Shown piece after piece: positions 1 through 64,000 of a stretch of 64,000 nucleotides of DNA. The stretch is from an uncultured Planctomycetales bacterium (lineage in GTDB: Bacteria; Omnitrophota; Gorgyraeia; Zapsychrales; Fredricksoniimonadaceae), in assembly GCA_964520655.1 (NCBI GenBank), contig CAZFNI010000003.1, positions 6,220 through 70,219 on the forward strand. Direction: 5' to 3'. The first letter of the stretch is position 1, and each line of letters starts with the position of its first letter. The position numbers and the translations under genes are program-made. Under the pieces are notes generated by a model. It was not told where the DNA came from and did not search any database. It saw only the letters and a program-made list of their open reading frames with translations.

Positions 1-132
1 GAACAGCTTAAAGAGCTTGTCCCGCAGGGCGGCGCGTTTTGCCGGGACGACCAGGACAGACGGGCGATCCTGTTTCCCACGCCGTGGTCATTAAAATATT
101 TCTCAGAGAAGAATGCTGAGGTAAGGCTTTTG
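1..132 (+). CDS. 3' end of an upstream gene (partial, 43 codons ending in TAA at 130-132); product unknown
   Basis: Frame 1 is open from position 1 to the TAA at 130-132 and lies 33 bp upstream of the next + strand gene; no recognisable motif. Confidence 0.25.
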
Positions 133-164
133 GATTCACCGTAATTCAAGAGAGAGGAAAAGCG

Positions 165-1121
165 ATGCTGCAGGCATTTTCTAACTGGCTGGTCTTTGAT
201 GTGATGAGTTTGGAACACGGCTCCATGATGGCTGATGTGATGGTGTATTTTGTTTATGATTTTATCAAGATCCTGCTGATGCTCTTTAGCATGATCTTTG
301 CCGTCGGTGTACTGCGCACGTATCTACAGCAGGAAAAGATCGAGCAGTGGCTTATCAAACGGGGCATCTGGGGCAATGTGATGGCCGCTCTTTTGGGGGC
401 TGTGACGCCGTTTTGTTCCTGCTCATCGATCCCGATATTTTTGAGCTTTGTGCGGACAGGCATTCCTTTAGGCGTCATGCTGTCGTTCTTGGTGACATCG
501 CCGGTCGTCAATGAATATTTAGTCGTGTTGATGCTGGGCACGTTCGGCTGGAAGATCACGCTGCTTTATGTCTTAAGCGGACTGATGATCGGGATCGTCA
601 CGGGCCTGATCTTGGGCCGAATGAGATTGGAGCAGTATTTGGTTACGGACATGAAACCTGAGGGAACTCAGAAATCCTCGTCCCGCGCCTACACGTTACA
701 AGCGCGGGTGGATTTTGGTTTTAAGGAAGCAGTGAGCATTGTGCGCAAGTTATGGGTTTGGATCTTAGTGGGGGTGGGGATCGGGGCTTTCGTCCATAAT
801 TATGTGCCTCAATCCGCGATCCAGTCGATATTAAGCAAGACGGGCGTATTTTCTGTCCCTATCGCGACGATCTTGGGTGTGCCGATCTACGGCAGCTGCG
901 CGGCGATCGTGCCCATTGCGGTTGTTCTATTTGAAAAGGGAGTTCCGCTTGGAACAGCATTATCCTTTATGATGGCGGTGTCCGCCTTAAGTCTTCCGGA
1001 AGCGGTCATGCTGCGACGGGCCATGCAGTTAAAACTGATCGTGATCTTCTTTGCCATCACCACACTAGCCATCATCGTGACTGGCTACTTGTTCAATATG
1101 CTGCAGAGTGTATTGATCTAA
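165..1121 (+). CDS. Polytopic permease, DUF318/YraQ-ArsP-like family (TPFCSCSS motif)
   Basis: 8-10 predicted TM helices; conserved 'TPFCSCSSIP' signature of the COG0701 / ArsP-like two-repeat permeases. Confidence 0.55.
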   Translation: MLQAFSNWLVFDVMSLEHGSMMADVMVYFVYDFIKILLMLFSMIFAVGVLRTYLQQEKIEQWLIKRGIWGNVMAALLGAVTPFCSCSSIPIFLSFVRTGIPLGVMLSFLVTSPVVNEYLVVLMLGTFGWKITLLYVLSGLMIGIVTGLILGRMRLEQYLVTDMKPEGTQKSSSRAYTLQARVDFGFKEAVSIVRKLWVWILVGVGIGAFVHNYVPQSAIQSILSKTGVFSVPIATILGVPIYGSCAAIVPIAVVLFEKGVPLGTALSFMMAVSALSLPEAVMLRRAMQLKLIVIFFAITTLAIIVTGYLFNMLQSVLI

Positions 1122-1155
1122 ATGGGTTAAGTCCACCCTTAGAATATTTTTATAT

Positions 1156-2673
1156 TTATCCGATGTATCCTCGTTCCGTCGCAAAGATCTCTTTTTCTTC
1201 CGGCTTGGCCTGAGGCAGTTTCTTTTTGATCAAGTCAGGCAGGTTACGCATTGTCATTTCTTTGGATTTGAGGACAGTATGCCAGTAAAATCTCATGCCT
1301 GACAGCGGCCGGATGCGGTAGAACAGCAATTCATTGACCATGGTCAAATTCCCCAGCATGCGAAAGACGATATTCTCCGGCCAGGACACTATTTTCTTGA
1401 ATAATGGTATCCATCTCGGCGAGAATTTGACGAATATCCAGAACAAGCAGGCGATGTTGCGGAATTCTTTCGCGTAAGGCGTGATCAAATTGATCTCGGT
1501 TGATTCCGCGACGTGTTTTTGAATGTCAAAATTAGGGTCGACAAAACCGTTCTTGACCGCGTAATCGACCATCGGCAGTCCGGGGAACAAGAGGAAGGTG
1601 TTGGCCCGGGTGTAATTAGATTTTAGTTTCATGTTCAGCGCGACCGTTTCAAAGGCCTGGTCCAGTGTTTCACCGGGCAGCCCGATCATATTGGTCGTCA
1701 GCATCTTGATCTTGCGTTCATGCAGCAGCTTGGCTCCTTCGATCATGTGCTCATTCTTAACGTTCTTTTTGATGACGACCGAACGCAATTCCTCGCTGCC
1801 GGATTCTAGACCGATGGCCACCCCGTAAGCGCCGGATCTGACCAGCAGGTCTGCCGAGTGTTGGACCACGGAATCATAGCGGATATTGCAGGAGTAAGGG
1901 ATGCCGATCTCTTTCGGGTATATGTCCGCGAATTCTTCCAGCCATTCATAGGCATTGCGGATAAAGAACAGGTCGTCGGAAAAGTGCACGTGCCGTAACG
2001 GATAGCGTTCTTTGATGTATTTGATCTCATCAATGATGCGACGCGGTGTTTTACGGCGCACGTAGTTGCCTTTGCCCTTGTACATGCCGCGGATGACTGG
2101 TTCGTGGCAAAAGGTGCAGGGATAGGGGCAGCCCATGCTGGCGATGAAACGCTTCATGGGGACGTCCCTTAAAAATGGATACTTATAATACAATTCCCTG
2201 TCGGGGAACGGCAGCGCGTTTAAGTCCGCGGTTGGGCGCATGTCATTTTGATATATTGTCCCGTCAGAGGTCTTGACATGGAGGTTAGGGATGCGTGTGA
2301 AATTCTTGCCCGCTTCCATCGCCGTGACAAGATCCAGAAATGCTTCTTCGCCTTCCCCCCGGCAGATGATGTCAATGCCGTCGTTATTCAAGACTTCAGG
2401 GGAGTATGTTGGATGAGGACCGCCCATGATCATGGGCACGTCAAAAATCTTTTTTAAACGCTGGGCTAACGTGATCAGCGAATTGTGGACGCCGGTAAGC
2501 GCGGAAAATGCGATGATCTGAGGGTTTATTTCCCGGACAGCTGATTCTAAGTCCGGCGTGTGGGTCATCAACAGAAGATCCGTTGAATGGCCGTGGGCTT
2601 TAAGCATCCCAGAAATATTGGCCACGCCGATCGATTCCTGGATGCCGTTGTTCTGGATGAAAAGGACCTTCAT
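1156..2673 (-). CDS. B12-binding radical SAM protein (class B rSAM)
   Basis: N-terminal cobalamin-binding Rossmann-like segment (MKVLFIQ...GGPHPT) followed by the CxxxCxxC radical-SAM cluster motif 'GCPYPCTFCHEP'. The ORF track begins at a GTG at 2709; ATG at 2673 (MKVLFI) is the more typical start. Confidence 0.7.
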   Translation of the reverse strand: MKVLFIQNNGIQESIGVANISGMLKAHGHSTDLLLMTHTPDLESAVREINPQIIAFSALTGVHNSLITLAQRLKKIFDVPMIMGGPHPTYSPEVLNNDGIDIICRGEGEEAFLDLVTAMEAGKNFTRIPNLHVKTSDGTIYQNDMRPTADLNALPFPDRELYYKYPFLRDVPMKRFIASMGCPYPCTFCHEPVIRGMYKGKGNYVRRKTPRRIIDEIKYIKERYPLRHVHFSDDLFFIRNAYEWLEEFADIYPKEIGIPYSCNIRYDSVVQHSADLLVRSGAYGVAIGLESGSEELRSVVIKKNVKNEHMIEGAKLLHERKIKMLTTNMIGLPGETLDQAFETVALNMKLKSNYTRANTFLLFPGLPMVDYAVKNGFVDPNFDIQKHVAESTEINLITPYAKEFRNIACLFWIFVKFSPRWIPLFKKIVSWPENIVFRMLGNLTMVNELLFYRIRPLSGMRFYWHTVLKSKEMTMRNLPDLIKKKLPQAKPEEKEIFATERGYIG

Positions 2674-2813
2674 AACTGGTGCGATTATAACAAAACGCAG
2701 GGTAATCACCTAACAAAAAAGCTTGGTTTAATTTGGTGCAGGGTTTTTTGTGTTTTGGGGTATAATGCTTTGTTTTTAACCAGGGCTTAAGCCCCAAGAG
2801 AGAGAAGGTTTAT

Positions 2814-4199
2814 GTGGTCAATGCGTCAAAAGATTTTAAGAGCGTTGGTTTAAGCCAGCCGGTCCTGGATAATTTGAAAGCATTGGGGTATCTTCAAATG
2901 ACCCCTATTCAGGAAAAGGGTTTGCCGTTTGTTTTAGGGGAAAGGGATTTTATCGGCCAGGCCAATACCGGCAGCGGGAAAACAGCCGTTTTCGCGCTTG
3001 GCATATTGACTAAGATCGACCAGAAAAACCCCATGCCTCAGGCGCTTGTGCTTGTCCCGACACGGGAGTTGGCCGAGCAGGTTGCCAATGAGATCCGCCG
3101 CTTGGCGCGGTTTACCAGCAACATTAAAGTGATCACCATATCCGGCGGTGCAGATGAGCACCATAAGATCAAGTCCCTCAAGCAGGGGGCGCATATTGTC
3201 GTCGGGACTCCGGGACGCGTCACAAAATTGTTGGAAACGGGGATCTTTATCGCCGGGGACGTTAAGATCCTTGTCCTGGATGAGGCGGACAGATTGCTTG
3301 AGATGGGCACGATCAAGGAGATCGAACACATTGCTTCCTTTATGCCGCTTAAACGCCAGACCATGCTGTTCTCTGCGACATTCCCTAACGGTATCAAGAC
3401 ATTAAGCGCCAGTCTGCAGGAAGATGCCGCCCAGGTGACCATTGATTCCCAGCATGAGACGGGAACGATCAAACAATTATTCTATAAAGTTGAAGAGCTC
3501 AAGAGTGATGCGTTGATCAGGGTCCTGGGGCATTATCGGCCGGAGTCCTGCATCATTTTTTGCAACAGCCGCGAGACATGTAACTCGGTGGCGGGCTTGC
3601 TTCGCACCAAGAAAATAGATTCTCTCCAGCTGCATTCTGACCTCACCCAACCGGAACGCACGCTGATCCTGATCAAATTTGATAACCGCAGCTGCCGTAT
3701 CCTTGTGGCAACGGATCTGGCCTCCCGCGGGCTTGATGTCAAGGATGTCCGCATGATCATTAATTTTGATCTGCCTTCTGACCATGAATTGTACGTGCAC
3801 CGCATCGGCCGCACGGGGCGCGCAGGACAGGAAGGGTTGGCGGTAAGCCTGTATACGCACAAAGAGCGCGGGATCCTGAGTTCTATCGGGACATATTTGA
3901 GAACGGAATGCGACACCAGGGAGCTGCATGACCTGGATAAATTAAAACCGGTCGTGATGAAACCGTTCATGACCACGATCTATATCAGCGGAGGTCGCAA
4001 GGACAATATCCGGCCCGGTGACATTGTCGGGGCGTTGACCAAGAATGCGGGGCTCACCGTTGATGAGATCGGCAAGATCCATATTTTAGAGGTCAATAGT
4101 TATGTCGGCATCAGCGTCGACAAATGCGCTCAGGCGGTCAAGGCTCTTTCAGAGGGAAAGATCAAGGGGAAAAAATTCAAGATAGGAAAAGCCACATGA
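2814..4199 (+). CDS. dbpA: DEAD-box ATP-dependent RNA helicase, DbpA-like (C-terminal RNA-binding domain)
   Basis: Q-motif TPIQ, Walker A 'ANTGSGKT', PTRELA, DEAD box 'VLDEADRLLEMG', SAT, 'HRIGRTGRAG'; C-terminal ~70 aa DbpA-type RBD ending 'GKIKGKKFKIG', which matches E. coli DbpA's C-terminus. Confidence 0.75.
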   Translation: MVNASKDFKSVGLSQPVLDNLKALGYLQMTPIQEKGLPFVLGERDFIGQANTGSGKTAVFALGILTKIDQKNPMPQALVLVPTRELAEQVANEIRRLARFTSNIKVITISGGADEHHKIKSLKQGAHIVVGTPGRVTKLLETGIFIAGDVKILVLDEADRLLEMGTIKEIEHIASFMPLKRQTMLFSATFPNGIKTLSASLQEDAAQVTIDSQHETGTIKQLFYKVEELKSDALIRVLGHYRPESCIIFCNSRETCNSVAGLLRTKKIDSLQLHSDLTQPERTLILIKFDNRSCRILVATDLASRGLDVKDVRMIINFDLPSDHELYVHRIGRTGRAGQEGLAVSLYTHKERGILSSIGTYLRTECDTRELHDLDKLKPVVMKPFMTTIYISGGRKDNIRPGDIVGALTKNAGLTVDEIGKIHILEVNSYVGISVDKCAQAVKALSEGKIKGKKFKIGKAT

Positions 4200-5287
4200 A
4201 AAAGATCAAACGCATCGGTATCTTGACAAGCGGCGGGGATTGTCCGGGTTTGAATGCTGTCATCCGGGCGATCGTCAGAAAAGCGACCCAGGAGTTGGGC
4301 TGCGATATCATTGGTTTTGAGGACGGGTTCGAAGGTCTGATCTTTAATCGGCATCGCAAGCTGGATTTAGAAAGGGTTTCCGGCATATTGACCCTTGGTG
4401 GTACGATCCTGGGAACCTCTAACCGCTCAGACCCGTATCGGTACCCTGTTAAAGAGGGGCTTAAACCCGTTTATAAAGATGTATCTAAAATGGTGATGAA
4501 GAACATCAAAGACCATAAAGTAGATTGTTTGGTTTGTATCGGCGGGGATGGGACCTTGACCATTGCCAACCGCCTGGTTAGGGAAGGAGTGCCGATCGTG
4601 GGCGTTCCTAAAACCATTGACAATGATGTCATGGGTACCGACATTACGTTCGGTTTTGATACGGCGGTTGGTATCGCGACGGAGGGGGTCGACAGGTTGC
4701 ATACGACAGCACAATCCCATCACCGGGTGATGGTCATTGAGGTCATGGGACGCAGAGCGGGATGGATCGCGCTTCATGCCGGCTTGGCTGGCGGCGGAGA
4801 TATCATTTTGATCCCCGAGATCCCCTACGATACGGTCTTGATGGCGGACTTGATTAAGGAACGAAGAAAAAGAGGCAAAAGATTCACGATCATCGTTGCG
4901 GCGGAAGGGGCTAGATCAAAATCCGGGCAGGAGATCGTTAAGGAGAAGGTCAATGATCCCGCTGATCCTGTGCGGCTAGGCGGCGTCAGTTTTGTTTTGG
5001 GCAAAGAGATCGAGCAGCGCACGGGTATCGAAACCCGTAACGTGGTTTTAGGGCATCTGCAGCGCGGTGGCACACCGTCGGCGTTTGACAGGATATTGGG
5101 AACACAACTTGGATGCAAGGCTGTTGAGCTGATCGCCAATAATGACATCGGCTTCATGGCCGCGGTCCAGCAGAACTATATGGTTAAAGTCCCTCTAACA
5201 GCAGTCGCTCAAGGCCAAAGAACAGTCCCCGTCGATCATCCGCTGATCAAGACAAGCCGATCGATCGGGATAAGTTTTGGTTCATGA
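4197..5287 (+). CDS. pfkA: 6-phosphofructokinase
   Basis: N-terminus 'KRIGILTSGGDCPGLNAVIRA', 'GGDGT' and 'MGR' motifs of the PFK family. The ORF-track start at 4124 is upstream of the likely ATG at 4197 (MKKIKRIG), which overlaps the dbpA stop. Confidence 0.8.
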
Positions 5288-5404
5288 TCATTTTGCCGCG
5301 TTCTTCAATGATACGATCTGACTATTGAATCGTTGATCCTGGATCAATAATTTCTTATTCCATCATTGTCATCTTCTATTCTCTGTGTTTGAATGATATA
5401 AAAT

Positions 5405-5935
5405 ATGGGCTTAAGGTCTCTTTTAATATATATCCTGCCTTTGTTGATCGTACTCACGATTTATTTATATATACGTCAACGACGGGCACAGAAGGATCTG
5501 GCTTTGCAAAAAGAGCAGGCGAAAGCCGGTTTAACAGAGCCGGCATCTCTGCACCCGATCATTGATCCATCCAAATGCCTTGGCTGCGGATCCTGCGCTG
5601 ATGCCTGTCCGGAGAAGAACGTCCTTGGTATCGTTGATGGGAAAGCGGCATTGATAGCGCCTACCCACTGCATCGGCCACGGGGCATGCAAGACGGCCTG
5701 TCCGATGGATGCCATCACCCTTGTTTTTGGCTCAGAAAAACGCGGGGTTGATATCCCTCTGATCCATCAGGATTTTCAAACCAATGTTCCCGGTGTTTAT
5801 ATTGCCGGGGAGTTAGGCGGCATGGGGTTGATCCGCAACGCGGTCACCCAGGGCCGGCAGGCGATGGGGGCCATCGTTGAAATGGTCAAGCGGAAAAAAA
5901 ACGGTTTTGGAAACCGTGGAGTTGCCGCAGGATGA
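5405..5935 (+). CDS. Membrane-anchored 2x[4Fe-4S] ferredoxin-domain protein carrying only the C-terminal tail of a pyridine-nucleotide oxidoreductase (possible remnant)
   Basis: N-terminal TM helix; two CxxCxxCxxxCP clusters (CLGCGSCADACP, CIGHGACKTACP); then 'VPGVYIAGELGG...' typical of the C-terminal GD-motif region of FAD/NAD(P) oxidoreductases, with no FAD/NAD Rossmann core. Confidence 0.45.
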   Translation: MGLRSLLIYILPLLIVLTIYLYIRQRRAQKDLALQKEQAKAGLTEPASLHPIIDPSKCLGCGSCADACPEKNVLGIVDGKAALIAPTHCIGHGACKTACPMDAITLVFGSEKRGVDIPLIHQDFQTNVPGVYIAGELGGMGLIRNAVTQGRQAMGAIVEMVKRKKNGFGNRGVAAG

Positions 5936-7601
5936 AGCCGGTTTAATGGAACAGGCCAAAGATGCGCTGGCCCAAGGCGAGAATGACCGGGCGGTTGAGA
6001 TCTACTTGAAGGTGCTTCTGACCGCCAGAGAGCCTGTGAAACAGAAGGCCCAAGAGTTATTAGGTCTAGCGCGTGAGCGCAACGGCCAGTTCGCTCATGC
6101 CGCCGCAGAGTACAAGAAATTTTTAGAAAGCTATCCTCAAGGGCCTGATGCCGACCGTGTGCGCCAGCGTTTGGCGGGGCTGGTGACAGCTGAACAAAAT
6201 CCCCAGGAAGCGTTGAAGGAACCATCGAAAACGCCTTTGGAGGAAATAGGGGGGGCTAAAAAAGGCCGCCAGGATACGCGCATGGCCAGCCAACCGGGGC
6301 AAGGCTGGTCGTTCCAGCATTTTGGCAGTTTTTCTCAGTTCCTTTATTGGGATAAACTCAAATCTCACGGCGGGACATCAAGATTAACTGTTAATAACCT
6401 TACCAATGATCTTGACTTAAGCGGCAAATGGAAAAGCCGGCAGACCGATGTGGGTTTTCGTTTTACTGGCGGGACAACACAGGCATTCGTGGAAGGAGCG
6501 CATGATGAGGACAGGGTCAGTGCCTTGTACGCGGATGTTAAAGTTAAGGACAAGGGGCTTTATGCCCGCGTGGGTCGCCAGTCATTGTCGACCGGCGGTG
6601 TTTTAGGTCGTTTTGACGGCATACATGTATCGAACATGATCAACAAGATGATGAAATTTAACGGGGTATTCGGATTCCCCGTTGAGAGTGTCAGGATCAC
6701 GGACATTTTGGCTAAAAAGAAGTTCATCGGAGGCAGCATTGATTGGGGTCCGTATTTAAAGCGCTGGAATTTCAATACATTTTTCATCAACCAGAATAAT
6801 AATGGGTATACGGACCGCCGGGCAATCGGTGGGGAAGCCCGATATTTCGACGCGACCAAAGCGTTGTTCTCCCTGATCGATTATGATGTGTATTTCAAGC
6901 AGATCAATATCGCGATGTTCAACGGCCATTGGACATTGCCAACCAAAACGACGTTTAACCTCTCCGGGGATTACCGTAAAAGTCCGCTGTTGATGACCAC
7001 CAATGCCATCCAGGGGATGGGCGCCAGCGAGATATCGGATTTAAAAGACCGTTTCTCAACAAAAGAGCTGCGGCAGCTGTCCCTTGACCGTACGAGCAAC
7101 AGCAAATCCATGACCGCCGGCATAAGCCAGGATATCAGGGAGAATTTCCAGTGGAACTTGGAAGGATCGGTCTCGATCATTGAAGGTACGCTGACATCTG
7201 GCGGGGTGGACGGCACTGAAACGGTCGATCATCCTGACTACACCACAACGACCGGTTTTGTCCTAAGCCGCGTGTTCAAGGATGATGACGCATTGATCAG
7301 TAATTTCAGTTTTACCGATTCATCGACAGCCAAGGATTATTCCATGAACGTGAATGTCCGCTATCCGTTGACTCCCAAGGTCCGTGTTACGCCGAAATTG
7401 ACCATGGGATACCGTGATACGAAACAATCAACTGATCATCGCTGGCTCCTCCGTCCGACGCTGCATTTTAATTACAGCATCACCCGGTCCATTGATTTTG
7501 AGATCGAGGGCGGCGTTGAATGGATCACCGAAAAGGCCTCCGGCGCCAATCAACGCTCTACGGAAGGTTTCATCACCACCGGTTATCGCATCAGTTTTTA
7601 A
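5877..7601 (+). CDS. TPR-like N-terminal segment plus outer-membrane beta-barrel-like protein with C-terminal Phe; no signal peptide, start uncertain
   Basis: C-terminus '...TTGYRISF' with alternating hydrophobic beta-strand pattern, typical of OMP barrels; N-terminal ~100 aa TPR-like helical repeat; overlaps the preceding ORF by 59 nt in another frame. Confidence 0.45.
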   Translation: MKWSSGKKTVLETVELPQDEAGLMEQAKDALAQGENDRAVEIYLKVLLTAREPVKQKAQELLGLARERNGQFAHAAAEYKKFLESYPQGPDADRVRQRLAGLVTAEQNPQEALKEPSKTPLEEIGGAKKGRQDTRMASQPGQGWSFQHFGSFSQFLYWDKLKSHGGTSRLTVNNLTNDLDLSGKWKSRQTDVGFRFTGGTTQAFVEGAHDEDRVSALYADVKVKDKGLYARVGRQSLSTGGVLGRFDGIHVSNMINKMMKFNGVFGFPVESVRITDILAKKKFIGGSIDWGPYLKRWNFNTFFINQNNNGYTDRRAIGGEARYFDATKALFSLIDYDVYFKQINIAMFNGHWTLPTKTTFNLSGDYRKSPLLMTTNAIQGMGASEISDLKDRFSTKELRQLSLDRTSNSKSMTAGISQDIRENFQWNLEGSVSIIEGTLTSGGVDGTETVDHPDYTTTTGFVLSRVFKDDDALISNFSFTDSSTAKDYSMNVNVRYPLTPKVRVTPKLTMGYRDTKQSTDHRWLLRPTLHFNYSITRSIDFEIEGGVEWITEKASGANQRSTEGFITTGYRISF

Positions 7602-7699
7602 GGGGCATTGATTTTAGTTTATTTATTACGCCTTTTATGAGATATTATCTTCTTCGAAGGTGATCTTTTAACGTGATTGAATAATATAGGAAGGTTTAT

Positions 7700-8908
7700 A
7701 TGATCTGGATCATTCTTGTGTGTGCCATTGTTTTTAGCGGCTGCCAGCAGCAGCCTCAGGAGCGTCATTATACAGAGATCGTTAACGAAGAGCCTCAGGC
7801 GGCGGCTTTAACTTCCAGCATGGACAATGACCCTCATGCGGGCATGGACATGGCGTCGATGGGTATGGGAATGGGCATGGGGATGGACGCTGGCGCAGCC
7901 GGGGGTGATTTTACCTGGGATCTGCCGGATGGGTGGCAGCAGGAGCCGGGAAAAGGTTTCCGCCTGGCGAGTTTTCATCTGGTGAGCGATGAAAAAGCCA
8001 TTGACGGGTCAATTGTGAACCTAAGCGGCGTGGCCGGCGGTTTGGAGGGGAATCTAAAGCGCTGGATGGGACAGATCGCCATGGAAACATCCGCGGAAGA
8101 CCTGGCCCGGTTGATCGCCAATGCGGCTGAATTCAAGATCAAAGCATTAGGGTCAGGCAAAGTCTTTGATTTCACGACCGTGCAGGAAAAAGGCAAGTCT
8201 GCTGATAAGAGCATGATCGTTGTGATGGTTGGTCTTCCTGAGTCGACCCTGTTCGTCAAGATGACAGGGACAATATCGACGATGAAAGCGCATAAGAACG
8301 ATTTCTTAAAGCTGGCGGCATCGATCAAAAGATCCGCGAGCCCCAAGGCGGCTACGCCCAAAATGGCGGATATGGCCAAAGGGGCAACGGATCCCCACGC
8401 GGGGATGAATATGGGCGACCCTCATGCGGGGGTCGACATGTCGGCCATGCGCGCGGATCTGCCGGTACCGACGCAGAAATTATTGGATTGGGAGGTTCCC
8501 AAGGGATGGAAACAGGGTGCTGGTCACCCCATGCGCCTGGGGACATTTCAATTAGAAGGAGACCCCAAAGCCTTTGATTGTTCTGTTATTTTATTGGGAG
8601 GTGATGCTGGCGGCGTGGAGGCAAATTTATCCCGCTGGATGGGGCAGGTCGGTGTTGCTCCCAATCCGGACAACTTGAAAAAAGCATTATCCAAGGTGCA
8701 GTCGATTAAGACCAAGGGTGGTTTGGATGCGAATGTTTATGATATCAGCGCTCTGCAAGGGGATGAGTCATCGGCGAGGAGTTTGATGGCGGGCATGATC
8801 AGCGTCGGTGGATCGACCATTTTTATCAAGATGACCGGGACCGCAGGCGTTATGCGCAAGGAGCGGGAGCATTTTGCCGACTTTATCAGGTCTTTTAAAC
8901 GCATATGA
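7700..8908 (+). CDS. His/Met-rich lipoprotein with an internally duplicated ~130-aa domain
   Basis: Lipobox 'IVFSGC'; motifs DPHAGM(D/N)M, a (GM)5 run, and two homologous domains (res ~75-215 and ~265-400) sharing 'DGS/CSVI.L.G.AGG.E.NL.RWMGQ...F.KMTGT'. Confidence 0.55.
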   Translation: MIWIILVCAIVFSGCQQQPQERHYTEIVNEEPQAAALTSSMDNDPHAGMDMASMGMGMGMGMDAGAAGGDFTWDLPDGWQQEPGKGFRLASFHLVSDEKAIDGSIVNLSGVAGGLEGNLKRWMGQIAMETSAEDLARLIANAAEFKIKALGSGKVFDFTTVQEKGKSADKSMIVVMVGLPESTLFVKMTGTISTMKAHKNDFLKLAASIKRSASPKAATPKMADMAKGATDPHAGMNMGDPHAGVDMSAMRADLPVPTQKLLDWEVPKGWKQGAGHPMRLGTFQLEGDPKAFDCSVILLGGDAGGVEANLSRWMGQVGVAPNPDNLKKALSKVQSIKTKGGLDANVYDISALQGDESSARSLMAGMISVGGSTIFIKMTGTAGVMRKEREHFADFIRSFKRI

Positions 8909-10011
8909 TCTGGTTTAGACGCCTTAGCTCATCTTATATCACCGTCATTTGTTTGCTGCTGTTGTTGATCCTGACCTTCTGGGGGACAGTTGCTCAAGTA
9001 CAGCAGGGGCTCTATGCGGCCCAGGAGCGTTTTTTTAATTCCTTATTTTTTCTCGCCGGCGGTATTCTGCCTTTTCCTGGTGCCCAGCTTGTCTTGTGGG
9101 TATTGTTCGCCAATTTGTTGGCCATGTCCGTTCTCACCTTTAAGAAATACAGCCAGTGGGTCAACTCAGGATTATTGATCACGCATCTGGGGCTGTTGTT
9201 GTATTTTGTAGCGGCGTTCATGGTCTTTCATGTCTCTCAGGAATCCGTCGTGCGTTTGGCTGTTGGAGGACAGACCAATGTGTCCTTATCCTATCATGAC
9301 TGGGAATTGGCGTATTGGAGCGGTCAAAGCAAAGAGCGTCAGGTCACATCGCTAGACACGGCTTATTTAAAGCCGGGGCATGTCATGCCTTTCTCTAATA
9401 AAGATACCGTGATCACAGTGAAAGAGTTTTTTCAAAACAGCGCTGCCTACACGGGTACTGAGGAGGGTAAGATATCCCGGATCGTCAATGCCTCCGGGAT
9501 CACGCGGATTGTGGCCAAACCGCTGTTGAAAGACAAGGAACAGAATGCTGCGGCGGTCAGTCTGGATGTAAGGGATAAGTCCAAATCCTATACGGTGATC
9601 CTGTTTGGCATGGAGGACCGCCCAACAGCGGTCGAATTAGGTGGTCAGATATATTATTTTATCCTTCGCCACAAGTCTTATCCGCTGCCCTTTAAGATCA
9701 CTTTAGATCAATTCAAGGCGGAATTCCTGCCGGGCACGTCCATGGCCAAGAATTATGAAAGTAATGTGACCATCGACACGGGGACGATAAAACGGCAAGC
9801 CCGCATTTATATGAACAATCCGTTGAAATTTAACGATTACACTCTTTATCAATCGTCCTATGATACAGACAGCACCGGCCGCCAATATTCGACGCTGGCA
9901 GTGGTCAAGAATTTTGCTAAGGTGCTTCCCTATATTGCTTGTTTGGTGGTCTTTGTTGGATTGGCGCTGCACTTTTTGATCCAGGCATTTCGAACGAAAG
10001 AGAACCCATGA
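8905..10011 (+). CDS. Cytochrome c biogenesis system II protein ResB/CcsB-like
   Basis: N-terminal TM helices, ~220-aa soluble domain, C-terminal TM; ATGA-coupled to a CcsA homolog. Confidence 0.6.
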   Translation: MIWFRRLSSSYITVICLLLLLILTFWGTVAQVQQGLYAAQERFFNSLFFLAGGILPFPGAQLVLWVLFANLLAMSVLTFKKYSQWVNSGLLITHLGLLLYFVAAFMVFHVSQESVVRLAVGGQTNVSLSYHDWELAYWSGQSKERQVTSLDTAYLKPGHVMPFSNKDTVITVKEFFQNSAAYTGTEEGKISRIVNASGITRIVAKPLLKDKEQNAAAVSLDVRDKSKSYTVILFGMEDRPTAVELGGQIYYFILRHKSYPLPFKITLDQFKAEFLPGTSMAKNYESNVTIDTGTIKRQARIYMNNPLKFNDYTLYQSSYDTDSTGRQYSTLAVVKNFAKVLPYIACLVVFVGLALHFLIQAFRTKENP

Positions 10012-11696
10012 AGATCAAGGTATTCCTACTGTCGATATTGTTATGTTGCGTTGCAGGGGTAGCTACTGTCCGGGCTGAGATCAGGGATCTGCACAGTTTT
10101 AAAAGTATCCCCATTATGGACGGGGGACGGTTAAAGCCATTGGACACCTTTGCCCGTAGTTTATTGACCCAGTTCTCCGGCAAAGATCATTATGGGAAGA
10201 AAAACGCGAGCACTTGGTTGGCGGCATTATTATTCAATCCCGACAGTACGGCTAATGATAAGGTCTTTTTGATCAATAATCCGGATATCGCGATCGCGCT
10301 AGGCATGCCGATCGATCCTCATCGACGCTATTCTCCGGCCGATGTGAAAAAAGTCTATCCCAAATTAGCGGAATTGCAGGTCCAGGCTGCGGCCATCCCG
10401 GATAAAGAGCGTTCCTTAGTGGAAAATGAGATCATGCGGGTCTTTAATAATATCAATCAATACGCGGATCTGTCGCGCGCGTTTGCGTTCGTATCTCAAG
10501 GGGATGTCAGCCCGGATCTTTGGAATGTCAAGGATATTGCGTTTTTGACCATACCGATAGGGCATGATAATCAGTGGTTAAGTCCTTGGGATGCGGTTAG
10601 GATCAATTTGATGACCGATGCCACGCGTCCTTTGGTCATGTTATGGAAAGATATGGCTGCCAGTTATTCCAAAGGCGATGCTATTAAGTTTGAGTTAGAC
10701 AGCCATACGTATTTGAATGTTGTCGCCCAGCAGCTGTCAGCCGAGGACACAAGGAATTTCAACAAGTTCTCTTTAGAGCTTCAGTATCATGCTTATAGTC
10801 CATTCACTGTCGGGATCATGTTCTATATTTTGGCGTTCATGTTCTTTTTGGTGTCTTTTTCATCTTCGAAACGCTTATGGTATTACCTGGGGCTTGGCTG
10901 CGTGATCGCGGGGTTTGTCCCGCATACGCTTGGATTGATCGCCCGCATCATCATCATGGCTCGCCCGCCGGTATCGAATTTGTATGAAACATTTATTTTT
11001 GTCGGATTTGTCGCGGTCATTTTGGGGTTATTCATTGAGTTCAATAACCGTCAGTGGCTGGGGATCGTGACCGCGGCGATCAGCGGGGCGGCAATGCTGT
11101 TTATCGCCAATAAATACAGCGCCGAGGGTGATACGTTAAAGATGCTGATCGCTGTCCTTAATTCTAATTTCTGGTTGGCAACCCATGTGACGACCATCAC
11201 CATGGGTTACGGGGCGACCTGTGTGGCGGGTGTTCTCGGTCATGTTTGGCTCTTGCAGGCAGCTGCTGGCCGACCGCAGGATGTTTTGGATAGAACATAT
11301 AGAACAACCCTGGGTATCTTGGGATTTTCGTTAACACTGACATTTTTAGGGACAAATCTCGGCGGTGTTTGGGCGGATCAGAGCTGGGGGCGTTTCTGGG
11401 GGTGGGACCCTAAAGAGAATGGGGCGCTGATGATCGTGCTGTGGGTGGCGATCCTGTTACATGCGAAAGTAGCCCGGATGATCGACGCGCTGGGAATGGC
11501 GGTCGGCTGCGTCGTCGGTATGCTGATTGTGATGTGGGCCTGGTTCGGGGTTAATCTTTTAAGCGTCGGACTGCATTCCTATGGATTCACTCAAGGGGTA
11601 GCCACGACCCTGATTGTTTATGCTGTTTTGGAGTTGGTGTTCATTGCCGTGACCGCGTGGGTGATCACAGGGCGCAGATCCTCCCAAACCCTTTAA
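10008..11696 (+). CDS. ccsA: Cytochrome c-type biogenesis protein CcsA (ResC) with a ~270-aa N-terminal periplasmic extension
   Basis: Trp-rich WWD signature 'WGRFWGWDPKENGALM' plus conserved His in flanking TM helices; signal peptide MKIKVFLLSILLCCVAG; the ORF-track start at 9939 is replaced by ATG 10008 overlapping the upstream stop. Confidence 0.7.
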   Translation: MKIKVFLLSILLCCVAGVATVRAEIRDLHSFKSIPIMDGGRLKPLDTFARSLLTQFSGKDHYGKKNASTWLAALLFNPDSTANDKVFLINNPDIAIALGMPIDPHRRYSPADVKKVYPKLAELQVQAAAIPDKERSLVENEIMRVFNNINQYADLSRAFAFVSQGDVSPDLWNVKDIAFLTIPIGHDNQWLSPWDAVRINLMTDATRPLVMLWKDMAASYSKGDAIKFELDSHTYLNVVAQQLSAEDTRNFNKFSLELQYHAYSPFTVGIMFYILAFMFFLVSFSSSKRLWYYLGLGCVIAGFVPHTLGLIARIIIMARPPVSNLYETFIFVGFVAVILGLFIEFNNRQWLGIVTAAISGAAMLFIANKYSAEGDTLKMLIAVLNSNFWLATHVTTITMGYGATCVAGVLGHVWLLQAAAGRPQDVLDRTYRTTLGILGFSLTLTFLGTNLGGVWADQSWGRFWGWDPKENGALMIVLWVAILLHAKVARMIDALGMAVGCVVGMLIVMWAWFGVNLLSVGLHSYGFTQGVATTLIVYAVLELVFIAVTAWVITGRRSSQTL

Positions 11697-11820
11697 GTAT
11701 TTCTACGCTATTGCCTTACGTATATCTTCGGATTTTCATTTATTCATTTCCTATCTATAGTAGCTAGTTATTTTTCTTATACCATATATTGTGGTTTTCA
11801 TTCATTTCAAGGAGGGGATT

Positions 11821-13923
11821 ATGGCCATCGCGGTATTCACCAAGATCATCAAGCGCAACGGCAGGGTCGAGGATTTCAATCCAACCAAGATCACCAATGC
11901 GATCGCCAAAGCCGGAGAGATCACCGGTGAATTCGGGGTAGAGATGGCCCAGAAAATGACGGTGAGGGTTTTAAACATCGCCCAGCAGATGTTCGATGAG
12001 AATCCAACCGTGGAGGGCATTCAGGACATCGTCGAGGATGTGCTACTTTCATCGCCCTACCGCAAGACCGCTAAGGCTTATATCCTGTACCGTCAGCAGC
12101 ACGCGGAAATGCGCGAGATCGTCTCGCGTTTTAACACCGACTTGGTCGACAAATATTTAAATCAGCATGATTGGCGGGTCAATGAGAACAGCAACATGGC
12201 CTATTCCCTCCAGGGGCTCAATCACTATGTCTCCTCGGAAGTCAGCAAGCTTTATTGGCTTAACCGCATTTATCCCGCCGCTGTCAAAGAAGCGCATCAA
12301 CGCGGGGATTTTCATATTCATGATCTGGGGTTGCTCAGCGTGTACTGCGTCGGCTGGGATCTTCAGGACTTGCTCACCGTCGGGTTTAAAGGTGTTTCTG
12401 GAAAAATGGAAAGCAAGCCGCCTAAACATTTTCGCGCGGCCTTAGGGCAGATCGTTAATTTCTTCTATACGCTGCAAGGGGAGGCGGCCGGCGCCCAGGC
12501 CTTCTCGAATTTTGATACCTTGCTCGCGCCTTATATCCGTTTCGACAAGCTTTCTTACGACGAGGTCAAGCAAGCGCTGCAGGAATTCATTTTTAACGTC
12601 AATGTGCCGACCCGCGTCGGATTTCAGACGCCGTTTACGAACATCACGATGGATTTGACCGTTCCCAGTTATTACAAGGACCAGGGCGTCATTATCGGCG
12701 GGGTTGTGCAGAAAGAAACATATGGCGAATTTAAACAAGAGTTGGATATGTTCAATAAAGCGTTTTTAGAGGTGATGCTCGAAGGCGATGCCAAGGGACG
12801 GGTTTTCACTTTCCCGATCCCAACCTACAACATGACCAAGGATTTCAATTGGGAGAACCCCAATCTCGATCTGTTGTGGAAGATGACCGCGAAATACGGC
12901 ATCCCGTATTTTTCTAATTTCATCAATTCCGACATGAACCCCGAAGATGCCCGCAGCATGTGCTGCCGTCTGCGTCTGGATAACCGCGAATTGCGTAGCC
13001 GCGGCGGCGGTTTGTTCGGTGCCTCGCCGCTGACCGGGTCGATCGGGGTGGTGACCATCAATTTGCCGCGTTTAGGGTATACGGCCAACAATGAAGAAGA
13101 ATTTTTCGGTCAGCTCAAGCGCGTCATGGACTTAGCCAAAGACAGTTTGGAAATGAAGCGCAAGGTCTTAGAGAAATTGACCGACGAGAATCTGTATCCC
13201 TATATCAAATTCTATCTGCGCAACATCAAAGGGCGTTTCAACCAATACTGGAAGAATCATTTCTCCACCATCGGATTGCTGGGAATGAACGAAGCCTGCT
13301 TGAATTTGCTGGGAGAGGATATTGCCTCGGATAAGGGCAAAGCGTTCGCGGTCAAGACGCTGGAATATATCCGGGACGTTTTAGTCGATTATCAAAAAGA
13401 GACGGGCAATATCTTTAATTTGGAAGCAACACCGGCGGAAGGAACGTCCTACAGCCTGGCCAAATTGGACAAGGCCATGTACCCGCAGATCCAATGCGCC
13501 AATGAGCATGAGTACACGCAAGGCCATGAACCGTTTTATTCTAATTCCACCCATTTGCCCGTCGGGCATACGGAGGATGTGTTTACCGCGCTGGACCATC
13601 AGGATGACCTGCAGACGCTCTACACCGGCGGCACGGTGCTCCATGGTTTTGTCGGGGAAAAGATCGATAATGCGCAAGGACTCAAATGCCTGATCAAAAC
13701 GATCTGCACCCAATATCGTTTGCCCTATTTTACCATCACGCCGACCTTTAGTGTCTGCCCCAGCTGCGGCTACCTGGCGGGGGAACACCCGACTTGCATG
13801 CATTGCGCCAGTGAATGTGAAGTTTATTCGCGCGTCGTGGGATATTTAAGGCCGGTCAAACAGTGGAACAAAGGTAAAAAAGAAGAATTCGCAGAGCGCA
13901 AGACTTACCAGATATGCGTATAG
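11821..13923 (+). CDS. nrdD: Anaerobic ribonucleoside-triphosphate reductase (class III)
   Basis: N-terminal ATP-cone (VFTKIIKRNGRVEDFNPTKI); C-terminal zinc ribbon CPSCGY...CMHC; glycyl-radical motif 'RVVGYLRP'; SD 'aaggagggg' before ATG 11821. Confidence 0.85.
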   Translation: MAIAVFTKIIKRNGRVEDFNPTKITNAIAKAGEITGEFGVEMAQKMTVRVLNIAQQMFDENPTVEGIQDIVEDVLLSSPYRKTAKAYILYRQQHAEMREIVSRFNTDLVDKYLNQHDWRVNENSNMAYSLQGLNHYVSSEVSKLYWLNRIYPAAVKEAHQRGDFHIHDLGLLSVYCVGWDLQDLLTVGFKGVSGKMESKPPKHFRAALGQIVNFFYTLQGEAAGAQAFSNFDTLLAPYIRFDKLSYDEVKQALQEFIFNVNVPTRVGFQTPFTNITMDLTVPSYYKDQGVIIGGVVQKETYGEFKQELDMFNKAFLEVMLEGDAKGRVFTFPIPTYNMTKDFNWENPNLDLLWKMTAKYGIPYFSNFINSDMNPEDARSMCCRLRLDNRELRSRGGGLFGASPLTGSIGVVTINLPRLGYTANNEEEFFGQLKRVMDLAKDSLEMKRKVLEKLTDENLYPYIKFYLRNIKGRFNQYWKNHFSTIGLLGMNEACLNLLGEDIASDKGKAFAVKTLEYIRDVLVDYQKETGNIFNLEATPAEGTSYSLAKLDKAMYPQIQCANEHEYTQGHEPFYSNSTHLPVGHTEDVFTALDHQDDLQTLYTGGTVLHGFVGEKIDNAQGLKCLIKTICTQYRLPYFTITPTFSVCPSCGYLAGEHPTCMHCASECEVYSRVVGYLRPVKQWNKGKKEEFAERKTYQICV

Positions 13924-14534
13924 GCGGTTTTCAGAAGCTGACCTTAGTTGATTATCCAGGCAAAGCCGCAGCGACAGTGTTCACCCAAGGGTGCAACTTT
14001 CGCTGCGGCTACTGTCATAACGCCGAACTGGTCATCCCTGAGTTTTTTTGTGAACCGATCCCTTCCCAGGAAGTTCTGGAATTCCTTAAGACCAGGCGCG
14101 GCAAATTGGAAGGGGTCGTGATCAGTGGCGGTGAGCCGACCATTCAACAAGGCCTCGATGAGTTCATTGTTTCGCTCAAGGCCATGGGATTTTCCCTCAA
14201 ACTGGATACTAACGGAAGCAGGCCGGATGTTCTGTCGTCGTTGATAGAGCGCCAGTTGATCGATTTCATCGCCATGGATATCAAAACATCACTGGAAAAA
14301 TACCCCGCTCTCATCCAGGTCCCCTGCGATATGGCCTTCATTAAGCGCAGCATTGATCTCATCCAACAAAGCGGTCTGCCGCATCAATTCCGCACCACGG
14401 TGATCAAAGGATTTGATCTCCCCCAAGACCGCCAAGCCATTGCTTCACTGATCAACGGCAGCGCAGATCATGTTCGCCAGTCTTTTAAAGTCTCACCTAA
14501 GATGGTTGATCCCGAATTCGCAAGAATCGCTTAA
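13914..14534 (+). CDS. nrdG: Anaerobic ribonucleotide reductase activating protein (radical SAM)
   Basis: 'GCNFRCGYCHN' CxxxCxxC motif; overlaps the nrdD stop. Confidence 0.8.
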   Translation: MRIGGFQKLTLVDYPGKAAATVFTQGCNFRCGYCHNAELVIPEFFCEPIPSQEVLEFLKTRRGKLEGVVISGGEPTIQQGLDEFIVSLKAMGFSLKLDTNGSRPDVLSSLIERQLIDFIAMDIKTSLEKYPALIQVPCDMAFIKRSIDLIQQSGLPHQFRTTVIKGFDLPQDRQAIASLINGSADHVRQSFKVSPKMVDPEFARIA

Positions 14535-14548
14535 AGAGTATTGTAAAA

Positions 14549-14594
14549 ATAGAAAGAGATGCTAAAATTCTTGCCAGTAATAGACTCTTTCTAT
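14549..14594 (+). promoter_or_regulatory. 10-bp inverted repeat ATAGAAAGAG-N26-CTCTTTCTAT spanning the nrdG to kinase intergenic region; right arm overlaps the kinase ATG
   Basis: Perfect arms at 14549-14558 and 14585-14594; no T-run, so more likely an operator or start-codon-sequestering hairpin than a terminator. Confidence 0.3.
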
Positions 14595-15648
14595 GGAAAA
14601 GAATATAGATAATATAGACCTGCAAAGATCCCTCAAAGAGCTGGCGGATATGAAATTCGCGCTCGATGCGGCCTCCATTGTCGCGATCACGGACCGCAAA
14701 GGTGATATCATTTACGTGAATGATAAATTCTGTCAGATCTCTAAGTACAACAGGAATGAGCTCTTAGGTAAAAATCATCGCATCATCAATTCCGGTTATC
14801 ACCCCAAAGAATTTTTCAAGGACATGTGGCGCACTATCATGGTTGGCAAAGTTTGGAAGGGGGAGATCTGCAATAAAGCCAAAGACGGCAGTTTATATTG
14901 GGTGGATTCGACCATTGTGCCCTTCCTCAATGAAAAGGGTCTCCCGTATCAGTATTTGTCCATCCGCAATGAGGTCACGGCCCGCAAACTCATGGAAGAA
15001 CAGCTCAAGGCTCTCCCCAAGCGCATTATCCAGGCGCAGGAAAGCGAATGTAACCGCATTGCTCGTGATATCCATGATGATCTGGGGCAGTCTTTGGCCA
15101 CGCTTAAGATGATGATCCAGTCGTCTCTAGTCGAAACGGCCAAGAATGCGCGGCATGATAAGGACTCGGTGCGTATCCTCGAATATTTGAACGGTATCAT
15201 CGATCGTTCCCGGGGGCTGGCGACCCGCCTGCGTCCATCGACGCTGGAGGTGCTTGGACTTTCAACCGCGATCAAGCTGCTGGCGAGGGATATTAGTCAC
15301 TCAAAAAAATTTAAAGTGCATTTTTCTTCAATTTCTACCAACGGCCTGCAATTTGAGGGAGAGGCGATCAATGTTTTCCGCATTGTCCAGGAAGCCTTGT
15401 CCAATAGCATGAAACATGCCAGGGCAAGCAAGGTCAATGTGCGCATGGCCCGGCGTCAAGGCCGGTTTAAAGTTGTCATTGAAGATAATGGCCGAGGGTT
15501 TAAGGCCAATGACAAAAGTTTGGGGCTGGGGCTTGTGACCATGAAAGAGAGGGCCAAGCTGTTGGGCGGTTCTATTGATATTCGATCGATCGTCGGTAAA
15601 GGAACGATCATTTCTTTAGATATTCCTGTAAAGGATAAGGCTGTATGA
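14593..15648 (+). CDS. PAS-domain sensor histidine kinase (HisKA_3/NarX-DegS type)
   Basis: PAS segment (ITDRKGDIIYVNDKFCQISKY...), H-box 'ARDIHDDLGQSLATLKM', HATPase N/G boxes (EALSNSMKHA, IEDNGRGF, GLGLVTMKERA). Confidence 0.75.
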   Translation: MEKNIDNIDLQRSLKELADMKFALDAASIVAITDRKGDIIYVNDKFCQISKYNRNELLGKNHRIINSGYHPKEFFKDMWRTIMVGKVWKGEICNKAKDGSLYWVDSTIVPFLNEKGLPYQYLSIRNEVTARKLMEEQLKALPKRIIQAQESECNRIARDIHDDLGQSLATLKMMIQSSLVETAKNARHDKDSVRILEYLNGIIDRSRGLATRLRPSTLEVLGLSTAIKLLARDISHSKKFKVHFSSISTNGLQFEGEAINVFRIVQEALSNSMKHARASKVNVRMARRQGRFKVVIEDNGRGFKANDKSLGLGLVTMKERAKLLGGSIDIRSIVGKGTIISLDIPVKDKAV

Positions 15649-16289
15649 AAACCATCAGGGTGATCTTAGCCGATGATCATGAAATGTTCCGCTCGGGTTT
15701 AAAAGCCCTGCTGGACAAGGAGCCGGATTTCAAGGTCGTGGCACAGGCACAGGACGGCGAGCAGCTGTTGGAGAAATTGGCCTCTGCGGTATGCGACTGT
15801 GTGGTCATGGACTTAAGCATGCCAAATCTCGATGGTTTGGCGGCGCTTAAAGAGATAGAACAGAAGTACCCCAAGACAAAATGCCTGGTACTGACCATGC
15901 AGAAGGACGAAGAGCATTTTAAAAAAGCCATGGCCCACGGGGCAAAGGGGTATATCCTTAAAGACAGAGCGTTTGATTCGCTGGTCGTGGCCATTAAGAC
16001 GGTCATCCGGGGAAAATCGTTCGTGTCGCCGTCCATTTCGGATATTATCACCCGGCAATTTGTCAGCTCCATCCGAGAGGGGGACAGTCCGTCCCTGGAA
16101 TTATTAACGCCCCGGGAGAAAGAAATATTGAAGCTGATCGCCCTGGGGGCGGCCAATAAGAATATTGCCACAAGGCTTAAGATCAGTATCCGCACTGTTG
16201 AAACTCATCGCAGTCATTTGATCCATAAGCTAGGGCTGAAAACGACAGCGGCGTTAGTCAAGTATGCGATGTCTAAAGGGATCGTTTAG
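15645..16289 (+). CDS. NarL/FixJ-family response regulator (REC + LuxR HTH)
   Basis: Receiver (RVILADDHEMFR...DLSMPNLDG) and LuxR-type HTH 'LTPREKEILKLIALGAANKNIATRLKISIRTVETHRSHLIHKLG'; ATGA-coupled to the kinase. Confidence 0.8.
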   Translation: MKTIRVILADDHEMFRSGLKALLDKEPDFKVVAQAQDGEQLLEKLASAVCDCVVMDLSMPNLDGLAALKEIEQKYPKTKCLVLTMQKDEEHFKKAMAHGAKGYILKDRAFDSLVVAIKTVIRGKSFVSPSISDIITRQFVSSIREGDSPSLELLTPREKEILKLIALGAANKNIATRLKISIRTVETHRSHLIHKLGLKTTAALVKYAMSKGIV

Positions 16290-16357
16290 CCGGATTACGT
16301 GTTTCTACGTAGGGTTATCCGTATAATGTCGCATATAATGAAATCTTCATTTCTTTT

Positions 16358-16744
16358 ATGATGTCTTCTATGTCAAAAACCATTTTGATCGTGGAAGACC
16401 ATAAAGACTTCAGAAAAGAAGTCAGGCATTTTTTAGAAGTCAGCAAAGTGGATGCCCGTTTAGTGGAAGCAGCGTCGGGTGAGGAAGGGGTTTTAGTCGC
16501 AAAGGAAACGCGGCCGCAGATCGTCCTCATGGATTTTTGGCTGGGCGGTCTAAACGGCATCGACGCAGCGGCGCAGATCAAGGAAACAGTGCCAGGCTGT
16601 TCCATCATCATGCTGACGATGTTTGACACAAAAGAGATCGGGAAGCTGAACACCAGGAACCACATTAAAACGTTCATTAATAAAGGGGATCTTTTCAAGC
16701 AGTTGATCCCCAGCCTTAAAAAGATATTGAATTCGGTCAATTAG
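16358..16744 (+). CDS. Single-domain response-regulator receiver (CheY-like)
   Basis: 'ILIVEDHKDFRKEV...VLMDFWLGGLNGID...K' receiver pattern. Confidence 0.6.
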   Translation: MMSSMSKTILIVEDHKDFRKEVRHFLEVSKVDARLVEAASGEEGVLVAKETRPQIVLMDFWLGGLNGIDAAAQIKETVPGCSIIMLTMFDTKEIGKLNTRNHIKTFINKGDLFKQLIPSLKKILNSVN

Positions 16745-16763
16745 TCATTTTTCAAGGAGCAGC

Positions 16764-17816
16764 ATGAAAATTTTGGCGATAGGCTTAAACCACCGAACAT
16801 CTTCTATTGATCTTAGAGAGAAATTCTATGTCAGCCCCCAGGAACGGGAGCTGCTGATCGCGCAGTTCAAAACGGATGCCCAAGTCATGTCCGCTGTTGT
16901 TCTCTCCACCTGCAACCGCTGCGAGATCTATGCCAATGTCGTCGATGATTGCGAGCCTAAGCATATCATCCAAATGCTTTTTACCTTAAAACACCTGCCG
17001 CTGGATGATCAATATGTGAAAATGTTCTACACGCTGCAGGGTCCGGAGGCTGTCACCCATTTTCTGGAGGTCGCCTGCGGTCTGGATTCACTGATCCTGG
17101 GGGAGAAGCAGATCCTTGGGCAGATCAAGGAAGCGGTCGGTGTTTCCCGCGAAAAAGGATTGATGGACAAAACACTCAATATCCTCACCAACTATGTTTT
17201 AGAGACAGGCAAAAAAGCCCGGCAGGACACCCAGATCGATTTTGGCGGGATGTCGGTCAGCGCCGCAGCGGTCTCAACGGCCCAGGCAATGCTTGGTTCG
17301 TTGCAGGATAAAAGCGTTTTGGTCGTCGGCTCCGGTAAGATGGGAGCGCTGGCGCTCAATTATCTTCACCAAAAGAAAGCCAAAAAGATCTATTTGATGA
17401 ACAGGACTTTAGAGAATGCCGCCGCGCTGGCTCAAGAAGTAAAGGCGGAGGTTGTGCCTTTCTGGAACATGAAAGAGGTGCTCGCCGAGGTGGATGTGTG
17501 TATTTGCTCCTCGGGCGCTCCGCATTATCTGATCACCAAAGATCTCATGGAAAATGTGGCCCTGGCGCGCCAAACTCCGGTCATTTTGATCGATATTTCG
17601 ATGCCGCGCAACATTGATCCCGCCGTTGCCGGGATCAGCGGTGTCACGTTAGTTGAGCTGGATGATTTAGACAAGGTCATCGAACGCACGGTGTTAACAC
17701 GTCAAGATGCGGTCAAGGAAGTGGCGGCACTTGTCATTCGCAAAAGGGAAGAATTTTATAATGCCATGGCAAAGATCGAGGCCATGGCCGGTCAACAGGT
17801 TTTAATGTCATCTTAA
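16764..17816 (+). CDS. hemA: Glutamyl-tRNA reductase (short form, 350 aa)
   Basis: 'STCNRCEIY' catalytic Cys motif, 'GLDSLILGE', NADPH-binding 'VVGSGKMG'. Confidence 0.75.
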   Translation: MKILAIGLNHRTSSIDLREKFYVSPQERELLIAQFKTDAQVMSAVVLSTCNRCEIYANVVDDCEPKHIIQMLFTLKHLPLDDQYVKMFYTLQGPEAVTHFLEVACGLDSLILGEKQILGQIKEAVGVSREKGLMDKTLNILTNYVLETGKKARQDTQIDFGGMSVSAAAVSTAQAMLGSLQDKSVLVVGSGKMGALALNYLHQKKAKKIYLMNRTLENAAALAQEVKAEVVPFWNMKEVLAEVDVCICSSGAPHYLITKDLMENVALARQTPVILIDISMPRNIDPAVAGISGVTLVELDDLDKVIERTVLTRQDAVKEVAALVIRKREEFYNAMAKIEAMAGQQVLMSS

Positions 17817-17833
17817 ACATCCAAGGGGGAAAT

Positions 17834-18130
17834 ATGAACGTCACATCTCAAAGATCAACTGTTTTAATGCTCGTTATCGCGGGCATGTTTGTCTTGTCGG
17901 GCGCGATCCCGGCCCAGGCTGACATTAAAGAGATCAAGAAGTACAAAGAAGCTTTTCCTGAAAGCAAACCAAAGTGCATTGAATGCCATGTTTCAGATAA
18001 GCCCAAAAAAGATGACGGTCAGCATGAGATGAACGATTATGGCAAAGCGGTCGTCGAGAAGTCGAAAGAAACAACAGCGGATACTTATAAAGAAGTTGGC
18101 AAGATCGAAGATTTCAAACCCAAACAATAA
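17834..18130 (+). CDS. Periplasmic monoheme cytochrome c (Lys-rich, 98 aa)
   Basis: Signal peptide; single 'CIECH' heme-binding motif. Confidence 0.6.
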   Translation: MNVTSQRSTVLMLVIAGMFVLSGAIPAQADIKEIKKYKEAFPESKPKCIECHVSDKPKKDDGQHEMNDYGKAVVEKSKETTADTYKEVGKIEDFKPKQ

Positions 18131-18148
18131 CAAGCGAACGGAGAGCGT

Positions 18149-18892
18149 ATGAAAGTCCACCATCTCATCATTGTTGTCTTAAGCTTGTTCCTGGCTTTTG
18201 TTAAGCCTGCTTTTGCGTTGGATGCAAGATCCCAGGAACTTGTCAGGACAGCGACATATGTCGGTTCCGAGACATGTGCCACCTGTCACGAGAAGGAGTC
18301 TAGGCAATTTAAGCTATCCACCCACGCGCGTATTTCCAATGACGCCAATGAGGGCACGGCCCAGGGGTGTGAAATGTGTCACGGACCTGGCAGTGTCCAC
18401 GCGGATGCTAACGGAGGCAAAGGCAGCATCATTAATCCGAAAAAAGATCCGAGCATTTGTTTCACCTGCCATACAGAGAAGCGCGCGGAATTTAATCTGC
18501 CTTACCGTCATCCGGTTCTCGAGGGTAAGATGAGCTGTTCTGACTGCCACAGCCCGCATGGCGAAGAAGTTAAGCCCTGGAGTTCCACCAGCATGAATGA
18601 TGCCAATGAAGCCTGCTTCAAATGCCATAAGGAACAGCAGGGACCGTTCGTGTGGGAACATGAAGCCACGCGCGACGGCTGTTCTAGCTGCCATAAAGTG
18701 CATGGTTCGGTTAATGACAAAATGTTGATCGCCAGGGATTCCAACCTGTGTTTGCGTTGTCATACGCAGACGAATTTCCAGACGATCGGTAAGTCAAACC
18801 ATAACGGCCGCCTGAACCACGCGAGCTGTTTCACCGCCGGATGTCACACAGCGGTGCATGGATCGAACTTTGATGATCACTTACGGTATTAA
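18149..18892 (+). CDS. Periplasmic multiheme (8-heme) c-type cytochrome, MtrA/MtoA/OmaB-like
   Basis: Signal peptide; 7 CxxCH (CATCH, CEMCH, CFTCH, CSDCH, CFKCH, CSSCH, CLRCH) plus one Cx4CH (CFTAGCH); short inter-heme spacing typical of MtrA-type wires. Confidence 0.75.
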   Translation: MKVHHLIIVVLSLFLAFVKPAFALDARSQELVRTATYVGSETCATCHEKESRQFKLSTHARISNDANEGTAQGCEMCHGPGSVHADANGGKGSIINPKKDPSICFTCHTEKRAEFNLPYRHPVLEGKMSCSDCHSPHGEEVKPWSSTSMNDANEACFKCHKEQQGPFVWEHEATRDGCSSCHKVHGSVNDKMLIARDSNLCLRCHTQTNFQTIGKSNHNGRLNHASCFTAGCHTAVHGSNFDDHLRY

Positions 18893-18909
18893 GGCCAAAG
18901 GAGCGCAGT

Positions 18910-20979
18910 ATGAATAAACCACAATCATATAAGTTTTTCAGCAGTTTGCTGGCGTGTGTGATCGCCTTGAGCTTTACGGCTTATGGCGTGCACGCTCAGG
19001 AAACCTCGAATCCGGTGAACATCACCCTGATGCCGTTTGCGATCACCACGGTTAAAGGCGATGCCCAGAAATTCAGGGCCATGCACTGGATCAACGACGG
19101 GTATTCTTATGGGATCAAAGACCTCACCATTGAGGATAGTTCCAATAAGAACGCCAATGTGTCCTTGGAAGCGCATTCTATTCCAAATGATTACGATAAT
19201 GCGCTTGACTTAACCTTAACTAAGGAAAATGTCGGTTATGTCAAGACGGATTATGCGTCGTTCCGTAAGTATTACGACGGGACCGGCGGTACGTATTATC
19301 CGCACACCACGTTTAGCGCGTTAACGCTGGAAGATGATCTTAAGATGGACATGCAGCATATGTTCGTTGAGATCGGTTCCAAGACGGCGGATGATCCTGG
19401 CGTGGCTGTCGCTTTTGAGCGCCACAGCAAGGATGGTCGTAAATCCAGGCTGGCTTGGACGGCGGTGAAATTCGGGTCTGTGACCCGCGACATTGGTCCG
19501 ACCTGGCAGGATGTAGAGGAAGTCACTGATGCTGTTGCCTTAAAAGGCAACGGTGAAGTGGCTGGCTTTAATGTCGGCGCTGAACAGAAATTCGAGTTTA
19601 CCCACATCAAGTCGCTGCGCGAGGAAAAATTTCTCAGCGCGGCCGGCGGGGTGAGCTCTGATACGAAAATGCGCCGCCAGTGGCAGGATCCTCAGACGGA
19701 TCTGTACACAACGACCTTGAAAGGCGACCGCTGGTTTAACAATGACAAGAACCATTTGTCATTAGGGTACCGTTACAGCAATCTTGAAAACAGTGAATTG
19801 GAGAATTTAAGGGAATACACTGCTGCTGGGGTTCCTAATAATTATTCCAATCCTAAAAGTGCGATCAACGCGTATGCCAAAAATCGCTATAATGCGCATA
19901 CGACGGTAGGGAGTTTTATGTCTCAGCTTGGTAAGGATCTGAATTTCATTACCAAGATGAAAGCGGAGGTGCTAAACCGTAGGGGCACGTCCGCCTATCC
20001 GCATGATACAACGTCGGGCGCACCGGACGGGATCATCAATACGACGGATGTGAGCACGACCGAGAATAAGATCTACCGATTAGGAGAGAATTTCTCCTTG
20101 CGCTATAATGGGATTTCTAAGACAAGTCTCTATAGCGAAGTTGAGATGGAGCAAACACGCAACTGGTTAACCGAAGAGAGAAACAGCATCGCAGGACAGT
20201 CTGCTGCTGAGGCGGGCGAACAATTAGGGCGCGAGACGATCACCCATGTCCAGAACTTGGTTGCGACCGCGGGTGCCCGCTATGTTCCCTCAAAGGCATT
20301 AAGCATCACGACACAGGTCCGTCATAAACTCAACAACAATGATTATGACGACGTTATTGAAACAGTGTATGCATCCGGTTCAAAATCCGCCTTCGTTGAT
20401 GCGGTCAAGACCCGGGGGGATGAGTTGACAACAAAAGTCTCCTGGAAGCCGGTCAACAGGGTGGAAGGGGTTTTCCGTTATAAGCTCAGCGACACTAAGT
20501 ATATGCCCAGAGTGGAGAGCCAGGAAGAAACCAAGTCCCGCGGATTAAGCAATGTCTTCGGGTATGATCTAAACTTGCAGCCGACGGATCCGTTGTTCGT
20601 GACCCTGTCTTTTTCTCAGGATTTCAGCAACGTGACCACGCCGGCGGGGGCGAGCACATCATTGCAGTACCCCGGATTTAGATCGAATTCCAATAATTGG
20701 TTGATGGCCACCAGTTATATGATCAATGAGAAATGGAGCCTCAACAGCTCGTTCCAATACACGTTGATCAAGAATTTCAACGACGTGACCTCGACTTTGC
20801 TGCCTTATGCTGCGGACAGCAAGAGTTACGATGGGGCTGTGGGATTGTCATGGAGCGTGAACAAGTCCTTGACCGTGTCACCACATTACGGTTATTATGC
20901 GTATAAGCCAAACAGCATGGCGGAATCAGGCGCATATAATGCCCAAGTGGTGTGGTTGGATGCGAAGTTATTATGGTAA
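18910..20979 (+). CDS. Outer-membrane beta-barrel porin (689 aa), MtrB/MtoB/OmbB-like partner of the upstream cytochrome
   Basis: Signal peptide (…SFTAYGVHA/QE); long amphipathic beta-strand pattern; C-terminal '...WLDAKLLW' aromatic terminus; genomic context. Confidence 0.6.
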   Translation: MNKPQSYKFFSSLLACVIALSFTAYGVHAQETSNPVNITLMPFAITTVKGDAQKFRAMHWINDGYSYGIKDLTIEDSSNKNANVSLEAHSIPNDYDNALDLTLTKENVGYVKTDYASFRKYYDGTGGTYYPHTTFSALTLEDDLKMDMQHMFVEIGSKTADDPGVAVAFERHSKDGRKSRLAWTAVKFGSVTRDIGPTWQDVEEVTDAVALKGNGEVAGFNVGAEQKFEFTHIKSLREEKFLSAAGGVSSDTKMRRQWQDPQTDLYTTTLKGDRWFNNDKNHLSLGYRYSNLENSELENLREYTAAGVPNNYSNPKSAINAYAKNRYNAHTTVGSFMSQLGKDLNFITKMKAEVLNRRGTSAYPHDTTSGAPDGIINTTDVSTTENKIYRLGENFSLRYNGISKTSLYSEVEMEQTRNWLTEERNSIAGQSAAEAGEQLGRETITHVQNLVATAGARYVPSKALSITTQVRHKLNNNDYDDVIETVYASGSKSAFVDAVKTRGDELTTKVSWKPVNRVEGVFRYKLSDTKYMPRVESQEETKSRGLSNVFGYDLNLQPTDPLFVTLSFSQDFSNVTTPAGASTSLQYPGFRSNSNNWLMATSYMINEKWSLNSSFQYTLIKNFNDVTSTLLPYAADSKSYDGAVGLSWSVNKSLTVSPHYGYYAYKPNSMAESGAYNAQVVWLDAKLLW

Positions 20980-20987
20980 ATTGATCC

Positions 20988-22502
20988 ATGTCCCAGGAAC
21001 AGCATAAACGGAAACATCTGCGTTTCGCAGACGATTTCTACAATGTCATAACATATTTCGGTGTTGCGTTATCCATTGTAGTTCTCGTCTGCGAAACTAT
21101 TTTATTCTGGGTTGATTTTCTAAACCCGACGCATAACGACTATCTGGGGATCATTACCTATATCCTCCTGCCGCCGTTTTTGATCATCGGGTTGTTACTT
21201 ATCCCGTTTGGCGCCAGATGGAAGGCTGCCCGCGTCCGCAAGGGACTGGCGGAAAGTAAGCCTCAGGCCATTCACATCGATCTTTCCATCCCAGAGCATC
21301 AAAATGCTTTTATCATCTTTGTTATCGGGACGGTCATTGTCATGCTCATGACGGCGATCGGTTCGTACAAGGCGTATCATTACACCGAATCCAACCGTTT
21401 CTGCGGCGTCACCTGCCATGGCATCATGGAACCGGAGTTTAAGGCCCATTCGCAATCACCTCATGCGAAAGTCATGTGTGTCGACTGTCATATCGGCTCT
21501 GGTGCCGGGTCCTATGTCCATTATAAAATGGCCGGTGTCAGGATGTTGTTTGAGACATTCAAAGGGGATTATCAACGCCCTGTCCCAGCTCCAGTGACGA
21601 CACTAAGGCCTGCAAAAGAAATTTGTGAAGAATGCCATTGGCCGGGCAAATCATTTAGCGCCATTCAAATGAAGAAATCATATTTTGCCGACGATCCGAG
21701 TAAAACGCCCAAGTGGGGGATCTCGATGCTGATCCAGGTCGGAGGAAAGGATAAGGGCGGTTCAGGTATCCATGCGCACATGTATAATAACAATGACATT
21801 TATTACGTAGCGGATGATGAGAAGCGTCAAAAGATCACCTGGGTTAAAAGCATTGGCAAGAAAGGTGAAGAAAATATTTATGTGACCAAAGATTCGCCAT
21901 ACAAAGACAAGGCGCCGGATCCTGCCAAGATCAGGAGAATGGACTGCATGGATTGCCACAACCGTCCGTCCCATCACTATAAAGCCCCGGATGTCTTGAT
22001 GAATCAGGCCTTGGAGGATGATCTGATCAGTCCCAGCATACCCATGATCAAGGGCAAGGGGGTAGAGGTTCTGGCTAAGGAATATAAAGACAAAACGGAG
22101 GCCTTTAAGAATATTGAGACTTCATTAACTCATTATTATGCGACCAAACAGACGGAATATTACTCGACCCATCAGGTCGAGGTCAAGAAAGCGATTGAGG
22201 CGATCAAGGTCATGTATGAGAATAATTTCTTTCCGCTCATGAAAGCGCGCTGGGATGCTTATCCGGATAATGTCGGTCACATGATCTCCGACGGATGTTT
22301 CCGCTGCCATGACGATGAGCATAAGACGAAAACGGGAGGGAATATTTCCAGGGACTGCAAGATCTGTCACATTATCACCCAGCAGGGATCTGGAGCCGAT
22401 ATTGAAAAGAATGTGGACGGAGTGGAATTCAAGCATCCATTCGAGGATGATGGTTCCTGGCAAAGCATGAATTGCTCCCAGTGCCATACCGGTGGGGGGT
22501 AG
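20988..22502 (+). CDS. Inner-membrane 7-heme c-type cytochrome, NapC/NirT-type with 3 N-terminal TM helices (ImcH-like)
   Basis: Three TM helices in the first ~150 aa, then CGVTCH, CVDCH, CEECH, CMDCH, CFRCH, CKICH, CSQCH. Confidence 0.7.
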   Translation: MSQEQHKRKHLRFADDFYNVITYFGVALSIVVLVCETILFWVDFLNPTHNDYLGIITYILLPPFLIIGLLLIPFGARWKAARVRKGLAESKPQAIHIDLSIPEHQNAFIIFVIGTVIVMLMTAIGSYKAYHYTESNRFCGVTCHGIMEPEFKAHSQSPHAKVMCVDCHIGSGAGSYVHYKMAGVRMLFETFKGDYQRPVPAPVTTLRPAKEICEECHWPGKSFSAIQMKKSYFADDPSKTPKWGISMLIQVGGKDKGGSGIHAHMYNNNDIYYVADDEKRQKITWVKSIGKKGEENIYVTKDSPYKDKAPDPAKIRRMDCMDCHNRPSHHYKAPDVLMNQALEDDLISPSIPMIKGKGVEVLAKEYKDKTEAFKNIETSLTHYYATKQTEYYSTHQVEVKKAIEAIKVMYENNFFPLMKARWDAYPDNVGHMISDGCFRCHDDEHKTKTGGNISRDCKICHIITQQGSGADIEKNVDGVEFKHPFEDDGSWQSMNCSQCHTGGG

Positions 22503-22587
22503 TGAATAAGGTTTGCTGCTGCGAAAACAAAGAAATTTCCCAACGGATTTAGAAATGTTGATACAATCTCCTCAAAAGGAGATACTT

Positions 22588-22983
22588 ATGATCGAATGGA
22601 AAGATGCTTACGCAACTGGTAATGAAGCGGTGGATCGTCAGCACCGCCTGTTGTTCGATTTCTTTAATGATTTTGAATCAGTGATCAATGAAGGCAAGGG
22701 TAAGCATTACCTGGAAAAAAGTTTTGGGATGCTTGAGGCCTATGCCGCGGCGCATTTTAAGTTTGAAGAACGATGCATGGATGAGGCGCGTTGTTCGGTT
22801 TCCCAGAAGAACAAGATCGCTCACCAGATGTTTTTGGCTAAAGTTCAGGAATTCAAACGGGCATTTGAAACCAAAGAAGTGAAGGACGATTTCTATGTCG
22901 AGATGCACAGCTTCATTGAACAGTGGATCACCAGCCATATCATCGGTATTGATACGCACTTAAAGGATTGTATAAAAAAGTAA
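22588..22983 (+). CDS. Bacteriohemerythrin (HHE cation-binding domain)
   Basis: 'MIEWKDAYATGNEAVDRQHRLLFDFFNDF' plus downstream His/Glu ligands (HFKFEERCMDE, HQMF, HIIGIDTHL); SD 'aaaggag' before ATG 22588 (the ORF-track start at 22513 is upstream of it). Confidence 0.7.
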   Translation: MIEWKDAYATGNEAVDRQHRLLFDFFNDFESVINEGKGKHYLEKSFGMLEAYAAAHFKFEERCMDEARCSVSQKNKIAHQMFLAKVQEFKRAFETKEVKDDFYVEMHSFIEQWITSHIIGIDTHLKDCIKK

Positions 22984-22987
22984 GATA

Positions 22988-25000
22988 ATGGATCTCCTGA
23001 AAGTTCTTATAGCCGCAGGGGTTTTGTTGGGGAGCTCTTCTTTTTCTTTTGCGCAGGAAAAGAAGGCGGAAGAGCCGTTGACCAAAGCATCATGCTTGGA
23101 ATGCCACGCTGACAATGATCCTGTTGTCGACGAAAAATTATTAAATTCCTCCGTCCATAAAAACCTCAATTGCATCGAATGCCACGCGGATATTAAAGAA
23201 GTCCCTCATGACACAGTAGCGAAAGTTGATTGTTCCAGGTGTCACAGAGATATTGCCAATATGCTGAAAGTCAGCATCCATGCCCAGATCTTCGGCAATG
23301 CGGCCAACGGCGTCCTTACCTGCACGGAATGTCACGGCAAGCACGATATTTTTCCTAAATCTGACAGCCGTTCTCAGATCAATCATTTCAAAAGCGACAC
23401 GGCCTGTTTAAAATGCCATACGAATAAAGAATTGTTAAAGAAGTACCCTGGTTTACCGACGTCTGATTTCATTAACGAGTATTTGACTAGCGTGCACGGC
23501 AAAGGCGTCCATTTAAAGGGTTTAAGTGTTTCCGCGACCTGTGTGGATTGTCACGGGCCGCATAATATACTCCCGGCGTCTAATCCGCGTTCACCGGTCA
23601 ATAAAAAGAACATTCCTGTCACTTGCAGCAAATGCCATCAGGGGATCTATGATCAATATATCACCAGTATCCACGGAAAATTGTGGAAGAACGGCCGAAA
23701 AGATGTCCCAACCTGTACCTCGTGTCATTCCGAACACGGGATCGTCGATCCATTAAGCAGTGCCGCACAGAAGAATATCCCGAAAGAATGCGGGCAATGC
23801 CACAAAGAACAAAGTGAAACCTATAAAGACACGTTCCACGGGAAAGCAACATCGTTAGGTTTTGGGCAAAGCGCGAAATGCTCCGGCTGTCACGGCGTCC
23901 ACGACATCCTGCCGGCATCAGATCCACTCTCGACGATCAATAAGACCAATTTGCAGCAGACGTGCGCGAAATGTCATGCGAATACCAATGCCCGGTTTAT
24001 CGAATACGACCCGCATATCGATCCTTCGGATAAAGACGGTTCACCGATGGTCTTTTATACATATCAATTCATGAACTGGCTGCTGTTTAGCGTATTTTTA
24101 TTCTGGGGGCTGCACACATTGCTGTGGTTCCAGCGCAGCATGGTCGCCTTGATCCGCCGGGAATTCACTGTCGATCCACATGGCAAGCAGTATATCCGAC
24201 GTTTCACGAATTTGCAGCGCCGGATGCATGGGGTCGTGGTGGTGTCTTTCTTGGGGTTGGTGATGACTGGCTTGCCGTTAAAATATTATTACACGGCATG
24301 GGGCCAGCAGCTTAACGTTCTTTTGGGAGGGGTCGCCAATAACCGGTATTGCCACCGTGTTTTTGGGCTCATCACCATTGGGTATATCCTGTTCCACATG
24401 ATCCATGTCGCGCATCAGATCTTAGTCAAGAAAGATAAGGGGTATCTCAAAGGGCATACGTCGATGGTTCCGCGTGCCAAAGATTGGCAGGATTTTGTCG
24501 ATAATATCAAGTGGTTCTTCTATATGGGTGACCGGCCGAAGTATGACCGCTGGACGTATTTTGAGAAATTTGATTATCTGGCGGTGTTCTGGGGCGTCTT
24601 TATCATTGGATCGTCGGGGTTGATCATGTGGTTCCCGACATTCTTTACCCAGTTCTTGCCTGGATCCATCCTTAATGTGGCGGCGATCGTGCATAGCGAT
24701 GAAGCTCTTTTAGCCTTGGCGTTTATTTTTACGGTACATTTCTTCCACAACCATTTGCGCGTCGAGAATTTCCCGATCGACTTGAGCATTTTTAGCGGCG
24801 TTGTCCCTCTGGAGCGTTTCATCAAAGAACGACCGCAGGAGTATGAGCGTTTGGTCCAGGAAGGTACACTGGAGAAGTATCTTGTTCCGGCTCCAGCCCG
24901 TAAGACCATGATCAAGTGCTTCATCTTTGGATTCACAGCGTTGGCGATCGGTTTTATGCTGATCATCGTGATCATTGCGACATTTTTTGCTCACCATTAA
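22988..25000 (+). CDS. 11-heme c-type cytochrome fused to a C-terminal di-heme cytochrome b membrane domain (HydC/FdnI-like; CbcL-like)
   Basis: Signal peptide; 11 CxxCH motifs in residues 36-330; C-terminal ~300 aa with 4-5 TM helices carrying conserved His pairs (RMHGVVVV, LFHMIHVAHQ, IVHSDE, HFFHNH), typical of FdnI/HydC b-type cytochromes. Confidence 0.7.
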   Translation: MDLLKVLIAAGVLLGSSSFSFAQEKKAEEPLTKASCLECHADNDPVVDEKLLNSSVHKNLNCIECHADIKEVPHDTVAKVDCSRCHRDIANMLKVSIHAQIFGNAANGVLTCTECHGKHDIFPKSDSRSQINHFKSDTACLKCHTNKELLKKYPGLPTSDFINEYLTSVHGKGVHLKGLSVSATCVDCHGPHNILPASNPRSPVNKKNIPVTCSKCHQGIYDQYITSIHGKLWKNGRKDVPTCTSCHSEHGIVDPLSSAAQKNIPKECGQCHKEQSETYKDTFHGKATSLGFGQSAKCSGCHGVHDILPASDPLSTINKTNLQQTCAKCHANTNARFIEYDPHIDPSDKDGSPMVFYTYQFMNWLLFSVFLFWGLHTLLWFQRSMVALIRREFTVDPHGKQYIRRFTNLQRRMHGVVVVSFLGLVMTGLPLKYYYTAWGQQLNVLLGGVANNRYCHRVFGLITIGYILFHMIHVAHQILVKKDKGYLKGHTSMVPRAKDWQDFVDNIKWFFYMGDRPKYDRWTYFEKFDYLAVFWGVFIIGSSGLIMWFPTFFTQFLPGSILNVAAIVHSDEALLALAFIFTVHFFHNHLRVENFPIDLSIFSGVVPLERFIKERPQEYERLVQEGTLEKYLVPAPARKTMIKCFIFGFTALAIGFMLIIVIIATFFAHH

Positions 25001-25024
25001 AGATCGGGAACAAAGGAGCGGCGT

Positions 25025-25825
25025 ATGATCTATGAAAAGATGCTGGCTTCCGTTGTCCATTTCACCCGAGATTCGATCATCATCACCAATAAAGATCTTG
25101 ATCCCCCTGGTCCGTTCATTGTTTATGTGAATCCAGGATTCACTGCCATGACGGGGTATGAGCCGCATGAGGTGATCGGCCGTTCGCCGCGCATCCTGCA
25201 GGGCCCTAAAACAGATCCCGCTGTCACCAGGCGGCTTAAAGAAACATTGGAAAAGGGGGGTGTATTTTTCGGCCAAGCGGTCAATTACCGCAAGGACGGC
25301 TCGGAATTTTGGAATGAATGGCACATTGAGCCGATAAAAGATGCGGATGGGCAGGTGACGCATTATGTCGCGATCCAGCGTGATGTCACTGAACGAAAGA
25401 AAATAGAGGAGGCCATTGAGCAAAAGAACGCGGCCTTAAGGGAGGTGTTGGAACAGGTTTCGCTCGAGAAGCAGAATATCGCGCGCAATGTCAGCAGCAA
25501 TGCGCAGAAGATCATCCTGCCGGCGTTAAAAAAACTGCGCCGGAAAGCCAGCGCTTCGGATAGGGCCTATTTTGATGTCTTAGAGAAAAATCTTTTAGAC
25601 TTGACATCTACTTTTGGGGCGAATGTATCGGGGCAGAAATATTCATTGTCCCCGCGAGAGGTTGAGGTTGCCAATTTGATCAAAAGCGGATTTGGCAGCA
25701 AAGAGATCGCAGCGATGCTTAACATGTCTTTTAAAACGGTTGAAACCCACCGCAACAAGATCCGAAAGAAATTTGGGCTGTTGAATACCGATATCAATCT
25801 AACCACTTATCTTCAAACGATTTAG
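25025..25825 (+). CDS. LOV-like PAS domain + LuxR-type HTH transcription regulator (EL222-like architecture; flavin-adduct Cys absent)
   Basis: 'NPGFTAMTGYEPHEVIGRSPRILQGPKTDP...NYRKDGSEFWN...THYVAIQRDVTERK' matches the LOV core but has SPRILQ instead of NCRFLQ; C-terminal LuxR HTH 'SPREVEVANLIKSGFGSKEIAAMLNMSFKTVETHRNKIRKKFG'. Confidence 0.65.
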   Translation: MIYEKMLASVVHFTRDSIIITNKDLDPPGPFIVYVNPGFTAMTGYEPHEVIGRSPRILQGPKTDPAVTRRLKETLEKGGVFFGQAVNYRKDGSEFWNEWHIEPIKDADGQVTHYVAIQRDVTERKKIEEAIEQKNAALREVLEQVSLEKQNIARNVSSNAQKIILPALKKLRRKASASDRAYFDVLEKNLLDLTSTFGANVSGQKYSLSPREVEVANLIKSGFGSKEIAAMLNMSFKTVETHRNKIRKKFGLLNTDINLTTYLQTI

Positions 25826-25842
25826 GACGATCTTTCCCGATC

Positions 25843-25874
25843 ATATATCATGTATATTAACATACATGATATAT
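25843..25874 (+). promoter_or_regulatory. 13-bp perfect inverted repeat ATATATCATGTAT-N6-ATACATGATATAT (candidate operator)
   Basis: Arms at 25843-25855 and 25862-25874; followed by a TCAACC-gt-GGTTGA palindrome (25881-25894) overlapping a TTGACA -35-like hexamer (25891-25896) upstream of the CHI-like gene. Confidence 0.4.
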
Positions 25875-25924
25875 AGGCATTCAACCGTGGTTGACATATG
25901 TTCAAGATATGGTATCTTTAAGAC

Positions 25925-26521
25925 ATGAAGTCCTCATTACTCCACATACAAATGCTTGCTGTTCTTGTCATGACCGCCTTTGCTCTCCCTCAGGCACAGG
26001 CGGCAGAGGTTGCTGGGGTTCTTTTTAAGGATGCTTATCAGGACCAGGGCGAGCACATGGTCCTGCAGGGTACCGGACTTAAAAATGTGCTGTTCATCAA
26101 GGCTTTTGCGGCAGGATTCTATAAAGCGGTCGATGCCAACCCGGATCTGCTGGGGAATTATCCGAAGCGGATCGAGGTCGAGTATTTTGTCCATATCCCC
26201 GCCAGGAAATTGACCCGTTTTACGATCGATACGATGAAGGATAATGTCGACGCTGCAACAATGGATCGTTTGGCGGATGAGATCAAGATGATGGGCCGTT
26301 ACTTTGTGGACCTAAAGCCGGGAGATCGATTTGCACTGACGTATATCCCTGAAGTCGGCACCCAATTCTCTCATAATGATCGTTTGGTGGGGATCATTGA
26401 AGGATATGAGTTTGCCCGAGCGTTATTTTCAGTCTGGATCGGAGAAAAGCCTTTTGACGACCGTTTAAAGAAACAGGTCATCGGGAAGGGGCCTCTGCAG
26501 TCCTTTGAAAGCAACGTATAG
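25925..26521 (+). CDS. Secreted chalcone-isomerase-like (CHI-fold) family protein
   Basis: Signal peptide; 'VLQGTGLKNVLFIKAFAAGFY' resembles the L.G.G.R...K.YA.GLY signature of bacterial CHI-like proteins. Confidence 0.4.
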   Translation: MKSSLLHIQMLAVLVMTAFALPQAQAAEVAGVLFKDAYQDQGEHMVLQGTGLKNVLFIKAFAAGFYKAVDANPDLLGNYPKRIEVEYFVHIPARKLTRFTIDTMKDNVDAATMDRLADEIKMMGRYFVDLKPGDRFALTYIPEVGTQFSHNDRLVGIIEGYEFARALFSVWIGEKPFDDRLKKQVIGKGPLQSFESNV

Positions 26522-26590
26522 CCCGCCGTTCTCCCAACATTCATTTAGATAATTAGCGCGTAAATCCGCTCCATCGTATATAATGTCCCA

Positions 26591-28441
26591 ATGCATCAGC
26601 AGCGTAACTCGATCTATATAGCGTTTTTGGCTGTTGCTGGGATCACGGCCCATTTGATCATGCGCTTTGGTTTAGGATCTTCGGCGTATGTGGCATCATG
26701 GCCGTTGTGGGTCACGCTTGCCTTAGGCGGGACTCCGTTGGTGTGGGATCTTCTGCATAAAGCTATCCGTCGTCAATTCGGTTCCGATCAGTTGGCAGGG
26801 ATATCGATCGTGGTCTCCATCCTTTTAGGGGAATATTTAGCCGGTGCCTTAGTTGTGTTGATGTTGTCCGGCGGAGAAGCATTGGAAAGCTTTGCCATTG
26901 AGCGCGCGTCATCAGTCCTGGCGGCGTTGGCCAAACGCATGCCCAATAAAGCCCATCGTCGATCTTCTTCCAGCGATGTTCAGGATGTTTCGATCGACAC
27001 GATCAATGTCGGGGATCATCTGGTAGTTCTTCCACACGAGATATGTCCTGTGGACGGCGAGGTTATTGAAGGTCACGGTTCAATGGATGAATCCTATTTG
27101 ACCGGTGAGCCTTTTATCATTTCCAAGGTCATTGGTTCCCAGGTGTTATCCGGCGCTGTTAATGGCGAGTCGATGATGATGATCAAAGCTGTCAAACGCG
27201 CGGTGGATTCCCGTTACGCCAAGATCATGGAGGTCATGCGCGCCGCCGAGGAAAAACGCCCGCATCTGCAGCGGCTGGGGGATAAGCTCGGGGCGGTCTA
27301 TACCCCTGTAGCGCTTGTGATCGCGGCGGCGGCTTGGGGCCTGACCCATGATCCCATGCGTTTTTTAAGTGTTTTGGTCATTGCCACGCCCTGTCCGCTG
27401 CTGATCGCCATCCCGGTCGCGGTCATTGGATCGATCTCCCTTAGCGCTCGCCGGGGGATCATCATACGCAATCCGGCCATTTTAGAACAGATCGATCATT
27501 GCCATACGATCATCCTCGATAAGACAGGGACGCTGACGTACGGTCGTCCTGTTGTCACGGAGGTTAACTGTTATAACGGTTTTGACAAGTTAACGGTCCT
27601 GCAATTTGCTGCCAGCCTGGAACAGTATTCCAAACATCCGCTGTCGTTCGCGATCGTGGACGCGGCCAGGAAAGATAAGCTGGGGTTTAAGGATATCCGG
27701 CAGATCAGCGAAGCGGCTGGGGAAGGCTTGCGGGGTGTTGTTGACGGACATCAGGTGCTCATTACCAGCCGCGGCAAACTGGTCAAGGCCGGCAAAGAGA
27801 GCTGGTTTAAAGACGTGCCGCAATCCAGTGGTCTGGAATGTATGGTTGTGATCAATGATACGCTGGCGGCTCAGTTGCGTTTTCATGATGAGCCTCGCCG
27901 GGAAGGACAGTCTTTTATCAAACATTTGGGGCCAAGGCATAAGATCGACCGGGTGATGATCGTTTCCGGCGACCGTGAAAGTGAAGTGCGGTATCTGGCA
28001 GATAAAGTTGGGATCGATATGGTATATGCCGGACAAAGCCCGGAGGAAAAAATTGAGATCGTTCGGCGTGAAACGGGGCTAGGCCCGACCATGTATTTGG
28101 GTGACGGCATCAATGATGCGCCGGCGTTGACCGCAGCCACCGTCGGGATCGCTTTCGGCCAGAACAGCGAGATCACCACAGAGGCGGCCGGAGCGGTGAT
28201 CATGGATAGCTCTTTGACCAAGGTGGATGAATTGATGCACATCAGCCGGCGCATGCGTTCCATCGCTTTACAAAGCGCGCTTGGAGGAATGGCATTATCC
28301 ATCGTAGGCATGATGCTTGCGGCCTGTGGGTATTTAACACCTGTGGCGGGAGCAATTGGGCAGGAGATCATTGATGTTTTTGCTGTCTTAAATGCCCTGC
28401 GTGCGGCATTCCCTCCTAAAGATCTGACGGATTTTTCTTAA
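26591..28441 (+). CDS. P1B-type heavy-metal-translocating P-type ATPase lacking an N-terminal metal-binding domain (TPCP motif)
   Basis: 'DKTGTLT' phosphorylation site, 'GDGINDAPAL' hinge, TM6 'ATPCPLLIAIP', 'TGEP' actuator; begins directly with TM helices. Confidence 0.8.
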   Translation: MHQQRNSIYIAFLAVAGITAHLIMRFGLGSSAYVASWPLWVTLALGGTPLVWDLLHKAIRRQFGSDQLAGISIVVSILLGEYLAGALVVLMLSGGEALESFAIERASSVLAALAKRMPNKAHRRSSSSDVQDVSIDTINVGDHLVVLPHEICPVDGEVIEGHGSMDESYLTGEPFIISKVIGSQVLSGAVNGESMMMIKAVKRAVDSRYAKIMEVMRAAEEKRPHLQRLGDKLGAVYTPVALVIAAAAWGLTHDPMRFLSVLVIATPCPLLIAIPVAVIGSISLSARRGIIIRNPAILEQIDHCHTIILDKTGTLTYGRPVVTEVNCYNGFDKLTVLQFAASLEQYSKHPLSFAIVDAARKDKLGFKDIRQISEAAGEGLRGVVDGHQVLITSRGKLVKAGKESWFKDVPQSSGLECMVVINDTLAAQLRFHDEPRREGQSFIKHLGPRHKIDRVMIVSGDRESEVRYLADKVGIDMVYAGQSPEEKIEIVRRETGLGPTMYLGDGINDAPALTAATVGIAFGQNSEITTEAAGAVIMDSSLTKVDELMHISRRMRSIALQSALGGMALSIVGMMLAACGYLTPVAGAIGQEIIDVFAVLNALRAAFPPKDLTDFS

Positions 28442-28460
28442 TAATAGCAGGAAAGGCTAT

Positions 28461-28955
28461 ATGGAGCATATTCAGTATCAGGTAACATCAATGCTTGGGG
28501 CATTATATCTGACGGCATCTGATGCAGGATTGACCGGTGTGTATTTTGAGCGGCAGCCGATGCCTGTTGTGAAACGGTTTAAAGCAGAGTCTGTGGCAAA
28601 ACAGGTGCTGCTGGAAGCGGCGCAGCAGCTTGATGAATATTTTAAGGGAACGCGTAAGCGTTTTGATCTTCGGCTGCGGATGTCGGGGACGGATTTTCAG
28701 CAGCAGGTGTGGCGGGAATTATTGAAGATCCCGTATGGGAGAACTGTGTCTTATAGGGATATCGCGCGGCGGATCGAAAATCCTAAAGCCGTCCGGGCTG
28801 TTGGGGGAGCCAACGGCAGGAATCCTTTTTGTATCATCGTGCCTTGTCATCGGGTGATCGCCTCCGACGGTACGATCGGCGGCTATAGCGGAGGCCTCGG
28901 TATTAAGCGGCGTTTGCTTAAGCTCGAGGGGGTCTCCTGTGATAAAAATTTGTAA
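28461..28955 (+). CDS. ogt: Methylated-DNA--protein-cysteine methyltransferase
   Basis: Active-site 'IVPCHRVI' and 'VSYRDIARRI...AVGGANGRNP' HTH. Confidence 0.8.
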   Translation: MEHIQYQVTSMLGALYLTASDAGLTGVYFERQPMPVVKRFKAESVAKQVLLEAAQQLDEYFKGTRKRFDLRLRMSGTDFQQQVWRELLKIPYGRTVSYRDIARRIENPKAVRAVGGANGRNPFCIIVPCHRVIASDGTIGGYSGGLGIKRRLLKLEGVSCDKNL

Positions 28956-29014
28956 ATCCCCGGGTTTTTTTGTACACTTATTGTAATTGACTTAAATTAA
29001 AGAAAGACATTTGC

Positions 29015-30070
29015 ATGCCTGAATTGTTTGATCCTATCCAGATTGGTGACCTAAAGCTTTCCAACCGCATCATCATGGCGCCGTTGACCCGCTGCCGCAC
29101 CGAGGATGACCGCCGTATCCCGAGTGTGCTCATGGCTCAATATTATGCTCAACGGGCAAGCGCTGGTTTGATCTTAAGCGAAGCCACAGCCGTGTCGCCC
29201 ATGGGAGTTGGCTATCCCAATACACCGGGTATATGGTCCAATGAACAGGTAGAAGGATGGAAGCTGGTGACTAAAGCCGTGCATGATCAGGGTGGATTGA
29301 TCATGCTGCAGTTGTGGCATGTGGGACGTATTTCCGATCCTTATTATTTAAATGGGGAATTGCCTGTCGCTCCAAGCGCGATAGCGCCGCAGGGTTCGGT
29401 CAGTTTGCTTAGGCCCAAGAAGGATTATGTGACCCCAAGGGCTTTGGCGATCAAGGAGATCCCGGGGATCGTTGAGAGTTACCGTCAGGGGGCGCTTAAT
29501 GCCAAGGCTGCTGGTTTTGACGGCGTTGAAGTGCATGGGGCCAATGGCTATTTGCTGGATCAATTCTTACAGGACGGGACGAATAAACGCACTGACGCTT
29601 ACGGCGGGCCTGTAGAGAACAGGGCGCGTTTGATGCTGGAGGTTGTTGACGCGGTTGTTGGTGTGTGGGGCAGGGGCCGAGTCGGTGTCCATATCGCGCC
29701 GCGCGGGGATGCGCAATCCATGTCGGATTCAAATCCTCTGGCGACATTTGGCTATTTGTTGGGGCAGTTAAATAAACGTGGTATCGCTTTTGTATGCGCG
29801 CGTGAACATGCGGGGCCAGGACGTATCGGGCCTGGGTTAAAAAAGATTTTCGGCGGTGTTTATATCGCCAATGAAGGGTTTGACCGGAACACTGCCCAGG
29901 CGCTTTTGGATAGCGGCGAAGCGGATGCAGTGGCGTTCGGGAAGCTGTTTATCGCTAATCCCGATCTGGTCAAACGTTTTGCCGTAAAGGCGCCGCTCAA
30001 TGTGCCGGACGTGGACACGTTCTATGGGGCAGGACAGAAGGGGTATACGGATTATCCGTTGTACGCTTAA
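29015..30070 (+). CDS. NADH:flavin oxidoreductase, Old Yellow Enzyme family (NemA-like)
   Basis: 'LSNRIIMAPLTRCR', 'HGANGYLLDQFL', 'FDGVEVH' OYE motifs. Confidence 0.8.
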   Translation: MPELFDPIQIGDLKLSNRIIMAPLTRCRTEDDRRIPSVLMAQYYAQRASAGLILSEATAVSPMGVGYPNTPGIWSNEQVEGWKLVTKAVHDQGGLIMLQLWHVGRISDPYYLNGELPVAPSAIAPQGSVSLLRPKKDYVTPRALAIKEIPGIVESYRQGALNAKAAGFDGVEVHGANGYLLDQFLQDGTNKRTDAYGGPVENRARLMLEVVDAVVGVWGRGRVGVHIAPRGDAQSMSDSNPLATFGYLLGQLNKRGIAFVCAREHAGPGRIGPGLKKIFGGVYIANEGFDRNTAQALLDSGEADAVAFGKLFIANPDLVKRFAVKAPLNVPDVDTFYGAGQKGYTDYPLYA

Positions 30071-30090
30071 ATAACAGCAAGGAGGCAGTA

Positions 30091-30714
30091 ATGAAGTTCT
30101 TATCACATTCTACAAAGGTTGTTCTATTGATGGCGGCCATGGTTTTATCCACAGCAGGCTTCTTTAGGGTTTATGCGGAAGAAACAGAAGAAGGTTTTAA
30201 GAAATTCACGGTCTATCAGGACAAGCCGTCGAGAAATCATTATTACATTTCCGGGTATATGCCAGACGGGCAATGCGTGGCCATGGATGATGCCTGGCAA
30301 AAGGATTGCCAGGAAGGCCGCAGCTGTATCAAGGCCTATTTCGGTCGAGAATGCGCGACGATGCATCAGGCCTGGGCCGGGGTTTACTGGCTTCATCCGG
30401 CGAATAACTGGGGCGATAGTAAGAGCGGTTACAGCCTAAAGGGAGCTAAGCGTTTGGTGTTCTGGGCTAAGGGTGACAAGGGCGGGGAGACGATCACCTT
30501 TAAGATGGGTGGCGTCGGGATGGGGCATACATTCCCGGATACAGATTCTGCTGGTACGGATCCCATCAAGCTTACCAAGGACTGGCAGGAGTATTCCATT
30601 GATCTGACGGGTAAAAACTTAGAGAGGATCGCCGGCGGTTTTGTCTGGGTGGCCAATGTCAAGGACAACAGCTCGAACGCCACGTTCTATCTGGACAATA
30701 TCTACTACGAATAA
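30091..30714 (+). CDS. Secreted hypothetical protein (beta-sandwich / CBM-like C-terminus)
   Basis: Signal peptide; 4 Cys; C-terminal 'ATFYLDNIYYE'; followed by a hairpin terminator. Confidence 0.4.
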   Translation: MKFLSHSTKVVLLMAAMVLSTAGFFRVYAEETEEGFKKFTVYQDKPSRNHYYISGYMPDGQCVAMDDAWQKDCQEGRSCIKAYFGRECATMHQAWAGVYWLHPANNWGDSKSGYSLKGAKRLVFWAKGDKGGETITFKMGGVGMGHTFPDTDSAGTDPIKLTKDWQEYSIDLTGKNLERIAGGFVWVANVKDNSSNATFYLDNIYYE

Positions 30715-30744
30715 ACACTAAATAAGTTCTAATTAGGCGTATAG

Positions 30745-30790
30745 ACTCCCGCTTGTAATTATTTTACCGGCGGGAGTTTTATTTTTTATT
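30745..30790 (+). terminator. Probable intrinsic terminator after the secreted hypothetical gene
   Basis: ACTCCCGC ... GCGGGAGT stem (17-nt loop) followed by a TTTTATTTTTTATTT run. Confidence 0.45.
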
Positions 30791-30876
30791 TGACAAATAA
30801 CAAAATATTGGTAGATTTGTTTGAGTAAATAAGTTAACTTTTGACGTATTTAAGGCGTTGTGAAAGGAAGGGTGTT

Positions 30877-31203
30877 ATGCGGATCATATTGATGTGGGTT
30901 GCGGTGATGGTGGCAATGCCTTGTGCCTGGGCGCAGGAAGCGGAGTCGGTCACGATCGTTATTAAAGATCACCGGTTTATGCCTGCCGAGGTGGTTGTGC
31001 CAGCCAATCGTAAATTGAAATTGATCATTGATAATCAGGATCCCACACCGGAAGAGTTTGAGAGTTATCCGCTTAATAGAGAGAAGGTTATCAGCGGGAG
31101 AACACAAGGGCTTGTTTATATAGGCCCGTTGGCAAAAGGTGTTTATGAGTTTATAGGAGAATTCCATAAGGAAACAGCCAGAGGTCAGATCGTTGCCAAA
31201 TAA
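30877..31203 (+). CDS. Periplasmic cupredoxin-like domain protein associated with the FTR1 permease
   Basis: Signal peptide MRIILMWVAVMVAMPCAWAQ; ~90-aa beta-rich domain immediately upstream of, and co-oriented with, the FTR1 gene (the ORF-track start at 30841 is upstream). Confidence 0.5.
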   Translation: MRIILMWVAVMVAMPCAWAQEAESVTIVIKDHRFMPAEVVVPANRKLKLIIDNQDPTPEEFESYPLNREKVISGRTQGLVYIGPLAKGVYEFIGEFHKETARGQIVAK

Positions 31204-31212
31204 AGGAGTGTT

Positions 31213-32772
31213 ATGTTCTCAATTGCTTTAGTGTTATTCAGGGAGGTCTTTGAGATCGCATTGATCGTGACCATCCTTTTAGCGGCGACAAAAAGCCTCA
31301 AGCACCGCATCCCGTGGATATTCATTGGGATCGTCTGGGGGATATTGGGTTCATGTTTGATCGCCTTCTTTGCTGATACGATCTCCCAGGCGGCACAAGG
31401 GTTAGGTCAGGAAATATTCAATGCGATCATCCTTTTGACCGCGGCCATATTGATCGGATGGACGACCATCTGGATGACGCGGCATGGCAAGACATTATCC
31501 CAGGAATTCAAGCAGGTTGGCGCGGAGGTTGTCCAGGGCCGAAGGCCCATGTATACCCTGGCTTTGGTGATCGCCTTGGCGACGCTGCGTGAGGGAGCAG
31601 AGATCGTGATGTTCACGTACAGTGCTTTTCTGACGGGAACAAAGGTCCTGGATCTTGTTTTCGGCGGCATCCTGGGGCTTTTCGCGGGGATCAGTATTGG
31701 GATCATTCTTTATTACAGCCTGATGAAGATACCGACAAAGAAGATCTTTGCTGTCACCAGCTGGCTTTTGATCTTTTTGGTCGCTGGCATGGCGGCGCAG
31801 GCGTTTAGCTTTTTGACCGCGGCTGGTGTTGTTCCTGAGATCGTCCCTACCCTCTGGGATACGTCCAGGTTCGTTTCAAGCAGTAGTTTTATCGGTAAAG
31901 TGCTGCATGTGCTGCTGGGCTATACGGATAGGCCATCGGGCATGCAGGTGTTGGTATATTGTTTAACTATTGGAGGATTATCTATGTTCCTTAAGTTGTA
32001 TGGTGAGCTTCCCCAGGCGGCTCTCAAGAAGACATTGACAGCAGTTGTTGTTGGATCGGCATTGCTGGTCATGATGCCAAATAGCGCCCACGCGACCAAG
32101 AAGGTGTATTCGCCTCTTGTTGAAAAAGGGGAGCTTGAGATAGAGGCGAGAGGGCAATATGATATTGATGAACGTGCCGGCAAGGACAATAACCAGAAAC
32201 ATAAGTATGCCGTCGGTTATGGGGTAACCGAACGCTGGTTCACGGAAGTCTATGGGGAATGGGAGCGTGTTAAGAATGACAGTGATGAGGATCTCAATTT
32301 CAAATTCACCGCATTGTCATGGGAAAATCGTTTGCAGTTGACCGATCAGGGGCAATTCCCTGTCGATGTCGGGTTGTATCTGGAATACGAGGCGTCATTT
32401 GAGAATAAGCATCCGGATAATCTGGAGGCCAAATTATTGCTGGAGAAGTCCCTTCCGCATTTTACCCACACGTTAAATCTTTCCCTGGAGCAGAATGTCG
32501 GGCGGCATCCGACCGAGGACTTAGTCGGTGGTCTTGCCTGGTCGAGCAAATACCGTTTAAGGGAGTGGTTCATGCCTGGTGTGGAATGGCATAGCAATTT
32601 CGGCGAGATCGGACAGACGGTCGCGTTTAATGATCAACGTCATCAATACGGCCCGGCCTTTTATGGAAAGATCGGCCAGGTGAAGTATGATGTTGGGTAT
32701 TTGTTGGGCGCCTCCGACGCTGCCCCCAAAGGCGAGATCAAATGGATCGTTGAATACGAATTTAAGTTCTAG
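31213..32772 (+). CDS. FTR1-family high-affinity iron permease fused in frame to a signal-peptide-bearing beta-barrel-like C-terminal domain
   Basis: RExxE motifs 'REVFE' (TM1) and 'REGAE' (TM4) with 7 TM helices in res 1-257; then 'MFLKLYGELPQAALKKTLTAVVVGSALLVMMPNSAHA' (signal-peptide-like, AHA cleavage site) and a ~230-aa alternating-pattern domain ending '...EYEFKF'. Confidence 0.65.
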   Translation: MFSIALVLFREVFEIALIVTILLAATKSLKHRIPWIFIGIVWGILGSCLIAFFADTISQAAQGLGQEIFNAIILLTAAILIGWTTIWMTRHGKTLSQEFKQVGAEVVQGRRPMYTLALVIALATLREGAEIVMFTYSAFLTGTKVLDLVFGGILGLFAGISIGIILYYSLMKIPTKKIFAVTSWLLIFLVAGMAAQAFSFLTAAGVVPEIVPTLWDTSRFVSSSSFIGKVLHVLLGYTDRPSGMQVLVYCLTIGGLSMFLKLYGELPQAALKKTLTAVVVGSALLVMMPNSAHATKKVYSPLVEKGELEIEARGQYDIDERAGKDNNQKHKYAVGYGVTERWFTEVYGEWERVKNDSDEDLNFKFTALSWENRLQLTDQGQFPVDVGLYLEYEASFENKHPDNLEAKLLLEKSLPHFTHTLNLSLEQNVGRHPTEDLVGGLAWSSKYRLREWFMPGVEWHSNFGEIGQTVAFNDQRHQYGPAFYGKIGQVKYDVGYLLGASDAAPKGEIKWIVEYEFKF

Positions 32773-32784
32773 GATGTGTTTGTG

Positions 32785-32818
32785 CCCCTGCCGGAGATAT
32801 TGCCGGCAGGGGTTTTTA
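32785..32818 (+). terminator. Rho-independent terminator after the FTR1-fusion gene
   Basis: 10-bp GC-rich stem CCCCTGCCGG/CCGGCAGGGG, 8-nt loop, then TTTTTAT. Confidence 0.7.
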
Positions 32819-32850
32819 TGTCTTGACTTAATTTATTTTTTGTTTTATAA

Positions 32851-32867
32851 ATAGAAATCATTTCTAT
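32851..32867 (+). promoter_or_regulatory. 17-bp perfect palindrome ATAGAAATCATTTCTAT (Zur/Fur-box-like operator) overlapping -10 and start of zur
   Basis: Perfect dyad centred on C; sits between a TTGACT-N16-TATAAA promoter (32824-32851) and the zur ATG at 32870. Confidence 0.5.
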
Positions 32868-32869
32868 AT

Positions 32870-33283
32870 ATGAAAATGCCGTTATTAGAACAATTAAAAG
32901 CTAAGCATCTTAAGCTGACGCCGAAACGCAAAGCGATCCTGGACTGTTTTTCCGGCGAGAATAAATGTTTGTCTCCTGAGCAGGTGTGGGAGAAGTTAAG
33001 GAAAGATTTCAAACATTTAGGGCTCCCCAGCATTTACCGCAATCTGGAAACATTTGAGAGCTGCGGGATCTTGGTCAAGATCCAGAAAGATGACAGGCGT
33101 TTGTATTACGCGTTGTGCCGAGGTCACGTGAGCGGGCATCACCATCATCATATCGTGTGTGTCCGCTGCGGAAGGGTCGACGAGGTTGACGGTTGCGGCC
33201 TGATGGAAACCGTCAAGGTCAGCGGTTATAAAGTATTGAAGCATTTTGTCCAATTGGAGGGAGTGTGTCCCCAATGCCGTTAA
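32870..33283 (+). CDS. zur: Fur-family metalloregulator, probable zinc uptake regulator
   Basis: Fur-family winged helix (LTPKRKAILDCF...SPEQVWEKL), His-rich 'HHHHHIVCVRCG' and CxxC pairs; immediately upstream of znuACB. Confidence 0.7.
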   Translation: MKMPLLEQLKAKHLKLTPKRKAILDCFSGENKCLSPEQVWEKLRKDFKHLGLPSIYRNLETFESCGILVKIQKDDRRLYYALCRGHVSGHHHHHIVCVRCGRVDEVDGCGLMETVKVSGYKVLKHFVQLEGVCPQCR

Positions 33284-34170
33284 CCTTCAAACAAAATACA
33301 GCTATTGTCCTGATCATGCTGTTGTGTATGCTGCCAGGCGGGGCCTGTCATGCCAAAAGCATTCACGCGGTAGCCACATTTAGCGTGGTGGGAGATATCG
33401 TCCGGCAGGTGGCGGGTGAGGCGGTGGACTTGACTGTTTTGGTAGGGGCCAATGCCGATGCCCATGAGTATGAGCCGACACCGCAGGATGCGGTCATTTT
33501 AAGTCATGCGGATGTCATCTTTGAGAATGGGTTTAAGTTCGAGGGGTGGCTGGATAAATTGTATGCGTCCAGTAACTCCAACGCGCGACGCGTTGTAGTT
33601 TCAGAGGGTGCGCGCGCAAGGACTATGCCGGATAATCCATCCGAGATAGACCCACATGCCTGGCAGAATATACAGAACGGGATCATCTATGCGCGTAATA
33701 TCGCCGCGGCGCTAAAAGAACTTGATCCCTCCCATACGGCGATCTATGAGGCCAATGTCAAAAACTTTGTAGACCGATTAACGCAATTGGATCAATGGGG
33801 CGAGCAGCAGCTCAAAGGGGTCAAGAACAGGACGATCGTCACCAATCATGAAGCGCTGGGCTATTTTGCCGATCGGTATGGCTTTACAATTGCCGGGGCT
33901 GTTATCCCGTCAACAACGACAGAAGCATCGGATCCATCAGCCAGGCAGATGGCGCGTCTGATCGAGGTGATACAGAAAGAACATGTAAGGGCCATATTCG
34001 CGGAAAATGCGTCCAACAGTCAAATGGCGAAAGTGTTGGCTGATCAGGCCGGTGTCAGGGTTGTGCCGGGGCTGTATACGGACGCGTTGGGTACCTCGGA
34101 AAGTAAAGGTTCAACGTATGAGGGGATGATGCGCGCGAACATTCAAACATTCACTGAAAATCTGGAATGA
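33265..34170 (+). CDS. znuA: Metal (Zn/Mn) ABC transporter substrate-binding protein, TroA/ZnuA family
   Basis: Signal peptide; cluster-9 SBP pattern (HAWQN, 'DPHAW', 'NHEALGYFADRYG'); operon context. Confidence 0.7.
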   Translation: MSPMPLTFKQNTAIVLIMLLCMLPGGACHAKSIHAVATFSVVGDIVRQVAGEAVDLTVLVGANADAHEYEPTPQDAVILSHADVIFENGFKFEGWLDKLYASSNSNARRVVVSEGARARTMPDNPSEIDPHAWQNIQNGIIYARNIAAALKELDPSHTAIYEANVKNFVDRLTQLDQWGEQQLKGVKNRTIVTNHEALGYFADRYGFTIAGAVIPSTTTEASDPSARQMARLIEVIQKEHVRAIFAENASNSQMAKVLADQAGVRVVPGLYTDALGTSESKGSTYEGMMRANIQTFTENLE

Positions 34171-34173
34171 TCC

Positions 34174-34923
34174 ATGAAGTTCTCTTATTGTCAGCATCGA
34201 CATAGCCATCCAAACCCCAAAGCGCCGGCGCTTGAGATCAAGGATCTTGCGGTGGCCTATCCATATGCGCAGGATATGGCGATCACAGGGTTGAGCACTC
34301 ATGTTCATGTCGGGGATTCCATTGCTTTGGTTGGTTCCAATGGTGCTGGGAAGTCGACGCTGTTTAAGGCTATCAGCGGTTTGCTGCCCATCCATTCCGG
34401 CAGCATACGCATTTTCGGTCATCCGCTGGGGGCCTGCCATCAACGTGTGGTCTATTTGCCCCAGCACAGCGATGTTGACTGGTCTTTCCCTGTCAGCGTG
34501 TTGGACTTGGTGAGCATGGGCAGATATGTGTACCGCGGCTGGTTTTCTCCTTTACGTAAAAGAGACTGGCATGAGGCTCATGAGGCTCTTAAGCAAATGC
34601 GCATGGATGATCTTTGCGGCCGGCATATCAGCAGTCTTTCCGGTGGACAAAAGCAGCGGGTACTCATCGCGCGGGCATTGGCCCAGCAGGCCGATCTGCT
34701 GCTTTTAGATGAACCTCTCAACGCGGTGGATGCCCAGACGCGTGAGATCGTTGAGGATCTCTTAAAGAAGATCAAGGCGCAAGGCAAGACGGTGCTGGTG
34801 GCCACCCATTATTATGACAGGGAAGAAGGGCGCTATGACGGGGCCATTTATCTTAAAGACGGGACGCAAGTAAATTCAGACATGAAAAAAGACAACCGGC
34901 ACCAGGGATGCGACCACCCATGA
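34174..34923 (+). CDS. znuC: Metal ABC transporter ATP-binding protein
   Basis: Walker A 'GSNGAGKST', signature 'LSGGQKQRVLIARAL', Walker B 'LLLLDEP'. Confidence 0.75.
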   Translation: MKFSYCQHRHSHPNPKAPALEIKDLAVAYPYAQDMAITGLSTHVHVGDSIALVGSNGAGKSTLFKAISGLLPIHSGSIRIFGHPLGACHQRVVYLPQHSDVDWSFPVSVLDLVSMGRYVYRGWFSPLRKRDWHEAHEALKQMRMDDLCGRHISSLSGGQKQRVLIARALAQQADLLLLDEPLNAVDAQTREIVEDLLKKIKAQGKTVLVATHYYDREEGRYDGAIYLKDGTQVNSDMKKDNRHQGCDHP

Positions 34924-35738
34924 TGCATTATTTGACCGATCCATTTCAGTACGCATTTATCCAGCGCGCGGCGCTAGCCGGTATACTCATCGGTGTTCTG
35001 TGCGCGGTCTGGGGGACCTATATTGTCTTAAGGCGCATGGCACTCATCGGGCATGCGTTAAGCCACAGCGCGCTGCCGGGCTTGGTCATCGCGTTCTTGC
35101 TCAAAGGCAGTTTGCCGTTAGGCGCGTTTTTCTCGATCCTGGCGGCGGCGATGGGTATCGGGTTAATGTCGAAAAATGATACGATCAAAGAAGACACCTC
35201 GGGTGGGATCGTCCCCAATGTGATGTTCGCGTTAGGGATCGTAATGATCAGTGCGACTAAATCATTCCGGGATCTTTTTTCCATGTTGTTCGGCAATATT
35301 CTGGCGGTGACCAATGGGGATCTGGTCTTTATTACGGTCGTATTCATTGCTGGTATAGCCACGGCATTGCTGTTCTATAAAGAATTGAAACTGTTTTGCG
35401 TCGACCCGCATTATGCCAAGACCATCGGCATCCCGGTTGAGCGGCTGCGTTTTATAGTGCTGGTCTTTTTATCGTTAACGGTTGTCGTTGGCATCCAGGC
35501 CGTCGGAACGGTGCTGACCAACGCGCTGCTTGTCATTCCGGTCGCGGCCGCCCGGCTTGTGACAGATCGTCTGAACATCATGATGGGGCTGGCCTGTGCC
35601 TTTGCGGTCATTTCCACGTTAGGCGGAGTTTATGCGTCGTATTATTTCGGATTTTCATCCGGGGCCTCGATCGTGCTGGTGTGCGCGGTCGTGTTCACCG
35701 CGGCGTGGGTGTATAAATATTTCAAGCAGAGACCATGA
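34908..35738 (+). CDS. znuB: Metal ABC transporter permease
   Basis: 8 TM helices, ABC-3 family pattern; overlaps znuC. Confidence 0.7.
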   Translation: MRPPMMHYLTDPFQYAFIQRAALAGILIGVLCAVWGTYIVLRRMALIGHALSHSALPGLVIAFLLKGSLPLGAFFSILAAAMGIGLMSKNDTIKEDTSGGIVPNVMFALGIVMISATKSFRDLFSMLFGNILAVTNGDLVFITVVFIAGIATALLFYKELKLFCVDPHYAKTIGIPVERLRFIVLVFLSLTVVVGIQAVGTVLTNALLVIPVAAARLVTDRLNIMMGLACAFAVISTLGGVYASYYFGFSSGASIVLVCAVVFTAAWVYKYFKQRP

Positions 35739-37111
35739 CCCCTGTACAGTATAAAAGAGCGCTGTTCATATTCCGACGGGACTTAAGGCTCCAGGACAAT
35801 ACCGGTCTGATCGCCGCTTTGGAAAGATCTAAGCGCGTGATGCCGTGTTTTATCGTTGATCCGCGTCAGGTCGAGGATCAGCCTTACCGGGGGCGCCCAA
35901 GCCTGGCGTTCATGATCTCCTCGTTGAATGATCTTAAGGGACAGCTGAAAGAACGGGGCGGGCGATTATTCGTCTTTCATGGTAAGCCTCAGGATGTGGT
36001 CGAGTCGCTGATCCAGCAAGAAGGTATTGACGCTGTTTTTTTCAATGCCGATTATACACCCTTTAGTCGCAAGCGGGACAATGCGATCACTAACGCGTGC
36101 GACGCGCATAAGGTCCCCTGTCATGTGTCCCATGATGCGCTGCTTAATCCTCCCGACGCGGTGAGAAAAAACGATGGTGGTTTATATACGGTCTATACGC
36201 CGTATGCGCGTAAAGCCATGACTATCCCTGTTGCGTCACCGCGCTTATGTCCACGAGGGAAGTTTGAGGCATCTCCAAGCAGTTTGGAGAACACGAAGGC
36301 TTATGATGCGCTGCTGTCCTTGCCTAAAGAGTATCCCCAATATCCGGGGGGTAGAAGCGCCGCTTTATCGCTGTTAGCGGCCATCAAGCGGTTAAAGGAT
36401 TATGAGCAAAAGCGTGATTTCCCGTTCTTGCGTCAGACAACCGTTTTGTCCGCTCATCATAAATTCGGGACCTGCTCCGTCCGAGAAACCTATCACCACA
36501 TTGTCCGGGTTTTCGGCCCGTCGCATACACTGGTGAAAGAATTGTATTGGCGGGATTTCTTTACCCAGATCGGTTATCATTATCCGCATGTGCTGGGAAA
36601 AAGTTTCTATCCCCGTTATGATGCGCTTGCCTGGGACGATAATGAAGCGTTCTTTCAGGCTTGGGCGAACGGCCAGACGGGTTTCCCAATTGTCGATGCC
36701 GGCATGCGGGAGTTAAACGCGACCGGATTCATGCATAACCGCGTACGCATGATAGCCGCCTCATTCTTGATCAAAGACCTGCACATTGATTGGCGGCGGG
36801 GCGAGCAATATTTCGCGCGGGCATTGGTGGATTATGATCCGCTGGTCAATAACGGCAACTGGCAATGGGCGGCGTCGACGGGCTGTGATGCGGCGCCGTA
36901 TTTTCGTATCTTTAACCCCTGGCTGCAGCAGAAACGTTTCGACCCGCACGCTGAGTATATCAAGCAATGGATCCCGTCGTTAAGGGATGTTGATGCGCAA
37001 GCGATCCATGATATTCCAAAGAAGGGGCATGTTTTCAAGGATTATCCCGCCCCGATCGTCTGGCACGCGCATGAAAAAACCAAAGCATTAGCCGCATACG
37101 GGAAGGTGTGA
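35735..37111 (+). CDS. Deoxyribodipyrimidine photolyase / cryptochrome family (FAD-binding)
   Basis: N-terminal photolyase domain 'ALFIFRRDLRLQDNTGL'; C-terminal FAD-binding 'WREFF', 'GNWQWAASTGCDAAPYFRIFNP'. Confidence 0.8.
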   Translation: MTPVQYKRALFIFRRDLRLQDNTGLIAALERSKRVMPCFIVDPRQVEDQPYRGRPSLAFMISSLNDLKGQLKERGGRLFVFHGKPQDVVESLIQQEGIDAVFFNADYTPFSRKRDNAITNACDAHKVPCHVSHDALLNPPDAVRKNDGGLYTVYTPYARKAMTIPVASPRLCPRGKFEASPSSLENTKAYDALLSLPKEYPQYPGGRSAALSLLAAIKRLKDYEQKRDFPFLRQTTVLSAHHKFGTCSVRETYHHIVRVFGPSHTLVKELYWRDFFTQIGYHYPHVLGKSFYPRYDALAWDDNEAFFQAWANGQTGFPIVDAGMRELNATGFMHNRVRMIAASFLIKDLHIDWRRGEQYFARALVDYDPLVNNGNWQWAASTGCDAAPYFRIFNPWLQQKRFDPHAEYIKQWIPSLRDVDAQAIHDIPKKGHVFKDYPAPIVWHAHEKTKALAAYGKV

Positions 37112-37112
37112 T

Positions 37113-38393
37113 GTGAAAAGATCAGCTCCTGAATTATTGATGCCGGCGGGGAATATGGAGAAAATGCAGTTCGCGTTGGCCTTCGGCGCGGATGCGGTCT
37201 ATTTAGGTATCCCCAAATTCTCGCTTCGGGCCAGAGAGAACGGGTTTAGGACATTGGCGCAGGTCGCAGAAGCGATCGACTATGCCCACAAATTAGGGAA
37301 GAAGGTCTATGTCACTGCCAATATCTTCCCGCATAACAGCAAGATCCCGTCTTTTGTCGCCTACATCAAGGATCTGCTGGCGCAATGCAGGCCGGATGCC
37401 TGGATCATGTCTGATCCGGGGCTGATCATGCTGATGATGGATCATTTCCCCAGCGAGACGATCCATATTTCCGTACAGGCCAATACATTGAACTACGCGT
37501 CCGTCAAATTCTGGCAGAAGCTGGGGGTCAAGCGGATCATTGTCTCGCGTGAGATCAGCATTCGGGAAATGAAAGAGATACACGATGCTTGTCCAGACAT
37601 GGAGCTGGAGTCATTCGTGCACGGCGCCATCTGCATGGCGTATTCCGGACGGTGTTTGATCTCCAATTATCTAAGCCACCGCGATTCCAATCAAGGCGTG
37701 TGCACCAATTCCTGCCGGTGGGAATATAAGGTCTATAAAAGCCAAGAAGAATATGAGGAGCCTAAGGGGCAGTATTTCGTCAAAGAAACGACGCGGCCGG
37801 ATGAATTGTTCGAACTGGATGAAGATGAGAACGGCAGCTATCTGATGAATTCCAAGGATTTGTGCGCCATCGATGCATTAGCGGATCTCAAAGAGGCGGG
37901 GGTGTGTTCCTTTAAAGTAGAGGGGCGTTCCAAATCGGTATATTACGCGGCCATGATCGCGCGGGCCTACCGGGGGGCGATCGATGACATGATGGCTGGG
38001 CGTCCCTTCAATCATGAGTGGATCAATGATGTCTGGGCCACGTCTAACCGCGGCTTTATCAGGGGTTTCTTATACGGCAATCCCGGCGTCGATGGGCAGG
38101 AATTCACCAACAGCAATTCTCTGTACACCCGCTACCGCTATACGGCGCAGGTATTGGGATATGACCCCAGGCAAGGACGGTTGCTTCTTAAGCCGGCCAA
38201 TCTTATCAAGGCCAAAGCGATGTATGAGATCTGTACGCCATCCGGCAACGAGGCATTGGCAGTCAGCGCTGTTTATGACAGGTCAGGGCATTCACAATCG
38301 GAAGTCCATCCGGGTGTGCCTTCCTGCAGCGTGCCGTACCCCAAAGATCTCGGACCCTTTGCGGTCATCCGAGAAAGAATAGAACCTGCTTGA
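37113..38393 (+). CDS. Peptidase U32 family protein (collagenase-like / RlhA-type)
   Basis: 'LLMPAGNMEKMQFALAFGADAVYLG', 'RIIVSREISIREM', and a Cys cluster (CMAYSGRC...C..C), typical of U32. Confidence 0.7.
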   Translation: MKRSAPELLMPAGNMEKMQFALAFGADAVYLGIPKFSLRARENGFRTLAQVAEAIDYAHKLGKKVYVTANIFPHNSKIPSFVAYIKDLLAQCRPDAWIMSDPGLIMLMMDHFPSETIHISVQANTLNYASVKFWQKLGVKRIIVSREISIREMKEIHDACPDMELESFVHGAICMAYSGRCLISNYLSHRDSNQGVCTNSCRWEYKVYKSQEEYEEPKGQYFVKETTRPDELFELDEDENGSYLMNSKDLCAIDALADLKEAGVCSFKVEGRSKSVYYAAMIARAYRGAIDDMMAGRPFNHEWINDVWATSNRGFIRGFLYGNPGVDGQEFTNSNSLYTRYRYTAQVLGYDPRQGRLLLKPANLIKAKAMYEICTPSGNEALAVSAVYDRSGHSQSEVHPGVPSCSVPYPKDLGPFAVIRERIEPA

Positions 38394-40006
38394 TTTGTGT
38401 GGGGGCTCATTTAAAATACAGTTTAATGGCTCGTCGAATATTCTTATATTGTTCCCTGATCAGCGTGTTTGTGGTGTTCATTGCCTGCCGGTTCTGGCCT
38501 CAGGCGGTGTGGTTGCTGCTTGCGGTGGGTCCCATCATTGCGGTGGGGGTTGTGGATATGTTCCAGACGCGCCATGCCATCCGTCGTAATTTTCCGATCA
38601 TTGGTAATTTCCGCTATTGGTTGGAATTTTTCCGCCCTGAGATCAATCAATATTTTGTGGAATCCAACACTTCAGGGACGCCGTTTAACCGGCTGGACCG
38701 TTCATTGGTATATCAGCGTGCCAAGGGGGAATTGGATACATTGCCCTTCGGGACGCAGAAAAATGTTTACGAAGTGGGCTATGAATGGGTGACGCACTCC
38801 ATGGTGCCGGTCCCTGTTGACCCCAAAGGATTGCGTGTACTCGTCGGGGCTGGCCGGGGGAGGCCGTATTCGGCCAGTATTTTTAATATCGGGGCCATGA
38901 GCTTTGGGGCGTTAAGCGCCAATGCGGTCGTGGCCTTGAATGAAGGTGCGGCCTTAGGAGGCTTCGCGCATAACACCGGTGAGGGAGGACTAACGCCGTA
39001 CCATTTAAAAGGCGGGGACCTGATCTGGCAGGTGGGGACCGGATACTTTGGATGCCGCACTAAAGAGGGGAGATTTTGTCCGGAAAGTTTTAAGCATAAG
39101 TCCCAGCTTCAAACGGTTAAGATGATCGAGGTCAAGATCTCCCAGGGCGCCAAGCCTGGCCACGGCGGGATATTGCCCGCGGAGAAATTGACCAAAGAGA
39201 TCGCGGATATCCGCGGTGTCCCGATGGGCCAAAGCGTTGTTTCGCCGCCGGCACATAGCGCTTTTTCGACGCCTGTAGAGCTCTTGGGATTCATTGAACG
39301 CCTGCGTGAGCTTTCCGGCGGGAAACCGGTTGGTTTTAAATTGTGTATCGGTAAGCCCAGAGAGTTTGTCGCTATCTGTAAAGCCATGCAGAAAACCGGG
39401 ATCACTCCGGATTTCATCACGGTTGACGGCGGAGAGGGCGGGACCGGCGCGGCCCCGTTGGAATTTTCCAACTATGTCGGATCGCCTTTAAATGACGGGC
39501 TCGTCATCGTGCACAATGCGCTGGTCGGTTTTTCATTAAGGGACAAGGTGAGGATCATTTCTTCCGGCAAGATCAATTCCGGTTTCGGTATTTTAAAACA
39601 TATGCTCATGGGCGCGGACTTGTGCTATTCGTCGCGGGGGATGATGCTGGCCTTGGGCTGCATCCAAGCGCTGCAATGCAACACGAACCTTTGCCCGACG
39701 GGGGTGGCGACCCAGGATCCGTCATTGGCTAATGGGCTGGTGGTCGCCCAGAAAAATAAGCGCGTGCATAACTTTCATAAGGCAACGGTTAAAAGTTTCG
39801 CGGATATTCTGGGGGCGACAGGGTGTGCGTCGATCACTCAGCTAAGTCCGCGCTACCTGATGCGCCGCATCTCTTTTTCCCAGGTCAAGGATTACAGCCA
39901 GATCTACCATTTCCTCAATGACGGGGACTTGTTAAAGACTCCGTATCCGGCAGAATTTGAATTGGCGATGCGTAATTCTGCCGCGGAGACATTCGCCCGG
40001 GTATAA
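38390..40006 (+). CDS. Membrane-anchored FMN-dependent glutamate-synthase-related protein (GltS central-domain family)
   Basis: Two N-terminal TM helices; 'KISQGAKPGHGGILP', 'GGTGAAP', and a CxxCxxxC-like 'CNTNLCPTG' as in the GltS FMN/Fe-S domain. Confidence 0.65.
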   Translation: MICVGAHLKYSLMARRIFLYCSLISVFVVFIACRFWPQAVWLLLAVGPIIAVGVVDMFQTRHAIRRNFPIIGNFRYWLEFFRPEINQYFVESNTSGTPFNRLDRSLVYQRAKGELDTLPFGTQKNVYEVGYEWVTHSMVPVPVDPKGLRVLVGAGRGRPYSASIFNIGAMSFGALSANAVVALNEGAALGGFAHNTGEGGLTPYHLKGGDLIWQVGTGYFGCRTKEGRFCPESFKHKSQLQTVKMIEVKISQGAKPGHGGILPAEKLTKEIADIRGVPMGQSVVSPPAHSAFSTPVELLGFIERLRELSGGKPVGFKLCIGKPREFVAICKAMQKTGITPDFITVDGGEGGTGAAPLEFSNYVGSPLNDGLVIVHNALVGFSLRDKVRIISSGKINSGFGILKHMLMGADLCYSSRGMMLALGCIQALQCNTNLCPTGVATQDPSLANGLVVAQKNKRVHNFHKATVKSFADILGATGCASITQLSPRYLMRRISFSQVKDYSQIYHFLNDGDLLKTPYPAEFELAMRNSAAETFARV

Positions 40007-40133
40007 CATGATCATATCCACTGGCGCGGGAGTATTGCCAGTGAGGTGCTTTTAGGTTAGGATGATCTGATCTTCGGCCGGCGCAGTTTGGCGGGGGCTT
40101 TGATCGGGCATTGCTCAAATAAAAGGAAAACCT

Positions 40134-40361
40134 ATGGCTGATAGTCAGAATCCGTTCCGGTTGCTGGTCGTGATCACGGCGGCGTTGTGTGTGGCTGGGG
40201 GGTTGTATGCCTATGCCGCTTATAAAGATAAAGAATCCAGGCATAAGTCCGCGCTGTGCAAGGAGAAATGTTTTGGCGACGGTTTTACTGGTTATGATTT
40301 TCAATGGAATATGTTCGGCAGTCCTCATTGTAAATGTTTCGATACAACTAACAAAGAATAG
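40134..40361 (+). CDS. Small single-TM Cys-rich protein (75 aa)
   Basis: TM helix 'LLVVITAALCVAGGLYAYAAY', then 4 Cys (CKEKC...HCKC); first gene of an apparent operon with the Rho-like ATPase. Confidence 0.3.
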   Translation: MADSQNPFRLLVVITAALCVAGGLYAYAAYKDKESRHKSALCKEKCFGDGFTGYDFQWNMFGSPHCKCFDTTNKE

Positions 40362-40372
40362 GTAAAGTTTTC

Positions 40373-41275
40373 ATGAGCAAATATATCCCTTCGCGTCAGC
40401 AGGATGAGAATCAGCGTAAATTTTTGACCGGTATCCCGATCGACCCCTCTCCCAGGATCTATCTGGAAAAAGGATCGACGGAAATGACCATGCGCGCCAT
40501 GGACCTGATATGCCCCATCGGTATGGGGCAGCGTGGATTGATCGTGGCCCCGCCGGGATGCGGGAAGACAACATTCTTAAAACATTTGTGCAGGTCGGTC
40601 GCGGCGGGATATCCCGATATCAAACTGCATTGTCTGCTCATTGATGAGCGTCCGGAAGAGGTTACGGATTTCAAGCGTTCGGTGCCTGCCGACGTGCGCA
40701 GTTCATCGTCGGACATGAGCTACGAGCATCATTTACAGACCGCGGATGCCTTAATGGCGGATGTGTTCAAAGAGACCGCTGACGGCGGCAATGTCATGGT
40801 GGTCATTGATTCCCTGACCCGCCTGGCGCGCGTGCATAATGCCCAGCAGTCTTCGCGCGGCGGCAAAACATTGTCCGGTGGTGTTGACAGCCGGGCCATG
40901 GAAGTGCCGCGTCGCATTTTCGGCTACGCGCGCAAGATCGAAGGGGCGGGTTCATTGACCATCCTGGCAACGATCTTGATCGAGACCGGCAGCCGTATGG
41001 ATGAAGTGATCTTTGAAGAATTCAAAGGAACCGGCAACATGGAAGTTGTCCTGTCCCGCGATATTGCCAGCCACCGCATTTTCCCGGCGATCGATATCGC
41101 CAAGAGCTCGACGCGCAAACAGGAACTGCTGATCCCCAAAGAGCAATTACCTCGGGTGGACGCCTTAAGAAGGTCGCTGGTGACGTTAAATAAAGTGGAA
41201 GCGGCTAAATCCCTTTTAGACCTGATGACAGCGCATCGGGACAATGATACTTTATTGAATAAATTGGATATTTAA
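40373..41275 (+). CDS. Rho-family hexameric RNA helicase/ATPase paralog lacking the N-terminal primary RNA-binding (OB/CSD) domain
   Basis: Aligns to E. coli Rho from about residue 125 to the end: 'PIGMGQRGLIVAPPGCGKTT' (Walker A), 'LLIDERPEEV', 'DSLTRLAR', 'ATILIETGSRMDEVIFEEFKGTGNMEVVLSRDIASHRIFPAIDI'; no N-terminal domain in this or adjacent frames. Confidence 0.75.
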   Translation: MSKYIPSRQQDENQRKFLTGIPIDPSPRIYLEKGSTEMTMRAMDLICPIGMGQRGLIVAPPGCGKTTFLKHLCRSVAAGYPDIKLHCLLIDERPEEVTDFKRSVPADVRSSSSDMSYEHHLQTADALMADVFKETADGGNVMVVIDSLTRLARVHNAQQSSRGGKTLSGGVDSRAMEVPRRIFGYARKIEGAGSLTILATILIETGSRMDEVIFEEFKGTGNMEVVLSRDIASHRIFPAIDIAKSSTRKQELLIPKEQLPRVDALRRSLVTLNKVEAAKSLLDLMTAHRDNDTLLNKLDI

Positions 41276-41276
41276 G

Positions 41277-42464
41277 ATGATCGAGACTTCTACTCATTCC
41301 CGCATGCCCGTTGTGCTGCAGACAGGATTCAGGATATTTTTTCTAGGGGCTGTTGTTCACACGGTTTTGTCCATGTTGGCCTGGTTCTTGTTCTACCTTT
41401 GCCAGGTGAATATTTTTGTGGCCATGCCGCTGACCGTTTGGCACGCTCACGAGATGGTTTTTGGTTTTTCGATGGCCGTGATCGCCGGGTTTTTGCTGAC
41501 GGCAGTGACCAATTGGACGGGACTGCCGACACTAAGCGGCGCGCCGCTGTTGATCTTATTCCTTTTGTGGGCGCTGGCGCGCGTCCTGGCGTTCTTGCCG
41601 GCGACGGTCTCATTATGGCCGATGATCATCTGTAATGTCGCGTTCATGGTATATTTAACAATCGCGGTCATGATCCCCATTATTAAGGTCAGACAATGGC
41701 GGCAATCCGCGGTCTTCTCCAAGTTGATGCTGATGATGGTTTCCTCAGGTGTTTTGTATTGGGCGCTGCTGCATCAGGACTTTATCATGGAACGTAAAAC
41801 GATCCGTTTTACTGTTTATATGGTCATCAGTCTGATCTTAACAATGGGGCGGCGCATCATGCCGTTCTTTATCGAGGGCGGCGTTGGTTATCCGATGAAA
41901 CTGCGCAACAGCCGCGTTTTGGATATCGTTAGTTTGGTGCTGCTTGTTGTGTTTTGCTATGCGGATATCTTTACCCATGAGGGATGGCTTACGGCCGCCG
42001 CCGCTTTGTTATTGGCCCTGGTGCATGCTTTGCGTTTGGCTGGATGGCATACACACGGTGTATGGCAGAGGCCGCTATTGTGGATATTATTTGCGGGGTA
42101 TATGTTCTTGATCCTTGGGTTTTTGTTGAAAGCCGCCGCGTTCGTGTACCCCAAATGTGATGATAGCGCCCTGCACGCGTTTACCACCGGTGGCATTGGT
42201 ATTTTCTGTATCGGCATGATGGCACGGGTATCGCTGGGCCACACCGGGCGCGGCGTGGGTCGTGTGCCGCCGCTGCTTGAGACCATATTCTATACGGCGA
42301 TCGTAAGCGCTTTGATCCGGGTGGTCTTGACGCTGGGACTAAATGAGCAGTATGGTATCATGATCGGTGCCAGCCAGATACTGTGGATGACCGCGTTCGT
42401 CCTTTTCTTGGTTGTGTATTGGGGAATATTGACCTCGGCAAGAGTTGATGGGAAAATGGGGTAA
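41277..42464 (+). CDS. NnrS-family heme/copper-containing membrane protein (NO-stress associated)
   Basis: 12 TM helices; 'WHAHEMVFGFSMAVIAGFLLTAVTNWTG' matches the NnrS hallmark region. Confidence 0.55.
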   Translation: MIETSTHSRMPVVLQTGFRIFFLGAVVHTVLSMLAWFLFYLCQVNIFVAMPLTVWHAHEMVFGFSMAVIAGFLLTAVTNWTGLPTLSGAPLLILFLLWALARVLAFLPATVSLWPMIICNVAFMVYLTIAVMIPIIKVRQWRQSAVFSKLMLMMVSSGVLYWALLHQDFIMERKTIRFTVYMVISLILTMGRRIMPFFIEGGVGYPMKLRNSRVLDIVSLVLLVVFCYADIFTHEGWLTAAAALLLALVHALRLAGWHTHGVWQRPLLWILFAGYMFLILGFLLKAAAFVYPKCDDSALHAFTTGGIGIFCIGMMARVSLGHTGRGVGRVPPLLETIFYTAIVSALIRVVLTLGLNEQYGIMIGASQILWMTAFVLFLVVYWGILTSARVDGKMG

Positions 42465-42482
42465 TATTAAGGAGGCATTGCC

Positions 42483-43436
42483 ATGTATTTTCATGACTTA
42501 AGCGAAGCGCAGGTCTTGGCGGTGGCGATCGCCGCGGAAGAGGAGGACGGGCGTATCTATCTGGATTTTGCCCAGAACCTGCGCAAAGATTTTCCGTCGA
42601 CCGCGGAACTTTTTGTCCAAATGGCGCAAGAGGAATCCAGGCACCGCCAGCGGCTGATCGATCTGTATCGGGAGCGTTTCGGTGAGCATATTCCGTTGAT
42701 CCGTCGGGGCGACATTAAAGGATTCGTCAAACGCCAGCCAGCCTGGTATGTCCAGAACATTACACCGGAAAAAGCGCGCGCGGAAGCCGCATCCATGGAG
42801 CTTGAGACCCGCCGTTTCTATGAAGTCGCGGCTAGCCGCACGACCAATGCGGCCATGCGTAAATTGCTGGGGGATCTGGCTGCCGAAGAAGGAAGGCATG
42901 AGCATGTGGCCTCAACCATACACGCGGCCCAGGAGCAGGCGGGAGAAGTTGTCGCCGAGCAGCATGCGGCGCAGCGTTTATTTGTCCTGCGTTTTGTCCA
43001 GCCGGGGTTGGCCGGCTTGATGGATGGGTCTGTCTCTACGCTTGCCCCGTTATTCGCGGCGGCGTTCGCTACCCATAATACGATGGAAACCTTTAAAGTA
43101 GGTCTTGCGGCCTCCATCGGGGCGGGGATCAGTATGGGATTCGCTGAAGCCTTATCCGACGACGGGAAATTAAGCGGCCGCGGGGCCCCCTGGATGCGCG
43201 GGGTTGTCTGCGGTCTGATGACAACGATTGGCGGCATCGGGCACACACTGCCGTATTTTATCCCGGATTTCGGGATGGCCACGACTGTCGCGGTCCTTGT
43301 GGTGGTCATTGAACTGATCATCATTTCCATCATCCGCTGGAAATACATGGACACGCCGTTCTTATCCGCCTCTTTTCAGGTCATTGTCGGCGGGTTGCTG
43401 GTGTTCCTGGCAGGGTGGCTGATCGGGGCAAGCTAA
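42483..43436 (+). CDS. Er-VIT1: N-terminal ferritin-like/rubrerythrin domain fused to a VIT1/CCC1-family iron/manganese transporter
   Basis: Ferritin-like ExxH pairs ([34 protein letters not shown]) followed by 5 TM helices of the VIT family ([18 protein letters not shown]...). Confidence 0.65.
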
Positions 43437-43439
43437 AGG

Positions 43440-44393
43440 ATGAACAGCGACCTGATACAAAAACTCTCCCTTGCGCTGGCAAAACGCCAGCGCCTTTTTA
43501 ATGTCACCAATGCGCTGCGTTTGGTCAATGGGTCCGGCGACGGGCTCAAAGGCCTTGTGGTCGACCGGTATAACCGGCACATTGCGATCCAGGTCATGGA
43601 TAAGCGCTGGCTTGATCACACACAAGCGCTGGCGGATTTCTTCCGGAAGGAGTGTGCGGCCGTTTACGTCATCCTCAAGGACCGCAGCGCCAATGCTTCG
43701 TCCGTATCGGATGCGATCAAAGTACAGGTATTATCAGGCGGCAATAGCATAACGACGGTCCAGGAATATGGCTTGACCTTTGAGGTTGATCTCAATGACG
43801 GGTTAAATTGCGGGCTGTTCTTGGATATGCGCAAGAACCGCCGGCTGGTCGCTTCTTTGGCCAGAGGCAAAACTGTATTGAATTGTTTTGCCTATACCTG
43901 TTCGTTCGGGGTCCATTGCTATTCCGCGGGCGCTGTGGGTGTGACTAATGTGGATATCAGCAGTAATTATTTAAAAAGGGGAGAAGCGAATTATCAGCAT
44001 AATGGGCTTTCAGCGGATAAAAGTTCTTTTGTTAAAGCCGACGCACGCTTTTATTTAGAGCGGGCTGTTGCCCGCGGCAACCGTTACGGCCTGATCATCC
44101 TCGACCCGCCTTCTTTCGCGCGTCACGAAGGGAAAACATTTAGCGTGAAAAAAGATCTTGGTGCGTTGATACAATTAGCCTTCGAGGTGCTGGAGCCTCA
44201 GGGGCATTTGTTCGTTTCAACGAATTACAGCGGGATCAGCATAAAGCAGCTGGAAGTGATGGTGCGAGCCCGTAATGGGGGTGGGCGTATCAAGAAACTT
44301 CAATGTTTAGGGCAGGATGCGGATTTTCCTGGGACAAACCGGCTTGCAGAAAGTTTTTTATCAGCTGTTCTTGTGACCATCGCCAGGGATTAA
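43440..44393 (+). CDS. Class I SAM-dependent rRNA methyltransferase, RlmI/RlmK-like (PUA + MTase)
   Basis: 'VLNCFAYTCSFGVHC', 'ILDPPSFAR' motif IV region. Confidence 0.65.
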   Translation: MNSDLIQKLSLALAKRQRLFNVTNALRLVNGSGDGLKGLVVDRYNRHIAIQVMDKRWLDHTQALADFFRKECAAVYVILKDRSANASSVSDAIKVQVLSGGNSITTVQEYGLTFEVDLNDGLNCGLFLDMRKNRRLVASLARGKTVLNCFAYTCSFGVHCYSAGAVGVTNVDISSNYLKRGEANYQHNGLSADKSSFVKADARFYLERAVARGNRYGLIILDPPSFARHEGKTFSVKKDLGALIQLAFEVLEPQGHLFVSTNYSGISIKQLEVMVRARNGGGRIKKLQCLGQDADFPGTNRLAESFLSAVLVTIARD

Positions 44394-44416
44394 ATGATCA
44401 ATGGGAAGCAACATTC

Positions 44417-44818
44417 ATGATGTTATCTAAATTACGTAAGGCATTCACTCTGCCGGAAATCCTGCTGGCCGCGATGATCTTGGGTTTTTGTGTGTCGGTC
44501 ATTTTGATCTCTTATATCAATTCATTGAATCTGAATGACTCAAGCCGGAATCTGACCATTGCTTCCAGTCATGCGGAATTTATCTTAGAGGAGATCAGGA
44601 ATCAGCCGTTGGATGATGTGCGTCGGCAGATCGAAGCGGGGGAGTGGTTCTTTAACGAACGCAGAATTGCCGAGAAAATGCTGCAACCGTTGAAAAACGA
44701 GTTGATACGCGTTGAGGGATCTGTGGAAGATCCGCTGAAGATCAAGGTGACGGTAACATGGAAGGATAAGAACAGCAGGGAAAGGGACTATGCGCTTAAA
44801 ACGATCATTTCAGGATGA
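44417..44818 (+). CDS. Type IV pilin-like / T2SS pseudopilin (prepilin-type N-terminal methylation motif)
   Basis: 'KAFTLPEILLAAMILGF' prepilin signal with Glu+5; ATG 44417 chosen over the ORF-track start at 44303, which overlaps the upstream gene. Confidence 0.55.
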   Translation: MMLSKLRKAFTLPEILLAAMILGFCVSVILISYINSLNLNDSSRNLTIASSHAEFILEEIRNQPLDDVRRQIEAGEWFFNERRIAEKMLQPLKNELIRVEGSVEDPLKIKVTVTWKDKNSRERDYALKTIISG

Positions 44819-45291
44819 ACATGCCTAAGATAGGTTCCATCAGGGCGTTTAGTTTAACGGAATTGACTGTCAGCATGGCTGTTTTTTGTTTTGTCCTGTT
44901 GTGCTGCTATACCGCGCTTAGCATCGGCAATGGGATCACGCTGCGTGATGCCACGATGGTTCAGCTGCAATCTCAGGTCAGAAACGCGATGGCTCGGGTT
45001 GTAAGGGAAGCCAGGCAAGCGACATCCATGACGGTTTCCTTCTCGGATAAGCCGACGGATAGCGTTGTATTGTCAACGCCAAAGCTGCCTAATGTTCTCT
45101 ATTATGTGGACAACGGCATCTTGCTTAGGGAATACCCCCTTGGCCGCAGGATCCCTGTTGCCGTTCATATCAAAGAATTCAAGATGATCAATACGTCGGC
45201 TTTGGTGGAGATAACGATCACCGCCCAGAAGAGTGTTTTCAAACATCCCGTTTCTTTTTCATTGAAAGAGAAGATAAAATTGAGAAATTAA
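44815..45291 (+). CDS. Pseudopilin / minor pilin-like protein
   Basis: 'RAFSLTELTVSMAVFCFVLL' N-terminal hydrophobic prepilin-like segment; overlaps neighbours. Confidence 0.5.
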   Translation: MNMPKIGSIRAFSLTELTVSMAVFCFVLLCCYTALSIGNGITLRDATMVQLQSQVRNAMARVVREARQATSMTVSFSDKPTDSVVLSTPKLPNVLYYVDNGILLREYPLGRRIPVAVHIKEFKMINTSALVEITITAQKSVFKHPVSFSLKEKIKLRN

Positions 45292-45292
45292 G

Positions 45293-45739
45293 ATGATCGA
45301 GACCGAACGCGGATCATTATTGTTGAGCCTGCTCCTGGTGTTGGTGTTGACCATTTTGGGAGCGGGCATTTTGCTGCAAAGCAGCCTGGAGAATAAAGCC
45401 GCCAGGCATGCGGCAGTTTCCACGCAGGCGTTGTGGGCTGCGGAAGCGGGTCTCCATCAGATCTTGTGGGAACTGCGGCACAATGATTGCCGGGGGCTCT
45501 TTATTAAGGAAGGGGTCTTAAGCGGCGATTGTCCATCGTGTGAAACGGGAACATGCTTTGCAGAGGGTCAGATCACCGAGCAGTGTCGTTACTTTGTTCG
45601 TGCTGATGGCCCCAAAAAGCAAATCTCCTCAACGGGGTCTTGCGCATTTGGCCGTGGAACGGATGGGATTAAACGAAAGATCACGGCCGATCTGGATCTC
45701 GACCAACCCAAAGGTTATTCCTCCTGGGAAGATCTCTGA
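45293..45739 (+). CDS. Pseudopilin GspK/PilX-like minor pilin
   Basis: 'MIETERGSLLLSLLLVLVLTILGAGILL' prepilin-like N-terminus; 4 Cys in the globular part. Confidence 0.45.
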   Translation: MIETERGSLLLSLLLVLVLTILGAGILLQSSLENKAARHAAVSTQALWAAEAGLHQILWELRHNDCRGLFIKEGVLSGDCPSCETGTCFAEGQITEQCRYFVRADGPKKQISSTGSCAFGRGTDGIKRKITADLDLDQPKGYSSWEDL

Positions 45740-45858
45740 TCTTCTCTCCGTCGGTATATTTAAGAAAACCCTTTCCCAAAACAGGCCTTAACCCATTGAA
45801 TACTCTCTGTCCGGATGTTACATTCTCTCTGGGACGTTCTGTGACATAAGGAGGGAGT

Positions 45859-47661
45859 ATGAAACACGGCATTATACATTTTTATAAAAAGCTCGTTGTT
45901 TGCACAGTGTTTGCAGGGATGGTTGGTTTAGCAGGATATGTGAAGGCCGCCGCACCCGATGTCAAGAAGGGCCCCATGCATAAAGGCGGCGTGGCAGGAG
46001 AAGCCCAGGACAGGATCATCGTTAAGTTCAAGTTAAAAGCAAACCAGGCCGCTCAAGATGCGGTGATGGCGCGCCATCATTTAAATAAAGGCAAAGAGAT
46101 CAAACAGATCGGCGCGCATATCGTGTCAATATCCGCGGACGATACGCCTCAGGAAGTCGTTGACCGTATAAAAGCAAACGAGAAAGAGGCGGTCGAATAC
46201 GCAGAGCCGGATGCTTTGGTTGAGCCAAGCTATATTCCTAATGATCCATATTGGAACAGCGAATGGCACATGAAGAATATCAATGCGGCAACGGCCTGGG
46301 ACAGCACAAAAGGCAGCGGGATCATTGTGGCGATCCTCGATACTGGGACGGATTGCACGCATCCGGATCTTGCGGCCAATTGCGTGCCCGGTTGGAATGT
46401 GGTAAGCAATAACAGCGATTCCAGCGATGTCCAGGGGCATGGAACAATGACAGCAGGGACGGTCGCTGCCATCGGTGATAATGGGGCTGGCGTCGTCGGG
46501 GTTGCCTATCAGGCGAAAGTCATGCCTATTCGGATCACCAATGATACGGCCGGTTACGCCTATTGGTCGGATATCACCAATGGAATATTGTACGCGGCTG
46601 ACCACGGAGCGCGGGTCGCCTCCAACAGTTACGCGAGTTCTGGTTCGTCTTCCATCCAAAGCGCGGCGCGTTATCTAAGGAACAAAGGCGGTATCTTTGT
46701 CGCGTCTGCCGGAAACACCGGCGCGGTCGACACAACTTCCAACGCTGCCGACGTGATCACGGTCAGCGCGACCGACAGCGCGGATGCCCGTACCAGCTGG
46801 TCAACATTCGGTCCTGTGGTGGATGTTTCAGCCCCGGGGTTGGGTATTTATACAACGCTTCGGGGAGGCAGTTACGGGGCAGTGTCTGGAACATCATTCT
46901 CTTGTCCTATCACGGCGGCCACGATCGCGCTTGAGTTTACGGCCAATCCGGCATTGACAGCGGCACAAGCAGAGAGCATTTTGTTCTCAACAGTCAAGGA
47001 TATCGGTGATCCGGGTTGGGACCAATATTATGGTTGGGGACGAGTGGACAGCGCGGCAGCCGTTTTGGCGGCAGTATCAACCAGCGGAACAAGGGACACG
47101 ATGGCTCCGTCAGCACCGACAAATCTCCGCGGCAATTCACCCGACAGTTCCAGGATCAATATCGCTTGGGACACGGCGGTGGATAATGTGGGCGTGGCTG
47201 GGTATCAGGTTTTCCGCAATGGGGTTTTGATCGCCAGCACTTCCGCAGCGGTGTTGGGTTACACGGATACGGCTGTGGCCGGAGGAATGGCTTATGATTA
47301 TAGTGTTAAAGCATTCGATGGCGCGGGCAATGTGTCCGCGTCAAGCAATAGCGCCACAGTGACGGCCTCAACGCTTGTGATCGTCACCATCTTCTCCTAC
47401 GCGGTGACAAGCAAGAGCGCTTTATCCGCTGCGGTCGCGGTCAGTACGAATGTTCCGTCCTATGCCGAGGTGTATTACGGGACCAGTTCAGGCAGTCTGA
47501 CAAGCATGGCGACGGACGCCGTGCTGTCGGCTAATCATAATATCGTAATGAGCGGCTTAAAGGCCAGTACAAAGTATTTTTATCAAGTCCGGGTGCGTAA
47601 CAGCGACGGCACATCCAGCGCCAACACACCGGTGTCCAATTTCAGGACCCTGCGGAAATAA
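45859..47661 (+). CDS. Secreted subtilisin-like serine protease (peptidase S8) with N-terminal I9 propeptide and C-terminal FN3-like domains
   Basis: Catalytic triad contexts 'IAILDTGTD', 'HGTMTAGTVAA', 'GTSFSCP'; signal peptide; C-terminal Ig/FN3-like repeats. Confidence 0.8.
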   Translation: MKHGIIHFYKKLVVCTVFAGMVGLAGYVKAAAPDVKKGPMHKGGVAGEAQDRIIVKFKLKANQAAQDAVMARHHLNKGKEIKQIGAHIVSISADDTPQEVVDRIKANEKEAVEYAEPDALVEPSYIPNDPYWNSEWHMKNINAATAWDSTKGSGIIVAILDTGTDCTHPDLAANCVPGWNVVSNNSDSSDVQGHGTMTAGTVAAIGDNGAGVVGVAYQAKVMPIRITNDTAGYAYWSDITNGILYAADHGARVASNSYASSGSSSIQSAARYLRNKGGIFVASAGNTGAVDTTSNAADVITVSATDSADARTSWSTFGPVVDVSAPGLGIYTTLRGGSYGAVSGTSFSCPITAATIALEFTANPALTAAQAESILFSTVKDIGDPGWDQYYGWGRVDSAAAVLAAVSTSGTRDTMAPSAPTNLRGNSPDSSRINIAWDTAVDNVGVAGYQVFRNGVLIASTSAAVLGYTDTAVAGGMAYDYSVKAFDGAGNVSASSNSATVTASTLVIVTIFSYAVTSKSALSAAVAVSTNVPSYAEVYYGTSSGSLTSMATDAVLSANHNIVMSGLKASTKYFYQVRVRNSDGTSSANTPVSNFRTLRK

Positions 47662-47687
47662 GGGTTCGTTGATCGTAGTAGCCATGA

Positions 47688-47727
47688 AAAGCACCTAGGG
47701 ATTTTTCTAGGTGCTTTGTTTTTGTTG
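47688..47727 (+). terminator. Rho-independent terminator after the subtilase gene
   Basis: 11-bp stem AAAGCACCTAG/CTAGGTGCTTT, 8-nt loop, then GTTTTTGTTGG. Confidence 0.65.
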
Positions 47728-47758
47728 GTATATAATCTCTCAAAACAGGAGGATGTCT

Positions 47759-47911
47759 ATGCGTTCATTATTATTAGGATCATTGTGTTGTGTTCTTTTA
47801 TTAACGTTTGGCGCCTGCAGTACGGTGAAAGGTTTGGGCGATGATATCTCCACCGTCGGCCACTGGTTCGTGAAAGGTTCCGATAAGGTCAAGAACGCCG
47901 AAGCTAAGTAA
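47759..47911 (+). CDS. Entericidin (EcnA/EcnB)-family small lipoprotein
   Basis: 'LLLTFGACSTVKGLGDDISTVGHWF' lipobox + 'T(V/A)(K/R)G(L/F)G(E/D)DI' entericidin signature; SD 'aggagg' upstream (the ORF-track start at 47711 is upstream). Confidence 0.5.
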   Translation: MRSLLLGSLCCVLLLTFGACSTVKGLGDDISTVGHWFVKGSDKVKNAEAK

Positions 47912-47955
47912 AACAATGGCCGTAAGGGACATAATGTTGTACACTTGGAAACCTT

Positions 47956-49851
47956 ATGGCACTCATTAGCATCCAAGACATCTCTTTGGCCTTTGGAGGC
48001 CCCAGCATTTTCGAGAATTTAAGTTTACAGCTGGAGCCGGGCGAACGCGTGGCTTTGCTCGGCCGCAACGGTGCGGGCAAAACTACGCTCATGAAGGTCA
48101 TGACCGGCCAGGTCGAGATCGACCGCGGCGAGGTCATTTATCAAAAAGGGGTGAAGGTCACCCATCTGCCTCAAGAAGTTCCCAAAGACATCAACGGCAC
48201 GGTGTTCGATCTGGTGTTTGAGGGTTTAGGCGAACGCGCCAAACTCTTAAGCGATTATCATCATGTTGTCCATCGTTTGCATACCGAACATACCCCTGAA
48301 TTGATGCGCGAGTTAGACCGCATCCAGTCGCTGCTCAATAACAGCGACGGGTGGGATCTGGAAGCAGAAGTCGAATATGTCCTGACCCAGATGAAGTTAG
48401 ACGGGGAGGCCGAATTCGAAAAGCTCTCTGGCGGGCAGAAACGCCGGGCGCTGCTGGCCAAAGCGCTGGTGATCAAACCGGAAATATTGCTGTTAGATGA
48501 GCCGACTAACCATTTAGACATTGATACCATCAACTGGCTGGAAGGTTTCTTGAAAGATTATCCCGGCACATTGTTCTTTGTGACGCACGACAGGATGTTC
48601 ATGACCCATTTGGCGACGCGCATTGTGGAGCTTGACCGAGGCAAGATCTTCTCCTGGACGTGTGATTACAAAACATTTTTAGAGCGTAAACAAATGGCGC
48701 TGGAGAATGAAAGCGTCCAGCGCGCGGAATTTGATAAACGTCTTGCTGAGGAAGAGGTGTGGATACGCAAGGGGGTCAAGGCCCGCCGCGCCCGCAATGA
48801 AGGCAGGGTCAAGGCGCTTGAGCGTATGCGTGAGGCCAAGAAAGCCCAGCGCCAGTTGACCGGCCAGGCCAAGATCGTCGCCCAGGAAGCGGAATCATCC
48901 GGTCATCTGGTCATCAAAGCGGCGCATTTGGGTTTTAGCTACGGCGAGAACTGCATCATTCGTGATTTTTCCACCCAGATCATGCGCGGGGATAAGATCG
49001 GGGTCATCGGCGCGAACGGATCCGGCAAGACGACTTTGCTGCAGATATTGCTAGGCAAGCTGGCCCCGCAAAAAGGCAAAGTCCGCCTGGGAACAAATTT
49101 GGAGGTCGCCTACTCGGACCAGCTGCGCGAGCAGTTGGAAGAGGAGCGGACGGTCATTGAGAATGTGGCCCAAGGTTCGGATACGGTCATGATCAACGGC
49201 AAGCCGCGTCATATCATCGGTTATCTGGATGATTTTTTATTCACTCCTGACCGGGCACGCACACCGGTCAAGGTATTATCCGGCGGGGAGCGCAACCGTC
49301 TGTTCTTAGCGCGGTTGTTCACCAAGCCGTCCAATTTTCTGATCATGGACGAACCGACCAATGATCTTGATATCGAGACGCAGGAGCTCTTGGAAGAATT
49401 GCTCATGGAATATTCCGGGACGCTTATTTTAGTCAGCCACGACCGGGCGTTCTTGAATAATGTTGTCACTTCCACGATCGTGCTTGAAGGCAAAGGCGAG
49501 GTGTATGAGTATCCCGGCGGATATGATGACTGGCTTGCCCAGCGCCCGCAGCCCGTAAAGGTTTCTGCTGTAAAAACTAAAGAAGATAAGACCGCCGAGA
49601 AATTAGCAAAACCGATCGCCAAGCGGAAATTGTCGTTTAAAGAACAGGCAGAACTGGATGCTTTGCCTCAAAAGATCGAAGCCTTAGAAGCTGAACAAGA
49701 AAAGCTCTTTGCCCTTTTTGCCGACCTTAGTTTTTATCAGCGTGATCCTAAAGAAGTTGCTGCCACACAAGCGCGTGCCGACGAGGTCTCCGACCTGCTG
49801 CTTAAAGGATATCAGCGCTGGGAATATCTCGAAGCCTCTCAGGCGGAATAG
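47956..49851 (+). CDS. uup: ABC-F family ATPase (Uup-like, two ABC domains + C-terminal coiled coil)
   Basis: Two Walker A sites (GRNGAGKTT, GANGSGKTT), two signature motifs (LSGGQKRR, LSGGERNR), and a C-terminal charged coiled-coil region. Confidence 0.8.
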   Translation: MALISIQDISLAFGGPSIFENLSLQLEPGERVALLGRNGAGKTTLMKVMTGQVEIDRGEVIYQKGVKVTHLPQEVPKDINGTVFDLVFEGLGERAKLLSDYHHVVHRLHTEHTPELMRELDRIQSLLNNSDGWDLEAEVEYVLTQMKLDGEAEFEKLSGGQKRRALLAKALVIKPEILLLDEPTNHLDIDTINWLEGFLKDYPGTLFFVTHDRMFMTHLATRIVELDRGKIFSWTCDYKTFLERKQMALENESVQRAEFDKRLAEEEVWIRKGVKARRARNEGRVKALERMREAKKAQRQLTGQAKIVAQEAESSGHLVIKAAHLGFSYGENCIIRDFSTQIMRGDKIGVIGANGSGKTTLLQILLGKLAPQKGKVRLGTNLEVAYSDQLREQLEEERTVIENVAQGSDTVMINGKPRHIIGYLDDFLFTPDRARTPVKVLSGGERNRLFLARLFTKPSNFLIMDEPTNDLDIETQELLEELLMEYSGTLILVSHDRAFLNNVVTSTIVLEGKGEVYEYPGGYDDWLAQRPQPVKVSAVKTKEDKTAEKLAKPIAKRKLSFKEQAELDALPQKIEALEAEQEKLFALFADLSFYQRDPKEVAATQARADEVSDLLLKGYQRWEYLEASQAE

Positions 49852-49860
49852 CGTCCAGGG

Positions 49861-50029
49861 AGACGGTCAGGGCAAGTTCGTTCATCGCTGCACCCCCCTA
49901 ACCCCCGCAACACATGCACGAGTTTGATAACAACGGTGGTTGCTTTACGAAAATCGAGTTGGTTCGTATTCAAAGGTGCCGCATGTGACGGGGGATGTTC
50001 CGCTCTTCACGAACTTGCCCTGACCGTCT
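49861..50029. repeat. 21-bp perfect inverted repeat (AGACGGTCAGGGCAAGTTCGT / ACGAACTTGCCCTGACCGTCT) flanking a 127-nt structured spacer in a 418-bp intergenic region
   Basis: Arms at 49861-49881 and 50009-50029; nested shorter inverted repeats inside (CACATGC/GCATGTG, CACCCCCC/CGGGGG); lies between convergent genes. Confidence 0.45.
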
Positions 50030-50269
50030 TGCACACATTCGTTTTTGTGGGTCATTTGTTGTGCATGCATACGGGTGGCACCGATATGTTTGTTCTGACC
50101 GCAGTGTCAGGGGAAATTTAGGCTTTATTTTATGCTACCCCACAGGGGGATGGGTGACACGAGGACGGAACAAACATGTCGGTGACAGGACCCGTTTCAT
50201 GGCAATTTTGTCGACAGATAGTGAGGGAGCGATGAACGAAGCTTGGCCTGATCGTCTCATGCCAGATAT

Positions 50270-51511
50270 TTATTTGAACAAGAGATAACAGATGATGGCG
50301 CCGGCGGCGGACATGAACAGTCCAAAGACCAGCAAATTGCGGAATAATTTATCCTTGTCCTCGTGCAAGGCGCTGGCCAGGCATAAAGCTCCCAGCGACG
50401 ACAATGGGCTAATATCTACCAAATGAGCGCCGACATTGATCGAAGAAACGATGGCCACGGGATTTCCGCCGCCGATCTTGGCCACAAGATCGGGAACAAG
50501 CGGGATAAATGTCGGTAAGACCACGCCCGATGAACTGGAGAATGCGGAAATGACCCCTGTGGTCAACGCGGTGACCGCGGTCACGTTCTGCGGTGTTGAG
50601 ACTTTTGCCAGAAGGTCGGTCAATAAATCAAGTCCGCCGACCTGTTCCAGGATACCGATCAGGGTATTGACCCCGCAGACCATCAGGATCGTGTTCCAGG
50701 GAATGAGCTTGACCGCTTCCTTGCTTTCCGTGATGTTAAACAGCGCCAGCAAACTGCCCAGCGTCAGGGCCAGAAGTCCTATGTCAAATTTAAAGATAAC
50801 TGTCCCAGCCAGCAATAGGAGGATGGCAGCAAAAGTGATCTTCTGCGAGAAACTCCATGAAAGGTCATGTGTTGCCGCTGTTGCTTCTGGCGGGGGGGCG
50901 TGTTTGCGGTGGTCCTTTAAACGTTTAAAGAAAAAAAGGTAACACATTAATGCCAACAGGCTTTGTGCCGCGAGATTTGGCCAATAGATCTGCATCCATG
51001 GATCAAGGGTTAATCCGGATCTTTGGGTCAATCCATTGGCGATGATGCCGGTCAAAGAGAAGGGTGAGAATGTTCCCGCGTTAGCCCCGCAGATCAAAAT
51101 GATGGTCATGAAAAAACCGCCGATGCCGGTTTCCCAGGCGACCGACATCGCGATGGGCGCAAGCAGGGCGACGGTGGCGATATTGCCCGCACCGATGGTC
51201 GAGAGTATCAGGGCCAGGGCAAAGAATAACAGCGGCAGATGTTTGGGTTTATCTTTAAAGATGAAGAGCGCGGCCCGGGTCAGTTTTTCCAGCGTCCCGT
51301 TATGTTTGGCCATGGAGAACAAGTAGGTGACCCCGACGAGGATAATGAATAGATACGTTGGGAATCCGGCGATGATCGCCTCCATGCGCATACGCGCCCC
51401 CCAGGTGCCGAGTATCCAGGCCAGCCCAAGGCTCAACAGTCCGGGATTGATCTTGGTAAAACAGCTTAAGGCAATGACCGCGGCCAGCGCCGCTAAGGAC
51501 AATATTTCCAT
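50270..51511 (-). CDS. Ion-transporter-superfamily permease (ArsB/NhaD/DASS/CitMHS-like; substrate unknown)
   Basis: About 12 TM helices with two-repeat organisation and Gly-rich re-entrant loops; only minus-strand gene besides the rSAM. Confidence 0.5.
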   Translation of the reverse strand: MEILSLAALAAVIALSCFTKINPGLLSLGLAWILGTWGARMRMEAIIAGFPTYLFIILVGVTYLFSMAKHNGTLEKLTRAALFIFKDKPKHLPLLFFALALILSTIGAGNIATVALLAPIAMSVAWETGIGGFFMTIILICGANAGTFSPFSLTGIIANGLTQRSGLTLDPWMQIYWPNLAAQSLLALMCYLFFFKRLKDHRKHAPPPEATAATHDLSWSFSQKITFAAILLLLAGTVIFKFDIGLLALTLGSLLALFNITESKEAVKLIPWNTILMVCGVNTLIGILEQVGGLDLLTDLLAKVSTPQNVTAVTALTTGVISAFSSSSGVVLPTFIPLVPDLVAKIGGGNPVAIVSSINVGAHLVDISPLSSLGALCLASALHEDKDKLFRNLLVFGLFMSAAGAIICYLLFK

Positions 51512-51605
51512 GCCGTTATTTTAGATCATAAAGAGCTCCAATCAAAGGATAAATATCGCCAGAAATTCTTTGAATAGGGGCTGATCCTTTGTTACGCTTA
51601 GATCG

Positions 51606-52619
51606 ATGAGAGCGATCATGTTGACATGTTGCGGAGTATTTCTAGGCGCCATAACAGCGATGGCTGCGGCCTGTTCGACGACGGTGATCACTTCTGGTAC
51701 CAATACCATTGAATTTTGTACCGATACATCGGCCACGACCTGGACAGTGCCAAGCGGAGTGACGTCTATTCAAGTGGAAGCCATTGGCGGTGGCGGCGGT
51801 GGTGGTGAGTATGGCGGGACGGGCGGCGGGGGTGGAGCGTACACTGTCTTAAGCGGGATCAGTGTCACGGCAGGGGCGTCTGTTAATATTGCGGTCGGCA
51901 GTGCTGGGGCCGGAGGGGTGAATGGGGTTTCTGGCGCAACGGCGGGAGGGGATACAACATTTAATACGACGGTCGTGGTGGCAAAAGGAGGCGCAGCAGG
52001 TATAGGAGCCCATGATGCGGCTGTTGCCGGCGGTGCGGCCGCCAGTTGTACACCAGCAGGTGCGGCTTATTCCGGAGGTAACGGCGGTGGCGGGAACGGC
52101 AATCAGCGTGCCGGCGGCGGAGGTGGTGGTGCGGCAGGCCCTCTTGGGGCCGGCGGCGCGGGAGCTAGCGGTTCTGTTTGGTATCCTGGCGGCGGTGGTG
52201 GCGGTTCCAGCGGCGGTACGGCCGGCGTCACTGAAAGCACGGGCGGAAACAATGATGCGGGAGCCGGGGCGGGGAGTTTTCCGGGTGGGGCAGGGTCCAG
52301 TTCTTTAACGCACAGTGCCGGCGGCGGTGGAGCCGGACAACCTTTTGTTATTGGAGGGACGGGCGGCAGCGGCCAGGAATGGGATGCTACTCATGGATCT
52401 GGCGGCGGCGCTGGCGGCGGTTCTGGTACGGATGGATCCGGTGAATCGAATGGCGGGGCAGCCGGTAATTATGGCGGCGGTGGTGGCGGCGGTGGATATG
52501 CCAGAAATGGAGGTAATGGTTCTTCCGGGATCCTTGTCATTACCTATGCGACACCGCCGAGCGCGCATCATGTTAAATTCGGCAGCGGCCGTTTCACCAA
52601 TATCCATTTCGGACGTTGA
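51606..52619 (+). CDS. Secreted glycine-rich repeat protein (Gly_rich-family-like)
   Basis: Signal peptide; 'TWTVPSGVTSIQVEAIGGGGGGGEYGGTGGGGGAYT...' with multiple poly-Gly blocks; ends '...SGILVITYATPP'. Confidence 0.5.
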   Translation: MRAIMLTCCGVFLGAITAMAAACSTTVITSGTNTIEFCTDTSATTWTVPSGVTSIQVEAIGGGGGGGEYGGTGGGGGAYTVLSGISVTAGASVNIAVGSAGAGGVNGVSGATAGGDTTFNTTVVVAKGGAAGIGAHDAAVAGGAAASCTPAGAAYSGGNGGGGNGNQRAGGGGGGAAGPLGAGGAGASGSVWYPGGGGGGSSGGTAGVTESTGGNNDAGAGAGSFPGGAGSSSLTHSAGGGGAGQPFVIGGTGGSGQEWDATHGSGGGAGGGSGTDGSGESNGGAAGNYGGGGGGGGYARNGGNGSSGILVITYATPPSAHHVKFGSGRFTNIHFGR

Positions 52620-52702
52620 ACAATATTTGGAAAAACAATTCTTTTGTGCTAGAGTATACCCAATTTGTATAAACCATTGCGTTTAACCCAAAGGATGTTC
52701 CG

Positions 52703-53161
52703 ATGAAAAAAATCACTTTAGCTCTTCTTCTTGCTGTCCTGCTGCCTTTATCCGCTCATGCCCAATTCGGGAATATGCTCAATAATCTTAAAAACAGCGC
52801 CGGCCTGAACTCTTCCAACAGTATCCAGGATGTGATCACCAAGGCACAGGGTTTGGCGGCGTTGTTCGCCAATATGCCGTTGACAACAGGCAAGATCGAT
52901 CTGGCCAAAGCAGCATTGCCGTTATTGACCCAGGCTTTAACAGCCAGCAAGGAGCCGACCGGCGCGGCAAAAGTATTAGGAACATTAGACCAGGTCAAAG
53001 GATTGTTCGCTCAAAAATGGAATACCGCACCCGTGGCCCCCGCACAGGTGACCCAGGCCAATGATCTGATGCAGAAATTCTCTTCAGCCTTGTCGGGGAT
53101 CGTAGCCAATGAAGGCAGTGTGCTCAAGAACCTGCTGACTAAGCCGCAGCCCGCTAAATAA
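52703..53161 (+). CDS. Periplasmic hypothetical protein (Ala/Leu-rich helical)
   Basis: Signal peptide 'MKKITLALLLAVLLPLSAHA'; no recognisable motif. Confidence 0.4.
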   Translation: MKKITLALLLAVLLPLSAHAQFGNMLNNLKNSAGLNSSNSIQDVITKAQGLAALFANMPLTTGKIDLAKAALPLLTQALTASKEPTGAAKVLGTLDQVKGLFAQKWNTAPVAPAQVTQANDLMQKFSSALSGIVANEGSVLKNLLTKPQPAK

Positions 53162-53189
53162 TGCTGGGAAATCGAAAGTTATAATCTTT

Positions 53190-53350
53190 GTTGACAAACG
53201 CGGAAACTTAGTGCATACTTGTCAACAGAAGTAAAGGGTTTCAAAGTGACTTAAAGCCGCAAAGGACAAGAGCGCTTGCCCTGGCGGCTTTTTAATTGAG
53301 GTCACGCCCTTTATTTCAGAAAAGTATCAATCTTTAAAGGAGAGTGTTTC
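53190..53350 (+). promoter_or_regulatory. cspA promoter and ~130-nt structured 5' leader
   Basis: TTGACA (53191-53196) inside an 8-bp inverted repeat GTTGACAA/TTGTCAAC (53190-53197 / 53219-53226); -10-like CATACT; leader hairpin AAGCCGC...GCGGCTT followed by TTTTAATTG (about 53254-53298); SD AAAGGAGAG. Confidence 0.35.
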
Positions 53351-53551
53351 ATGGTTAAAGGTAAAGTAAAGTGGTTCAATGATCAAAAAGGTTTTGGTTT
53401 TATCACCCCGGAAAACGGTAAAGATGTGTTCGTTCATCACAGCGTTATTCAAGGTGATGGTTACAGATCCTTGAAGGAAGGTCAAGACGTTCAATTCGAG
53501 ATCGTCCAAGGCCCCAAAGGCGAACAAGCCCAAAACGTTGTTAAATTATAA
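53351..53551 (+). CDS. cspA: Cold-shock protein (CspA family)
   Basis: '[31 protein letters not shown]' RNP1/RNP2 motifs; long structured leader; hairpin terminator downstream. Confidence 0.85.
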
Positions 53552-53588
53552 GTCGTTTAAGTACGTCTGTTTTTTAACTAAAACAAAG

Positions 53589-53623
53589 CCCTCCCGGATA
53601 AAACCGTGGAGGGTTTTTGTTTG
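53589..53623 (+). terminator. Rho-independent terminator after cspA
   Basis: Stem CCCTCC(CGG)/(CCG)TGGAGGG followed by TTTTTGTTTG. Confidence 0.6.
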
Positions 53624-53656
53624 TGAAAAATCCTTTTTCAGGTATACTGTCTTCTT

Positions 53657-54523
53657 ATGCCGATACGCTTAAATGATTTTCGCGTACCCCAGGGCCGCAA
53701 CATTGACTTAAAAGAGCGGCCGACCCTAGCCAAGCCTTTCTATCATTCCAAGCAGGATTTCCAGGACATTTTAAGCGGGCACATCGACCAGATGCGCCGT
53801 CTGCAGAACATCCTCTATGCGCATAATCAATATGCCTTGTTGTTGATCTTCCAGGCCATGGACGCGGCAGGCAAGGACAGCGCCATCAAGCATGTGATGT
53901 CCGGGGTCAACCCTCAGGGATGTCAGGTTTATAGTTTCAAGCATCCCAGTCCCGAAGAATTAGACCATGATTTTTTATGGCGGACGACACGGTGCCTGCC
54001 GGAGCGCGGGCGTATCGGGATCTTCAACCGTTCCTATTATGAAGAAGTGCTGGTGGTGCGCGTGCATCCGGAGATCTTAAAAGCGCAGAATATCCCCCAG
54101 GATGAACTGGACCCCAAGACCATTTGGCAGAAACGATACGCGTCGATCGTAGAACTGGAGGCGCATTTGCACCGTAACGGGACCAAGGTTCTCAAGTTTT
54201 TCCTGCATGTTTCCAAAGAGGAGCAGCGCAAACGCTTTTTAAAACGACTGGATGATCCATCGAAGAACTGGAAATTTTCCAGCGCGGATATGAATGAACG
54301 TCATTTCTGGAAAGATTACATGAACGCGTACGCGCAATGCCTGGAGCATACAAGCACCGAAGATTGCCCCTGGTATGTGGTGCCCGCGGATGATAAACCC
54401 AATGCCCAGTTGATCATCTCCCAGGCGATCATTGAGGCAATGGCCAAGCTTCATATGGATTACCCGAAAATGAGCCGGGAACAGCTTAAAGATATCGAAA
54501 CGCTGCGTTCCCAATTGACGTAA
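53657..54523 (+). CDS. Polyphosphate kinase 2 family (polyphosphate:nucleotide phosphotransferase)
   Basis: '[18 protein letters not shown]' Walker A-like PPK2 motif, '[14 protein letters not shown]' lid region. Confidence 0.7.
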
Positions 54524-54526
54524 CAT

Positions 54527-54916
54527 TTGAGAAAGGACATGATCGTGGATAGACGTGCGACCTGTTTAAACTGCATGGACGGCCGTGTACAGCTTCCGGT
54601 CTTAAACTGGATCATGGGGCATAACCCTGTTGATTTCGTGGACGTGGTCACGGAAGCGGGTATGGATGGCGTTCTGGCCAAGCAACAGGATATTAACGAG
54701 ATCATCCGCAGCATCAATGTCTCGGTCAATCTCAATAAATCCGCCTCGATCTTCATCGTCGGGCATTATGATTGCCGCGGGAATCCCGTGGACGAAGATA
54801 CGCATAAGGCCGAGATCGCTGAGTCGGTTAAACGGCTTAAGGCCCAATGGACGAAAATGCCTATTTCGGGGCTTTGGGTCAACAGCCGCTGGCAGGTGGA
54901 CTTAGTCTGCTCCTAA
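54527..54916 (+). CDS. Short beta-carbonic-anhydrase-like protein (CxDxR ... HxxC motifs), 129 aa
   Basis: 'CLNCMDGRVQ' and 'VGHYDCRGNPV' resemble the zinc-ligand motifs of beta-CAs, but the protein is about 70 aa shorter than typical beta-CAs. Confidence 0.3.
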   Translation: MRKDMIVDRRATCLNCMDGRVQLPVLNWIMGHNPVDFVDVVTEAGMDGVLAKQQDINEIIRSINVSVNLNKSASIFIVGHYDCRGNPVDEDTHKAEIAESVKRLKAQWTKMPISGLWVNSRWQVDLVCS

Positions 54917-54922
54917 AGGGAT

Positions 54923-56353
54923 ATGGACAAGCTCAGAACAATCGTGTTTGTTGTTTTGACCGCCGTGCTGCTGGCAGTTCTGGGGCTGGTCTATTTCCCT
55001 TCTTTGTACCACGTCGCCCGCAGCGATCAGTTAAGTTATCTTTCCGCATTAGGCTTGACCCATGACTGGTATTCCCTGGCTGTTTCAACAATAGACCTTA
55101 ACCGCAAGAGCTGGTTTCCCGGCGGTGATGCGGCATTGTTCCGTCCTGTTTTATATTTTTTGCTGGGCAATGAGAGGTATTTCTTTGAGTATGATTACTG
55201 GTATTGGCAGCTGACCGGAGTGCTGCTGCATATCATCGCCTGCGGTCTTTTGTTTAGAGTATTGTGGCGCATCCGGCCCGGCATCGGCGCGGTGTGCTCG
55301 GCTGCGTTCTTCGCGTTCCAATTTTCCAATCTTGAAGCGGTCATCTGGCATCATATCAACGGATATATCCTTTTTGCTGTTTTTATCCTCGCGGCGCTTG
55401 ATCATTTCGTAAAATGGACGCGCGATAAGGTCATCACCGATAAAGTGATCCCCATGAATATCTTTCTGACACTGGCATGTTTGACCTATGAAGGGGGTGT
55501 TTGGTACTGTTTGTGTTTTGCCTTTGTCATGCGCTGCCGACAGTTATTATTACCCGTCGGTATTTATACGGTCTTAAACCTGGCCAACATTGTGTGTCAT
55601 CCGGATATGGTTTCGAGCGTCTTCTTAGGGAAGGGTGTTGCTGGGGCGCATTTCTGGCAATCCTGGTTTTTGACCATCCAGTGGTTTCTCTGTGCGGGAC
55701 TTTTTCTGCGGTCGGAAGATATCATTTTTGCGCCCCGTCTTGGGCTGCGGCCGGATTTTATCATGCCCCCGGGCGGCCTTAATGGGGGCAGTCTGTTGGT
55801 AGTGGTGTTATCTGCGGCGGTTGGGTTTGTGTTTTGGCAGCGCCGTCATCAGCTGAAAGAATATTTGCAATTACAGACGTTGCTGATCCTGATGCTGGCA
55901 GGGTATGTGATGATCATCGTGTGCGGGAGGGTGATGAGCCGCGGTGTCCATGATGGTTTGGGTAATACGCTGTACTATCTTTATAATTTTTGGATCCTGG
56001 CCGTCGTAGCTGTTTATGCATTGGCCCAGTCCTTTAAACGTGGGAAAGCGCTGCTGCTCGCGGGCATGATCGTGTTGACAGTGTTCAATGCCCAAAACAT
56101 TTACCGCATGAATACGTTCATGGCTCGCGCGTTCGTCCCCGAGCGCGGGTTTGTCGTTTACTTGAGGGATTTTATCCGCAGCCATCGTACAGAGAAGGAT
56201 TTTTCTTTTACAGTGGCGCAACATTGTCCCGGGCATTATTATCAAATGATCCCCTCCCGCGACGGCCGGGGGTTAAAAAAATTCACGTTTGCGCAGCTGT
56301 TGTACCCGCAGTATTATAAGGAAATTGATGCTAAATATGTGATCGGAGAATAA
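54923..56353 (+). CDS. Polytopic integral membrane protein (about 11 TM helices), function unknown
   Basis: Hydrophobicity pattern; overlaps/abuts neighbours in a + strand operon with the GHL10-like gene. Confidence 0.45.
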   Translation: MDKLRTIVFVVLTAVLLAVLGLVYFPSLYHVARSDQLSYLSALGLTHDWYSLAVSTIDLNRKSWFPGGDAALFRPVLYFLLGNERYFFEYDYWYWQLTGVLLHIIACGLLFRVLWRIRPGIGAVCSAAFFAFQFSNLEAVIWHHINGYILFAVFILAALDHFVKWTRDKVITDKVIPMNIFLTLACLTYEGGVWYCLCFAFVMRCRQLLLPVGIYTVLNLANIVCHPDMVSSVFLGKGVAGAHFWQSWFLTIQWFLCAGLFLRSEDIIFAPRLGLRPDFIMPPGGLNGGSLLVVVLSAAVGFVFWQRRHQLKEYLQLQTLLILMLAGYVMIIVCGRVMSRGVHDGLGNTLYYLYNFWILAVVAVYALAQSFKRGKALLLAGMIVLTVFNAQNIYRMNTFMARAFVPERGFVVYLRDFIRSHRTEKDFSFTVAQHCPGHYYQMIPSRDGRGLKKFTFAQLLYPQYYKEIDAKYVIGE

Positions 56354-56358
56354 GACAA

Positions 56359-57432
56359 GTGATAAGAACTATAGTTTTCGTTCTGTTTTTTTGTGTTGGG
56401 GTTGTTGTCTGTCAAGCCGGTGAAGTCCCTAAAGGCATGTTCGTCTGGTCTCTGGAAGAACATCCTGTGCTTTCCAGCGTCGGACAGATCGAGCGGATGA
56501 TCGCCTTTGCCAAGAAAGAGGGGATAAGGGATATCTTTGTCCAGGTCTATCGGGGTAATAAATCCTGGTTTCCCTCAGAGGCGGCCGATGATGAGCCCTA
56601 TCGTTTATGCCGCAAACAAGTCGGTCAGGATGCCTTTGCGCTGCTCATTGAGAAGGCGCACGCTCAAGGTATTGCCGTGCACGCGTGGATGAATATGTTG
56701 AGTTTAGGCGGCAACACCGATGCGCCGCTGCTTAAAAAATACGGTAGTTCTATTTTGACCAAGAACAGGGAACCCAAACGGACGCTGGCAGATTATAAGA
56801 TCGACAATCAATATTTTTTGGAACCGACCGACCGGAGAGTTATTCGTACTTGTGTTAAATTGGTCGATGAGGTTCTAAGCCAATATCCAGCGCTTGACGG
56901 CATACAGTTCGATTATATCCGTTATCCCGACGTACATCCGTTTTATGGCTATTCTGACGACAATATCGTCCGCTACAAACGGGCGGCCAATAAAATACGG
57001 GTGGTGGAAAGCGACCCGGCATGGAAACAATGGAAACGCGATTCAGTCACGGCATTATTAAAACGATTGGTCGATGAGGCTAAACACATTAACCCCAAGA
57101 TCCATGTCTCAACGACCGGCTGCCTTTCCTATGGGAGGGCTTTGGATGAAGCCATGCAGGATTGGCCATCGTGGATCAATACAGGGTTGGTTGAGTTTGT
57201 GACGCTGATGAATTATCCCCAGGATACGGCGACGTACATTAACAACATTAAGGGTATCAAGATGCATCTGCAGAACTTAAACCGGGTCAATATGGCGGTT
57301 GGGCTTTATAAGAATGTGCAGAGTCCCGCGGTCTTTAAAGAACATTATGCGGCTTGTCTAGAGGGATCGCCTAGAAGCTGTGTTTTTTTCCATTACAATA
57401 ACTTTTTAGAAAATCCTGACCTAACAATGTAA
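56359..57432 (+). CDS. Glycosyl-hydrolase-like family 10 (GHL10/DUF187, YddW-like) TIM-barrel protein
   Basis: Signal peptide; 'DIFVQVYRGNKSWFPSE', 'HAWMNMLSLG', 'DGIQFDYIRYP' resemble the YddW/DigH family. Confidence 0.45.
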   Translation: MIRTIVFVLFFCVGVVVCQAGEVPKGMFVWSLEEHPVLSSVGQIERMIAFAKKEGIRDIFVQVYRGNKSWFPSEAADDEPYRLCRKQVGQDAFALLIEKAHAQGIAVHAWMNMLSLGGNTDAPLLKKYGSSILTKNREPKRTLADYKIDNQYFLEPTDRRVIRTCVKLVDEVLSQYPALDGIQFDYIRYPDVHPFYGYSDDNIVRYKRAANKIRVVESDPAWKQWKRDSVTALLKRLVDEAKHINPKIHVSTTGCLSYGRALDEAMQDWPSWINTGLVEFVTLMNYPQDTATYINNIKGIKMHLQNLNRVNMAVGLYKNVQSPAVFKEHYAACLEGSPRSCVFFHYNNFLENPDLTM

Positions 57433-57449
57433 GACTTAAGGAGATCATT

Positions 57450-57968
57450 ATGGAAGGGCATCATCATGTGGACGCTAAGGACGTATTTGGCAGGAATGTG
57501 GGGATATTGGTTGCGGTGCTGGCGTTATTCTTAAGTGCGGCGACCATCCTGGCGCATCGCGCTCACACAGACACGATCATTTCCGCTAATAAAGCGGCAA
57601 ATTCTTGGTCGCATTATCAAGCCAAGCGCATTCGTGCTTATCAGGCGGAAATGAACGGCGATCTGATCAAGCTTGTCGCTGGGGGGAATCCATCCAGCGC
57701 GGCAGTTTTAGATGATCTGGCCCGCCAGTCCAAGAAATATGAGAGCGACCTGGAACATATCAAGGAAGAAGCAGAGGCGCACGAACGCGGCGAAGAGATC
57801 GAGCATAAACAGGCTACGTTCTTTGACCTGGCCGAAGGGCTGCTTGAGTTGGGGATGATCCTTACATCACTCTACTTTATCGCTCACAAAAAATTGTTCC
57901 CCATCGCCGGTGCTGTCATGGCGGTATGCGGGATCATCGTAGGTATCCTCGGGATCTTAGTTAAGTAG
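57450..57968 (+). CDS. DUF4337-like membrane protein
   Basis: N-terminal TM, 'NSWSHYQAKRIRAYQAEM', C-terminal TM pair. Confidence 0.4.
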   Translation: MEGHHHVDAKDVFGRNVGILVAVLALFLSAATILAHRAHTDTIISANKAANSWSHYQAKRIRAYQAEMNGDLIKLVAGGNPSSAAVLDDLARQSKKYESDLEHIKEEAEAHERGEEIEHKQATFFDLAEGLLELGMILTSLYFIAHKKLFPIAGAVMAVCGIIVGILGILVK

Positions 57969-57987
57969 TTACATGGTTTGTTGGGTC

Positions 57988-58015
57988 TTGACAAAATAAA
58001 TTAATTTGCTATACT
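57988..58015 (+). promoter_or_regulatory. Sigma70-type promoter of the hrcA-grpE-dnaK-dnaJ operon
   Basis: -35 TTGACA (57988-57993), 16-nt spacer, -10 TATACT (58010-58015). Confidence 0.55.
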
Positions 58016-58016
58016 T

Positions 58017-58043
58017 TTAGCAGACAAGTGATGTGAGTGCTAA
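58017..58043 (+). promoter_or_regulatory. CIRCE operator (HrcA binding site) TTAGCAGAC-N9-GAGTGCTAA
   Basis: Right arm is a perfect GAGTGCTAA, 9-nt spacer, left arm TTAGCAgaC (7/9); sits between a TTGACA-N16-TATACT promoter and hrcA. Confidence 0.7.
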
Positions 58044-58113
58044 TCAGCCTTCGCGTATTGATCTGCTACAAGAGCTACGGCTAACATGGCAGAATAAAGA
58101 GATATTAGAACAT

Positions 58114-58842
58114 ATGGCTAACAAAAATTCAGAAATTCAAGCGCGTAAAGACAGGATCCTGGCGATCGTCATCGGGCAGTATATCAAGACAACCGCTCCG
58201 GTCGGCTCCCAGGTGATCACGGAGAAATATCGGTTAGATGTTTCTCCTGCCACTGTGCGCAATATCCTGGCGGACTTGGAAGAGGAAGGGTATTTGACCC
58301 ATCCGCACACCTCCGCGGGGCGTGTCCCGACAGCTCAAGGCTACCGGTATTATGTGGACCACCTGATGCGCGAGATCCATTTATTAGAAGAGGAAAAAGA
58401 CCGTATTATTCAGGAATGCCGGCAGTACCGCCACAAGCTAGAGCAGTTAATTGAACGGACCTCCCAAGCCCTGTCCGACCTGACCCATTATACGGCGATC
58501 GTCTCCGTCGATGGTTGGGAGAGCAAGCTGATCATGAAGGGGACCAATTATGTGGTGGGATACCCGCAAGAGGCGGATATTTTAAAGATCCAGGCGATTT
58601 TGCGCATTTTAGAAGAGAAAGAGAAATTATTAGCGCTGATCAACCGCGATCTGGAAAAGCGCATTGAAATTTATATCGGGCATGAGTTAGCGCTCAAAGA
58701 AATGGAAAATTGTTCATTGGCTGTCAGCCGTTTTGAAAAAGACGGCGTCAGCGGCCGCATCGCGGTACTCGGCCCCACGCGCATGCAGTATGACCGCGTG
58801 GTTTCCGCCCTTGAGTATATTTCAGATCTGCTAAGCGAATAA
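58114..58842 (+). CDS. hrcA: Heat-inducible transcription repressor HrcA (short, about 242 aa)
   Basis: 'ILAIVIGQYIKTTAPVGSQVITEKYRLDVSPATVRNILADLEEEGYLTHPHTSAGRVPTAQGYRYYVDHLM' N-terminal wHTH; the ORF-track GTG start at 58033 lies inside CIRCE, so ATG 58114 is preferred. Confidence 0.7.
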   Translation: MANKNSEIQARKDRILAIVIGQYIKTTAPVGSQVITEKYRLDVSPATVRNILADLEEEGYLTHPHTSAGRVPTAQGYRYYVDHLMREIHLLEEEKDRIIQECRQYRHKLEQLIERTSQALSDLTHYTAIVSVDGWESKLIMKGTNYVVGYPQEADILKIQAILRILEEKEKLLALINRDLEKRIEIYIGHELALKEMENCSLAVSRFEKDGVSGRIAVLGPTRMQYDRVVSALEYISDLLSE

Positions 58843-58863
58843 CATTAAGGGAACAATCAGGTT

Positions 58864-59382
58864 ATGGAAGAACCTATTTCACAACCAGAGCAAGAAATTT
58901 TGTCGGCAAAACCGGAAAGCAATGAGCTGGAAGGCGTCAAGACAGCGCTGGCCGTTGAGCACGAGAAGTATGTCCGGCTGATGGCGGAGTTTGATAATAT
59001 GCGCAAGCGCCAGGAGCGCGAGCGTATGGAGTTGATCAAGTACGCGCATGAAGAGGTGATCGTGGAAAGTTTGAAGATCTACGATGACCTGGAGCGTTCC
59101 CTGTCGGCATTCAAAGCTAAAGAGGGCACAGATGCCAACTTGGTTAAAGGGCTGCAGATGGTCTATGACAATATGCGCGAGCTGATGAATAAGTATGACG
59201 TGAAGCACATTGAGGCACTAGGCAAGGCATTTGATCCAAACGCACATGAAGCGCTCATGATCGCCGAGAGCGGCGACCATCCGGACAATACGGTCGTCGA
59301 GGAATTCCAAAAAGGGTATACCCTGGCAGGGCGTGTGGTCAGAACAGCCAAGGTTAAGGTGAACAAAAATAATAACGTGTGA
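58864..59382 (+). CDS. grpE: Nucleotide exchange factor GrpE
   Basis: 'YVRLMAEFDNMRKRQERE' GrpE coiled-coil signature and C-terminal beta domain. Confidence 0.8.
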   Translation: MEEPISQPEQEILSAKPESNELEGVKTALAVEHEKYVRLMAEFDNMRKRQERERMELIKYAHEEVIVESLKIYDDLERSLSAFKAKEGTDANLVKGLQMVYDNMRELMNKYDVKHIEALGKAFDPNAHEALMIAESGDHPDNTVVEEFQKGYTLAGRVVRTAKVKVNKNNNV

Positions 59383-59423
59383 TCACGTTTAAGATTTATT
59401 AAAAGTATAAACAGGGGGTACAT

Positions 59424-61352
59424 ATGGCAAGAGTTATTGGTATTGATCTAGGAACATCGAATTCAGCAGCAGCGGTCATGGAAGGCGGCCGCCCGGTCAT
59501 CATCCCATCCGCCGAGGGGGCAGGGGTGGCTTCCGGAAAAGCGTTCCCGTCATTTGTGGCATTTACCAAAGATGGTCAATTACTCGTCGGTGAGCCAGCC
59601 CGCCGTCAGGCGCCGGTCAATTCTGAAGGCACCGTGTACGCGGCCAAACGCAAGATGGGTACCGATCACAAATTCAGCGTCTACGGAAAGCAGTATACCG
59701 CCCAGCAGATCTCTGCGTTTATTTTGCAGAAGATCAAGGCGGATGCCGAGAAGTTCTTGGGCGACAAAGTGGAAGATGTGGTCATCACCGTTCCTGCTTA
59801 CTTTAACGATAATCAGCGTCAGGCGACCAAAGACGCGGGTGAGATCGCGGGCTTGAAGGTGCTGCGCATCATTAACGAACCCACCGCAGCTTGTTTGGCG
59901 TATGGTTTAGATAAAGCCGGCAAGGAACAAAAGATCATGGTCTTCGATCTTGGCGGTGGTACGCTCGACGTCACCATTCTGGAAATGGGTTGGGACGAGG
60001 CTAATAAAGCAGCGACATTTGAAGTATTGTCCACCTCTGGCGATAATCAGCTGGGCGGTACGGACATGGACAATGCGCTGATCAATTACATCATTGAAGA
60101 ATTCAAAAAAGAATCCGGCGTTGACCTGCGCAATGACAAGATGTCATTCCAGCGTTTGCGCGAAGCGGCGGAAAAGGCCAAGGTTGAGTTATCCTCGACG
60201 ATCTCAACGGAAGTCAATTTGCCTTATATCACCGCGGATGCAACGGGTCCTAAGCATTTGAATATCAAGATCGAACGGGCCAAATTGGAAAGTCTGATCG
60301 CGCCGCTCATTGACCGTTGCCGCGGACCTGTGCGCCAGGCGATCAAGGACGCTTCCGCTAAATTAGGCGGCGAGGTGAAAGTCGACCGCGTGGTTTTAGT
60401 CGGCGGTCCGACCCGCATGCCGGTCGTTCAGTCATTTTTAGAGAATGAAGTTGGTCAAAAGATCGAACGCGGCATTGATCCTATGGAATGCGTTGCCTTA
60501 GGCGCGGCTGTTCAGGGCGCCATCATCACTGGTGATGCCAAAGACGTTCTGCTACTTGATGTTACGCCGTTGTCTTTAGGGATCGAGACCATGGGCGGGG
60601 TGTTCACGAAGTTGATCGAACGCAATACCACGATCCCCTCGAAAAAGAGCCAGGTTTTCTCGACGGCAGACGACAATCAGACCGCGGTGACCATCCGTGT
60701 TCTGCAAGGAGAACGCCAAATGGCCAATGACAACACGGAACTTGGCCGTTTTGACCTGGTGGGTATTCCGCCGGCACCACGCGGTATCCCGCAAGTTGAA
60801 GTGACCTTTGACATCGACGCTAACGGTATCGTTCACGTCGGAGCCAAGGACAAGGCCACGGGTAAGGAACAAAAGATCCAGATCACTGCTAAGACCAAAT
60901 TGTCGGATGATGAGATCCAGAAAATGGTCAAGGAAGCGGAGAAATTCGCGGCCGAGGACAGCAAACGTCGTGAAGAGGCGGAACTATTGAATCAGGCCAA
61001 TACAATGGTCTATTCAACGGAAAAGGCGCTCAAGGATTACGGCGATAAAGTGACAGCGGCGGATAAAGAAGCTGCCGAGAAAGAATTGACCGTGCTAAAA
61101 GCTGCGGTTGCCGAGAAGAATCAGGAAAAGATCAAGGCAGCCATGGAATCCTTGCAGAAGGCAAGCCACAAGCTGGCGGAAGAAGCATACAAAGCCACCG
61201 CTGCTCAACAGCAAGCGGGTGCAGGTGCTGGTCCTGATGCAGGTGCGCAAGGACCTGCCGGCGGTCAAGGTTCTGCCGAGGGCGATCAGCCTCAAGGCGG
61301 GAAAAAAGACGACGTGATCGATGCGGATTTCAAAGCATCGTCAGATAAATAA
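59424..61352 (+). CDS. dnaK: Molecular chaperone DnaK (Hsp70)
   Basis: '[14 protein letters not shown]', '[14 protein letters not shown]', '[14 protein letters not shown]' Hsp70 signatures. Confidence 0.9.
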
Positions 61353-61361
61353 AAGGCAATT

Positions 61362-62486
61362 ATGTCCAAAAAAGATTATTACGAGATCTTAGGTGTAGAG
61401 AAGTCAGCGTCGGTCGCTGATATCAAGAAAGCGTACCGTTCGCTGGCGTTGAAATACCATCCAGACCGTGTCGCTGAAGGCGAAAAGAAAGCGGCGGAAG
61501 AAAAGTTCAAGGAGATCTCGGAAGCGTACGGCGTTCTCTCAGACCCACAAAAGAAGCAGACCTATGACCAGTTCGGCCATCAGGGGATCGATCAGAATTA
61601 TACGTCGGAAGATATTTTCCGCGGCGCGGATTTCTCCAGCGTTTTTGGGGATGCCGGATTGGGCGATATTCTAGGCCGTATGTTCGGCGATCAGTTTGGT
61701 TTTTCATCGGGCGGCGGCGGACGTTCCCGTGGCCGCGATATCCAGTATGAAGCTGAGATCACGCTGGAAGAAGCATACAGCGGCATCAAAAAAGAAATTC
61801 ATTTTCCGCGTTTGGATCATTGTAAGAAATGCGACGGGACCGGGGCCAAGGACGGCAAGGCATTAAAGACCTGTTCTCAGTGCCGCGGTCAGGGTCAAGT
61901 GGTCATGTCCTCCGGATTTTTCCGTATGGCCCAAACCTGCCCGCAATGCCGGGGAACGGGTAAGATGATCACGGAGAAATGTTCGGATTGTTCGGGGCAG
62001 GGGCTGGTTCGGGTCAACCGCACGGTGGAGGTCAAGATCCCTGCCGGTGTGGATAATGATTCCCAGCTTCGCGTGCGCGGCGAAGGGGAAGCAGGCGTTG
62101 CCGGCAGCGGTGATCTGTATTTGTTTATCCGCGTTAAAGAACACAGTCGTTTCGCCCGCCGCAACAATGATCTGACAACGGATCTGAATGTTCCTTTTTA
62201 CAAAGCCGCTTTAGGCGGAGAAGTGACGGTCGACAGTTTAAAAGAAAAAGTGCTCATGAAAGTCCCGGCAGGTACGCAAAGCGGTAAAGTATTTCGTCTG
62301 CGCGGCCACGGCATGCCGGATGTTCACCAGCAAGGTGAGCACGGGGATCTGTATGTGCGGGTCATGCTTGGTGTCCCGGAACATTTGTCGTCTCGTCAAA
62401 AAGAGTTAATGGAAGAATTTGCCGTGGAAGACGGGCAGGCTTCAGGAAAAACATTTAAAGAACGCATCAAAAAAGCGTTTAAGTGA
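61362..62486 (+). CDS. dnaJ: Molecular chaperone DnaJ
   Basis: J-domain 'DYYEILGV...HPDR', G/F region, four CxxCxGxG zinc-finger repeats. Confidence 0.85.
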
Positions 62487-62504
62487 TCCTTAAAGGAGAT
62501 CGGT

Positions 62505-62777
62505 ATGCCAAATTATGATTATGAATGTTCCGCCTGCGGACATACATTTGAAGAATTCCAGACCATGACGGACAAAAAATTGACCAAATGCCCCAAATGC
62601 GGCAAACAAAAGCTCGCCCGTTTGATCGGCGGCGGTTCCGGCATGATCTTTAAAGGCACGGGTTTTTATCAAACGGATTACAAGAATAAACCGTCCAGTC
62701 CCGCAAAGCCGGAGGCTAAACCGGCAGCAGCACCAGCCGGCGGTTGCGGCGGCGGCTGCGCCTGCCACGCGGCGTGA
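62505..62777 (+). CDS. FmdB-family zinc-ribbon protein
   Basis: 'MPNYDYECSACGHTFEEFQ...KCPKCG' N-terminal zinc ribbon; Gly/Ala/Cys-rich tail. Confidence 0.6.
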   Translation: MPNYDYECSACGHTFEEFQTMTDKKLTKCPKCGKQKLARLIGGGSGMIFKGTGFYQTDYKNKPSSPAKPEAKPAAAPAGGCGGGCACHAA

Positions 62778-62833
62778 CATACAGTCTTGTTTTATTGATT
62801 AACTTTGGGGGTATCTGCTATACTTGAAAATGT

Positions 62834-63331
62834 ATGATCATTTACGAAGACATCCTGCGGGCTTTCCAAAAAAATAACGTAAAATATGTTCTAGTCGGCG
62901 GTATCGCGTTAAATTTACAGGGCGCATTCCGCAGTACGGCGGATCTGGATATTTTAGTTGAGATGACGGATGCGAACCTGGCCAAGATCGTTAAGATCCT
63001 TAAACAGAAGAAATATGTTGTTAAGCAACCTGTGGATCCCATGATGATCGCTGATACGGCGACGCGCAAAGATTGGATAAAGAACAAGAACATGAAAGCG
63101 TTTTGTTTTTTCAAGCAGAATGGGGAGCAGGTGGATCTGATCATTGATTCTCCAGTCCAGTTCGATCAAGCGGTCAAAGAAGCGGATGTGGTCAACGTTG
63201 ACGGCATACGATTGCCGGTCATATCGGTGGATCATCTGATCAAGATGAAACAAAAGACGGGCAGGGAAAAAGACAAGCTGGATGTCCGGGAATTAAAGGC
63301 GATCAAGAAACTCAAAGGTGTACGGTCATGA
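62834..63331 (+). CDS. Nucleotidyltransferase-fold protein (possible toxin/antitoxin-type NTase)
   Basis: 'VLVGGIALNLQGAFRSTADLDILVE' resembles the GS...D.D motif of minimal nucleotidyltransferases. Confidence 0.35.
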   Translation: MIIYEDILRAFQKNNVKYVLVGGIALNLQGAFRSTADLDILVEMTDANLAKIVKILKQKKYVVKQPVDPMMIADTATRKDWIKNKNMKAFCFFKQNGEQVDLIIDSPVQFDQAVKEADVVNVDGIRLPVISVDHLIKMKQKTGREKDKLDVRELKAIKKLKGVRS

Positions 63332-63480
63332 ATTTTGGATGGGAAACAGAAACACAACGTTTGAAGCGACACATGAGCATTCCTCCTAAAAGGAAGTTAG
63401 AACTCCTCTATGCATTAAGTCGTTTTACCAGGAAATATGCCGTGAAATCTTCCTCAAAAGTAATCAAACGCGGTAAATAA
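63328..63480 (+). CDS. Small basic ORF (50 aa) overlapping the NTase stop (GTCATGA)
   Basis: ATG overlaps the upstream stop, suggesting translational coupling; no motif. Confidence 0.2.
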   Translation: MNFGWETETQRLKRHMSIPPKRKLELLYALSRFTRKYAVKSSSKVIKRGK

Positions 63481-63568
63481 GCCATTCCCCGCAAGTGGTA
63501 AATCCATAATATATATGTTAATATTTAGATAAATGACGATATCGCCATTGTATTTTATTTTGCCTAAT

Positions 63569-64000
63569 ATGTTTAGAAAAACCACCCATTCTTTATTGAT
63601 CGTTGTTTTTGTGCTTTCCAGTCTGGGCCTGCCTCCAAAGGCGGATGCCCAGACACTGCTTGATCTTCCGCAACCCGGCAGCATGGTGCTTTTAAGCGCG
63701 CCCTATCAGCCGGCCTTGATCAAAGGGTTGACCATTCATCCCGATGATCCTTTCCAATTTGATTTCATCGTCGATATCGGTCAGGATAAGCTTCAGGGAG
63801 ATGTGCTTAAAGTTGAAGGGGAAAAGCAGATCAAATATTTTCTCGCCTCATTGGCTATTCCCGAAAAAGACTGGTGGGTCAACCTCTCTCCGTATGAAAA
63901 AGATAAAACTGTTCCGGAAGCCCTGTCCCAGACGGATTTGGGCCGCGACCTTTTAGCTCAGGATTACATCTTAAAACAGATCACCGCGTCGCTCATCTAC
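63569..64000 (+). CDS. Secreted hypothetical protein, 5' part (runs off the window end)
   Basis: ATG 63569; signal peptide 'MFRKTTHSLLIVVFVLSSLGLPPKADAQ'; frame stays open to position 64000; absent from the ORF track, presumably because no stop lies in the window. Confidence 0.4.
   Translation, partial: MFRKTTHSLLIVVFVLSSLGLPPKADAQTLLDLPQPGSMVLLSAPYQPALIKGLTIHPDDPFQFDFIVDIGQDKLQGDVLKVEGEKQIKYFLASLAIPEKDWWVNLSPYEKDKTVPEALSQTDLGRDLLAQDYILKQITASLIY

Follow-up and report, generated by a model that had tools for sequence, protein, structure and literature searches.

A tandem-domain lipoprotein with a predicted PsbP/Mog1-like fold, encoded directly upstream of ccsB and ccsA, as a candidate third component of cytochrome c maturation system II

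The lipoprotein gene and its neighbours

The window (the whole stretch of 64,000 nt of DNA that was analysed) harbours a trio of adjacent genes on its forward strand, which encode a putative lipoprotein of 402 aa followed by CcsB (ResB) and CcsA. The features of these genes and their products are as follows.

7688..7694, +, ribosome-binding site AGGAAGG, 5 nt before the ATG (direct reading of the sequence)
7700..8908, +, ORF of the tandem PsbP-fold lipoprotein, 402 aa, stop codon within the span
7700..7744, +, signal peptide MIWIILVCAIVFSG and predicted lipid-modified Cys15, lipobox VFSGC
7745..7789, +, conserved short stretch following the lipobox Cys, QQQPQERHYTEIVNE (homologue N-termini; AF2 pLDDT ~60)
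7745..7900, +, disordered linker 1, aa 16–67 (AF2 pLDDT <50 for aa 30–64)
7829..7852, +, motif DPHAGMDM, aa 44–51, in linker 1
7859..7885, +, MGMGMGMGM run, aa 54–62, in linker 1
7901..8335, +, predicted PsbP/Mog1-fold domain 1, aa 68–212 (HMM boundaries, pLDDT >90, Foldseek)
8336..8473, +, disordered linker 2, aa 213–258 (low pLDDT)
8390..8413, +, motif DPHAGMNM, aa 231–238, in linker 2
8417..8440, +, motif DPHAGVDM, aa 240–247, in linker 2
8474..8905, +, predicted PsbP/Mog1-fold domain 2, aa 259–402 (HMM boundaries, AF2, Foldseek)
8905..10011, +, ccsB/resB, 368 aa (Pfam ResB, 9e-14)
9184–9186, +, candidate transmembrane heme-ligand His94 of CcsB, in LITHLG (role inferred)
10008..11696, +, ccsA, 562 aa from the ATG at 10008 (Pfam Cytochrom_C_asm, 4e-22)
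11184–11186, 11460–11462 and 11574–11576, +, conserved His393, His485 and His523 of CcsA (alignment to 7S9Y)
11385..11408, +, WWD heme-handling motif WGRFWGWD of CcsA, aa 460–467 (alignment to 7S9Y)

As the first-pass annotation had it, the ORF at 7700–8908 carries a lipobox; it lies on the forward strand, and its VFSGC sequence conforms to the pattern of bacterial lipoproteins ([LVI][ASTVI][GAS]C with a conserved Cys). A first search with the 402 aa protein returned 208 homologues. All of the 70 full-length homologues that were aligned share Cys15, and 74 of 81 wider family members have a lipobox-like motif. The short segment that follows, QQQPQERHYTEIVNE in the window, has (V/I)KVYRVAKE as its counterpart in Verrucomicrobiota. 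Since the residue next to the lipobox Cys is Gln rather than Asp, sorting to the outer membrane is conceivable. The lipobox Cys is also the sole invariant Cys of the 70-homologue alignment. As the 402 aa sequence contains no CxxC motif, and its fold is PsbP-like rather than that of thioredoxin, a thiol-redox role of the ResA/CcsX type was rejected.

The stop codon of the lipoprotein gene overlaps the ATG of ccsB/resB (ATGA at 8905–8908), and the ccsB stop likewise overlaps the ATG of ccsA (ATGA at 10008–10011); the arrangement previously described as translational coupling to ResB/CcsA is therefore found at both junctions. In a promoter and terminator scan of 7400–12000 the counts were no different from chance, and the operon boundaries are accordingly placed by gene spacing alone. 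The related contig L001 has the lipoprotein gene without a single nucleotide difference (100 % identity), whilst its downstream genes show 97.5 %, and then 88.9 %, identity. Because one gene is identical whilst its neighbours diverge, this pattern was read as mosaicism rather than selection, and the comparison was dropped as a test of synonymous against non-synonymous change.

With regard to the downstream pair, the hydrophobic segments of CcsB (approximately aa 4–111 and 331–364, from hydropathy) flank a periplasmic domain of ~220 aa, and the protein aligns with residues 210–321 of Helicobacter hepaticus CcsBA (7S9Y). CcsA, the start of which was inferred partly from the gene calls of L001, displays an N-terminal signal/transmembrane segment, a periplasmic domain of ~235 aa and a Cytochrom_C_asm core. 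Residues 30–538 of CcsA align with residues 403–912 of 7S9Y (E 3e-31), and the product scores 134 bits (5.5e-39) against TIGR03144 (CcsB), which is below the 187.6-bit cut-off of that model. WGRFWGWD and each of the flanking His residues match identical residues in 7S9Y; following published work on CcsBA, we take His393, His485 and His523 to be candidates for the periplasmic pair of His ligands and for the second of the transmembrane ones. Because CcsB and CcsA together cover the fused CcsBA of 7S9Y, with the WWD motif and His residues present, the pair is, as judged by alignment, a complete synthase without the lipoprotein, and the latter is an addition rather than a replacement. The notion that it makes up for periplasmic sequence missing from a short ResB was rejected, since the short ResB and long CcsA align along the whole of CcsBA, including both periplasmic domains.

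Tandem domains, predicted fold and linkers

The two halves of the lipoprotein display 37 % identity over 139 aa (BLASTP, E 2e-33). The tandem homologous domains of the first-pass annotation, reported at ~35 % identity, are thus recovered, although their length is ~145 aa by HMM and not ~130 aa; the core sequence that it gave, L.G.AGG.E.NL.RWMGQ...KMTGT, is correct and is for the most part conserved family-wide. Across 294 proteins the conserved residues are P76, W79, R88, G113–G114, N118, R121, W122, Q125, F185, K187 and G190 in domain 1, and P267, W270, R279, G304–G305, N309, R312, W313, Q316, F375, K377 and G380 in domain 2. The same residues are >95 % conserved in both domains, giving a common polar and aromatic signature of P.GW, R, GG...N..RW..Q and F.K, whilst for the Met of F.KM.G conservation is only ~80 % in domain 1 and lower still in domain 2. 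Conservation analysis of the family revealed no conserved His, Cys or Tyr within the folded domains. Orthology across phyla holds for the domain 1 type in 286, and for the domain 2 type in 277, of the 294 proteins; on sequence grounds the duplication is ancient, and the two types have stayed distinct.

The fold was assigned from two AF2 models, one full-length and one of a single domain, together with Foldseek searches. The domains reach pLDDT >90 in both models, and each is predicted with high confidence to adopt a PsbP/Mog1-like fold. For domain 2 the best match is CyanoP 2XB3 (E 3.6e-6, probability 1.0, target-normalised TM 0.57), with 2LNJ, 9GNW_P and 9GRX as further PsbP-like structural matches, and the top lists consist only of PsbP, CyanoP, PsbP-like proteins, LpqN, MTC28, Apa, DcrB, EagT6, SciW, Tsi3 and Mog1. 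Matches within the PsbP/Mog1 superfamily have target-normalised TM values of 0.45–0.57 at probability 1.0, and are distant (10–15 % identity, rmsd 5–7 Å). The structure prediction that the first-pass annotation had called for has in this way supplied a fold for a domain it could not recognise. Neither metallochaperones nor heme chaperones are known to have this fold, an alpha/beta architecture with helices flanking a central antiparallel sheet; the known roles of the fold are in docking, assembly and chaperoning.

Sequence searches of Pfam, NCBIfam and the PDB with the 402 aa protein yielded nothing useful, the only hit, a sub-threshold match to PKD_6 at aa 70–87, being spurious. The PsbP (PF01789), DUF1795/DcrB, LpqN and Mog1 profiles of Pfam and NCBIfam gave no match at E ≤ 0.1, and a comparison of the family profile with PDB sequences returned no PsbP-like chain at E ≤ 10 and no solved relative. 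There is no Pfam or NCBIfam entry for the family, for which a profile search recovered 11,195 representative clusters at 50 % identity, and members, wherever they are named, are termed 'hypothetical'. The family is therefore very large and unnamed, and the present findings suggest a first functional context for it. To our knowledge, the lineages that possess it are not oxygenic phototrophs.

Each domain is preceded by a His/Met-rich linker, as had been proposed, and DPHAG(M/V)(D/N)M motifs are found in both. The two linkers together comprise 98 residues, of which 14 are Met and 4 are His, and H-x-x-M-x-M occurs three times in the protein. Linker 2 has a pLDDT of <50 at aa 216–251 in the full model and of 51–59 in the single-domain model, and does not dock onto a domain in the AF2 models. 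The Met/Gly run formerly given as (GM)5 is real, but the count was slightly off, as five Met alternate with four Gly. No equivalent run occurs in those homologues whose full sequences were inspected; short GM runs are present in a few Verrucomicrobiota linkers, and a parallel pattern, His followed by DMGMG, in some. Within the window DPHAG is found in three copies in the lipoprotein and in none of the other ORFs (≥60 aa, six frames), and neither DPHAG nor LPxGHPxI was detected when the remaining ORFs, in the window as in 0.97 Mb of related loci, were searched. The literature, searched in full text for 'DPHAG', yielded unrelated word fragments only. The motif is carried by 111 of the 120 closest homologues, and a His/Met motif by just 12 of 81 wider members, mainly those of an Omnitrophota-type clade. 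Other clades harbour LPxGHPxI or SxERFG in their linkers, or lack His there altogether; 100 of 297 family members carry not one of the three motif classes, and 33 of the 297 (11 %) have no linker His whatsoever.

The H..M.M pattern and the Met run are like the Met/His motifs for Cu(I) in CopA/PcoA, CopB, Ctr1 and CueO. Since H..M.M is similar to Cu(I) ligand sets, binding of metal or heme by the linkers of the 402 aa protein is possible, and the motifs, DPHAG(M/L)DM, are a lineage-specific gain, perhaps for binding Cu(I) or heme. One could envisage on this basis a copper chaperone or sponge, in which linkers bind Cu(I) so as to shield, at the synthase, the CXXCH thiols in their reduced state, or supply or remove metal, and the domains are a scaffold. 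The three H-x-x-M-x-M motifs, the MGMGMGMGM run, the retention of DPHAG in close homologues and the His-DMGMG parallel in Verrucomicrobiota all accord with this, as does the finding that periplasmic copper specifically impairs c-type cytochromes in their assembly, which CopI shields from the metal (PMC4600104). We nevertheless deem it unlikely as an account of the family. The motif is absent from most members, a third of which lack every motif class and some of which lack linker His, and so copper binding is not the conserved tie to ccsBA; the conserved R, N, Q, K, W and F are not metal ligands; and the fold is unlike that of known copper chaperones. There are, moreover, no cop or cus genes near the lipoprotein gene in the window, and a P1B-type ATPase 18 kb away, considered as a copper pump, was rejected as such because it scores as Zn/Cd-type, below the copper subfamily cut-off.

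Linkage to ccsB and ccsA

Conservation of gene order was assessed in 80 loci, the best-scoring of at least 575 hits, and the counts given here cover these best scorers. Where at least 2.5 kb of downstream sequence was available, ccsB and ccsA lie directly downstream on the same strand in 61 of 64 species-level loci, which span Omnitrophota, Verrucomicrobiota, Planctomycetota, Lentisphaeria, Hydrogenedentota and Elusimicrobiota, among others. All-against-all clustering of neighbouring ORFs placed the lipoprotein in 80 of 80 loci and ccsB/ccsA in 78, with the next real cluster reaching 14. In annotated contexts, drawn from Omnitrophota, Planctomycetota, Hydrogenedentota and others, all seven display the order lipoprotein, ResB (333–400 aa), CcsA (522–702 aa), with otherwise unrelated flanks. 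One locus (L061) contains two tandem trios that have diverged together, at 38, 42 and 53 % identity. The annotated contexts, the species-level loci and the duplicated trio give the gene the genetic linkage expected of a system II (Ccs) component, and the contexts and loci bear out the earlier proposal of a link to cytochrome c maturation. The location of the family, almost always directly upstream of the system II synthase genes in Verrucomicrobiota, Planctomycetota, Omnitrophota and their allies, suggests an unrecognised third component of that system.

It is also conceivable that the protein is an envelope lipoprotein unrelated to cytochrome c biogenesis, involved in lipid or cell-wall handling in the manner of DcrB or LpqN, with its position in the operon being regulatory or historical. 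Its closest bacterial structural relatives, DcrB, LpqN and MTC28, do act in envelope biogenesis, and in a single locus (L036) the gene is present without ccsBA downstream and adjoins a GT9 heptosyltransferase. Despite this, a function unrelated to CcsBA is hard to sustain, and we regard it as very improbable, because gene order is kept across several phyla at 25–30 % protein identity, the trio has been duplicated as a unit, and no other neighbour is comparably conserved.

Heme and cytochrome genes also occur in the wider surroundings of the trio. In L012 the genes hemN-hemE-hemY lie directly upstream of it, whilst hemA and multiheme cytochromes are near it in the window, L004 and L006. The window possesses, 9–16 kb downstream of the trio, a module of 7-heme, NapC/NirT-like and 11-heme-b561 fusion cytochromes together with a 689 aa ORF, and at least 23 of the 80 loci have homologues of it no more than 6 kb from the trio. 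The lipoprotein could accordingly be an assembly or stability factor for a multiheme-cytochrome respiratory module (for example, a porin-cytochrome-like complex), co-encoded with ccsBA only by way of a common pathway, and proteins of the PsbP fold are typically assembly factors of electron-transfer complexes. The link to ccsBA is, however, far tighter, being adjacent and often overlapping, whilst the module is variable in position and orientation; many contexts, moreover, contain the trio without the module within the fetched flanks, and we consider this explanation distinctly unlikely.

A further reading draws on the same surroundings, and would have the lipoprotein as a heme chaperone similar to CcmE, in which a groove of Arg, Lys, Asn, Gln and Trp binds the propionates and ring of heme, a linker His or the Met of F.KM.G provides an axial ligand, and heme is held at, or handed to, the WWD site. 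The tight link to heme and cytochrome genes, the conservation of a basic and aromatic set in both domains, the recurrence of His motifs in the flexible linkers of several clades, and a membrane-tethered periplasmic location like that of CcmE would all agree with it. Against this stand the lack of any invariant His, Tyr or Cys, the incomplete conservation of the F.KM.G Met, the 11 % of members devoid of linker His and a fold unrelated to the OB fold of CcmE, and we know of no PsbP-fold protein that binds heme. CcsBA, furthermore, is described as conducting heme to the WWD site by a channel of its own, with a chaperone stated to be unnecessary (PMC13645880; PMC10663686). We hold a heme-chaperone function to be quite improbable.

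A metal or heme chaperone, as the first-pass annotation envisaged, is consequently disfavoured as the core function by the PsbP/Mog1 fold, the missing His, Cys and Tyr conservation, the clade-limited motif and the 33 of 297 members without linker His. Two observations had been named there as jointly counting against it: a match of the repeat to a non-metal domain, which was found, at the level of fold only, and a loss of linkage to ccsBA, which was not, as the linkage is retained.

Proposed function and relation to known systems

The reading that we favour, and to which we would give about an even chance, is that the lipoprotein is an extrinsic periplasmic partner of the CcsB–CcsA synthase, acting in docking or substrate handling. 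In the scheme that we infer, lipoprotein, CcsB and CcsA would be made from one transcript by way of the ATGA overlaps, and the signal peptide and Cys15 would anchor the lipoprotein in a membrane, with flexible linkers of ~50 and ~45 residues carrying the two predicted PsbP/Mog1-fold domains. These domains may dock on CcsB and CcsA, at the periplasmic domains of that pair, physically associating with the synthase, or may hold unfolded apocytochrome, and the protein would in this way help to present CXXCH sites to the WWD active site, or to release product. For the linker His/Met motifs the most likely role would be the binding of a soft metal, e.g. Cu(I), which is a poison of cytochrome c assembly, and an alternative one the transient ligation of heme iron. 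The docking and apocytochrome-holding steps are proposed by analogy with other lipid-anchored or extrinsic proteins of the PsbP fold. Such proteins either occupy the outer face of a membrane complex or keep hold of segments that are unfolded or hydrophobic; examples are CyanoP and PsbP, which are extrinsic lumenal subunits and assembly factors of photosystem II, the PsbP-like subunits of NDH, LpqN with MmpL transporters, DcrB and the Eag chaperones.

As Helicobacter CcsBA alone is reported to export and attach heme (reviewed in PMC10663686), a third component is not mechanistically required, and the role of the lipoprotein could be subtle or conditional. It also weighs against the favoured reading that the basic and polar residues kept in the domains might bind a small anion, heme propionates for instance, and not a protein. 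A bolder formulation, which we put forward as speculative and doubtful, is that system II of the PVC and allied phyla is a three-component machine, with an obligatory, extrinsic tandem PsbP-fold lipoprotein that attends the CcsBA active site as chaperone either of heme or of apocytochromes, large multiheme ones in particular. It would be the functional counterpart of CcmI or CcmE that system II was believed to be without, and DPHAGMDM and LPxGHPxI would be transient ligands of heme iron or Cu(I).

System II is regarded as a minimal synthase, consisting of CcsBA with thiol-redox helpers, and the lipoprotein offers a genetically testable handle on its substrate recognition, threading and release, above all for multiheme cytochromes; the role of the periplasmic 'beta-cap' chamber of CcsBA is part of the question that a third protein would address. 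Planctomycetota (including cytochrome-rich lineages), Verrucomicrobiota and Omnitrophota rely heavily on c-type cytochromes, and due to this dependence the finding is relevant to heterologous expression of their multiheme proteins. The His/Met linkers, a lineage-specific trait, could additionally reveal how a maturation machine is protected against copper, and a functional context would be gained for a family of some 11,000 clusters.

In comparison with known systems, similarity to copper proteins (CopI, CusF, CopC and PCuAC, and the Met-rich CopA/PcoA and CueO) lies in the H..M.M and MGMGM patterns. These occur in disordered linkers of one clade rather than in a folded metal site (the copper chaperones have a conserved Met/His, or Cys, site in a beta-sandwich, cupredoxin-like or OB domain), in a protein of another fold and without linkage to copper-resistance genes, and searches of Pfam and NCBIfam gave no match of the lipoprotein to the CusF, CopC, PCuAC or CopI families. 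A functional analogy is possible with CcmE and CcmI of system I, which are membrane-tethered periplasmic helpers encoded with a machine of the WWD family. Their folds are nonetheless unrelated to that of the lipoprotein, as CcmE is an OB-barrel heme chaperone and CcmI a TPR apocytochrome chaperone; in CcmE the heme-binding His of HxxxY resides in a flexible C-terminal tail, whereas the lipoprotein has no HxxxY-type motif and carries its His motifs N-terminal to the domains.

Closer in predicted structure are DcrB (DUF1795) and LpqN, both lipoproteins, the secreted MTC28, and the type VI effector chaperones Eag/SciW, which have the same fold as the lipoprotein domains. Several bacterial proteins of this fold are envelope lipoproteins serving inner-membrane machines, or chaperones of hydrophobic or unfolded segments. 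There is no detectable sequence relationship to any of these, and the present protein differs in its duplicated domain and ccsBA context. The best structural match, CyanoP/PsbP, shares only 10–15 % identity and no Pfam PsbP match with it. CyanoP is itself a lipoprotein at the positive side of an energy-transducing membrane, located on a cofactor-bearing membrane complex. Unlike CyanoP/PsbP, the lipoprotein is a tandem two-domain protein with long disordered, motif-bearing linkers, comes from non-photosynthetic lineages and is linked to ccsBA.

As for system II itself, which comprises CcsB/ResB and CcsA/ResC with CcdA and CcsX/ResA, no lipoprotein or PsbP-like component is described in the literature examined, and no paper linking PsbP with CcsA/CcsB was found. 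The pair in the window resembles the fused CcsBA split in two, and the lipoprotein would be an additional, lineage-restricted third gene product of this system.

Architecture and predicted fold of the lipoprotein

The first-pass annotation had described the ORF upstream of ccsB (resB) and ccsA as a His/Met-rich lipoprotein with a duplicated domain, and the sequence and HMM domain boundaries bear this out, details aside: the domains, estimated there at ~130 aa, measure ~145 aa, and the run given as '(GM)5' does hold five Met, but only four Gly, alternating with them.

Features of the lipoprotein gene and its product
7700..8908, + strand: lipoprotein gene, 402-aa ORF
5 nt 5′ of the lipoprotein ATG: ribosome-binding site AGGAAGG
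N-terminus: MIWIILVCAIVFSGC, with the lipobox at its end
aa 16-67: linker 1, with DPHAGMDM and MGMGMGMGM
aa 68-212: domain 1 (iterated HMM)
aa 213-258: linker 2, with DPHAGMNM and DPHAGVDM
aa 259-402: domain 2 (iterated HMM)

The lipobox Cys15 is invariant in an alignment of 70 full-length homologues, and the two halves of the protein are 37 % identical across 139 aa (E 2e-33). Together, the linkers comprise 98 residues, of which 14 are Met and 4 are His. The lipoprotein stop codon and the ATG of the gene that follows it share an ATGA (8905-8908), with the same overlap recurring between the ResB gene stop and the following ATG (10008-11).

AlphaFold2, using the 70-sequence alignment, predicts two domains with pLDDT > 90 and disordered linkers (pLDDT < 50 at aa 30-64 and 216-251); a second model, of linker 2 and domain 2, returns the same domain (pLDDT ~97) and leaves the DPHAG linker undocked (pLDDT 51-59). 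Both Foldseek searches rank PsbP/Mog1-fold proteins only at the top, with matches to cyanobacterial and plant PsbP, PsbP-like NDH subunits, LpqN, MTC28, Apa, DcrB, EagT6, SciW, Tsi3 and Mog1 (E as low as 3.6e-6, probability 1.0, target-normalised TM 0.45-0.57, identity 10-15 %). Pfam, NCBIfam and PDB searches, as well as the family profile against PDB, do not detect this relationship by sequence, and the modelled likeness is distant and confined to the level of fold.

Duplication of these PsbP-fold domains is ancient. Domain 1 is nearest to domain 1 of other proteins in 286/294 cases and domain 2 to other copies of domain 2 in 277/294; the domain-2 type is kept by 32 of the 39 single-domain forms, and three-domain forms are mostly arranged as domain 1-domain 1-domain 2. 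Both domains carry the same signature (> 80-95 % conserved), which begins with P.GW and an Arg opening the next strand, continues with L.G..GG...N..RW..Q across a loop and the first helix, and ends with F.K(M).G in a late strand, the last helix contributing a Phe and a Ser. The family alignment reveals no conserved His, Cys or Tyr inside the domains. A helical wheel sets N118, R121 and Q125 beside a hydrophobic face of L115, L119, W122 and M123, which suggests a putative polar groove at the edge of the helix packing on the sheet.

Spread of the family and variation of its linkers

A first search returned 208 homologues, every named one being 'hypothetical', as again are the only names in ten further family clusters. 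Profile searching of 1.84 billion representatives yields 11,195 clusters at a threshold of E ≤ 0.001, of which 8,594 reach E ≤ 1e-10. Homologues possess one (~220-260 aa), two (~400 aa) or three (566-591 aa) domains. Scanning a single genome for each species places the family in at least 575 genomes, mostly of Verrucomicrobiota, Planctomycetota, Omnitrophota and Lentisphaeria, with fewer from Hydrogenedentota, Sumerlaeota, Elusimicrobiota and others; the nearest relatives of the window lipoprotein (identity ≤ 59 %) carry Omnitrophota labels, which makes this the probable source phylum of the window. All genomic contexts are metagenome-assembled genomes, some with doubtful taxonomic labels. Several genomes that carry the lipoprotein, ccsB and ccsA together (loci L020, L032, L055, L061, L069 and L079) are labelled 'Bifidobacteriaceae' or 'Akkermansia muciniphila'; sequences so labelled resemble environmental Verrucomicrobiota, and the labels are probably wrong.

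The DPHAG His/Met motif is clade-specific: it occurs in 111 of the 120 nearest homologues, yet the wider genome scan shows it in just 12 of 81 members. Many Verrucomicrobiota linkers display LP(P/S)(G/S)HP(P/D)I in its place (e.g. L066 127-1344, with three copies, L024, L040 and L045), at times followed by DMGMG, whilst S(A/D)ERFG is frequent in those of Planctomycetota and Hydrogenedentota (e.g. proteins P0109 and P0110, loci L044 and L054); these two short linear motifs are likewise clade-specific and lie in the disordered linkers. Among 297 sampled members, a set biased to close relatives, 100 lack all three motif classes and 33 carry no His in the linkers. Most members do harbour a short conserved segment immediately after the lipid-modified Cys. 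DPHAG and LPxGHPxI-type His motifs are absent from the other ORFs of the window and of 0.97 Mb of related loci.

Linkage to ccsB and ccsA and the wider surroundings

Gene calls for seven distinct homologues (the window's protein, two single-domain Omnitrophota members, one each from Planctomycetota and Hydrogenedentota, a three-domain form and another single-domain form) give the order lipoprotein, ResB (333-400 aa), CcsA (522-702 aa) in 7/7, with the flanks of these trios unrelated to each other. Of 80 genome loci, the top scorers among at least 575 hits, 64 extend 2.5 kb or more downstream, and in 61 of these tblastn (queries: ResB and CcsA of the window) places both genes immediately after the lipoprotein gene and on its strand. 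Outside this 61/64, L061 harbours two complete tandem trios (1324-10122) with paralogues of 38 % (lipoprotein), 42 % (ResB) and 53 % (CcsA) identity, which have diverged together. ResB is ~0.8 kb off in L070, and the sole clear synteny exception among the 64 informative loci is L036 (4198-6657), where a two-domain member is followed by a GT9 heptosyltransferase, without ccsB/ccsA downstream. When neighbouring ORFs are clustered, no further neighbour proves widely conserved: the real cluster that ranks next occurs in 14 loci. The three genes are thus a module that phyla have kept in common, with the proteins at 25-30 % identity.

Features downstream of the trio in the window
After the trio: nrdD, radical-SAM ORF (13914-14534), PAS histidine kinase, ORFs, hemA
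18149-25000, + strand: multiheme-cytochrome module, following hemA

By its position and a matching Radical_SAM gene in L004, the radical-SAM ORF appears to be nrdG, the nrdD activase. The Omnitrophota loci L004 and L006 read trio, nrdD, nrdG, PAS histidine kinase, response regulators (LuxR-type, then single-domain), hemA and cytochrome; window 11791-17816 (+) matches this order by position, the Pfam scan of these ORFs covering the kinase and hemA, and the ORFs between these two stand where L004 and L006 have response regulators.

The multiheme module encodes a 7-CXXCH protein, a 689-aa ORF unmatched in Pfam and NCBIfam, a NapC/NirT/NrfH-like 6-CXXCH protein, a 156-aa ORF and a fusion of an 11-CXXCH protein with cytochrome b561. 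At least 23 of the 80 loci, mostly Verrucomicrobiota (L024, L027, L033, L035, L040, L046, L048, L051, L055, L057, L065, L068, L084, L085, L087, L091 and others), encode homologues no more than 6 kb from the trio. The module may represent a conserved unit for respiration or extracellular electron transfer, and this synthase may have it as a dedicated substrate. In L012, hemN-hemE-hemY precede the trio. The linkage to ccsBA is tighter than these associations, which still place the trio in a heme and cytochrome context.

Further along, window 26591-28441 (+) encodes a 616-aa P1B-type heavy-metal ATPase with no obvious N-terminal metal-binding domain, scoring over the Cd/Zn-subfamily and under the copper-subfamily cut-off. 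Compared with L001, a Logan contig with an identical lipoprotein, the window is a mosaic: identity is 99.6 % upstream, window 5891-7430 and L001 4702-6537 are non-homologous (1.5-1.8 kb), and downstream of this break identity is 94.5 %, climbs to 100 % in the lipoprotein gene and drops to 88.9 % in nrdD. A Fer4/Pyr_redox gene is cut to 176 aa in the window versus 402 aa in L001, and is followed by a 574-aa TPR-containing ORF versus a Sel1/ankyrin gene. This mosaicism reflects strain recombination or assembly chimerism.

Relation to the system II synthase

In Pfam, the 368-aa product hits ResB (9e-14) and the 562-aa product Cytochrom_C_asm (4e-22); the latter product also hits the CcsB model TIGR03144 (5.5e-39), its 134 bits lying under the model cut-off of 187.6 bits. 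In the window ResB is short and CcsA long; residues 240-353 of the former and 30-538 of the latter align with residues 210-321 and 403-912, respectively, of CcsBA 7S9Y, the fused synthase of Helicobacter hepaticus. Together (930 aa) they cover the fused CcsBA, including both periplasmic domains. The heme-handling WWD motif of CcsA (WGRFWGWD, aa 460-467) matches identical CcsBA residues, as do three CcsA His, and the third hydrophobic segment of ResB contains a His. By these alignments, ResB and CcsA are a complete system II synthase. As they span the whole of CcsBA with its motifs present, the lipoprotein is an addition to a complete synthase; the same coverage rules out that it substitutes for a missing part.

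Given the lipid anchor, the pair of distinct PsbP-fold domains that share a polar signature, and the strict operon linkage to ccsB-ccsA, the lipoprotein fits best as an extrinsic periplasmic partner of the CcsB-CcsA synthase. That it takes part in system II cytochrome c biogenesis, or acts alongside it, is highly probable. By analogy with its fold relatives, its domains might dock on the periplasmic domains of the synthase complex or hold unfolded apocytochrome, although the chances of this specific docking or substrate-handling model are about even. The heme chaperone envisaged at first pass loses ground, because CcsBA is reported to need none (PMC13645880) and conserved heme ligands are lacking. 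As for metal, periplasmic copper impairs cytochrome c assembly (PMC4600104), and the His/Met linkers of the Omnitrophota-type clade resemble Cu(I) ligand sets; local copper shielding by these linkers is plausible in that clade, but cannot be the family-defining function. The system II literature read here, in which we found no such lipoprotein described, deals with CcsB/CcsA, a periplasmic beta-cap chamber and thiol-redox helpers, and it is to this set that the lipoprotein, as a putative extrinsic partner, would be added.

Follow-up and report, generated by a model that had tools for sequence, protein, structure and literature searches.

The locus studied here raises the question of whether a run of cytochrome and porin genes, lying in a 64-kb window (the whole stretch of DNA analyzed), provides an electron route across the outer membrane, and in which direction electrons would travel along it. 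We propose that it probably encodes an MtrAB-type two-component trans-outer-membrane conduit with a monoheme cytochrome, set within a complete inner-to-outer pathway and most likely working outward. A first-pass annotation of three of these genes had compared them to Mto, Mtr, and Pcc conduits; the MtrAB/MtoAB-type architecture stands, while homology of the monoheme to MtoD does not, and the MtrB/PioB sequence models do not recognize the barrel. Judging by its nearest named relatives, the carrier lineage is probably Omnitrophota, and the related loci come mostly from Omnitrophota MAGs, with some from Verrucomicrobiota.

Organization of the gene string

Genes for a glutamyl-tRNA reductase (hemA), a monoheme cytochrome, an octaheme cytochrome, a porin, an ImcH-type cytochrome, a hemerythrin, and a CbcL-type cytochrome follow one another in this order, all on the plus strand (Table 1). 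Where starts are clear, the intergenic gaps from hemA to the CbcL-like gene measure 4 to 18 bases: 17 bases lie between hemA and the monoheme gene, the ORF positions leave 18 bases between the monoheme and octaheme genes and 17 between the octaheme and porin genes, and 8 bases separate the porin gene from the ImcH-type gene. The unit had previously been ended with the porin gene, at position 20979, but the tight string continues across that 8-base gap into the ImcH-type and then the CbcL-type cytochrome gene. The start given for the hemerythrin gene follows the gene call of a related locus (L001), the longest ORF beginning at 22513. Scans for promoters (24 versus 18.6 expected) and terminators (16 versus 12.3 expected) stayed at background and thus do not define operon boundaries.

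Table 1. Features of the gene string and of other parts of the window discussed in the text.
Feature	Positions	Strand	Basis
System II cytochrome c maturation genes (ResB-like, CcsA-like)	8905..11696	+	PF05140, PF01578
PAS sensor histidine kinase, NarL-type response regulator, stand-alone receiver	14593..16744	+	Domains read from translations
hemA, glutamyl-tRNA reductase, short 350-aa form	16764..17816	+	TIGR01035, E 2.2e-96
Secreted monoheme c-type cytochrome, 98 aa	17834..18130	+	CIECH motif, signal peptide
Secreted octaheme c-type cytochrome, 247 aa, MtrA homologue by sequence	18149..18892	+	7 CxxCH + 1 Cx4CH
Outer-membrane beta-barrel (porin), 689 aa	18910..20979	+	26-strand model, MtrB-like fold
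ImcH-type inner-membrane heptaheme cytochrome, 504 aa	20988..22502	+	NapC/NirT N-terminal domain, heme spacing, TMs
Bacteriohemerythrin	22588..22983	+	NF033749, 92 bits vs cut-off 84
CbcL/MtrH/MtoC-type inner-membrane cytochrome	22988..25000	+	PF01292 Ni_hydr_CYTB + multiheme domains
PAS (LOV-like) + LuxR-type HTH regulator	25025..25825	+	PF13426, PF00196
FTR1-family iron permease	31213..32772		
ZnuA-type metal ABC importer	33265..35738		

An eight-heme relative of MtrA

The octaheme cytochrome carries a signal peptide, and all the motifs reported for it at first pass were located: seven CxxCH motifs at residues 43, 74, 104, 130, 156, 178, and 201, followed by a last motif, CFTAGCH (Cx4CH), at residue 227. 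Its gene lies immediately upstream of the porin gene in 33 of the 33 related loci with enough upstream sequence, across porin identities from 70% down to 22%. The 7+1 heme-motif pattern recurs in this upstream gene and is not a product of chance; variants are an ordinary CxxCH as the last motif (L018 and L022) and an extra N-terminal heme domain fused to the octaheme (L016).

The protein aligns with MtrA (PDB 6R2Q_A; phmmer E value, 2.5e-34) in two stretches spanning residues 38 to 241. These local alignments pair hemes 1 and 2 with MtrA hemes 1 and 2, and hemes 3 to 8 with MtrA hemes 5 to 10, which suggests that equivalents of MtrA hemes 3 and 4 are missing. The two proteins also have a C-terminal CH..VHGSN motif in common, and at the sequence level we regard the octaheme as a true homologue of MtrA. 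It matches the DmsE and GSU2203 decaheme models at E values of about 1e-50, scoring 172.2 bits on TIGR03508 (MtrA/DmsE decaheme; cut-off, 192.2) and 176.7 bits on NF041028 (GSU2203 family; cut-off, 325), below the cut-off in both cases, and has eight heme motifs versus the ten CxxCH motifs expected in the MtrA/DmsE decaheme family.

Clustering with nitrite-reductase-type proteins had been put forward in advance as an outcome that would count against a conduit. The best matches are to MtrA, DmsE, and GSU2203, and the match to the nitrite reductase subunit NrfB (1e-12) is far weaker. Since the top models describe decaheme electron-transfer cytochromes, a role in electron transfer rather than catalysis is indicated. 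An alignment of 37 homologues contains eight invariant His residues outside the motifs, one per heme, and we infer that all eight hemes are bis-His ligated. Modeled alone by AF2 with the 37 homologues, the octaheme gave a low-confidence structure (pLDDT, 52.5; pTM, 0.37).

A 26-strand barrel with an MtrB-like fold

The porin has a signal peptide and no heme motif, and its C terminus (...AKLLW) ends in an aromatic residue, in agreement with the large beta-barrel outer-membrane protein originally recognized. In its confident structure model, short loops alternate with long ones in a pattern that yields 26 strands; both termini face the periplasm, and there is no plug domain. This predicted strand number lies above the 16 strands below which the first-pass annotation held that a barrel could not accommodate a cytochrome. 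MtrB, which reportedly also has 26 strands, ranks first among the structural matches with two methods, superposing over 556 residues at 3.5 Å, whereas other barrels superpose over at most 466 residues with larger rmsd. From the model, we propose that the barrel would act as an insulating sheath for the octaheme.

At the sequence level, the barrel has no Pfam or NCBIfam match at an E value of ≤0.01 except a subthreshold hit to DUF2490, and neither PF11854 nor TIGR03509 is matched. A profile built from 29 barrel homologues and searched against the PDB did not recover 6R2Q_B at an E value of ≤10. Because sequence similarity to MtrB/PioB is undetectable, common descent with MtrB is unproven. The family is widely spread, a profile search returning 927 clusters at 50% identity. 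The Verrucomicrobiota loci L037, L038, L041, and L044 have the same layout, and their porins are full-length homologues with 22 to 23% identity over the full length (tblastn E values, 1e-30 to 1e-41).

Failure on every MtrB/PioB sequence model is what might be expected if the barrel were an ordinary solute channel, neighboring a DmsE-like cytochrome that serves a periplasmic reductase and forms no wire. We consider this highly improbable given the strict cytochrome-then-barrel order of the 33 loci, which span several phyla, the extent of the MtrB superposition compared with other barrels, the 26 strands without a plug, and the fusion of monoheme domains to the barrel N terminus in Verrucomicrobiota. 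In addition, no terminal reductase gene was found in the cluster.

A recurrently recruited monoheme, the proposed periplasmic partner

The monoheme cytochrome has a single CIECH motif, whose heme is probably bis-His ligated, and an N-terminal signal peptide cut at ...AIPAQA|DIKE, leaving a mature form of 69 aa and ~8 kDa. It had been described as Lys rich, and with 16 Lys (16.3%) it is, yet the computed pI of the mature form (~6.9) shows that it is not basic. Its proposed identity as MtoD is not upheld: Pfam and NCBIfam models give no match to class-I cytochromes c or to any other cytochrome family. It forms a separate family, and its resemblance to MtoD would be one of function only. An HMM of this family, with the pattern K.YKEA.P....KC..CH....PKK..G.H..N.YG, finds members upstream of the octaheme gene in ~25 related loci, and in L016 the monoheme is fused onto the N terminus of the octaheme.

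Other monohemes occur at this position in Verrucomicrobiota. A class-I cytochrome c gene occupies it in L037, and in L038, L041, and L044 the porin begins with a fused PSCyt1 monoheme domain; this domain was considered as a homologue of the monoheme and rejected as nonhomologous, and is retained here as having an analogous role. That one periplasmic position is filled by three mutually unrelated monohemes points to a required adaptor, and we propose that the monoheme would act as an adaptor or shuttle feeding the octaheme.

Two inner-membrane cytochromes beside the proposed conduit

The ImcH family is characterized by three N-terminal TMs, the last of them next to an atypical Cx3CH motif, by some six CxxCH motifs in addition, and by a length of ~495 to 519 aa (PMC6295460). 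The ImcH-type protein has TM-like segments at residues 16 to 48, 51 to 78, and 103 to 129, a CGVTCH (Cx3CH) motif at residue 139, and six CxxCH motifs. Its heme spacing of 25/49/107/117/20/39 nearly matches the 24/49/109/117/20/40 of published Omnitrophica ImcH homologues, whose TMs lie at 19 to 41, 51 to 73, and 104 to 126. Motif spacing, TM pattern, and domains thus fit it to the ImcH family.

[quoted passage not shown] The CbcL-type protein fits this family in combining a c-type multiheme region (11 CxxCH motifs at residues 36 to 326) with a b-type membrane domain (PF01292 at 405 to 581; TIGR01583-like at 403 to 590). Its heme spacing is identical to that of the Omnitrophica CbcL homologue OGX07562.1 at nine of ten intervals, and the tenth is off by one residue. 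The published ImcH survey encountered no mtrAB or mtoAB adjoining imcH (PMC6295460), so that imcH directly beside an mtrAB-like pair is an arrangement not found there.

Proposed surface exit and likely direction of electron flow

As first noted, no surface cytochrome lies nearby: MtrC/OmcB-type surface lipoprotein cytochromes are absent from the ORFs of the 64-kb window, whose only other ORFs with at least two heme motifs encode the membrane-anchored ImcH-type and CbcL-type proteins. None is apparent beside the module in most related loci either. Genes after the porin in some relatives were considered as MtrC-like lipoproteins and rejected, their products having TM helices instead, at the C terminus in nine-heme proteins of ~410 aa and at the N terminus in tetrahemes of 162 to 177 aa encoded directly 3' of the porin. 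Another tetraheme, encoded in L013, may carry a lipobox. Outside the 64 kb, the genome could still hold genes for a surface cytochrome, a terminal oxidase, or carbon fixation.

The outward pathway that we favor would begin with the ImcH-like and CbcL-like cytochromes, which would oxidize quinol at the inner membrane and pass electrons to the periplasmic monoheme. From there they would enter the N-terminal heme of the octaheme, run along its eight-heme chain through the barrel, into which we infer it is inserted, and exit at the cell surface from the terminal Cx4CH heme. Since no surface cytochrome is encoded nearby, this exit would serve soluble or small acceptors that reach the barrel mouth rather than bulk mineral, and likely acceptors would be chelated Fe(III), humic quinones, other shuttles, or the redox proteins of a partner. 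A further reading, which we rate as decidedly improbable, is that the carriers are ultra-small Omnitrophota cells attached to a host, and that the conduit lets such a cell exchange electrons directly with its partner or prey. As the conduit lacks a surface cytochrome of its own, the bare terminal heme would then dock on surface cytochromes or conductive appendages of the other cell, and respiratory electrons would be dumped onto the host or electrons siphoned from it; as a variant, the 8-kDa monoheme may itself leave through the barrel and act as a diffusible protein shuttle.

The same hardware might also run inward. Its electron source would then be dissolved Fe(II), a cathodic mineral, or another cell (partner or host), and the monoheme would hand the electrons on either to the CbcL/MtoC-type cytochrome, which would reduce quinone, or to an oxidase whose gene lies elsewhere. 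Initially, the missing MtrC had been taken to lean toward such uptake, and MtrAB-type modules without MtrC are indeed the form of the Fe(II) oxidizers' PioAB and MtoAB (PMC7005843, PMC6344600); in addition, the small monoheme partner parallels MtoD by analogy. This lean is weakened by the ImcH-type gene, which lies within the retrieved flanks in 20 of 36 related loci and whose homologues, interpreted as quinol oxidases, have to date been reported from Fe(III) reducers alone (PMC6295460). Neither an oxidase, a bc1 complex, RuBisCO, nor another lithoautotrophy marker was found in the 64-kb window. Cytochrome c maturation genes are present there, together with genes for rubrerythrin and an anaerobic ribonucleotide reductase, the latter two suggesting an anaerobe. 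FeGenie-based surveys class Omnitrophia cytochromes as metal reducing, on annotation only (PMC10066038). We rate inward operation as rather unlikely; the ImcH-type gene in the string makes outward export the likelier direction, albeit unproven. We agree with the earlier caution that direction is not readable from sequence alone, the CbcL/MtoC family being present in both Fe(III) reducers and Fe(II) oxidizers (PMC6295460).

Comparison with known conduits

Like Shewanella MtrCAB (6R2Q), the locus pairs an MtrA-homologous cytochrome with a barrel that superposes best on MtrB, in the same cytochrome-then-barrel order. It differs in having eight hemes instead of ten, with MtrA hemes 3 and 4 apparently unrepresented and Cx4CH as the last motif, in a barrel without detectable MtrB sequence similarity, in the absence of MtrC, and in having a monoheme partner of its own, while ImcH- and CbcL-type inner-membrane partners replace CymA. 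From sequence, it looks like an abridged form of Shewanella MtrAB that had not been classified before.

Like MtoAB and PioAB, the locus has a two-component conduit and no surface cytochrome; a monoheme gene in the cluster and a CbcL/MtoC-type cytochrome are further points in common. However, the cytochromes MtoA and PioA have ten hemes each, the MtrB_PioB models do recognize MtoB and PioB, MtoD is a class-I cytochrome unlike the monoheme described here, and an ImcH-type gene is unknown in Fe(II) oxidizers. The Geobacter OmaB-OmbB-OmcB and Ext systems likewise involve an octaheme periplasmic cytochrome and a porin, with ImcH and CbcL families present. Geobacter Pcc is reported to be nonhomologous to Mtr (PMC6344600), whereas the octaheme here is homologous to MtrA by sequence. 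Moreover, the Geobacter complexes include a surface lipoprotein cytochrome, and their imcH and cbcL lie away from the porin genes rather than adjacent to them.

The closest described analogue, likened by layout, is the “novel porin-MHC” of bog, freshwater, and soil Verrucomicrobia, for which extracellular electron transfer was hypothesized (He et al. 2017, PMC5615132). It too combines a large porin with an adjacent periplasmic cytochrome bearing eight conserved heme sites, and a porin of 20 strands or more beside such a cytochrome is predicted here as well; homologues were reported only within Verrucomicrobia, and no fold or strand number was assigned (He et al. 2017, PMC5615132). The Verrucomicrobiota porins are accompanied by a fused PSCyt1 domain or a class-I cytochrome c neighbor rather than the Omnitrophota monoheme.

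We found no paper in the literature that describes this porin in Omnitrophota. To our knowledge, no isolate of the phylum exists, and what has been learned of its respiration comes from annotation surveys only; the locus places in it a putative complete and compact electron pathway from the inner membrane to the surface. The barrel represents a widespread family without a Pfam or NCBIfam entry, structurally the closest yet to MtrB outside the MtrB/PioB family. An eight-heme MtrA, a predicted 26-strand sheath, and a recurrently recruited monoheme would amount to a natural minimal Mtr wire, of use in studies of the number of hemes required for crossing the outer membrane and in bioelectronic engineering. 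If such conduits are functional, tools that rely on MtrB/PioB models, such as FeGenie, will give too low a count of the electron-exchanging bacteria of groundwater, bogs, and sediments.

Accessory genes, iron, and regulation

hemA, which adjoins the monoheme gene in L001 and L023 as well, probably provides the heme that the heme-rich proteins of the cluster require. The System II maturation genes are supporting machinery outside the conduit proper. The hemerythrin may sense O2 or iron, and as an iron- or O2-binding protein within the cluster it is consistent with a nonrespiratory use, in which a small electron flux would serve reductive iron acquisition (surface Fe(III) reduced for Fe(II) uptake) or redox balancing. 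The iron permease and metal importer genes 6 to 10 kb downstream fit this too, and without a mineral-contacting cytochrome soluble Fe(III) would be handled best. We nevertheless find this use improbable: two large multiheme quinol oxidases, together with the conserved linkage to hemA and maturation genes, would be a heavy cost for assimilation, and several unrelated genes lie between the cluster and the iron transporters.

By position only, the two-component genes upstream of hemA are candidate regulators of the cluster, as is the PAS-LuxR protein encoded directly 3' of the CbcL-like gene. The LOV-like PAS domain of the latter lacks the photoactive Cys, the corresponding motif reading GRSPRILQG.

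A gene string from hemA to a CbcL-type cytochrome

The three ORFs that the first-pass annotation read as an MtoD/MtoA/MtoB-like conduit, encoding a monoheme cytochrome, an octaheme cytochrome and a porin, are confirmed to the base, with 18 bases between the monoheme and octaheme genes and 17 between the octaheme and porin genes. The three genes are real, but the unit is larger than proposed: the string runs from hemA to a gene for a CbcL-type cytochrome, its genes lying 4 to 18 bases apart where starts are clear. The position of hemA directly upstream of the monoheme gene is a conserved arrangement. Besides the octaheme gene, a six-frame scan of the 64 kb turned up two or more heme motifs in only two ORFs, both directly downstream.

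The hemA product is itself short, at 350 aa, and aligns to positions 1-338 of a model of 416 positions. In one related locus (L023, 1853-3262) hemA shares a single stop-free frame with the monoheme gene, which may point to a fusion, to misassembly or to the lack of a stop codon. The bacteriohemerythrin gene between the ImcH-like and CbcL-like genes is found in the same order in another locus, L001; its product may serve in O2 or iron sensing or in protection.

Features of the gene string and its surroundings
Feature	Position	Strand	Remarks
ORF, 574 aa	5877-7601	+	immediately upstream of ResB-like/CcsA-like genes; no Pfam match at E <= 1e-8
ORF, 402 aa	7700-8908	+	immediately upstream of ResB-like/CcsA-like genes; no Pfam match at E <= 1e-8
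System II cytochrome c maturation genes (ResB-like, CcsA-like)	8905-11696	+	farther upstream of gene string
hemA	16764-17816	+	
Monoheme cytochrome	17834-18130	+	98 aa; cleavable signal peptide; single CIECH motif
Octaheme cytochrome	18149-18892	+	247 aa; secreted; seven CxxCH and a final CFTAGCH
Porin	18910-20979	+	689 aa; signal peptide; C-terminal tryptophan; without heme motif
ImcH-type cytochrome	20988-22502	+	504 aa
Bacteriohemerythrin	22588-22983	+	longest ORF from 22513
CbcL-type cytochrome	22988-25000	+	670 aa
LOV-like PAS and LuxR-type HTH regulator	25025-25825	+	YtvA-family model, E 1.5e-33; directly after CbcL-like gene
FTR1-family iron permease	31213-32772	+	519 aa; FTR1 domain is residues 1-260 only, with no domain assigned to the C-terminal half
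ZnuA-type metal ABC importer	33265-35738		after FTR1 permease

The octaheme cytochrome and its relation to MtrA

Among all PDB sequences, the octaheme cytochrome best matches chain A of 6R2Q, the Shewanella MtrCAB complex (E 2.5e-34), followed by NrfB (1e-4). We take this chain to be MtrA, in line with the ten CxxCH motifs that it shows when aligned, its label in the search table being an unrelated name. In two local alignments, octaheme hemes 1-4 fall on MtrA hemes 1-4 (30 bits) and octaheme hemes 3-8 on MtrA hemes 5-10 (98 bits), so that the simplest reading is an absence of equivalents of MtrA hemes 3 and 4. A C-terminal CH..VHGSN motif is common to both proteins. The nearest NCBIfam families are the GSU2203 and DmsE decaheme cytochromes (E ~1e-50, yet below both cut-offs), and the nitrite-reductase subunit models match far more weakly. 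With these matches, the protein groups with MtrA, as first annotated, and not with the nitrite or hydroxylamine reductases. It is an MtrA homologue, apparently a shortened one, and is homologous to the MtrA/DmsE family while lying outside the family thresholds. Eight non-motif histidines are invariant in 37 homologues, which fits eight bis-His electron-transfer hemes without a catalytic site.

The porin barrel

The porin matches no Pfam or NCBIfam family, and a profile of 29 homologues retrieves nothing relevant from the PDB. An AlphaFold2 model built from 29 homologues is confident (mean pLDDT 86.3, pTM 0.76) and has 26 transmembrane strands, counted back from the C-terminus, with both termini periplasmic and no plug domain; turns of 2-8 residues alternate with loops of 4-23 residues. 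Many strands are 20-24 residues long, and the predicted barrel wall is therefore tall. In a Foldseek comparison with the PDB, the top match of the model is MtrB (6R2Q_B; TM-scores 0.63 and 0.66), and no 22-strand TonB-dependent receptor scores above 0.47. MtrB likewise has 26 strands according to Edwards et al. (2020). The large barrel initially proposed is thus what the model predicts, rather than a small closed one. On this model, the barrel is MtrB-like in fold and not in sequence, falling outside the sequence definition of MtrB/PioB while agreeing with the structural one.

A dedicated monoheme partner

The monoheme cytochrome, previously described as Lys-rich and likened to MtoD, does contain 16 lysines, but these are balanced by 16 acidic residues, so that a pI near 6.9 is computed for the mature form of 69 aa. 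The protein is not homologous to MtoD. Its mature part has just two conserved histidines, making bis-His ligation likely. With an HMM of the small cytochromes, about 25 loci show a member immediately 5' of the octaheme gene, some loci having two or three copies, and in L016 (8696-9952) the monoheme domain is joined via a TSP3 repeat to the octaheme N-terminus. The Omnitrophota-type family is absent from the Verrucomicrobiota loci. There, the porin bears a fused Planctomycete-type PSCyt1 monoheme domain at its N-terminus (L038, 1680-4088; also L041 and L044), a layout reminiscent of Cyc2, or a class-I cytochrome c gene occupies the monoheme position (L037). Because three unrelated monohemes hold the periplasmic end of the module, these data suggest that a one-heme adaptor is required at this end, and the fusions locate it in the periplasm. 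The octaheme-porin module has in the monoheme a partner dedicated to it.

Conservation of the octaheme-porin module

A word-indexed protein search with the porin recovered only 33 relatives, the named ones being Omnitrophota MAGs, and an exhaustive profile search recovered 927 clusters at E <= 1e-3, 417 of them at E <= 1e-30. Scanning one genome per species yielded 48 loci, the majority titled Omnitrophota and several carrying automatic "Planctomycetales" labels; distant porins (22-23% identity) derive from Verrucomicrobiota, one Syntrophales MAG, and one Lentisphaeria MAG. Wherever the upstream sequence suffices (33 loci), a cytochrome of ~255 aa with the 7+1 heme pattern is encoded immediately 5' of the porin gene; its last heme motif is an ordinary CxxCH in L018 and L022, and an extra heme domain is fused to it in L016. 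Octaheme identity is 59-76% among the best 120 clusters, and porin identity is 22-70% across the relatives (22-45% in most). Judged by these identities, the octaheme is much better conserved than the barrel, the partners evolving at very different rates. The module as a whole is conserved and makes up a sizeable unnamed family.

An extra gene lies between the porin gene and imcH in L013, L024, and L040, where it comes directly after the porin gene, and in L025, L027, and L029. One type encodes a ~410-aa nine-heme cytochrome with a coiled coil and a C-terminal transmembrane helix, the other a ~165-aa tetraheme cytochrome with an N-terminal transmembrane helix; neither resembles an MtrC-type lipoprotein.

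Inner-membrane cytochromes

In the 504-aa protein, three hydrophobic segments at the N-terminus are followed immediately by a CGVTCH (Cx3CH) motif; with its six CxxCH motifs, the heme spacing is 25/49/107/117/20/39. Its helices match those of published Omnitrophica ImcH homologues, which are nearly equal in length (505 aa) and heme spacing (24/49/109/117/20/40) (Zhong and Shi, PMC6295460, supplement). The 670-aa protein carries 11 CxxCH motifs and a C-terminal b-type cytochrome domain, and its heme spacing agrees with that of the Omnitrophica CbcL homologue at 9 of 10 intervals (PMC6295460). An ImcH-type gene is present within the fetched flanks of 20 of the 36 related loci, often directly 3' of the porin gene. 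The same study found no mtrAB or mtoAB genes adjoining imcH and reported ImcH homologues as limited to Fe(III) reducers (PMC6295460).

Proposed mechanism and direction of electron flow

The proposed function resembles that of MtrAB, MtoAB, or PioAB, and the concept of a trans-outer-membrane conduit is already known. The closest published description is the "novel porin-MHC" of bog Verrucomicrobia, with a porin of at least 20 strands and an eight-heme periplasmic cytochrome, a hypothesis-level proposal reported solely within that phylum (PMC5615132). For Omnitrophota, the literature goes no further than FeGenie results, in which 10 of 23 Omnitrophia species have matches to "metal-reducing cytochromes" (PMC10066038). 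In the literature searched, an eight-heme MtrA, an unclassified MtrB-like barrel family, a dedicated monoheme, and a single-operon link to ImcH and CbcL are undescribed.

An MtrAB-type insulated heme wire is the best-supported model, for which we observe MtrA homology, barrel fold and size, conserved pairing, features of the inner-membrane partner families, and tight operon packing. The reading that there is no conduit at all is very improbable. In the wire model, the octaheme would sit inside the barrel, the monoheme would link the octaheme's N-terminal heme with the inner-membrane cytochromes, and electrons would exit at the C-terminal Cx4CH heme of the octaheme. The ten hemes of MtrA span about 80 Å; scaled from this, eight hemes would span ~60-65 Å, similar to the expected height of tilted strands of 22-24 residues, which serves as a rough consistency check.

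Among the conduit readings, the ImcH linkage and the anaerobic context somewhat favor outward electron flow. Inward flow through the same conduit is a serious rival, if a rather unlikely one. If flow is outward, the acceptors are probably soluble or colloidal, e.g., chelated Fe(III) or humic quinones, since a surface cytochrome is absent from the 64 kb. Such acceptors have likewise been proposed for the Verrucomicrobial clusters (PMC5615132).

Genomic surroundings

Also farther upstream of the string are an anaerobic ribonucleotide reductase and a two-component system. On its downstream side the string is followed by the PAS-LuxR regulator, a P-type ATPase, the FTR1 permease, and the metal ABC importer. 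Assimilatory iron reduction, a reading on which such neighbors would bear, we consider improbable. The regulator resembles light-sensing LOV-HTH proteins; its flavin-adduct motif reads GRSPRILQG, so that the photoactive cysteine is absent, and the signal it senses may be redox state instead of light. The rest of the 64 kb holds housekeeping genes, with no oxidase or carbon-fixation marker. Nearly all genes of at least 150 aa run on the + strand, and each 2-kb bin has a positive GC skew, which suggests that the 64 kb lie on the leading strand of one replichore.

Follow-up and report, generated by a model that had tools for sequence, protein, structure and literature searches.

The locus described here raises the question of whether two unrelated kinds of inner-membrane multihaem cytochrome, encoded almost side by side behind an outer-membrane porin and its cytochrome, belong to a single electron route across the cell envelope, and in which direction such a route would run. 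We analysed a 64-kb stretch of DNA (the window) from an uncultivated bacterium, probably a member of the Omnitrophota. The genes considered, all on the + strand, are as follows.

14593-15648, + strand: PAS/HisKA_3 sensor kinase (Pfam/NCBIfam), candidate regulator
15645-16289, + strand: NarL/LuxR-type response regulator (Pfam/NCBIfam), candidate regulator
16358-16744, + strand: single-domain response regulator (Pfam/NCBIfam), candidate regulator
16764..17816, + strand: hemA, glutamyl-tRNA reductase, 350 aa, opening the co-directional cluster
17834..18130, + strand: small secreted monohaem c-type cytochrome, 98 aa, signal-peptide-like N-terminus, one CIECH
18149..18892, + strand: periplasmic MtrA/DmsE-family multihaem cytochrome, 247 aa, seven CxxCH and one CX4CH
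18910..20979, + strand: outer-membrane beta-barrel of MtrB fold, 689 aa, signal peptide, C-terminal Trp
20988..22502, + strand: ImcH-family inner-membrane heptahaem quinol dehydrogenase, 504 aa (TM segments, haem motifs, PF03264)
21543..21545, + strand: Met186 codon of the ImcH-like protein, aligned with Gln179 of Geobacter sulfurreducens ImcH, the predicted distal ligand to haem 1
22588..22983, + strand: cytoplasmic single-domain bacteriohemerythrin, 131 aa (NF033749, TIGR02481)
22988..25000, + strand: CbcL/MtoC/MtrH-family fusion, 670 aa, secreted c domain of 11 haems (ending near residue 345) and six-TM FdnI-type dihaem b domain
25025..25825, + strand: one-component regulator with LOV-like PAS and LuxR-type HTH, 266 aa (PAS_9, GerE)

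The cluster thus runs from hemA through the monohaem cytochrome, MtrA-like cytochrome, porin, ImcH-like protein, hemerythrin and CbcL-like protein to the PAS-LuxR regulator. Successive intergenic gaps from hemA onward (16764-25825) measure 17, 18, 17, 8, 85, 4 and 24 bp, no intergenic terminator signal above chance was found between the cluster genes, and the region from about 16764 to 25825 is probably a co-transcribed unit. The ImcH-like, hemerythrin and CbcL-like ORFs were all confirmed on the + strand, and the CxxCK motif is absent from all three, as the preliminary description had reported.

The assignment of the 504 aa protein to the ImcH architecture was borne out. Three hydrophobic segments (residues 24-42, 54-72 and 107-125) give the expected three TM helices, and residues 107-196 score 36.1 bits against the NapC/NirT family PF03264 (cut-off 24.1). 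The seven haem motifs first counted are present, but not all are CxxCH: the first is a CGVTCH (CX3CH) at residue 139, followed by six CxxCH at 164, 213, 320, 437, 457 and 496, which is the ImcH signature. All seven are invariant across 24 homologues of 47-77% identity. Chain C of NrfH (2j7a_C) aligns with residues 128-232 (E=2.5e-5) and the protein scores 50.7 bits against TIGR03153, far under the curated cut-off of 134.2; when the possibility of an NrfH/NapC-type tetrahaem protein with spurious extra motifs was tested, the outcome favoured ImcH. Residues E134, K180 and Y195 correspond to E127, K173 and Y188 of the Geobacter protein. Among 80 homologues drawn from diverse phyla, 79 have Q in the column of Met186; M is found in all homologues with 58% or more identity to the window protein, and no residue other than these two occurs there. 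Because Met replaces a Gln reported to be conserved at haem 1, the operating potential of this ImcH may differ from that of Geobacter ImcH. An ImcH subclade with Met at the predicted distal ligand position looks new.

The CbcL architecture proposed for the 670 aa protein also stands. A signal peptide is followed by 11 CxxCH motifs within residues 36-330, ten of which are invariant among 23 homologues and the first at least 90% conserved. In this family, as in the ImcH-like one, no alignment columns are better conserved than those of the motif Cys and His; chance cannot account for seven or 11 haem motifs that are conserved. The membrane domain matches PF01292 over residues 405-581 (33.8 bits, cut-off 30.1) and scores 34.9 bits against TIGR01583, far under its curated cut-off of 115.85. 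Invariant in the homologue alignment, H414, H456, H569 and H584 pair with the haem-b ligands H18, H57, H155 and H169 of Escherichia coli FdnI (1kqf_C), so that the b-haem His geometry, named beforehand as a possible ground for refutation, favours CbcL. Six TM helices appear in the AF2 model, the sole significant PDB fold match of which is the same FdnI chain (target-normalised TM-score 0.72). Although the count of 11 haems is correct, its presentation as an oddity against the nine of Geobacter is not: 11 is the most frequent number in CbcL homologues adjoining ImcH (19 of 37), and the family spans 3-23 (PMC6295460).

Upstream on the same strand lies the porin-cytochrome pair. The MtrA-like protein matches MtrA from the Mtr complex (chain 6r2q_A; phmmer E=2.5e-34) and reaches 172 bits against TIGR03508, under the cut-off of 192. 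No Pfam family scores above cut-off for the 689 aa porin, the AF2 model of which (pLDDT 86.5, about 26 long strands) has MtrB (6r2q_B) as its top PDB fold match with TM-scores of 0.67/0.70, every other match being at 0.47 or below. No more than 33 clusters of homologues were found, and the three named ones are from Omnitrophota/Omnitrophica. A porin family with the MtrB fold yet without detectable MtrB sequence similarity looks new. The monohaem cytochrome has no relatives in Pfam, NCBIfam or the PDB and keeps the same gene position in related loci. Since the ImcH and CbcL genes do lie directly 3′ of this pair, as the preliminary description held, this one cluster, co-directional throughout, plausibly encodes a full path from inner to outer membrane. 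No outer-surface multihaem cytochrome of the MtrC/OmcB type was found in the cluster or the rest of the window.

The remaining genes suggest haem supply and control. The hemA product scores 323 bits against TIGR01035, covering model positions 1-338 of 416, and the gene stands immediately 5′ of cytochrome genes on related contigs (L003, L083-L088) and at many metagenome loci. The hemerythrin, placed correctly between the two cytochrome genes, scores 92.2 bits against NF033749 (cut-off 84) and 99 bits against TIGR02481; gene callers place its start codon at 22588 rather than at the earlier TTG (22513). Aligned with DcrH-Hr, it keeps H19, H56, E60, H79, H117 and D122, and N75 replaces one His. 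Its orthologue was seen only in L083 and L090, and this restriction to the window lineage and one close relative marks it as accessory rather than core. The sensor kinase and two response regulators also lie 5′ of hemA in L083, L087 and L088, and from this conserved synteny the trio (14593..16744) is a candidate controller of the cluster. The PAS-LuxR protein scores 116 bits, below cut-off, against the YtvA family; it adjoins the same cbcL on contig L089 and is missing from the loci of relatives L083-L088, and its position suggests that it may be part of the system. Close by are iron-handling genes (a cupredoxin with FTR1, Fur and a rubrerythrin-VIT1 protein), and anaerobic ribonucleotide reductase genes sit just 5′ of the cluster. 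The 64-kb window contains no terminal oxidase.

The adjacency of the two inner-membrane cytochromes had been taken as unusual, and this view did not survive comparison. Among 80 genomes of many phyla, each with an ImcH homologue, a CbcL-type gene is present at the ImcH locus in 42, and in 37 of these it shares the strand of imcH at a distance below 1 kb; side-by-side ImcH and CbcL are common outside Geobacter, and this neighbourhood argues for functional pairing. In line with the earlier statement that the two genes are unlinked in Geobacter, imcH is monocistronic in G. sulfurreducens (PMC4251993). The order hemA, monohaem, MtrA-like, porin, ImcH recurs in L003, L005, L083, L084, L087, L088 and many metagenome contigs. 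At 25 well-covered Omnitrophota-type loci with the 689-aa-type porin, ImcH is present in 18, CbcL in eight and both in seven, and a module of Rieske/cyt b and a 9-haem cytochrome shares the cluster in 13-14; clusters of porin-cytochrome and ImcH, with or without CbcL or Rieske/cyt b, are thus repeated among these contigs. Clusters with MtrA-like, OMP-like, CbcL and ImcH genes also occur at Terriglobales loci. The linkage of imcH to a porin-cytochrome pair looks new; a 2018 survey found no mtrAB or mtoAB adjoining imcH (PMC6295460).

On balance, we favour a model in which the cluster encodes a complete trans-envelope conduit that takes electrons from quinol to an acceptor outside the cell or at its surface. 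In the outer membrane, the MtrB-fold barrel would sheathe the MtrA-family octahaem cytochrome, and the small monohaem cytochrome would lie in the periplasm. Two unrelated inner-membrane cytochromes would each be coupled with the quinone pool. If NrfH and Geobacter ImcH are a guide, the ImcH-like heptahaem quinol dehydrogenase would have its quinol site on the periplasmic side and work electroneutrally, as ImcH does, with protons released into the periplasm (bioRxiv 10.1101/2023.05.03.539133). The CbcL-like protein would be an 11-haem periplasmic wire fused to an FdnI-type b domain; because its quinone site is predicted, from FdnI, near the cytoplasmic side, membrane potential would assist electron exit. 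PMC5322298 reports that Geobacter depends on ImcH at potentials higher than about -0.1 V and on CbcL from that value downwards, and the two modules here may likewise divide the labour as high-yield and low-potential routes. We infer physical interactions among these proteins, and flow from (mena)quinol through the conduit to, most likely, Fe(III), Mn(IV) or humic material. HemA would supply haem, and the PAS/LuxR regulators and cytoplasmic hemerythrin probably make expression or activity responsive to the redox state or to O2/NO.

The same parts could run in reverse. A two-component porin-cytochrome layout without a surface cytochrome is of the MtoAB/PioAB type, tied to Fe(II) oxidation, and the window's lack of a surface multihaem cytochrome in such a layout speaks against our favoured model, as do the absence of cbcL from L083, the Met at haem 1 and the occurrence of CbcL homologues (MtoC) in iron oxidisers (PMC6295460). 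Electron uptake of the Mto/Pio kind, Fe(II)-oxidising or cathode-feeding, would pass from the MtrAB-like pair and monohaem cytochrome through both inner-membrane proteins to the quinone pool or, in relatives, to a Rieske/cyt b complex, the frequent presence of which fits this idea. So do the nearby iron-handling genes, the O2-binding-type hemerythrin, the parallel with mtoD-mtoA-mtoB-mtoC of Gallionella and Dechloromonas (PMC6295460) and the flagging of Omnitrophica MAGs by FeGenie, for iron oxidation and iron reduction alike (PMC8478452). However, ImcH has to date been implicated solely in quinol oxidation (PMC6295460), the monohaem protein resembles no solved cytochrome, MtoD included, and the FdnI redox-loop mechanism implies that, with a cytoplasmic-side site, a weak donor such as Fe(II) could reduce quinone only at a high energetic cost. 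With the anaerobic ribonucleotide reductase alongside and no terminal oxidase in the window, we regard inward flow as rather unlikely.

How closely the two inner-membrane proteins depend on one another is a separate matter. They could be obligate partners in a quinone-cycling redox loop or in a supercomplex, with the hemerythrin as an O2/NO-responsive gate; their frequent adjacency across phyla and in seven of the 25 Omnitrophota-type loci would suit this, as would quinone sites predicted on opposite membrane faces. We nevertheless consider it improbable. In Geobacter, ImcH and CbcL are each reported to work alone, single deletions giving potential-specific phenotypes; CbcL is missing within 10 kb at about half of the ImcH loci in the 80 genomes; and the hemerythrin is confined to two lineages. 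Close relatives L083-L085 retain ImcH and the conduit without CbcL, and its absence from L083, the nearest of the relatives represented by a long contig, shows CbcL to be dispensable for the conduit. That contig shares the window's flanks (ImcH and hemerythrin, then a P-type ATPase and methyltransferase) and has a GDSL lipase gene in place of cbcL, the PAS-LuxR gene and the Chalcone_3 gene, as if this segment, with its chalcone-isomerase-like gene, were a lineage-specific insertion beside an ImcH-based conduit, with an unrelated periplasmic redox role and a meaningless adjacency. Such an accident is very improbable, since the adjacency recurs in many other phyla and the hemerythrin-cbcL gap is only 4 bp. 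In the remoter lineage members L087 and L088, moreover, an 11-haem cbcL lies directly 3′ of imcH, and both products are similarly close to those of the window (about 60-64%), consistent with co-inheritance.

The cluster can be set beside several known systems. G. sulfurreducens, from another phylum, has an ImcH (GSU3259) of 507 aa that shares with the window protein three N-terminal TM helices before a NapC/NirT-like region, a CX3CH beside TM3 followed by six CxxCH, and the proposed quinol-pocket Glu, Lys and Tyr at a constant +7 offset in the window protein; it differs in the predicted haem 1 ligand (Gln179 versus Met186) and in not being clustered behind a porin-cytochrome pair. CbcL (GSU0274), MtoC and MtrH, described as a multihaem c domain fused to a HydC/FdnI-type b domain (PMC6295460), share the periplasmic c domain, six-TM dihaem b domain and conserved His with the window protein; mtoC and mtrH are likewise clustered with mtrAB-type genes, and G. 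sulfurreducens CbcL has nine c-haems against 11. In the Mto clusters of iron oxidisers (mtoD-mtoA-mtoB plus cymA/imoA or mtoC), and likewise in the mtr cluster of Rhodoferax ferrireducens (mtrABC, mtrH and two cymA), an MtrAB-type outer-membrane conduit is combined with small periplasmic cytochromes and at least one quinone-coupled inner-membrane cytochrome, CbcL homologues among them (PMC6295460); like the window cluster, the Mto type lacks a surface decahaem protein. In contrast, their NapC/NirT-type partner is tetrahaem CymA rather than ImcH, their MtrA homologue has ten haem motifs rather than eight, the window porin shows no detectable sequence similarity to MtrB or MtoB, and the window cluster adds hemA and a hemerythrin. 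In Shewanella baltica MtrCAB (PDB 6R2Q), MtrA aligns with the 247 aa cytochrome and MtrB superposes on the 689 aa model, whereas the window has no MtrC partner and two haems fewer, and the barrels are 12% identical. Finally, E. coli FdnI (1KQF chain C) shares the four-helix dihaem b core and all four His ligands with the CbcL-like protein, and Desulfovibrio NrfH (2J7A chain C) aligns its TM helix and first haems with the ImcH-like protein, but both are subunits of enzymes acting on soluble substrates, and each window protein is a much larger fusion or extension of the fold concerned.

Our analysis identifies an apparently undescribed, recurrent cluster of Omnitrophota, a probable electron conduit, in which imcH is joined to the genes of a porin-cytochrome pair. 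In the window, it consists of eight consecutive ORFs on the + strand (16764-25825), separated by intergenic gaps of 17, 18, 17, 8, 85, 4 and 24 bp.

Genes of the cytochrome cluster and its surroundings (window coordinates)
9939-11696, upstream of the cluster: CcsA-type cytochrome c assembly gene (Pfam)
11791-14534, upstream: anaerobic ribonucleotide reductase NrdD/NrdG, assigned from the annotated syntenic genes of two related loci (L083, L087)
16764-17816, +: hemA (TIGR01035, 323 bits)
17834-18130, +: secreted monohaem cytochrome of 98 aa, without known relatives
18149-18892, +: cytochrome of 247 aa with seven CxxCH motifs and one CX4CH (MtrA alignment, E=2.5e-34)
18910-20979, +: haem-free protein of 689 aa with a signal peptide and a C-terminal Trp
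20988-22502, +: ImcH-like protein of 504 aa (haem motifs, TM helices, PF03264)
22588-22983, +: hemerythrin (NF033749)
22988-25000, +: CbcL-like protein of 670 aa (haem motifs, PF01292, FdnI alignment)
25025-25825, +: PAS/LuxR regulator (Pfam match)
within 26591-43436, downstream of the cluster: P-type ATPase
30841-32772, downstream: cupredoxin and FTR1 iron permease
32870-33283, downstream: Fur
41277-42464, downstream: NnrS
42483-43436, downstream: rubrerythrin-VIT1 fusion

The tight same-strand spacing, together with the finding of no intergenic terminator beyond chance, makes co-transcription of the whole cluster plausible; the consensus terminator and promoter scans (14000-27000), with counts at chance level, are compatible with an operon or with none and prove neither. 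No further multihaem ORF occurs in the cluster or the rest of the 64-kb window, and neither encodes an outer-surface multihaem cytochrome such as the third component of MtrCAB or OmaB-OmbB-OmcB. The genes flanking the cluster point to anaerobic life and iron handling. Some Omnitrophota are magnetotactic; among the 20 window ORFs run against Pfam, none matched a magnetosome family.

The conserved first gene of the cluster is hemA, whose position there would suit the demand for 27 c-haems and two b-haems. Its product is short (350 aa): of the 416 positions of the TIGR01035 model it matches 1-338 and thus lacks the C-terminal part. A second GlutR paralogue lies a few kilobases downstream in the relatives L084 and L085. 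The monohaem protein was considered as an MtoD homologue, an identity that was rejected because no PDB or Pfam similarity was found. The regulator that closes the cluster is similar to LOV photoreceptors (YtvA-family match, 116 bits) and has an EL222-like LOV+HTH architecture. It carries GRSPRILQG in place of the LOV-domain GRNCRFLQG (Pro55, codon at 25187-25189) and so lacks the adduct-forming Cys; judged from this motif, it may sense flavin or redox state instead of light.

The 247-aa cytochrome has eight haem motifs and scores 172 bits against TIGR03508, compared with a cut-off of 192.2. The MtrA chain that it matches, 6r2q_A, is listed as 'Cystathionine beta-synthase' in the PDB sequence table, and the fold table describes the entry as the Mtr complex; this multihaem chain of 333 residues is MtrA, and the name given for it in the sequence table misleads. 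The neighbouring 689-aa protein matched no Pfam family above cut-off, giving only a sub-threshold match to DUF2490. Its homologues form 33 clusters among 5.8 billion proteins, the three named ones being from Omnitrophota/Omnitrophica. A structure model built on those homologues (pLDDT 86.5) has about 26 long strands, and its best PDB match is MtrB (6r2q_B; TM-score 0.67/0.70, 12% identity), with other barrels at 0.47 or less. An MtrB-fold porin with an MtrA homologue encoded just upstream supports the presence of a predicted MtrAB-type porin-cytochrome pair. The porin represents an MtrB-fold family that has no detectable sequence similarity to MtrB and is invisible to sequence profiles, so profile-based screens for iron-cycling genes (MtrB/PioB) may undercount conduits of this kind.

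Downstream of the porin, the preliminary description had placed two inner-membrane quinone-linked cytochromes of different classes, separated by a hemerythrin, and had treated their adjacency as exceptional. The protein identities were upheld; the premise of rarity was not. The first of the two proteins is assigned to the ImcH family, as proposed, on the strength of three N-terminal TM helices (hydrophobic segments 24-42, 54-72 and 107-125), a NapC/NirT region (PF03264; residues 107-196, comprising TM3 and the first haems; 36.1 bits, cut-off 24.1) and the signature haem pattern of one CX3CH beside the membrane domain followed by six CX2CH (PMC6295460; PMC4251993). The count of seven haem motifs in this 504-aa protein was correct, but not all are CxxCH: one is a CX3CH (CGVTCH, at 139) and six are CxxCH. 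All seven are invariant across 24 homologues at 47-77% identity, so none is spurious, and the refuting possibility that the protein is a member of the NrfH/NapC group with spurious extra motifs was not borne out. NrfH (2j7a_C) is the sole PDB relative (residues 128-232, E=2.5e-5). The NrfH model TIGR03153 scores 50.7 against a cut-off of 134.2 and the TorC model 20 against 478; with these scores, seven conserved haem motifs rather than four or five, and three TM helices rather than one, a tetra- or pentahaem quinol dehydrogenase of the NrfH/NapC/TorC type was rejected. The CxxCK motif is absent from the ORFs, as had already been seen. A protein search returned more than 4,900 ImcH homologues, of which the closest named ones come from Omnitrophica/Omnitrophota MAGs; the placement of the window in Omnitrophota is based on names of this kind, carried by the homologues of ImcH and of the porin.

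The CbcL-like protein has a signal peptide and 11 CxxCH motifs between residues 36 and 330, conserved in 23 homologues; an N-terminal periplasmic multihaem c domain with 3-23 CX2CH motifs is typical of the CbcL/MtoC/MtrH family (PMC6295460). PF01292 matches above cut-off, and TIGR01583 matches below its curated cut-off. An AF2 model (pLDDT 80) has six TM helices (353-389, 408-432, 449-480, 524-548, 560-586 and 638-669), five of which are recovered by hydropathy at the threshold used, and the only significant PDB match in a fold search was FdnI (1kqf_C; target-normalised TM-score 0.72). These results confirm the CbcL-type architecture of 11 CxxCH motifs joined to an FdnI-type dihaem b domain. 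Residues H414, H456, H569 and H584 were paired by phmmer with FdnI H18, H57, H155 and H169, the four haem-b ligands of the formate dehydrogenase-N structure; the alignment came from the full-length query, and the b domain alone gave no PDB match. As the four His residues are also invariant in the family alignment, the membrane domain probably retains its b-haem ligands, whose loss would have argued against the assignment. The 11 c-haems compare with nine in CbcL sensu stricto (GSU0274 of Geobacter sulfurreducens). The motif ERWxY(W/F)EKFD(F/Y)xAVFWG is common to the CbcL-like protein and GSU0274 fragments, the latter taken from a published alignment image whose text is unreliable.

The protein encoded between the two matches the bacteriohemerythrin model NF033749 at 92.2 bits (cut-off 84) and most likely starts at 22588. 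It keeps six of the seven diiron ligands (canonically five His, a Glu and an Asp), with Asn75 (22810-22812) standing for the leading His of the HxxxH pair in helix C. The only orthologue, in L083/L090, has Asn at the same position. Lacking a signal peptide, the protein is assigned to the cytoplasm, where its role, read from sequence, would most simply be that of an O2/NO sensor or buffer. We rejected hemerythrin as a standard component of these clusters, since the orthologue is confined to L083/L090; other hemerythrin-like ORFs nearby (about 155-200 aa, at few loci) are of a different family.

How unusual is the arrangement? An ImcH profile scan of genomes, from which the best 80 loci across many phyla were retained, found a CbcL-type b-domain ORF at 42 of these loci and, at 37, a CbcL-type gene on the same strand less than 1 kb from imcH. 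ImcH-CbcL adjacency is thus common outside Geobacter, from which no locus appeared among these best 80, and the rarity assumed in the preliminary description falls away. So does the oddity of 11 haems rather than nine: 11 is the commonest count among imcH-adjacent CbcL-type proteins (19/37). The cbcL gene lies upstream of imcH in 34 of the 37 pairs, which span Acidobacteriota, Ignavibacteriota, Bacteroidota, Verrucomicrobiota, KSB1, Calditrichota and others (L008-L082). At two Terriglobales loci, L013 (3723-11470) and L082 (1548-9527), genes for a decahaem MtrA-like cytochrome and an OMP-like protein of 807-851 aa (signal peptide, C-terminal YAF or YEF) are followed by cbcL-imcH.

Loci closer to the window vary in content. 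L083, whose ImcH is 74% identical, has hemA, the monohaem, MtrA-like, porin, ImcH and hemerythrin genes without CbcL; L084 has neither hemerythrin nor CbcL; L085 (6666-9849) has a 9-haem cytochrome and Rieske/cytochrome b genes inserted ahead of ImcH; L086 has CbcL followed by a hemerythrin-like gene of a different kind; and in L087 and L088 the porin, ImcH and CbcL (11 haems) genes are directly adjacent. A porin profile scan of metagenomes added 80 loci, of which 25 well-covered, non-redundant ones were counted: ImcH is encoded at 18, Rieske/cytochrome b at 13-14, CbcL at eight, ImcH and CbcL together at seven, and a hemerythrin-like ORF at three. The layout in the window thus represents one form within a family of modular clusters. 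In many related clusters, genes for a roughly 410-aa cytochrome with nine haems, a Rieske protein and cytochrome b lie between porin and imcH or beside imcH (L085, L091, L092, L100, L103, L104, L116, L120, L127, L129, L133, L138, L163 and others). In L120 and L121, Rieske/cytochrome b stands in a row with ImcH and with a pair of CbcL-type genes that encode 19 and 11 haems.

As well as the pairing itself, a clade-specific exchange at the haem beside the quinol site of ImcH is of interest. In a preprint structure model of Geobacter ImcH (GSU3259), H137 is the proximal and Q179 the predicted distal ligand of haem 1, the latter reported as conserved, and E127, K173 and Y188 are conserved residues of the quinol pocket. 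With H137 anchored on H144, the window protein matches these at a constant offset of +7 (E134, K180 and Y195), and among 141 aligned homologues the Lys is invariant, position 134 is Glu or Asp, and position 195 is mostly Tyr or Phe. The Gln179 column is occupied in the window protein by Met186 (codon 21543-21545), so the conserved Gln of the family is absent from it. The column holds only Gln or Met across the 141 homologues, as expected for an axial-ligand position: Gln in 79 of 80 ImcH homologues from diverse phyla, and Met in every homologue at least 58% identical to the window protein as well as in two at about 53%. This distribution, read through the Geobacter model on which the distal-ligand assignment rests, suggests that the window subclade has His/Met rather than His/Gln ligation beside the quinol site. 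His/Met ligation generally raises haem potential, and the exchange would be expected to raise that of the quinol-proximal haem. The binary column is in effect a natural experiment on how this haem sets the working potential.

We consider the cluster to be, with fair probability, an envelope-spanning electron conduit that oxidises quinol and passes electrons outwards. ImcH would oxidise quinol at a periplasmic-side site in an electroneutral reaction that releases protons to the periplasm, the behaviour measured for Geobacter ImcH (bioRxiv 10.1101/2023.05.03.539133). The CbcL-type protein may also oxidise quinol, its quinone site lying, by alignment with FdnI, near the cytoplasmic-side haem b; with such a site, the membrane potential would help electrons outwards at a cost in proton-motive force, as the ImcH authors likewise suggested (bioRxiv 10.1101/2023.05.03.539133). 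From there the path would lead over the haems of the periplasm and the monohaem cytochrome into the MtrA-like wire enclosed by the MtrB-fold barrel. Two exits, one of high yield and one of low potential, would fit the phenotypes reported for Geobacter.

The main rival reverses the direction, with electrons flowing inwards as in Mto/Pio systems. The two-component conduit, the relationship of the CbcL-type protein to MtoC, the Rieske/cytochrome b modules of relatives and the iron-handling genes nearby all speak for it; however, the known role of ImcH speaks against it, as do the energetics of placing the quinone site on the cytoplasmic side, and we regard inward flow as unlikely. That ImcH and CbcL form an obligate redox loop seems very unlikely, and a functionally unlinked insertion less likely still. 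Returning to outward quinol oxidation, a more far-reaching joint reading would hold that linked imcH-cbcL is an ancestral, widespread two-route quinol exit that was split in Geobacter, that an Omnitrophota subclade combined it with an MtrB-fold conduit and a haem supply in a single self-contained operon, that the Gln-to-Met exchange retunes the potential window of ImcH, and that hemerythrin acts as an O2/NO gate. Taken as a whole, this is a speculative proposal that we think improbable; if true, an uncultivated and poorly understood phylum would genuinely respire minerals or electrodes and would possess a distinct redox switch that can be tested.

Overall, the cluster provides a concrete candidate basis, open to testing, for extracellular electron transfer in Omnitrophota; this uncultivated phylum is widespread, and little is known of its energy metabolism. 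Work on the ImcH and CbcL families comes almost entirely from Geobacter, where their genes are unlinked; among the other lineages sampled, about half have them side by side. This neighbourhood bears on how cells select among routes of quinol oxidation that differ in energy yield, and on the interaction partners of ImcH, raised previously as an open question (PMC4251993). In the searchable literature, which leaves most subscription journals outside and whose silence is weak evidence, we found neither the Omnitrophota cluster described nor common imcH-cbcL adjacency stated explicitly, and nothing on the Met variant. The ImcH and CbcL homologues of Desulfuromonas soudanensis are seven locus tags apart (DSOUD_0207 and DSOUD_0214), and a 2018 survey found no mtrAB or mtoAB adjoining imcH (PMC6295460). 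Compared with the MtrAB and MtrCAB systems, the pair in the window stands without a surface cytochrome and is built on an eight-haem rather than a decahaem cytochrome.
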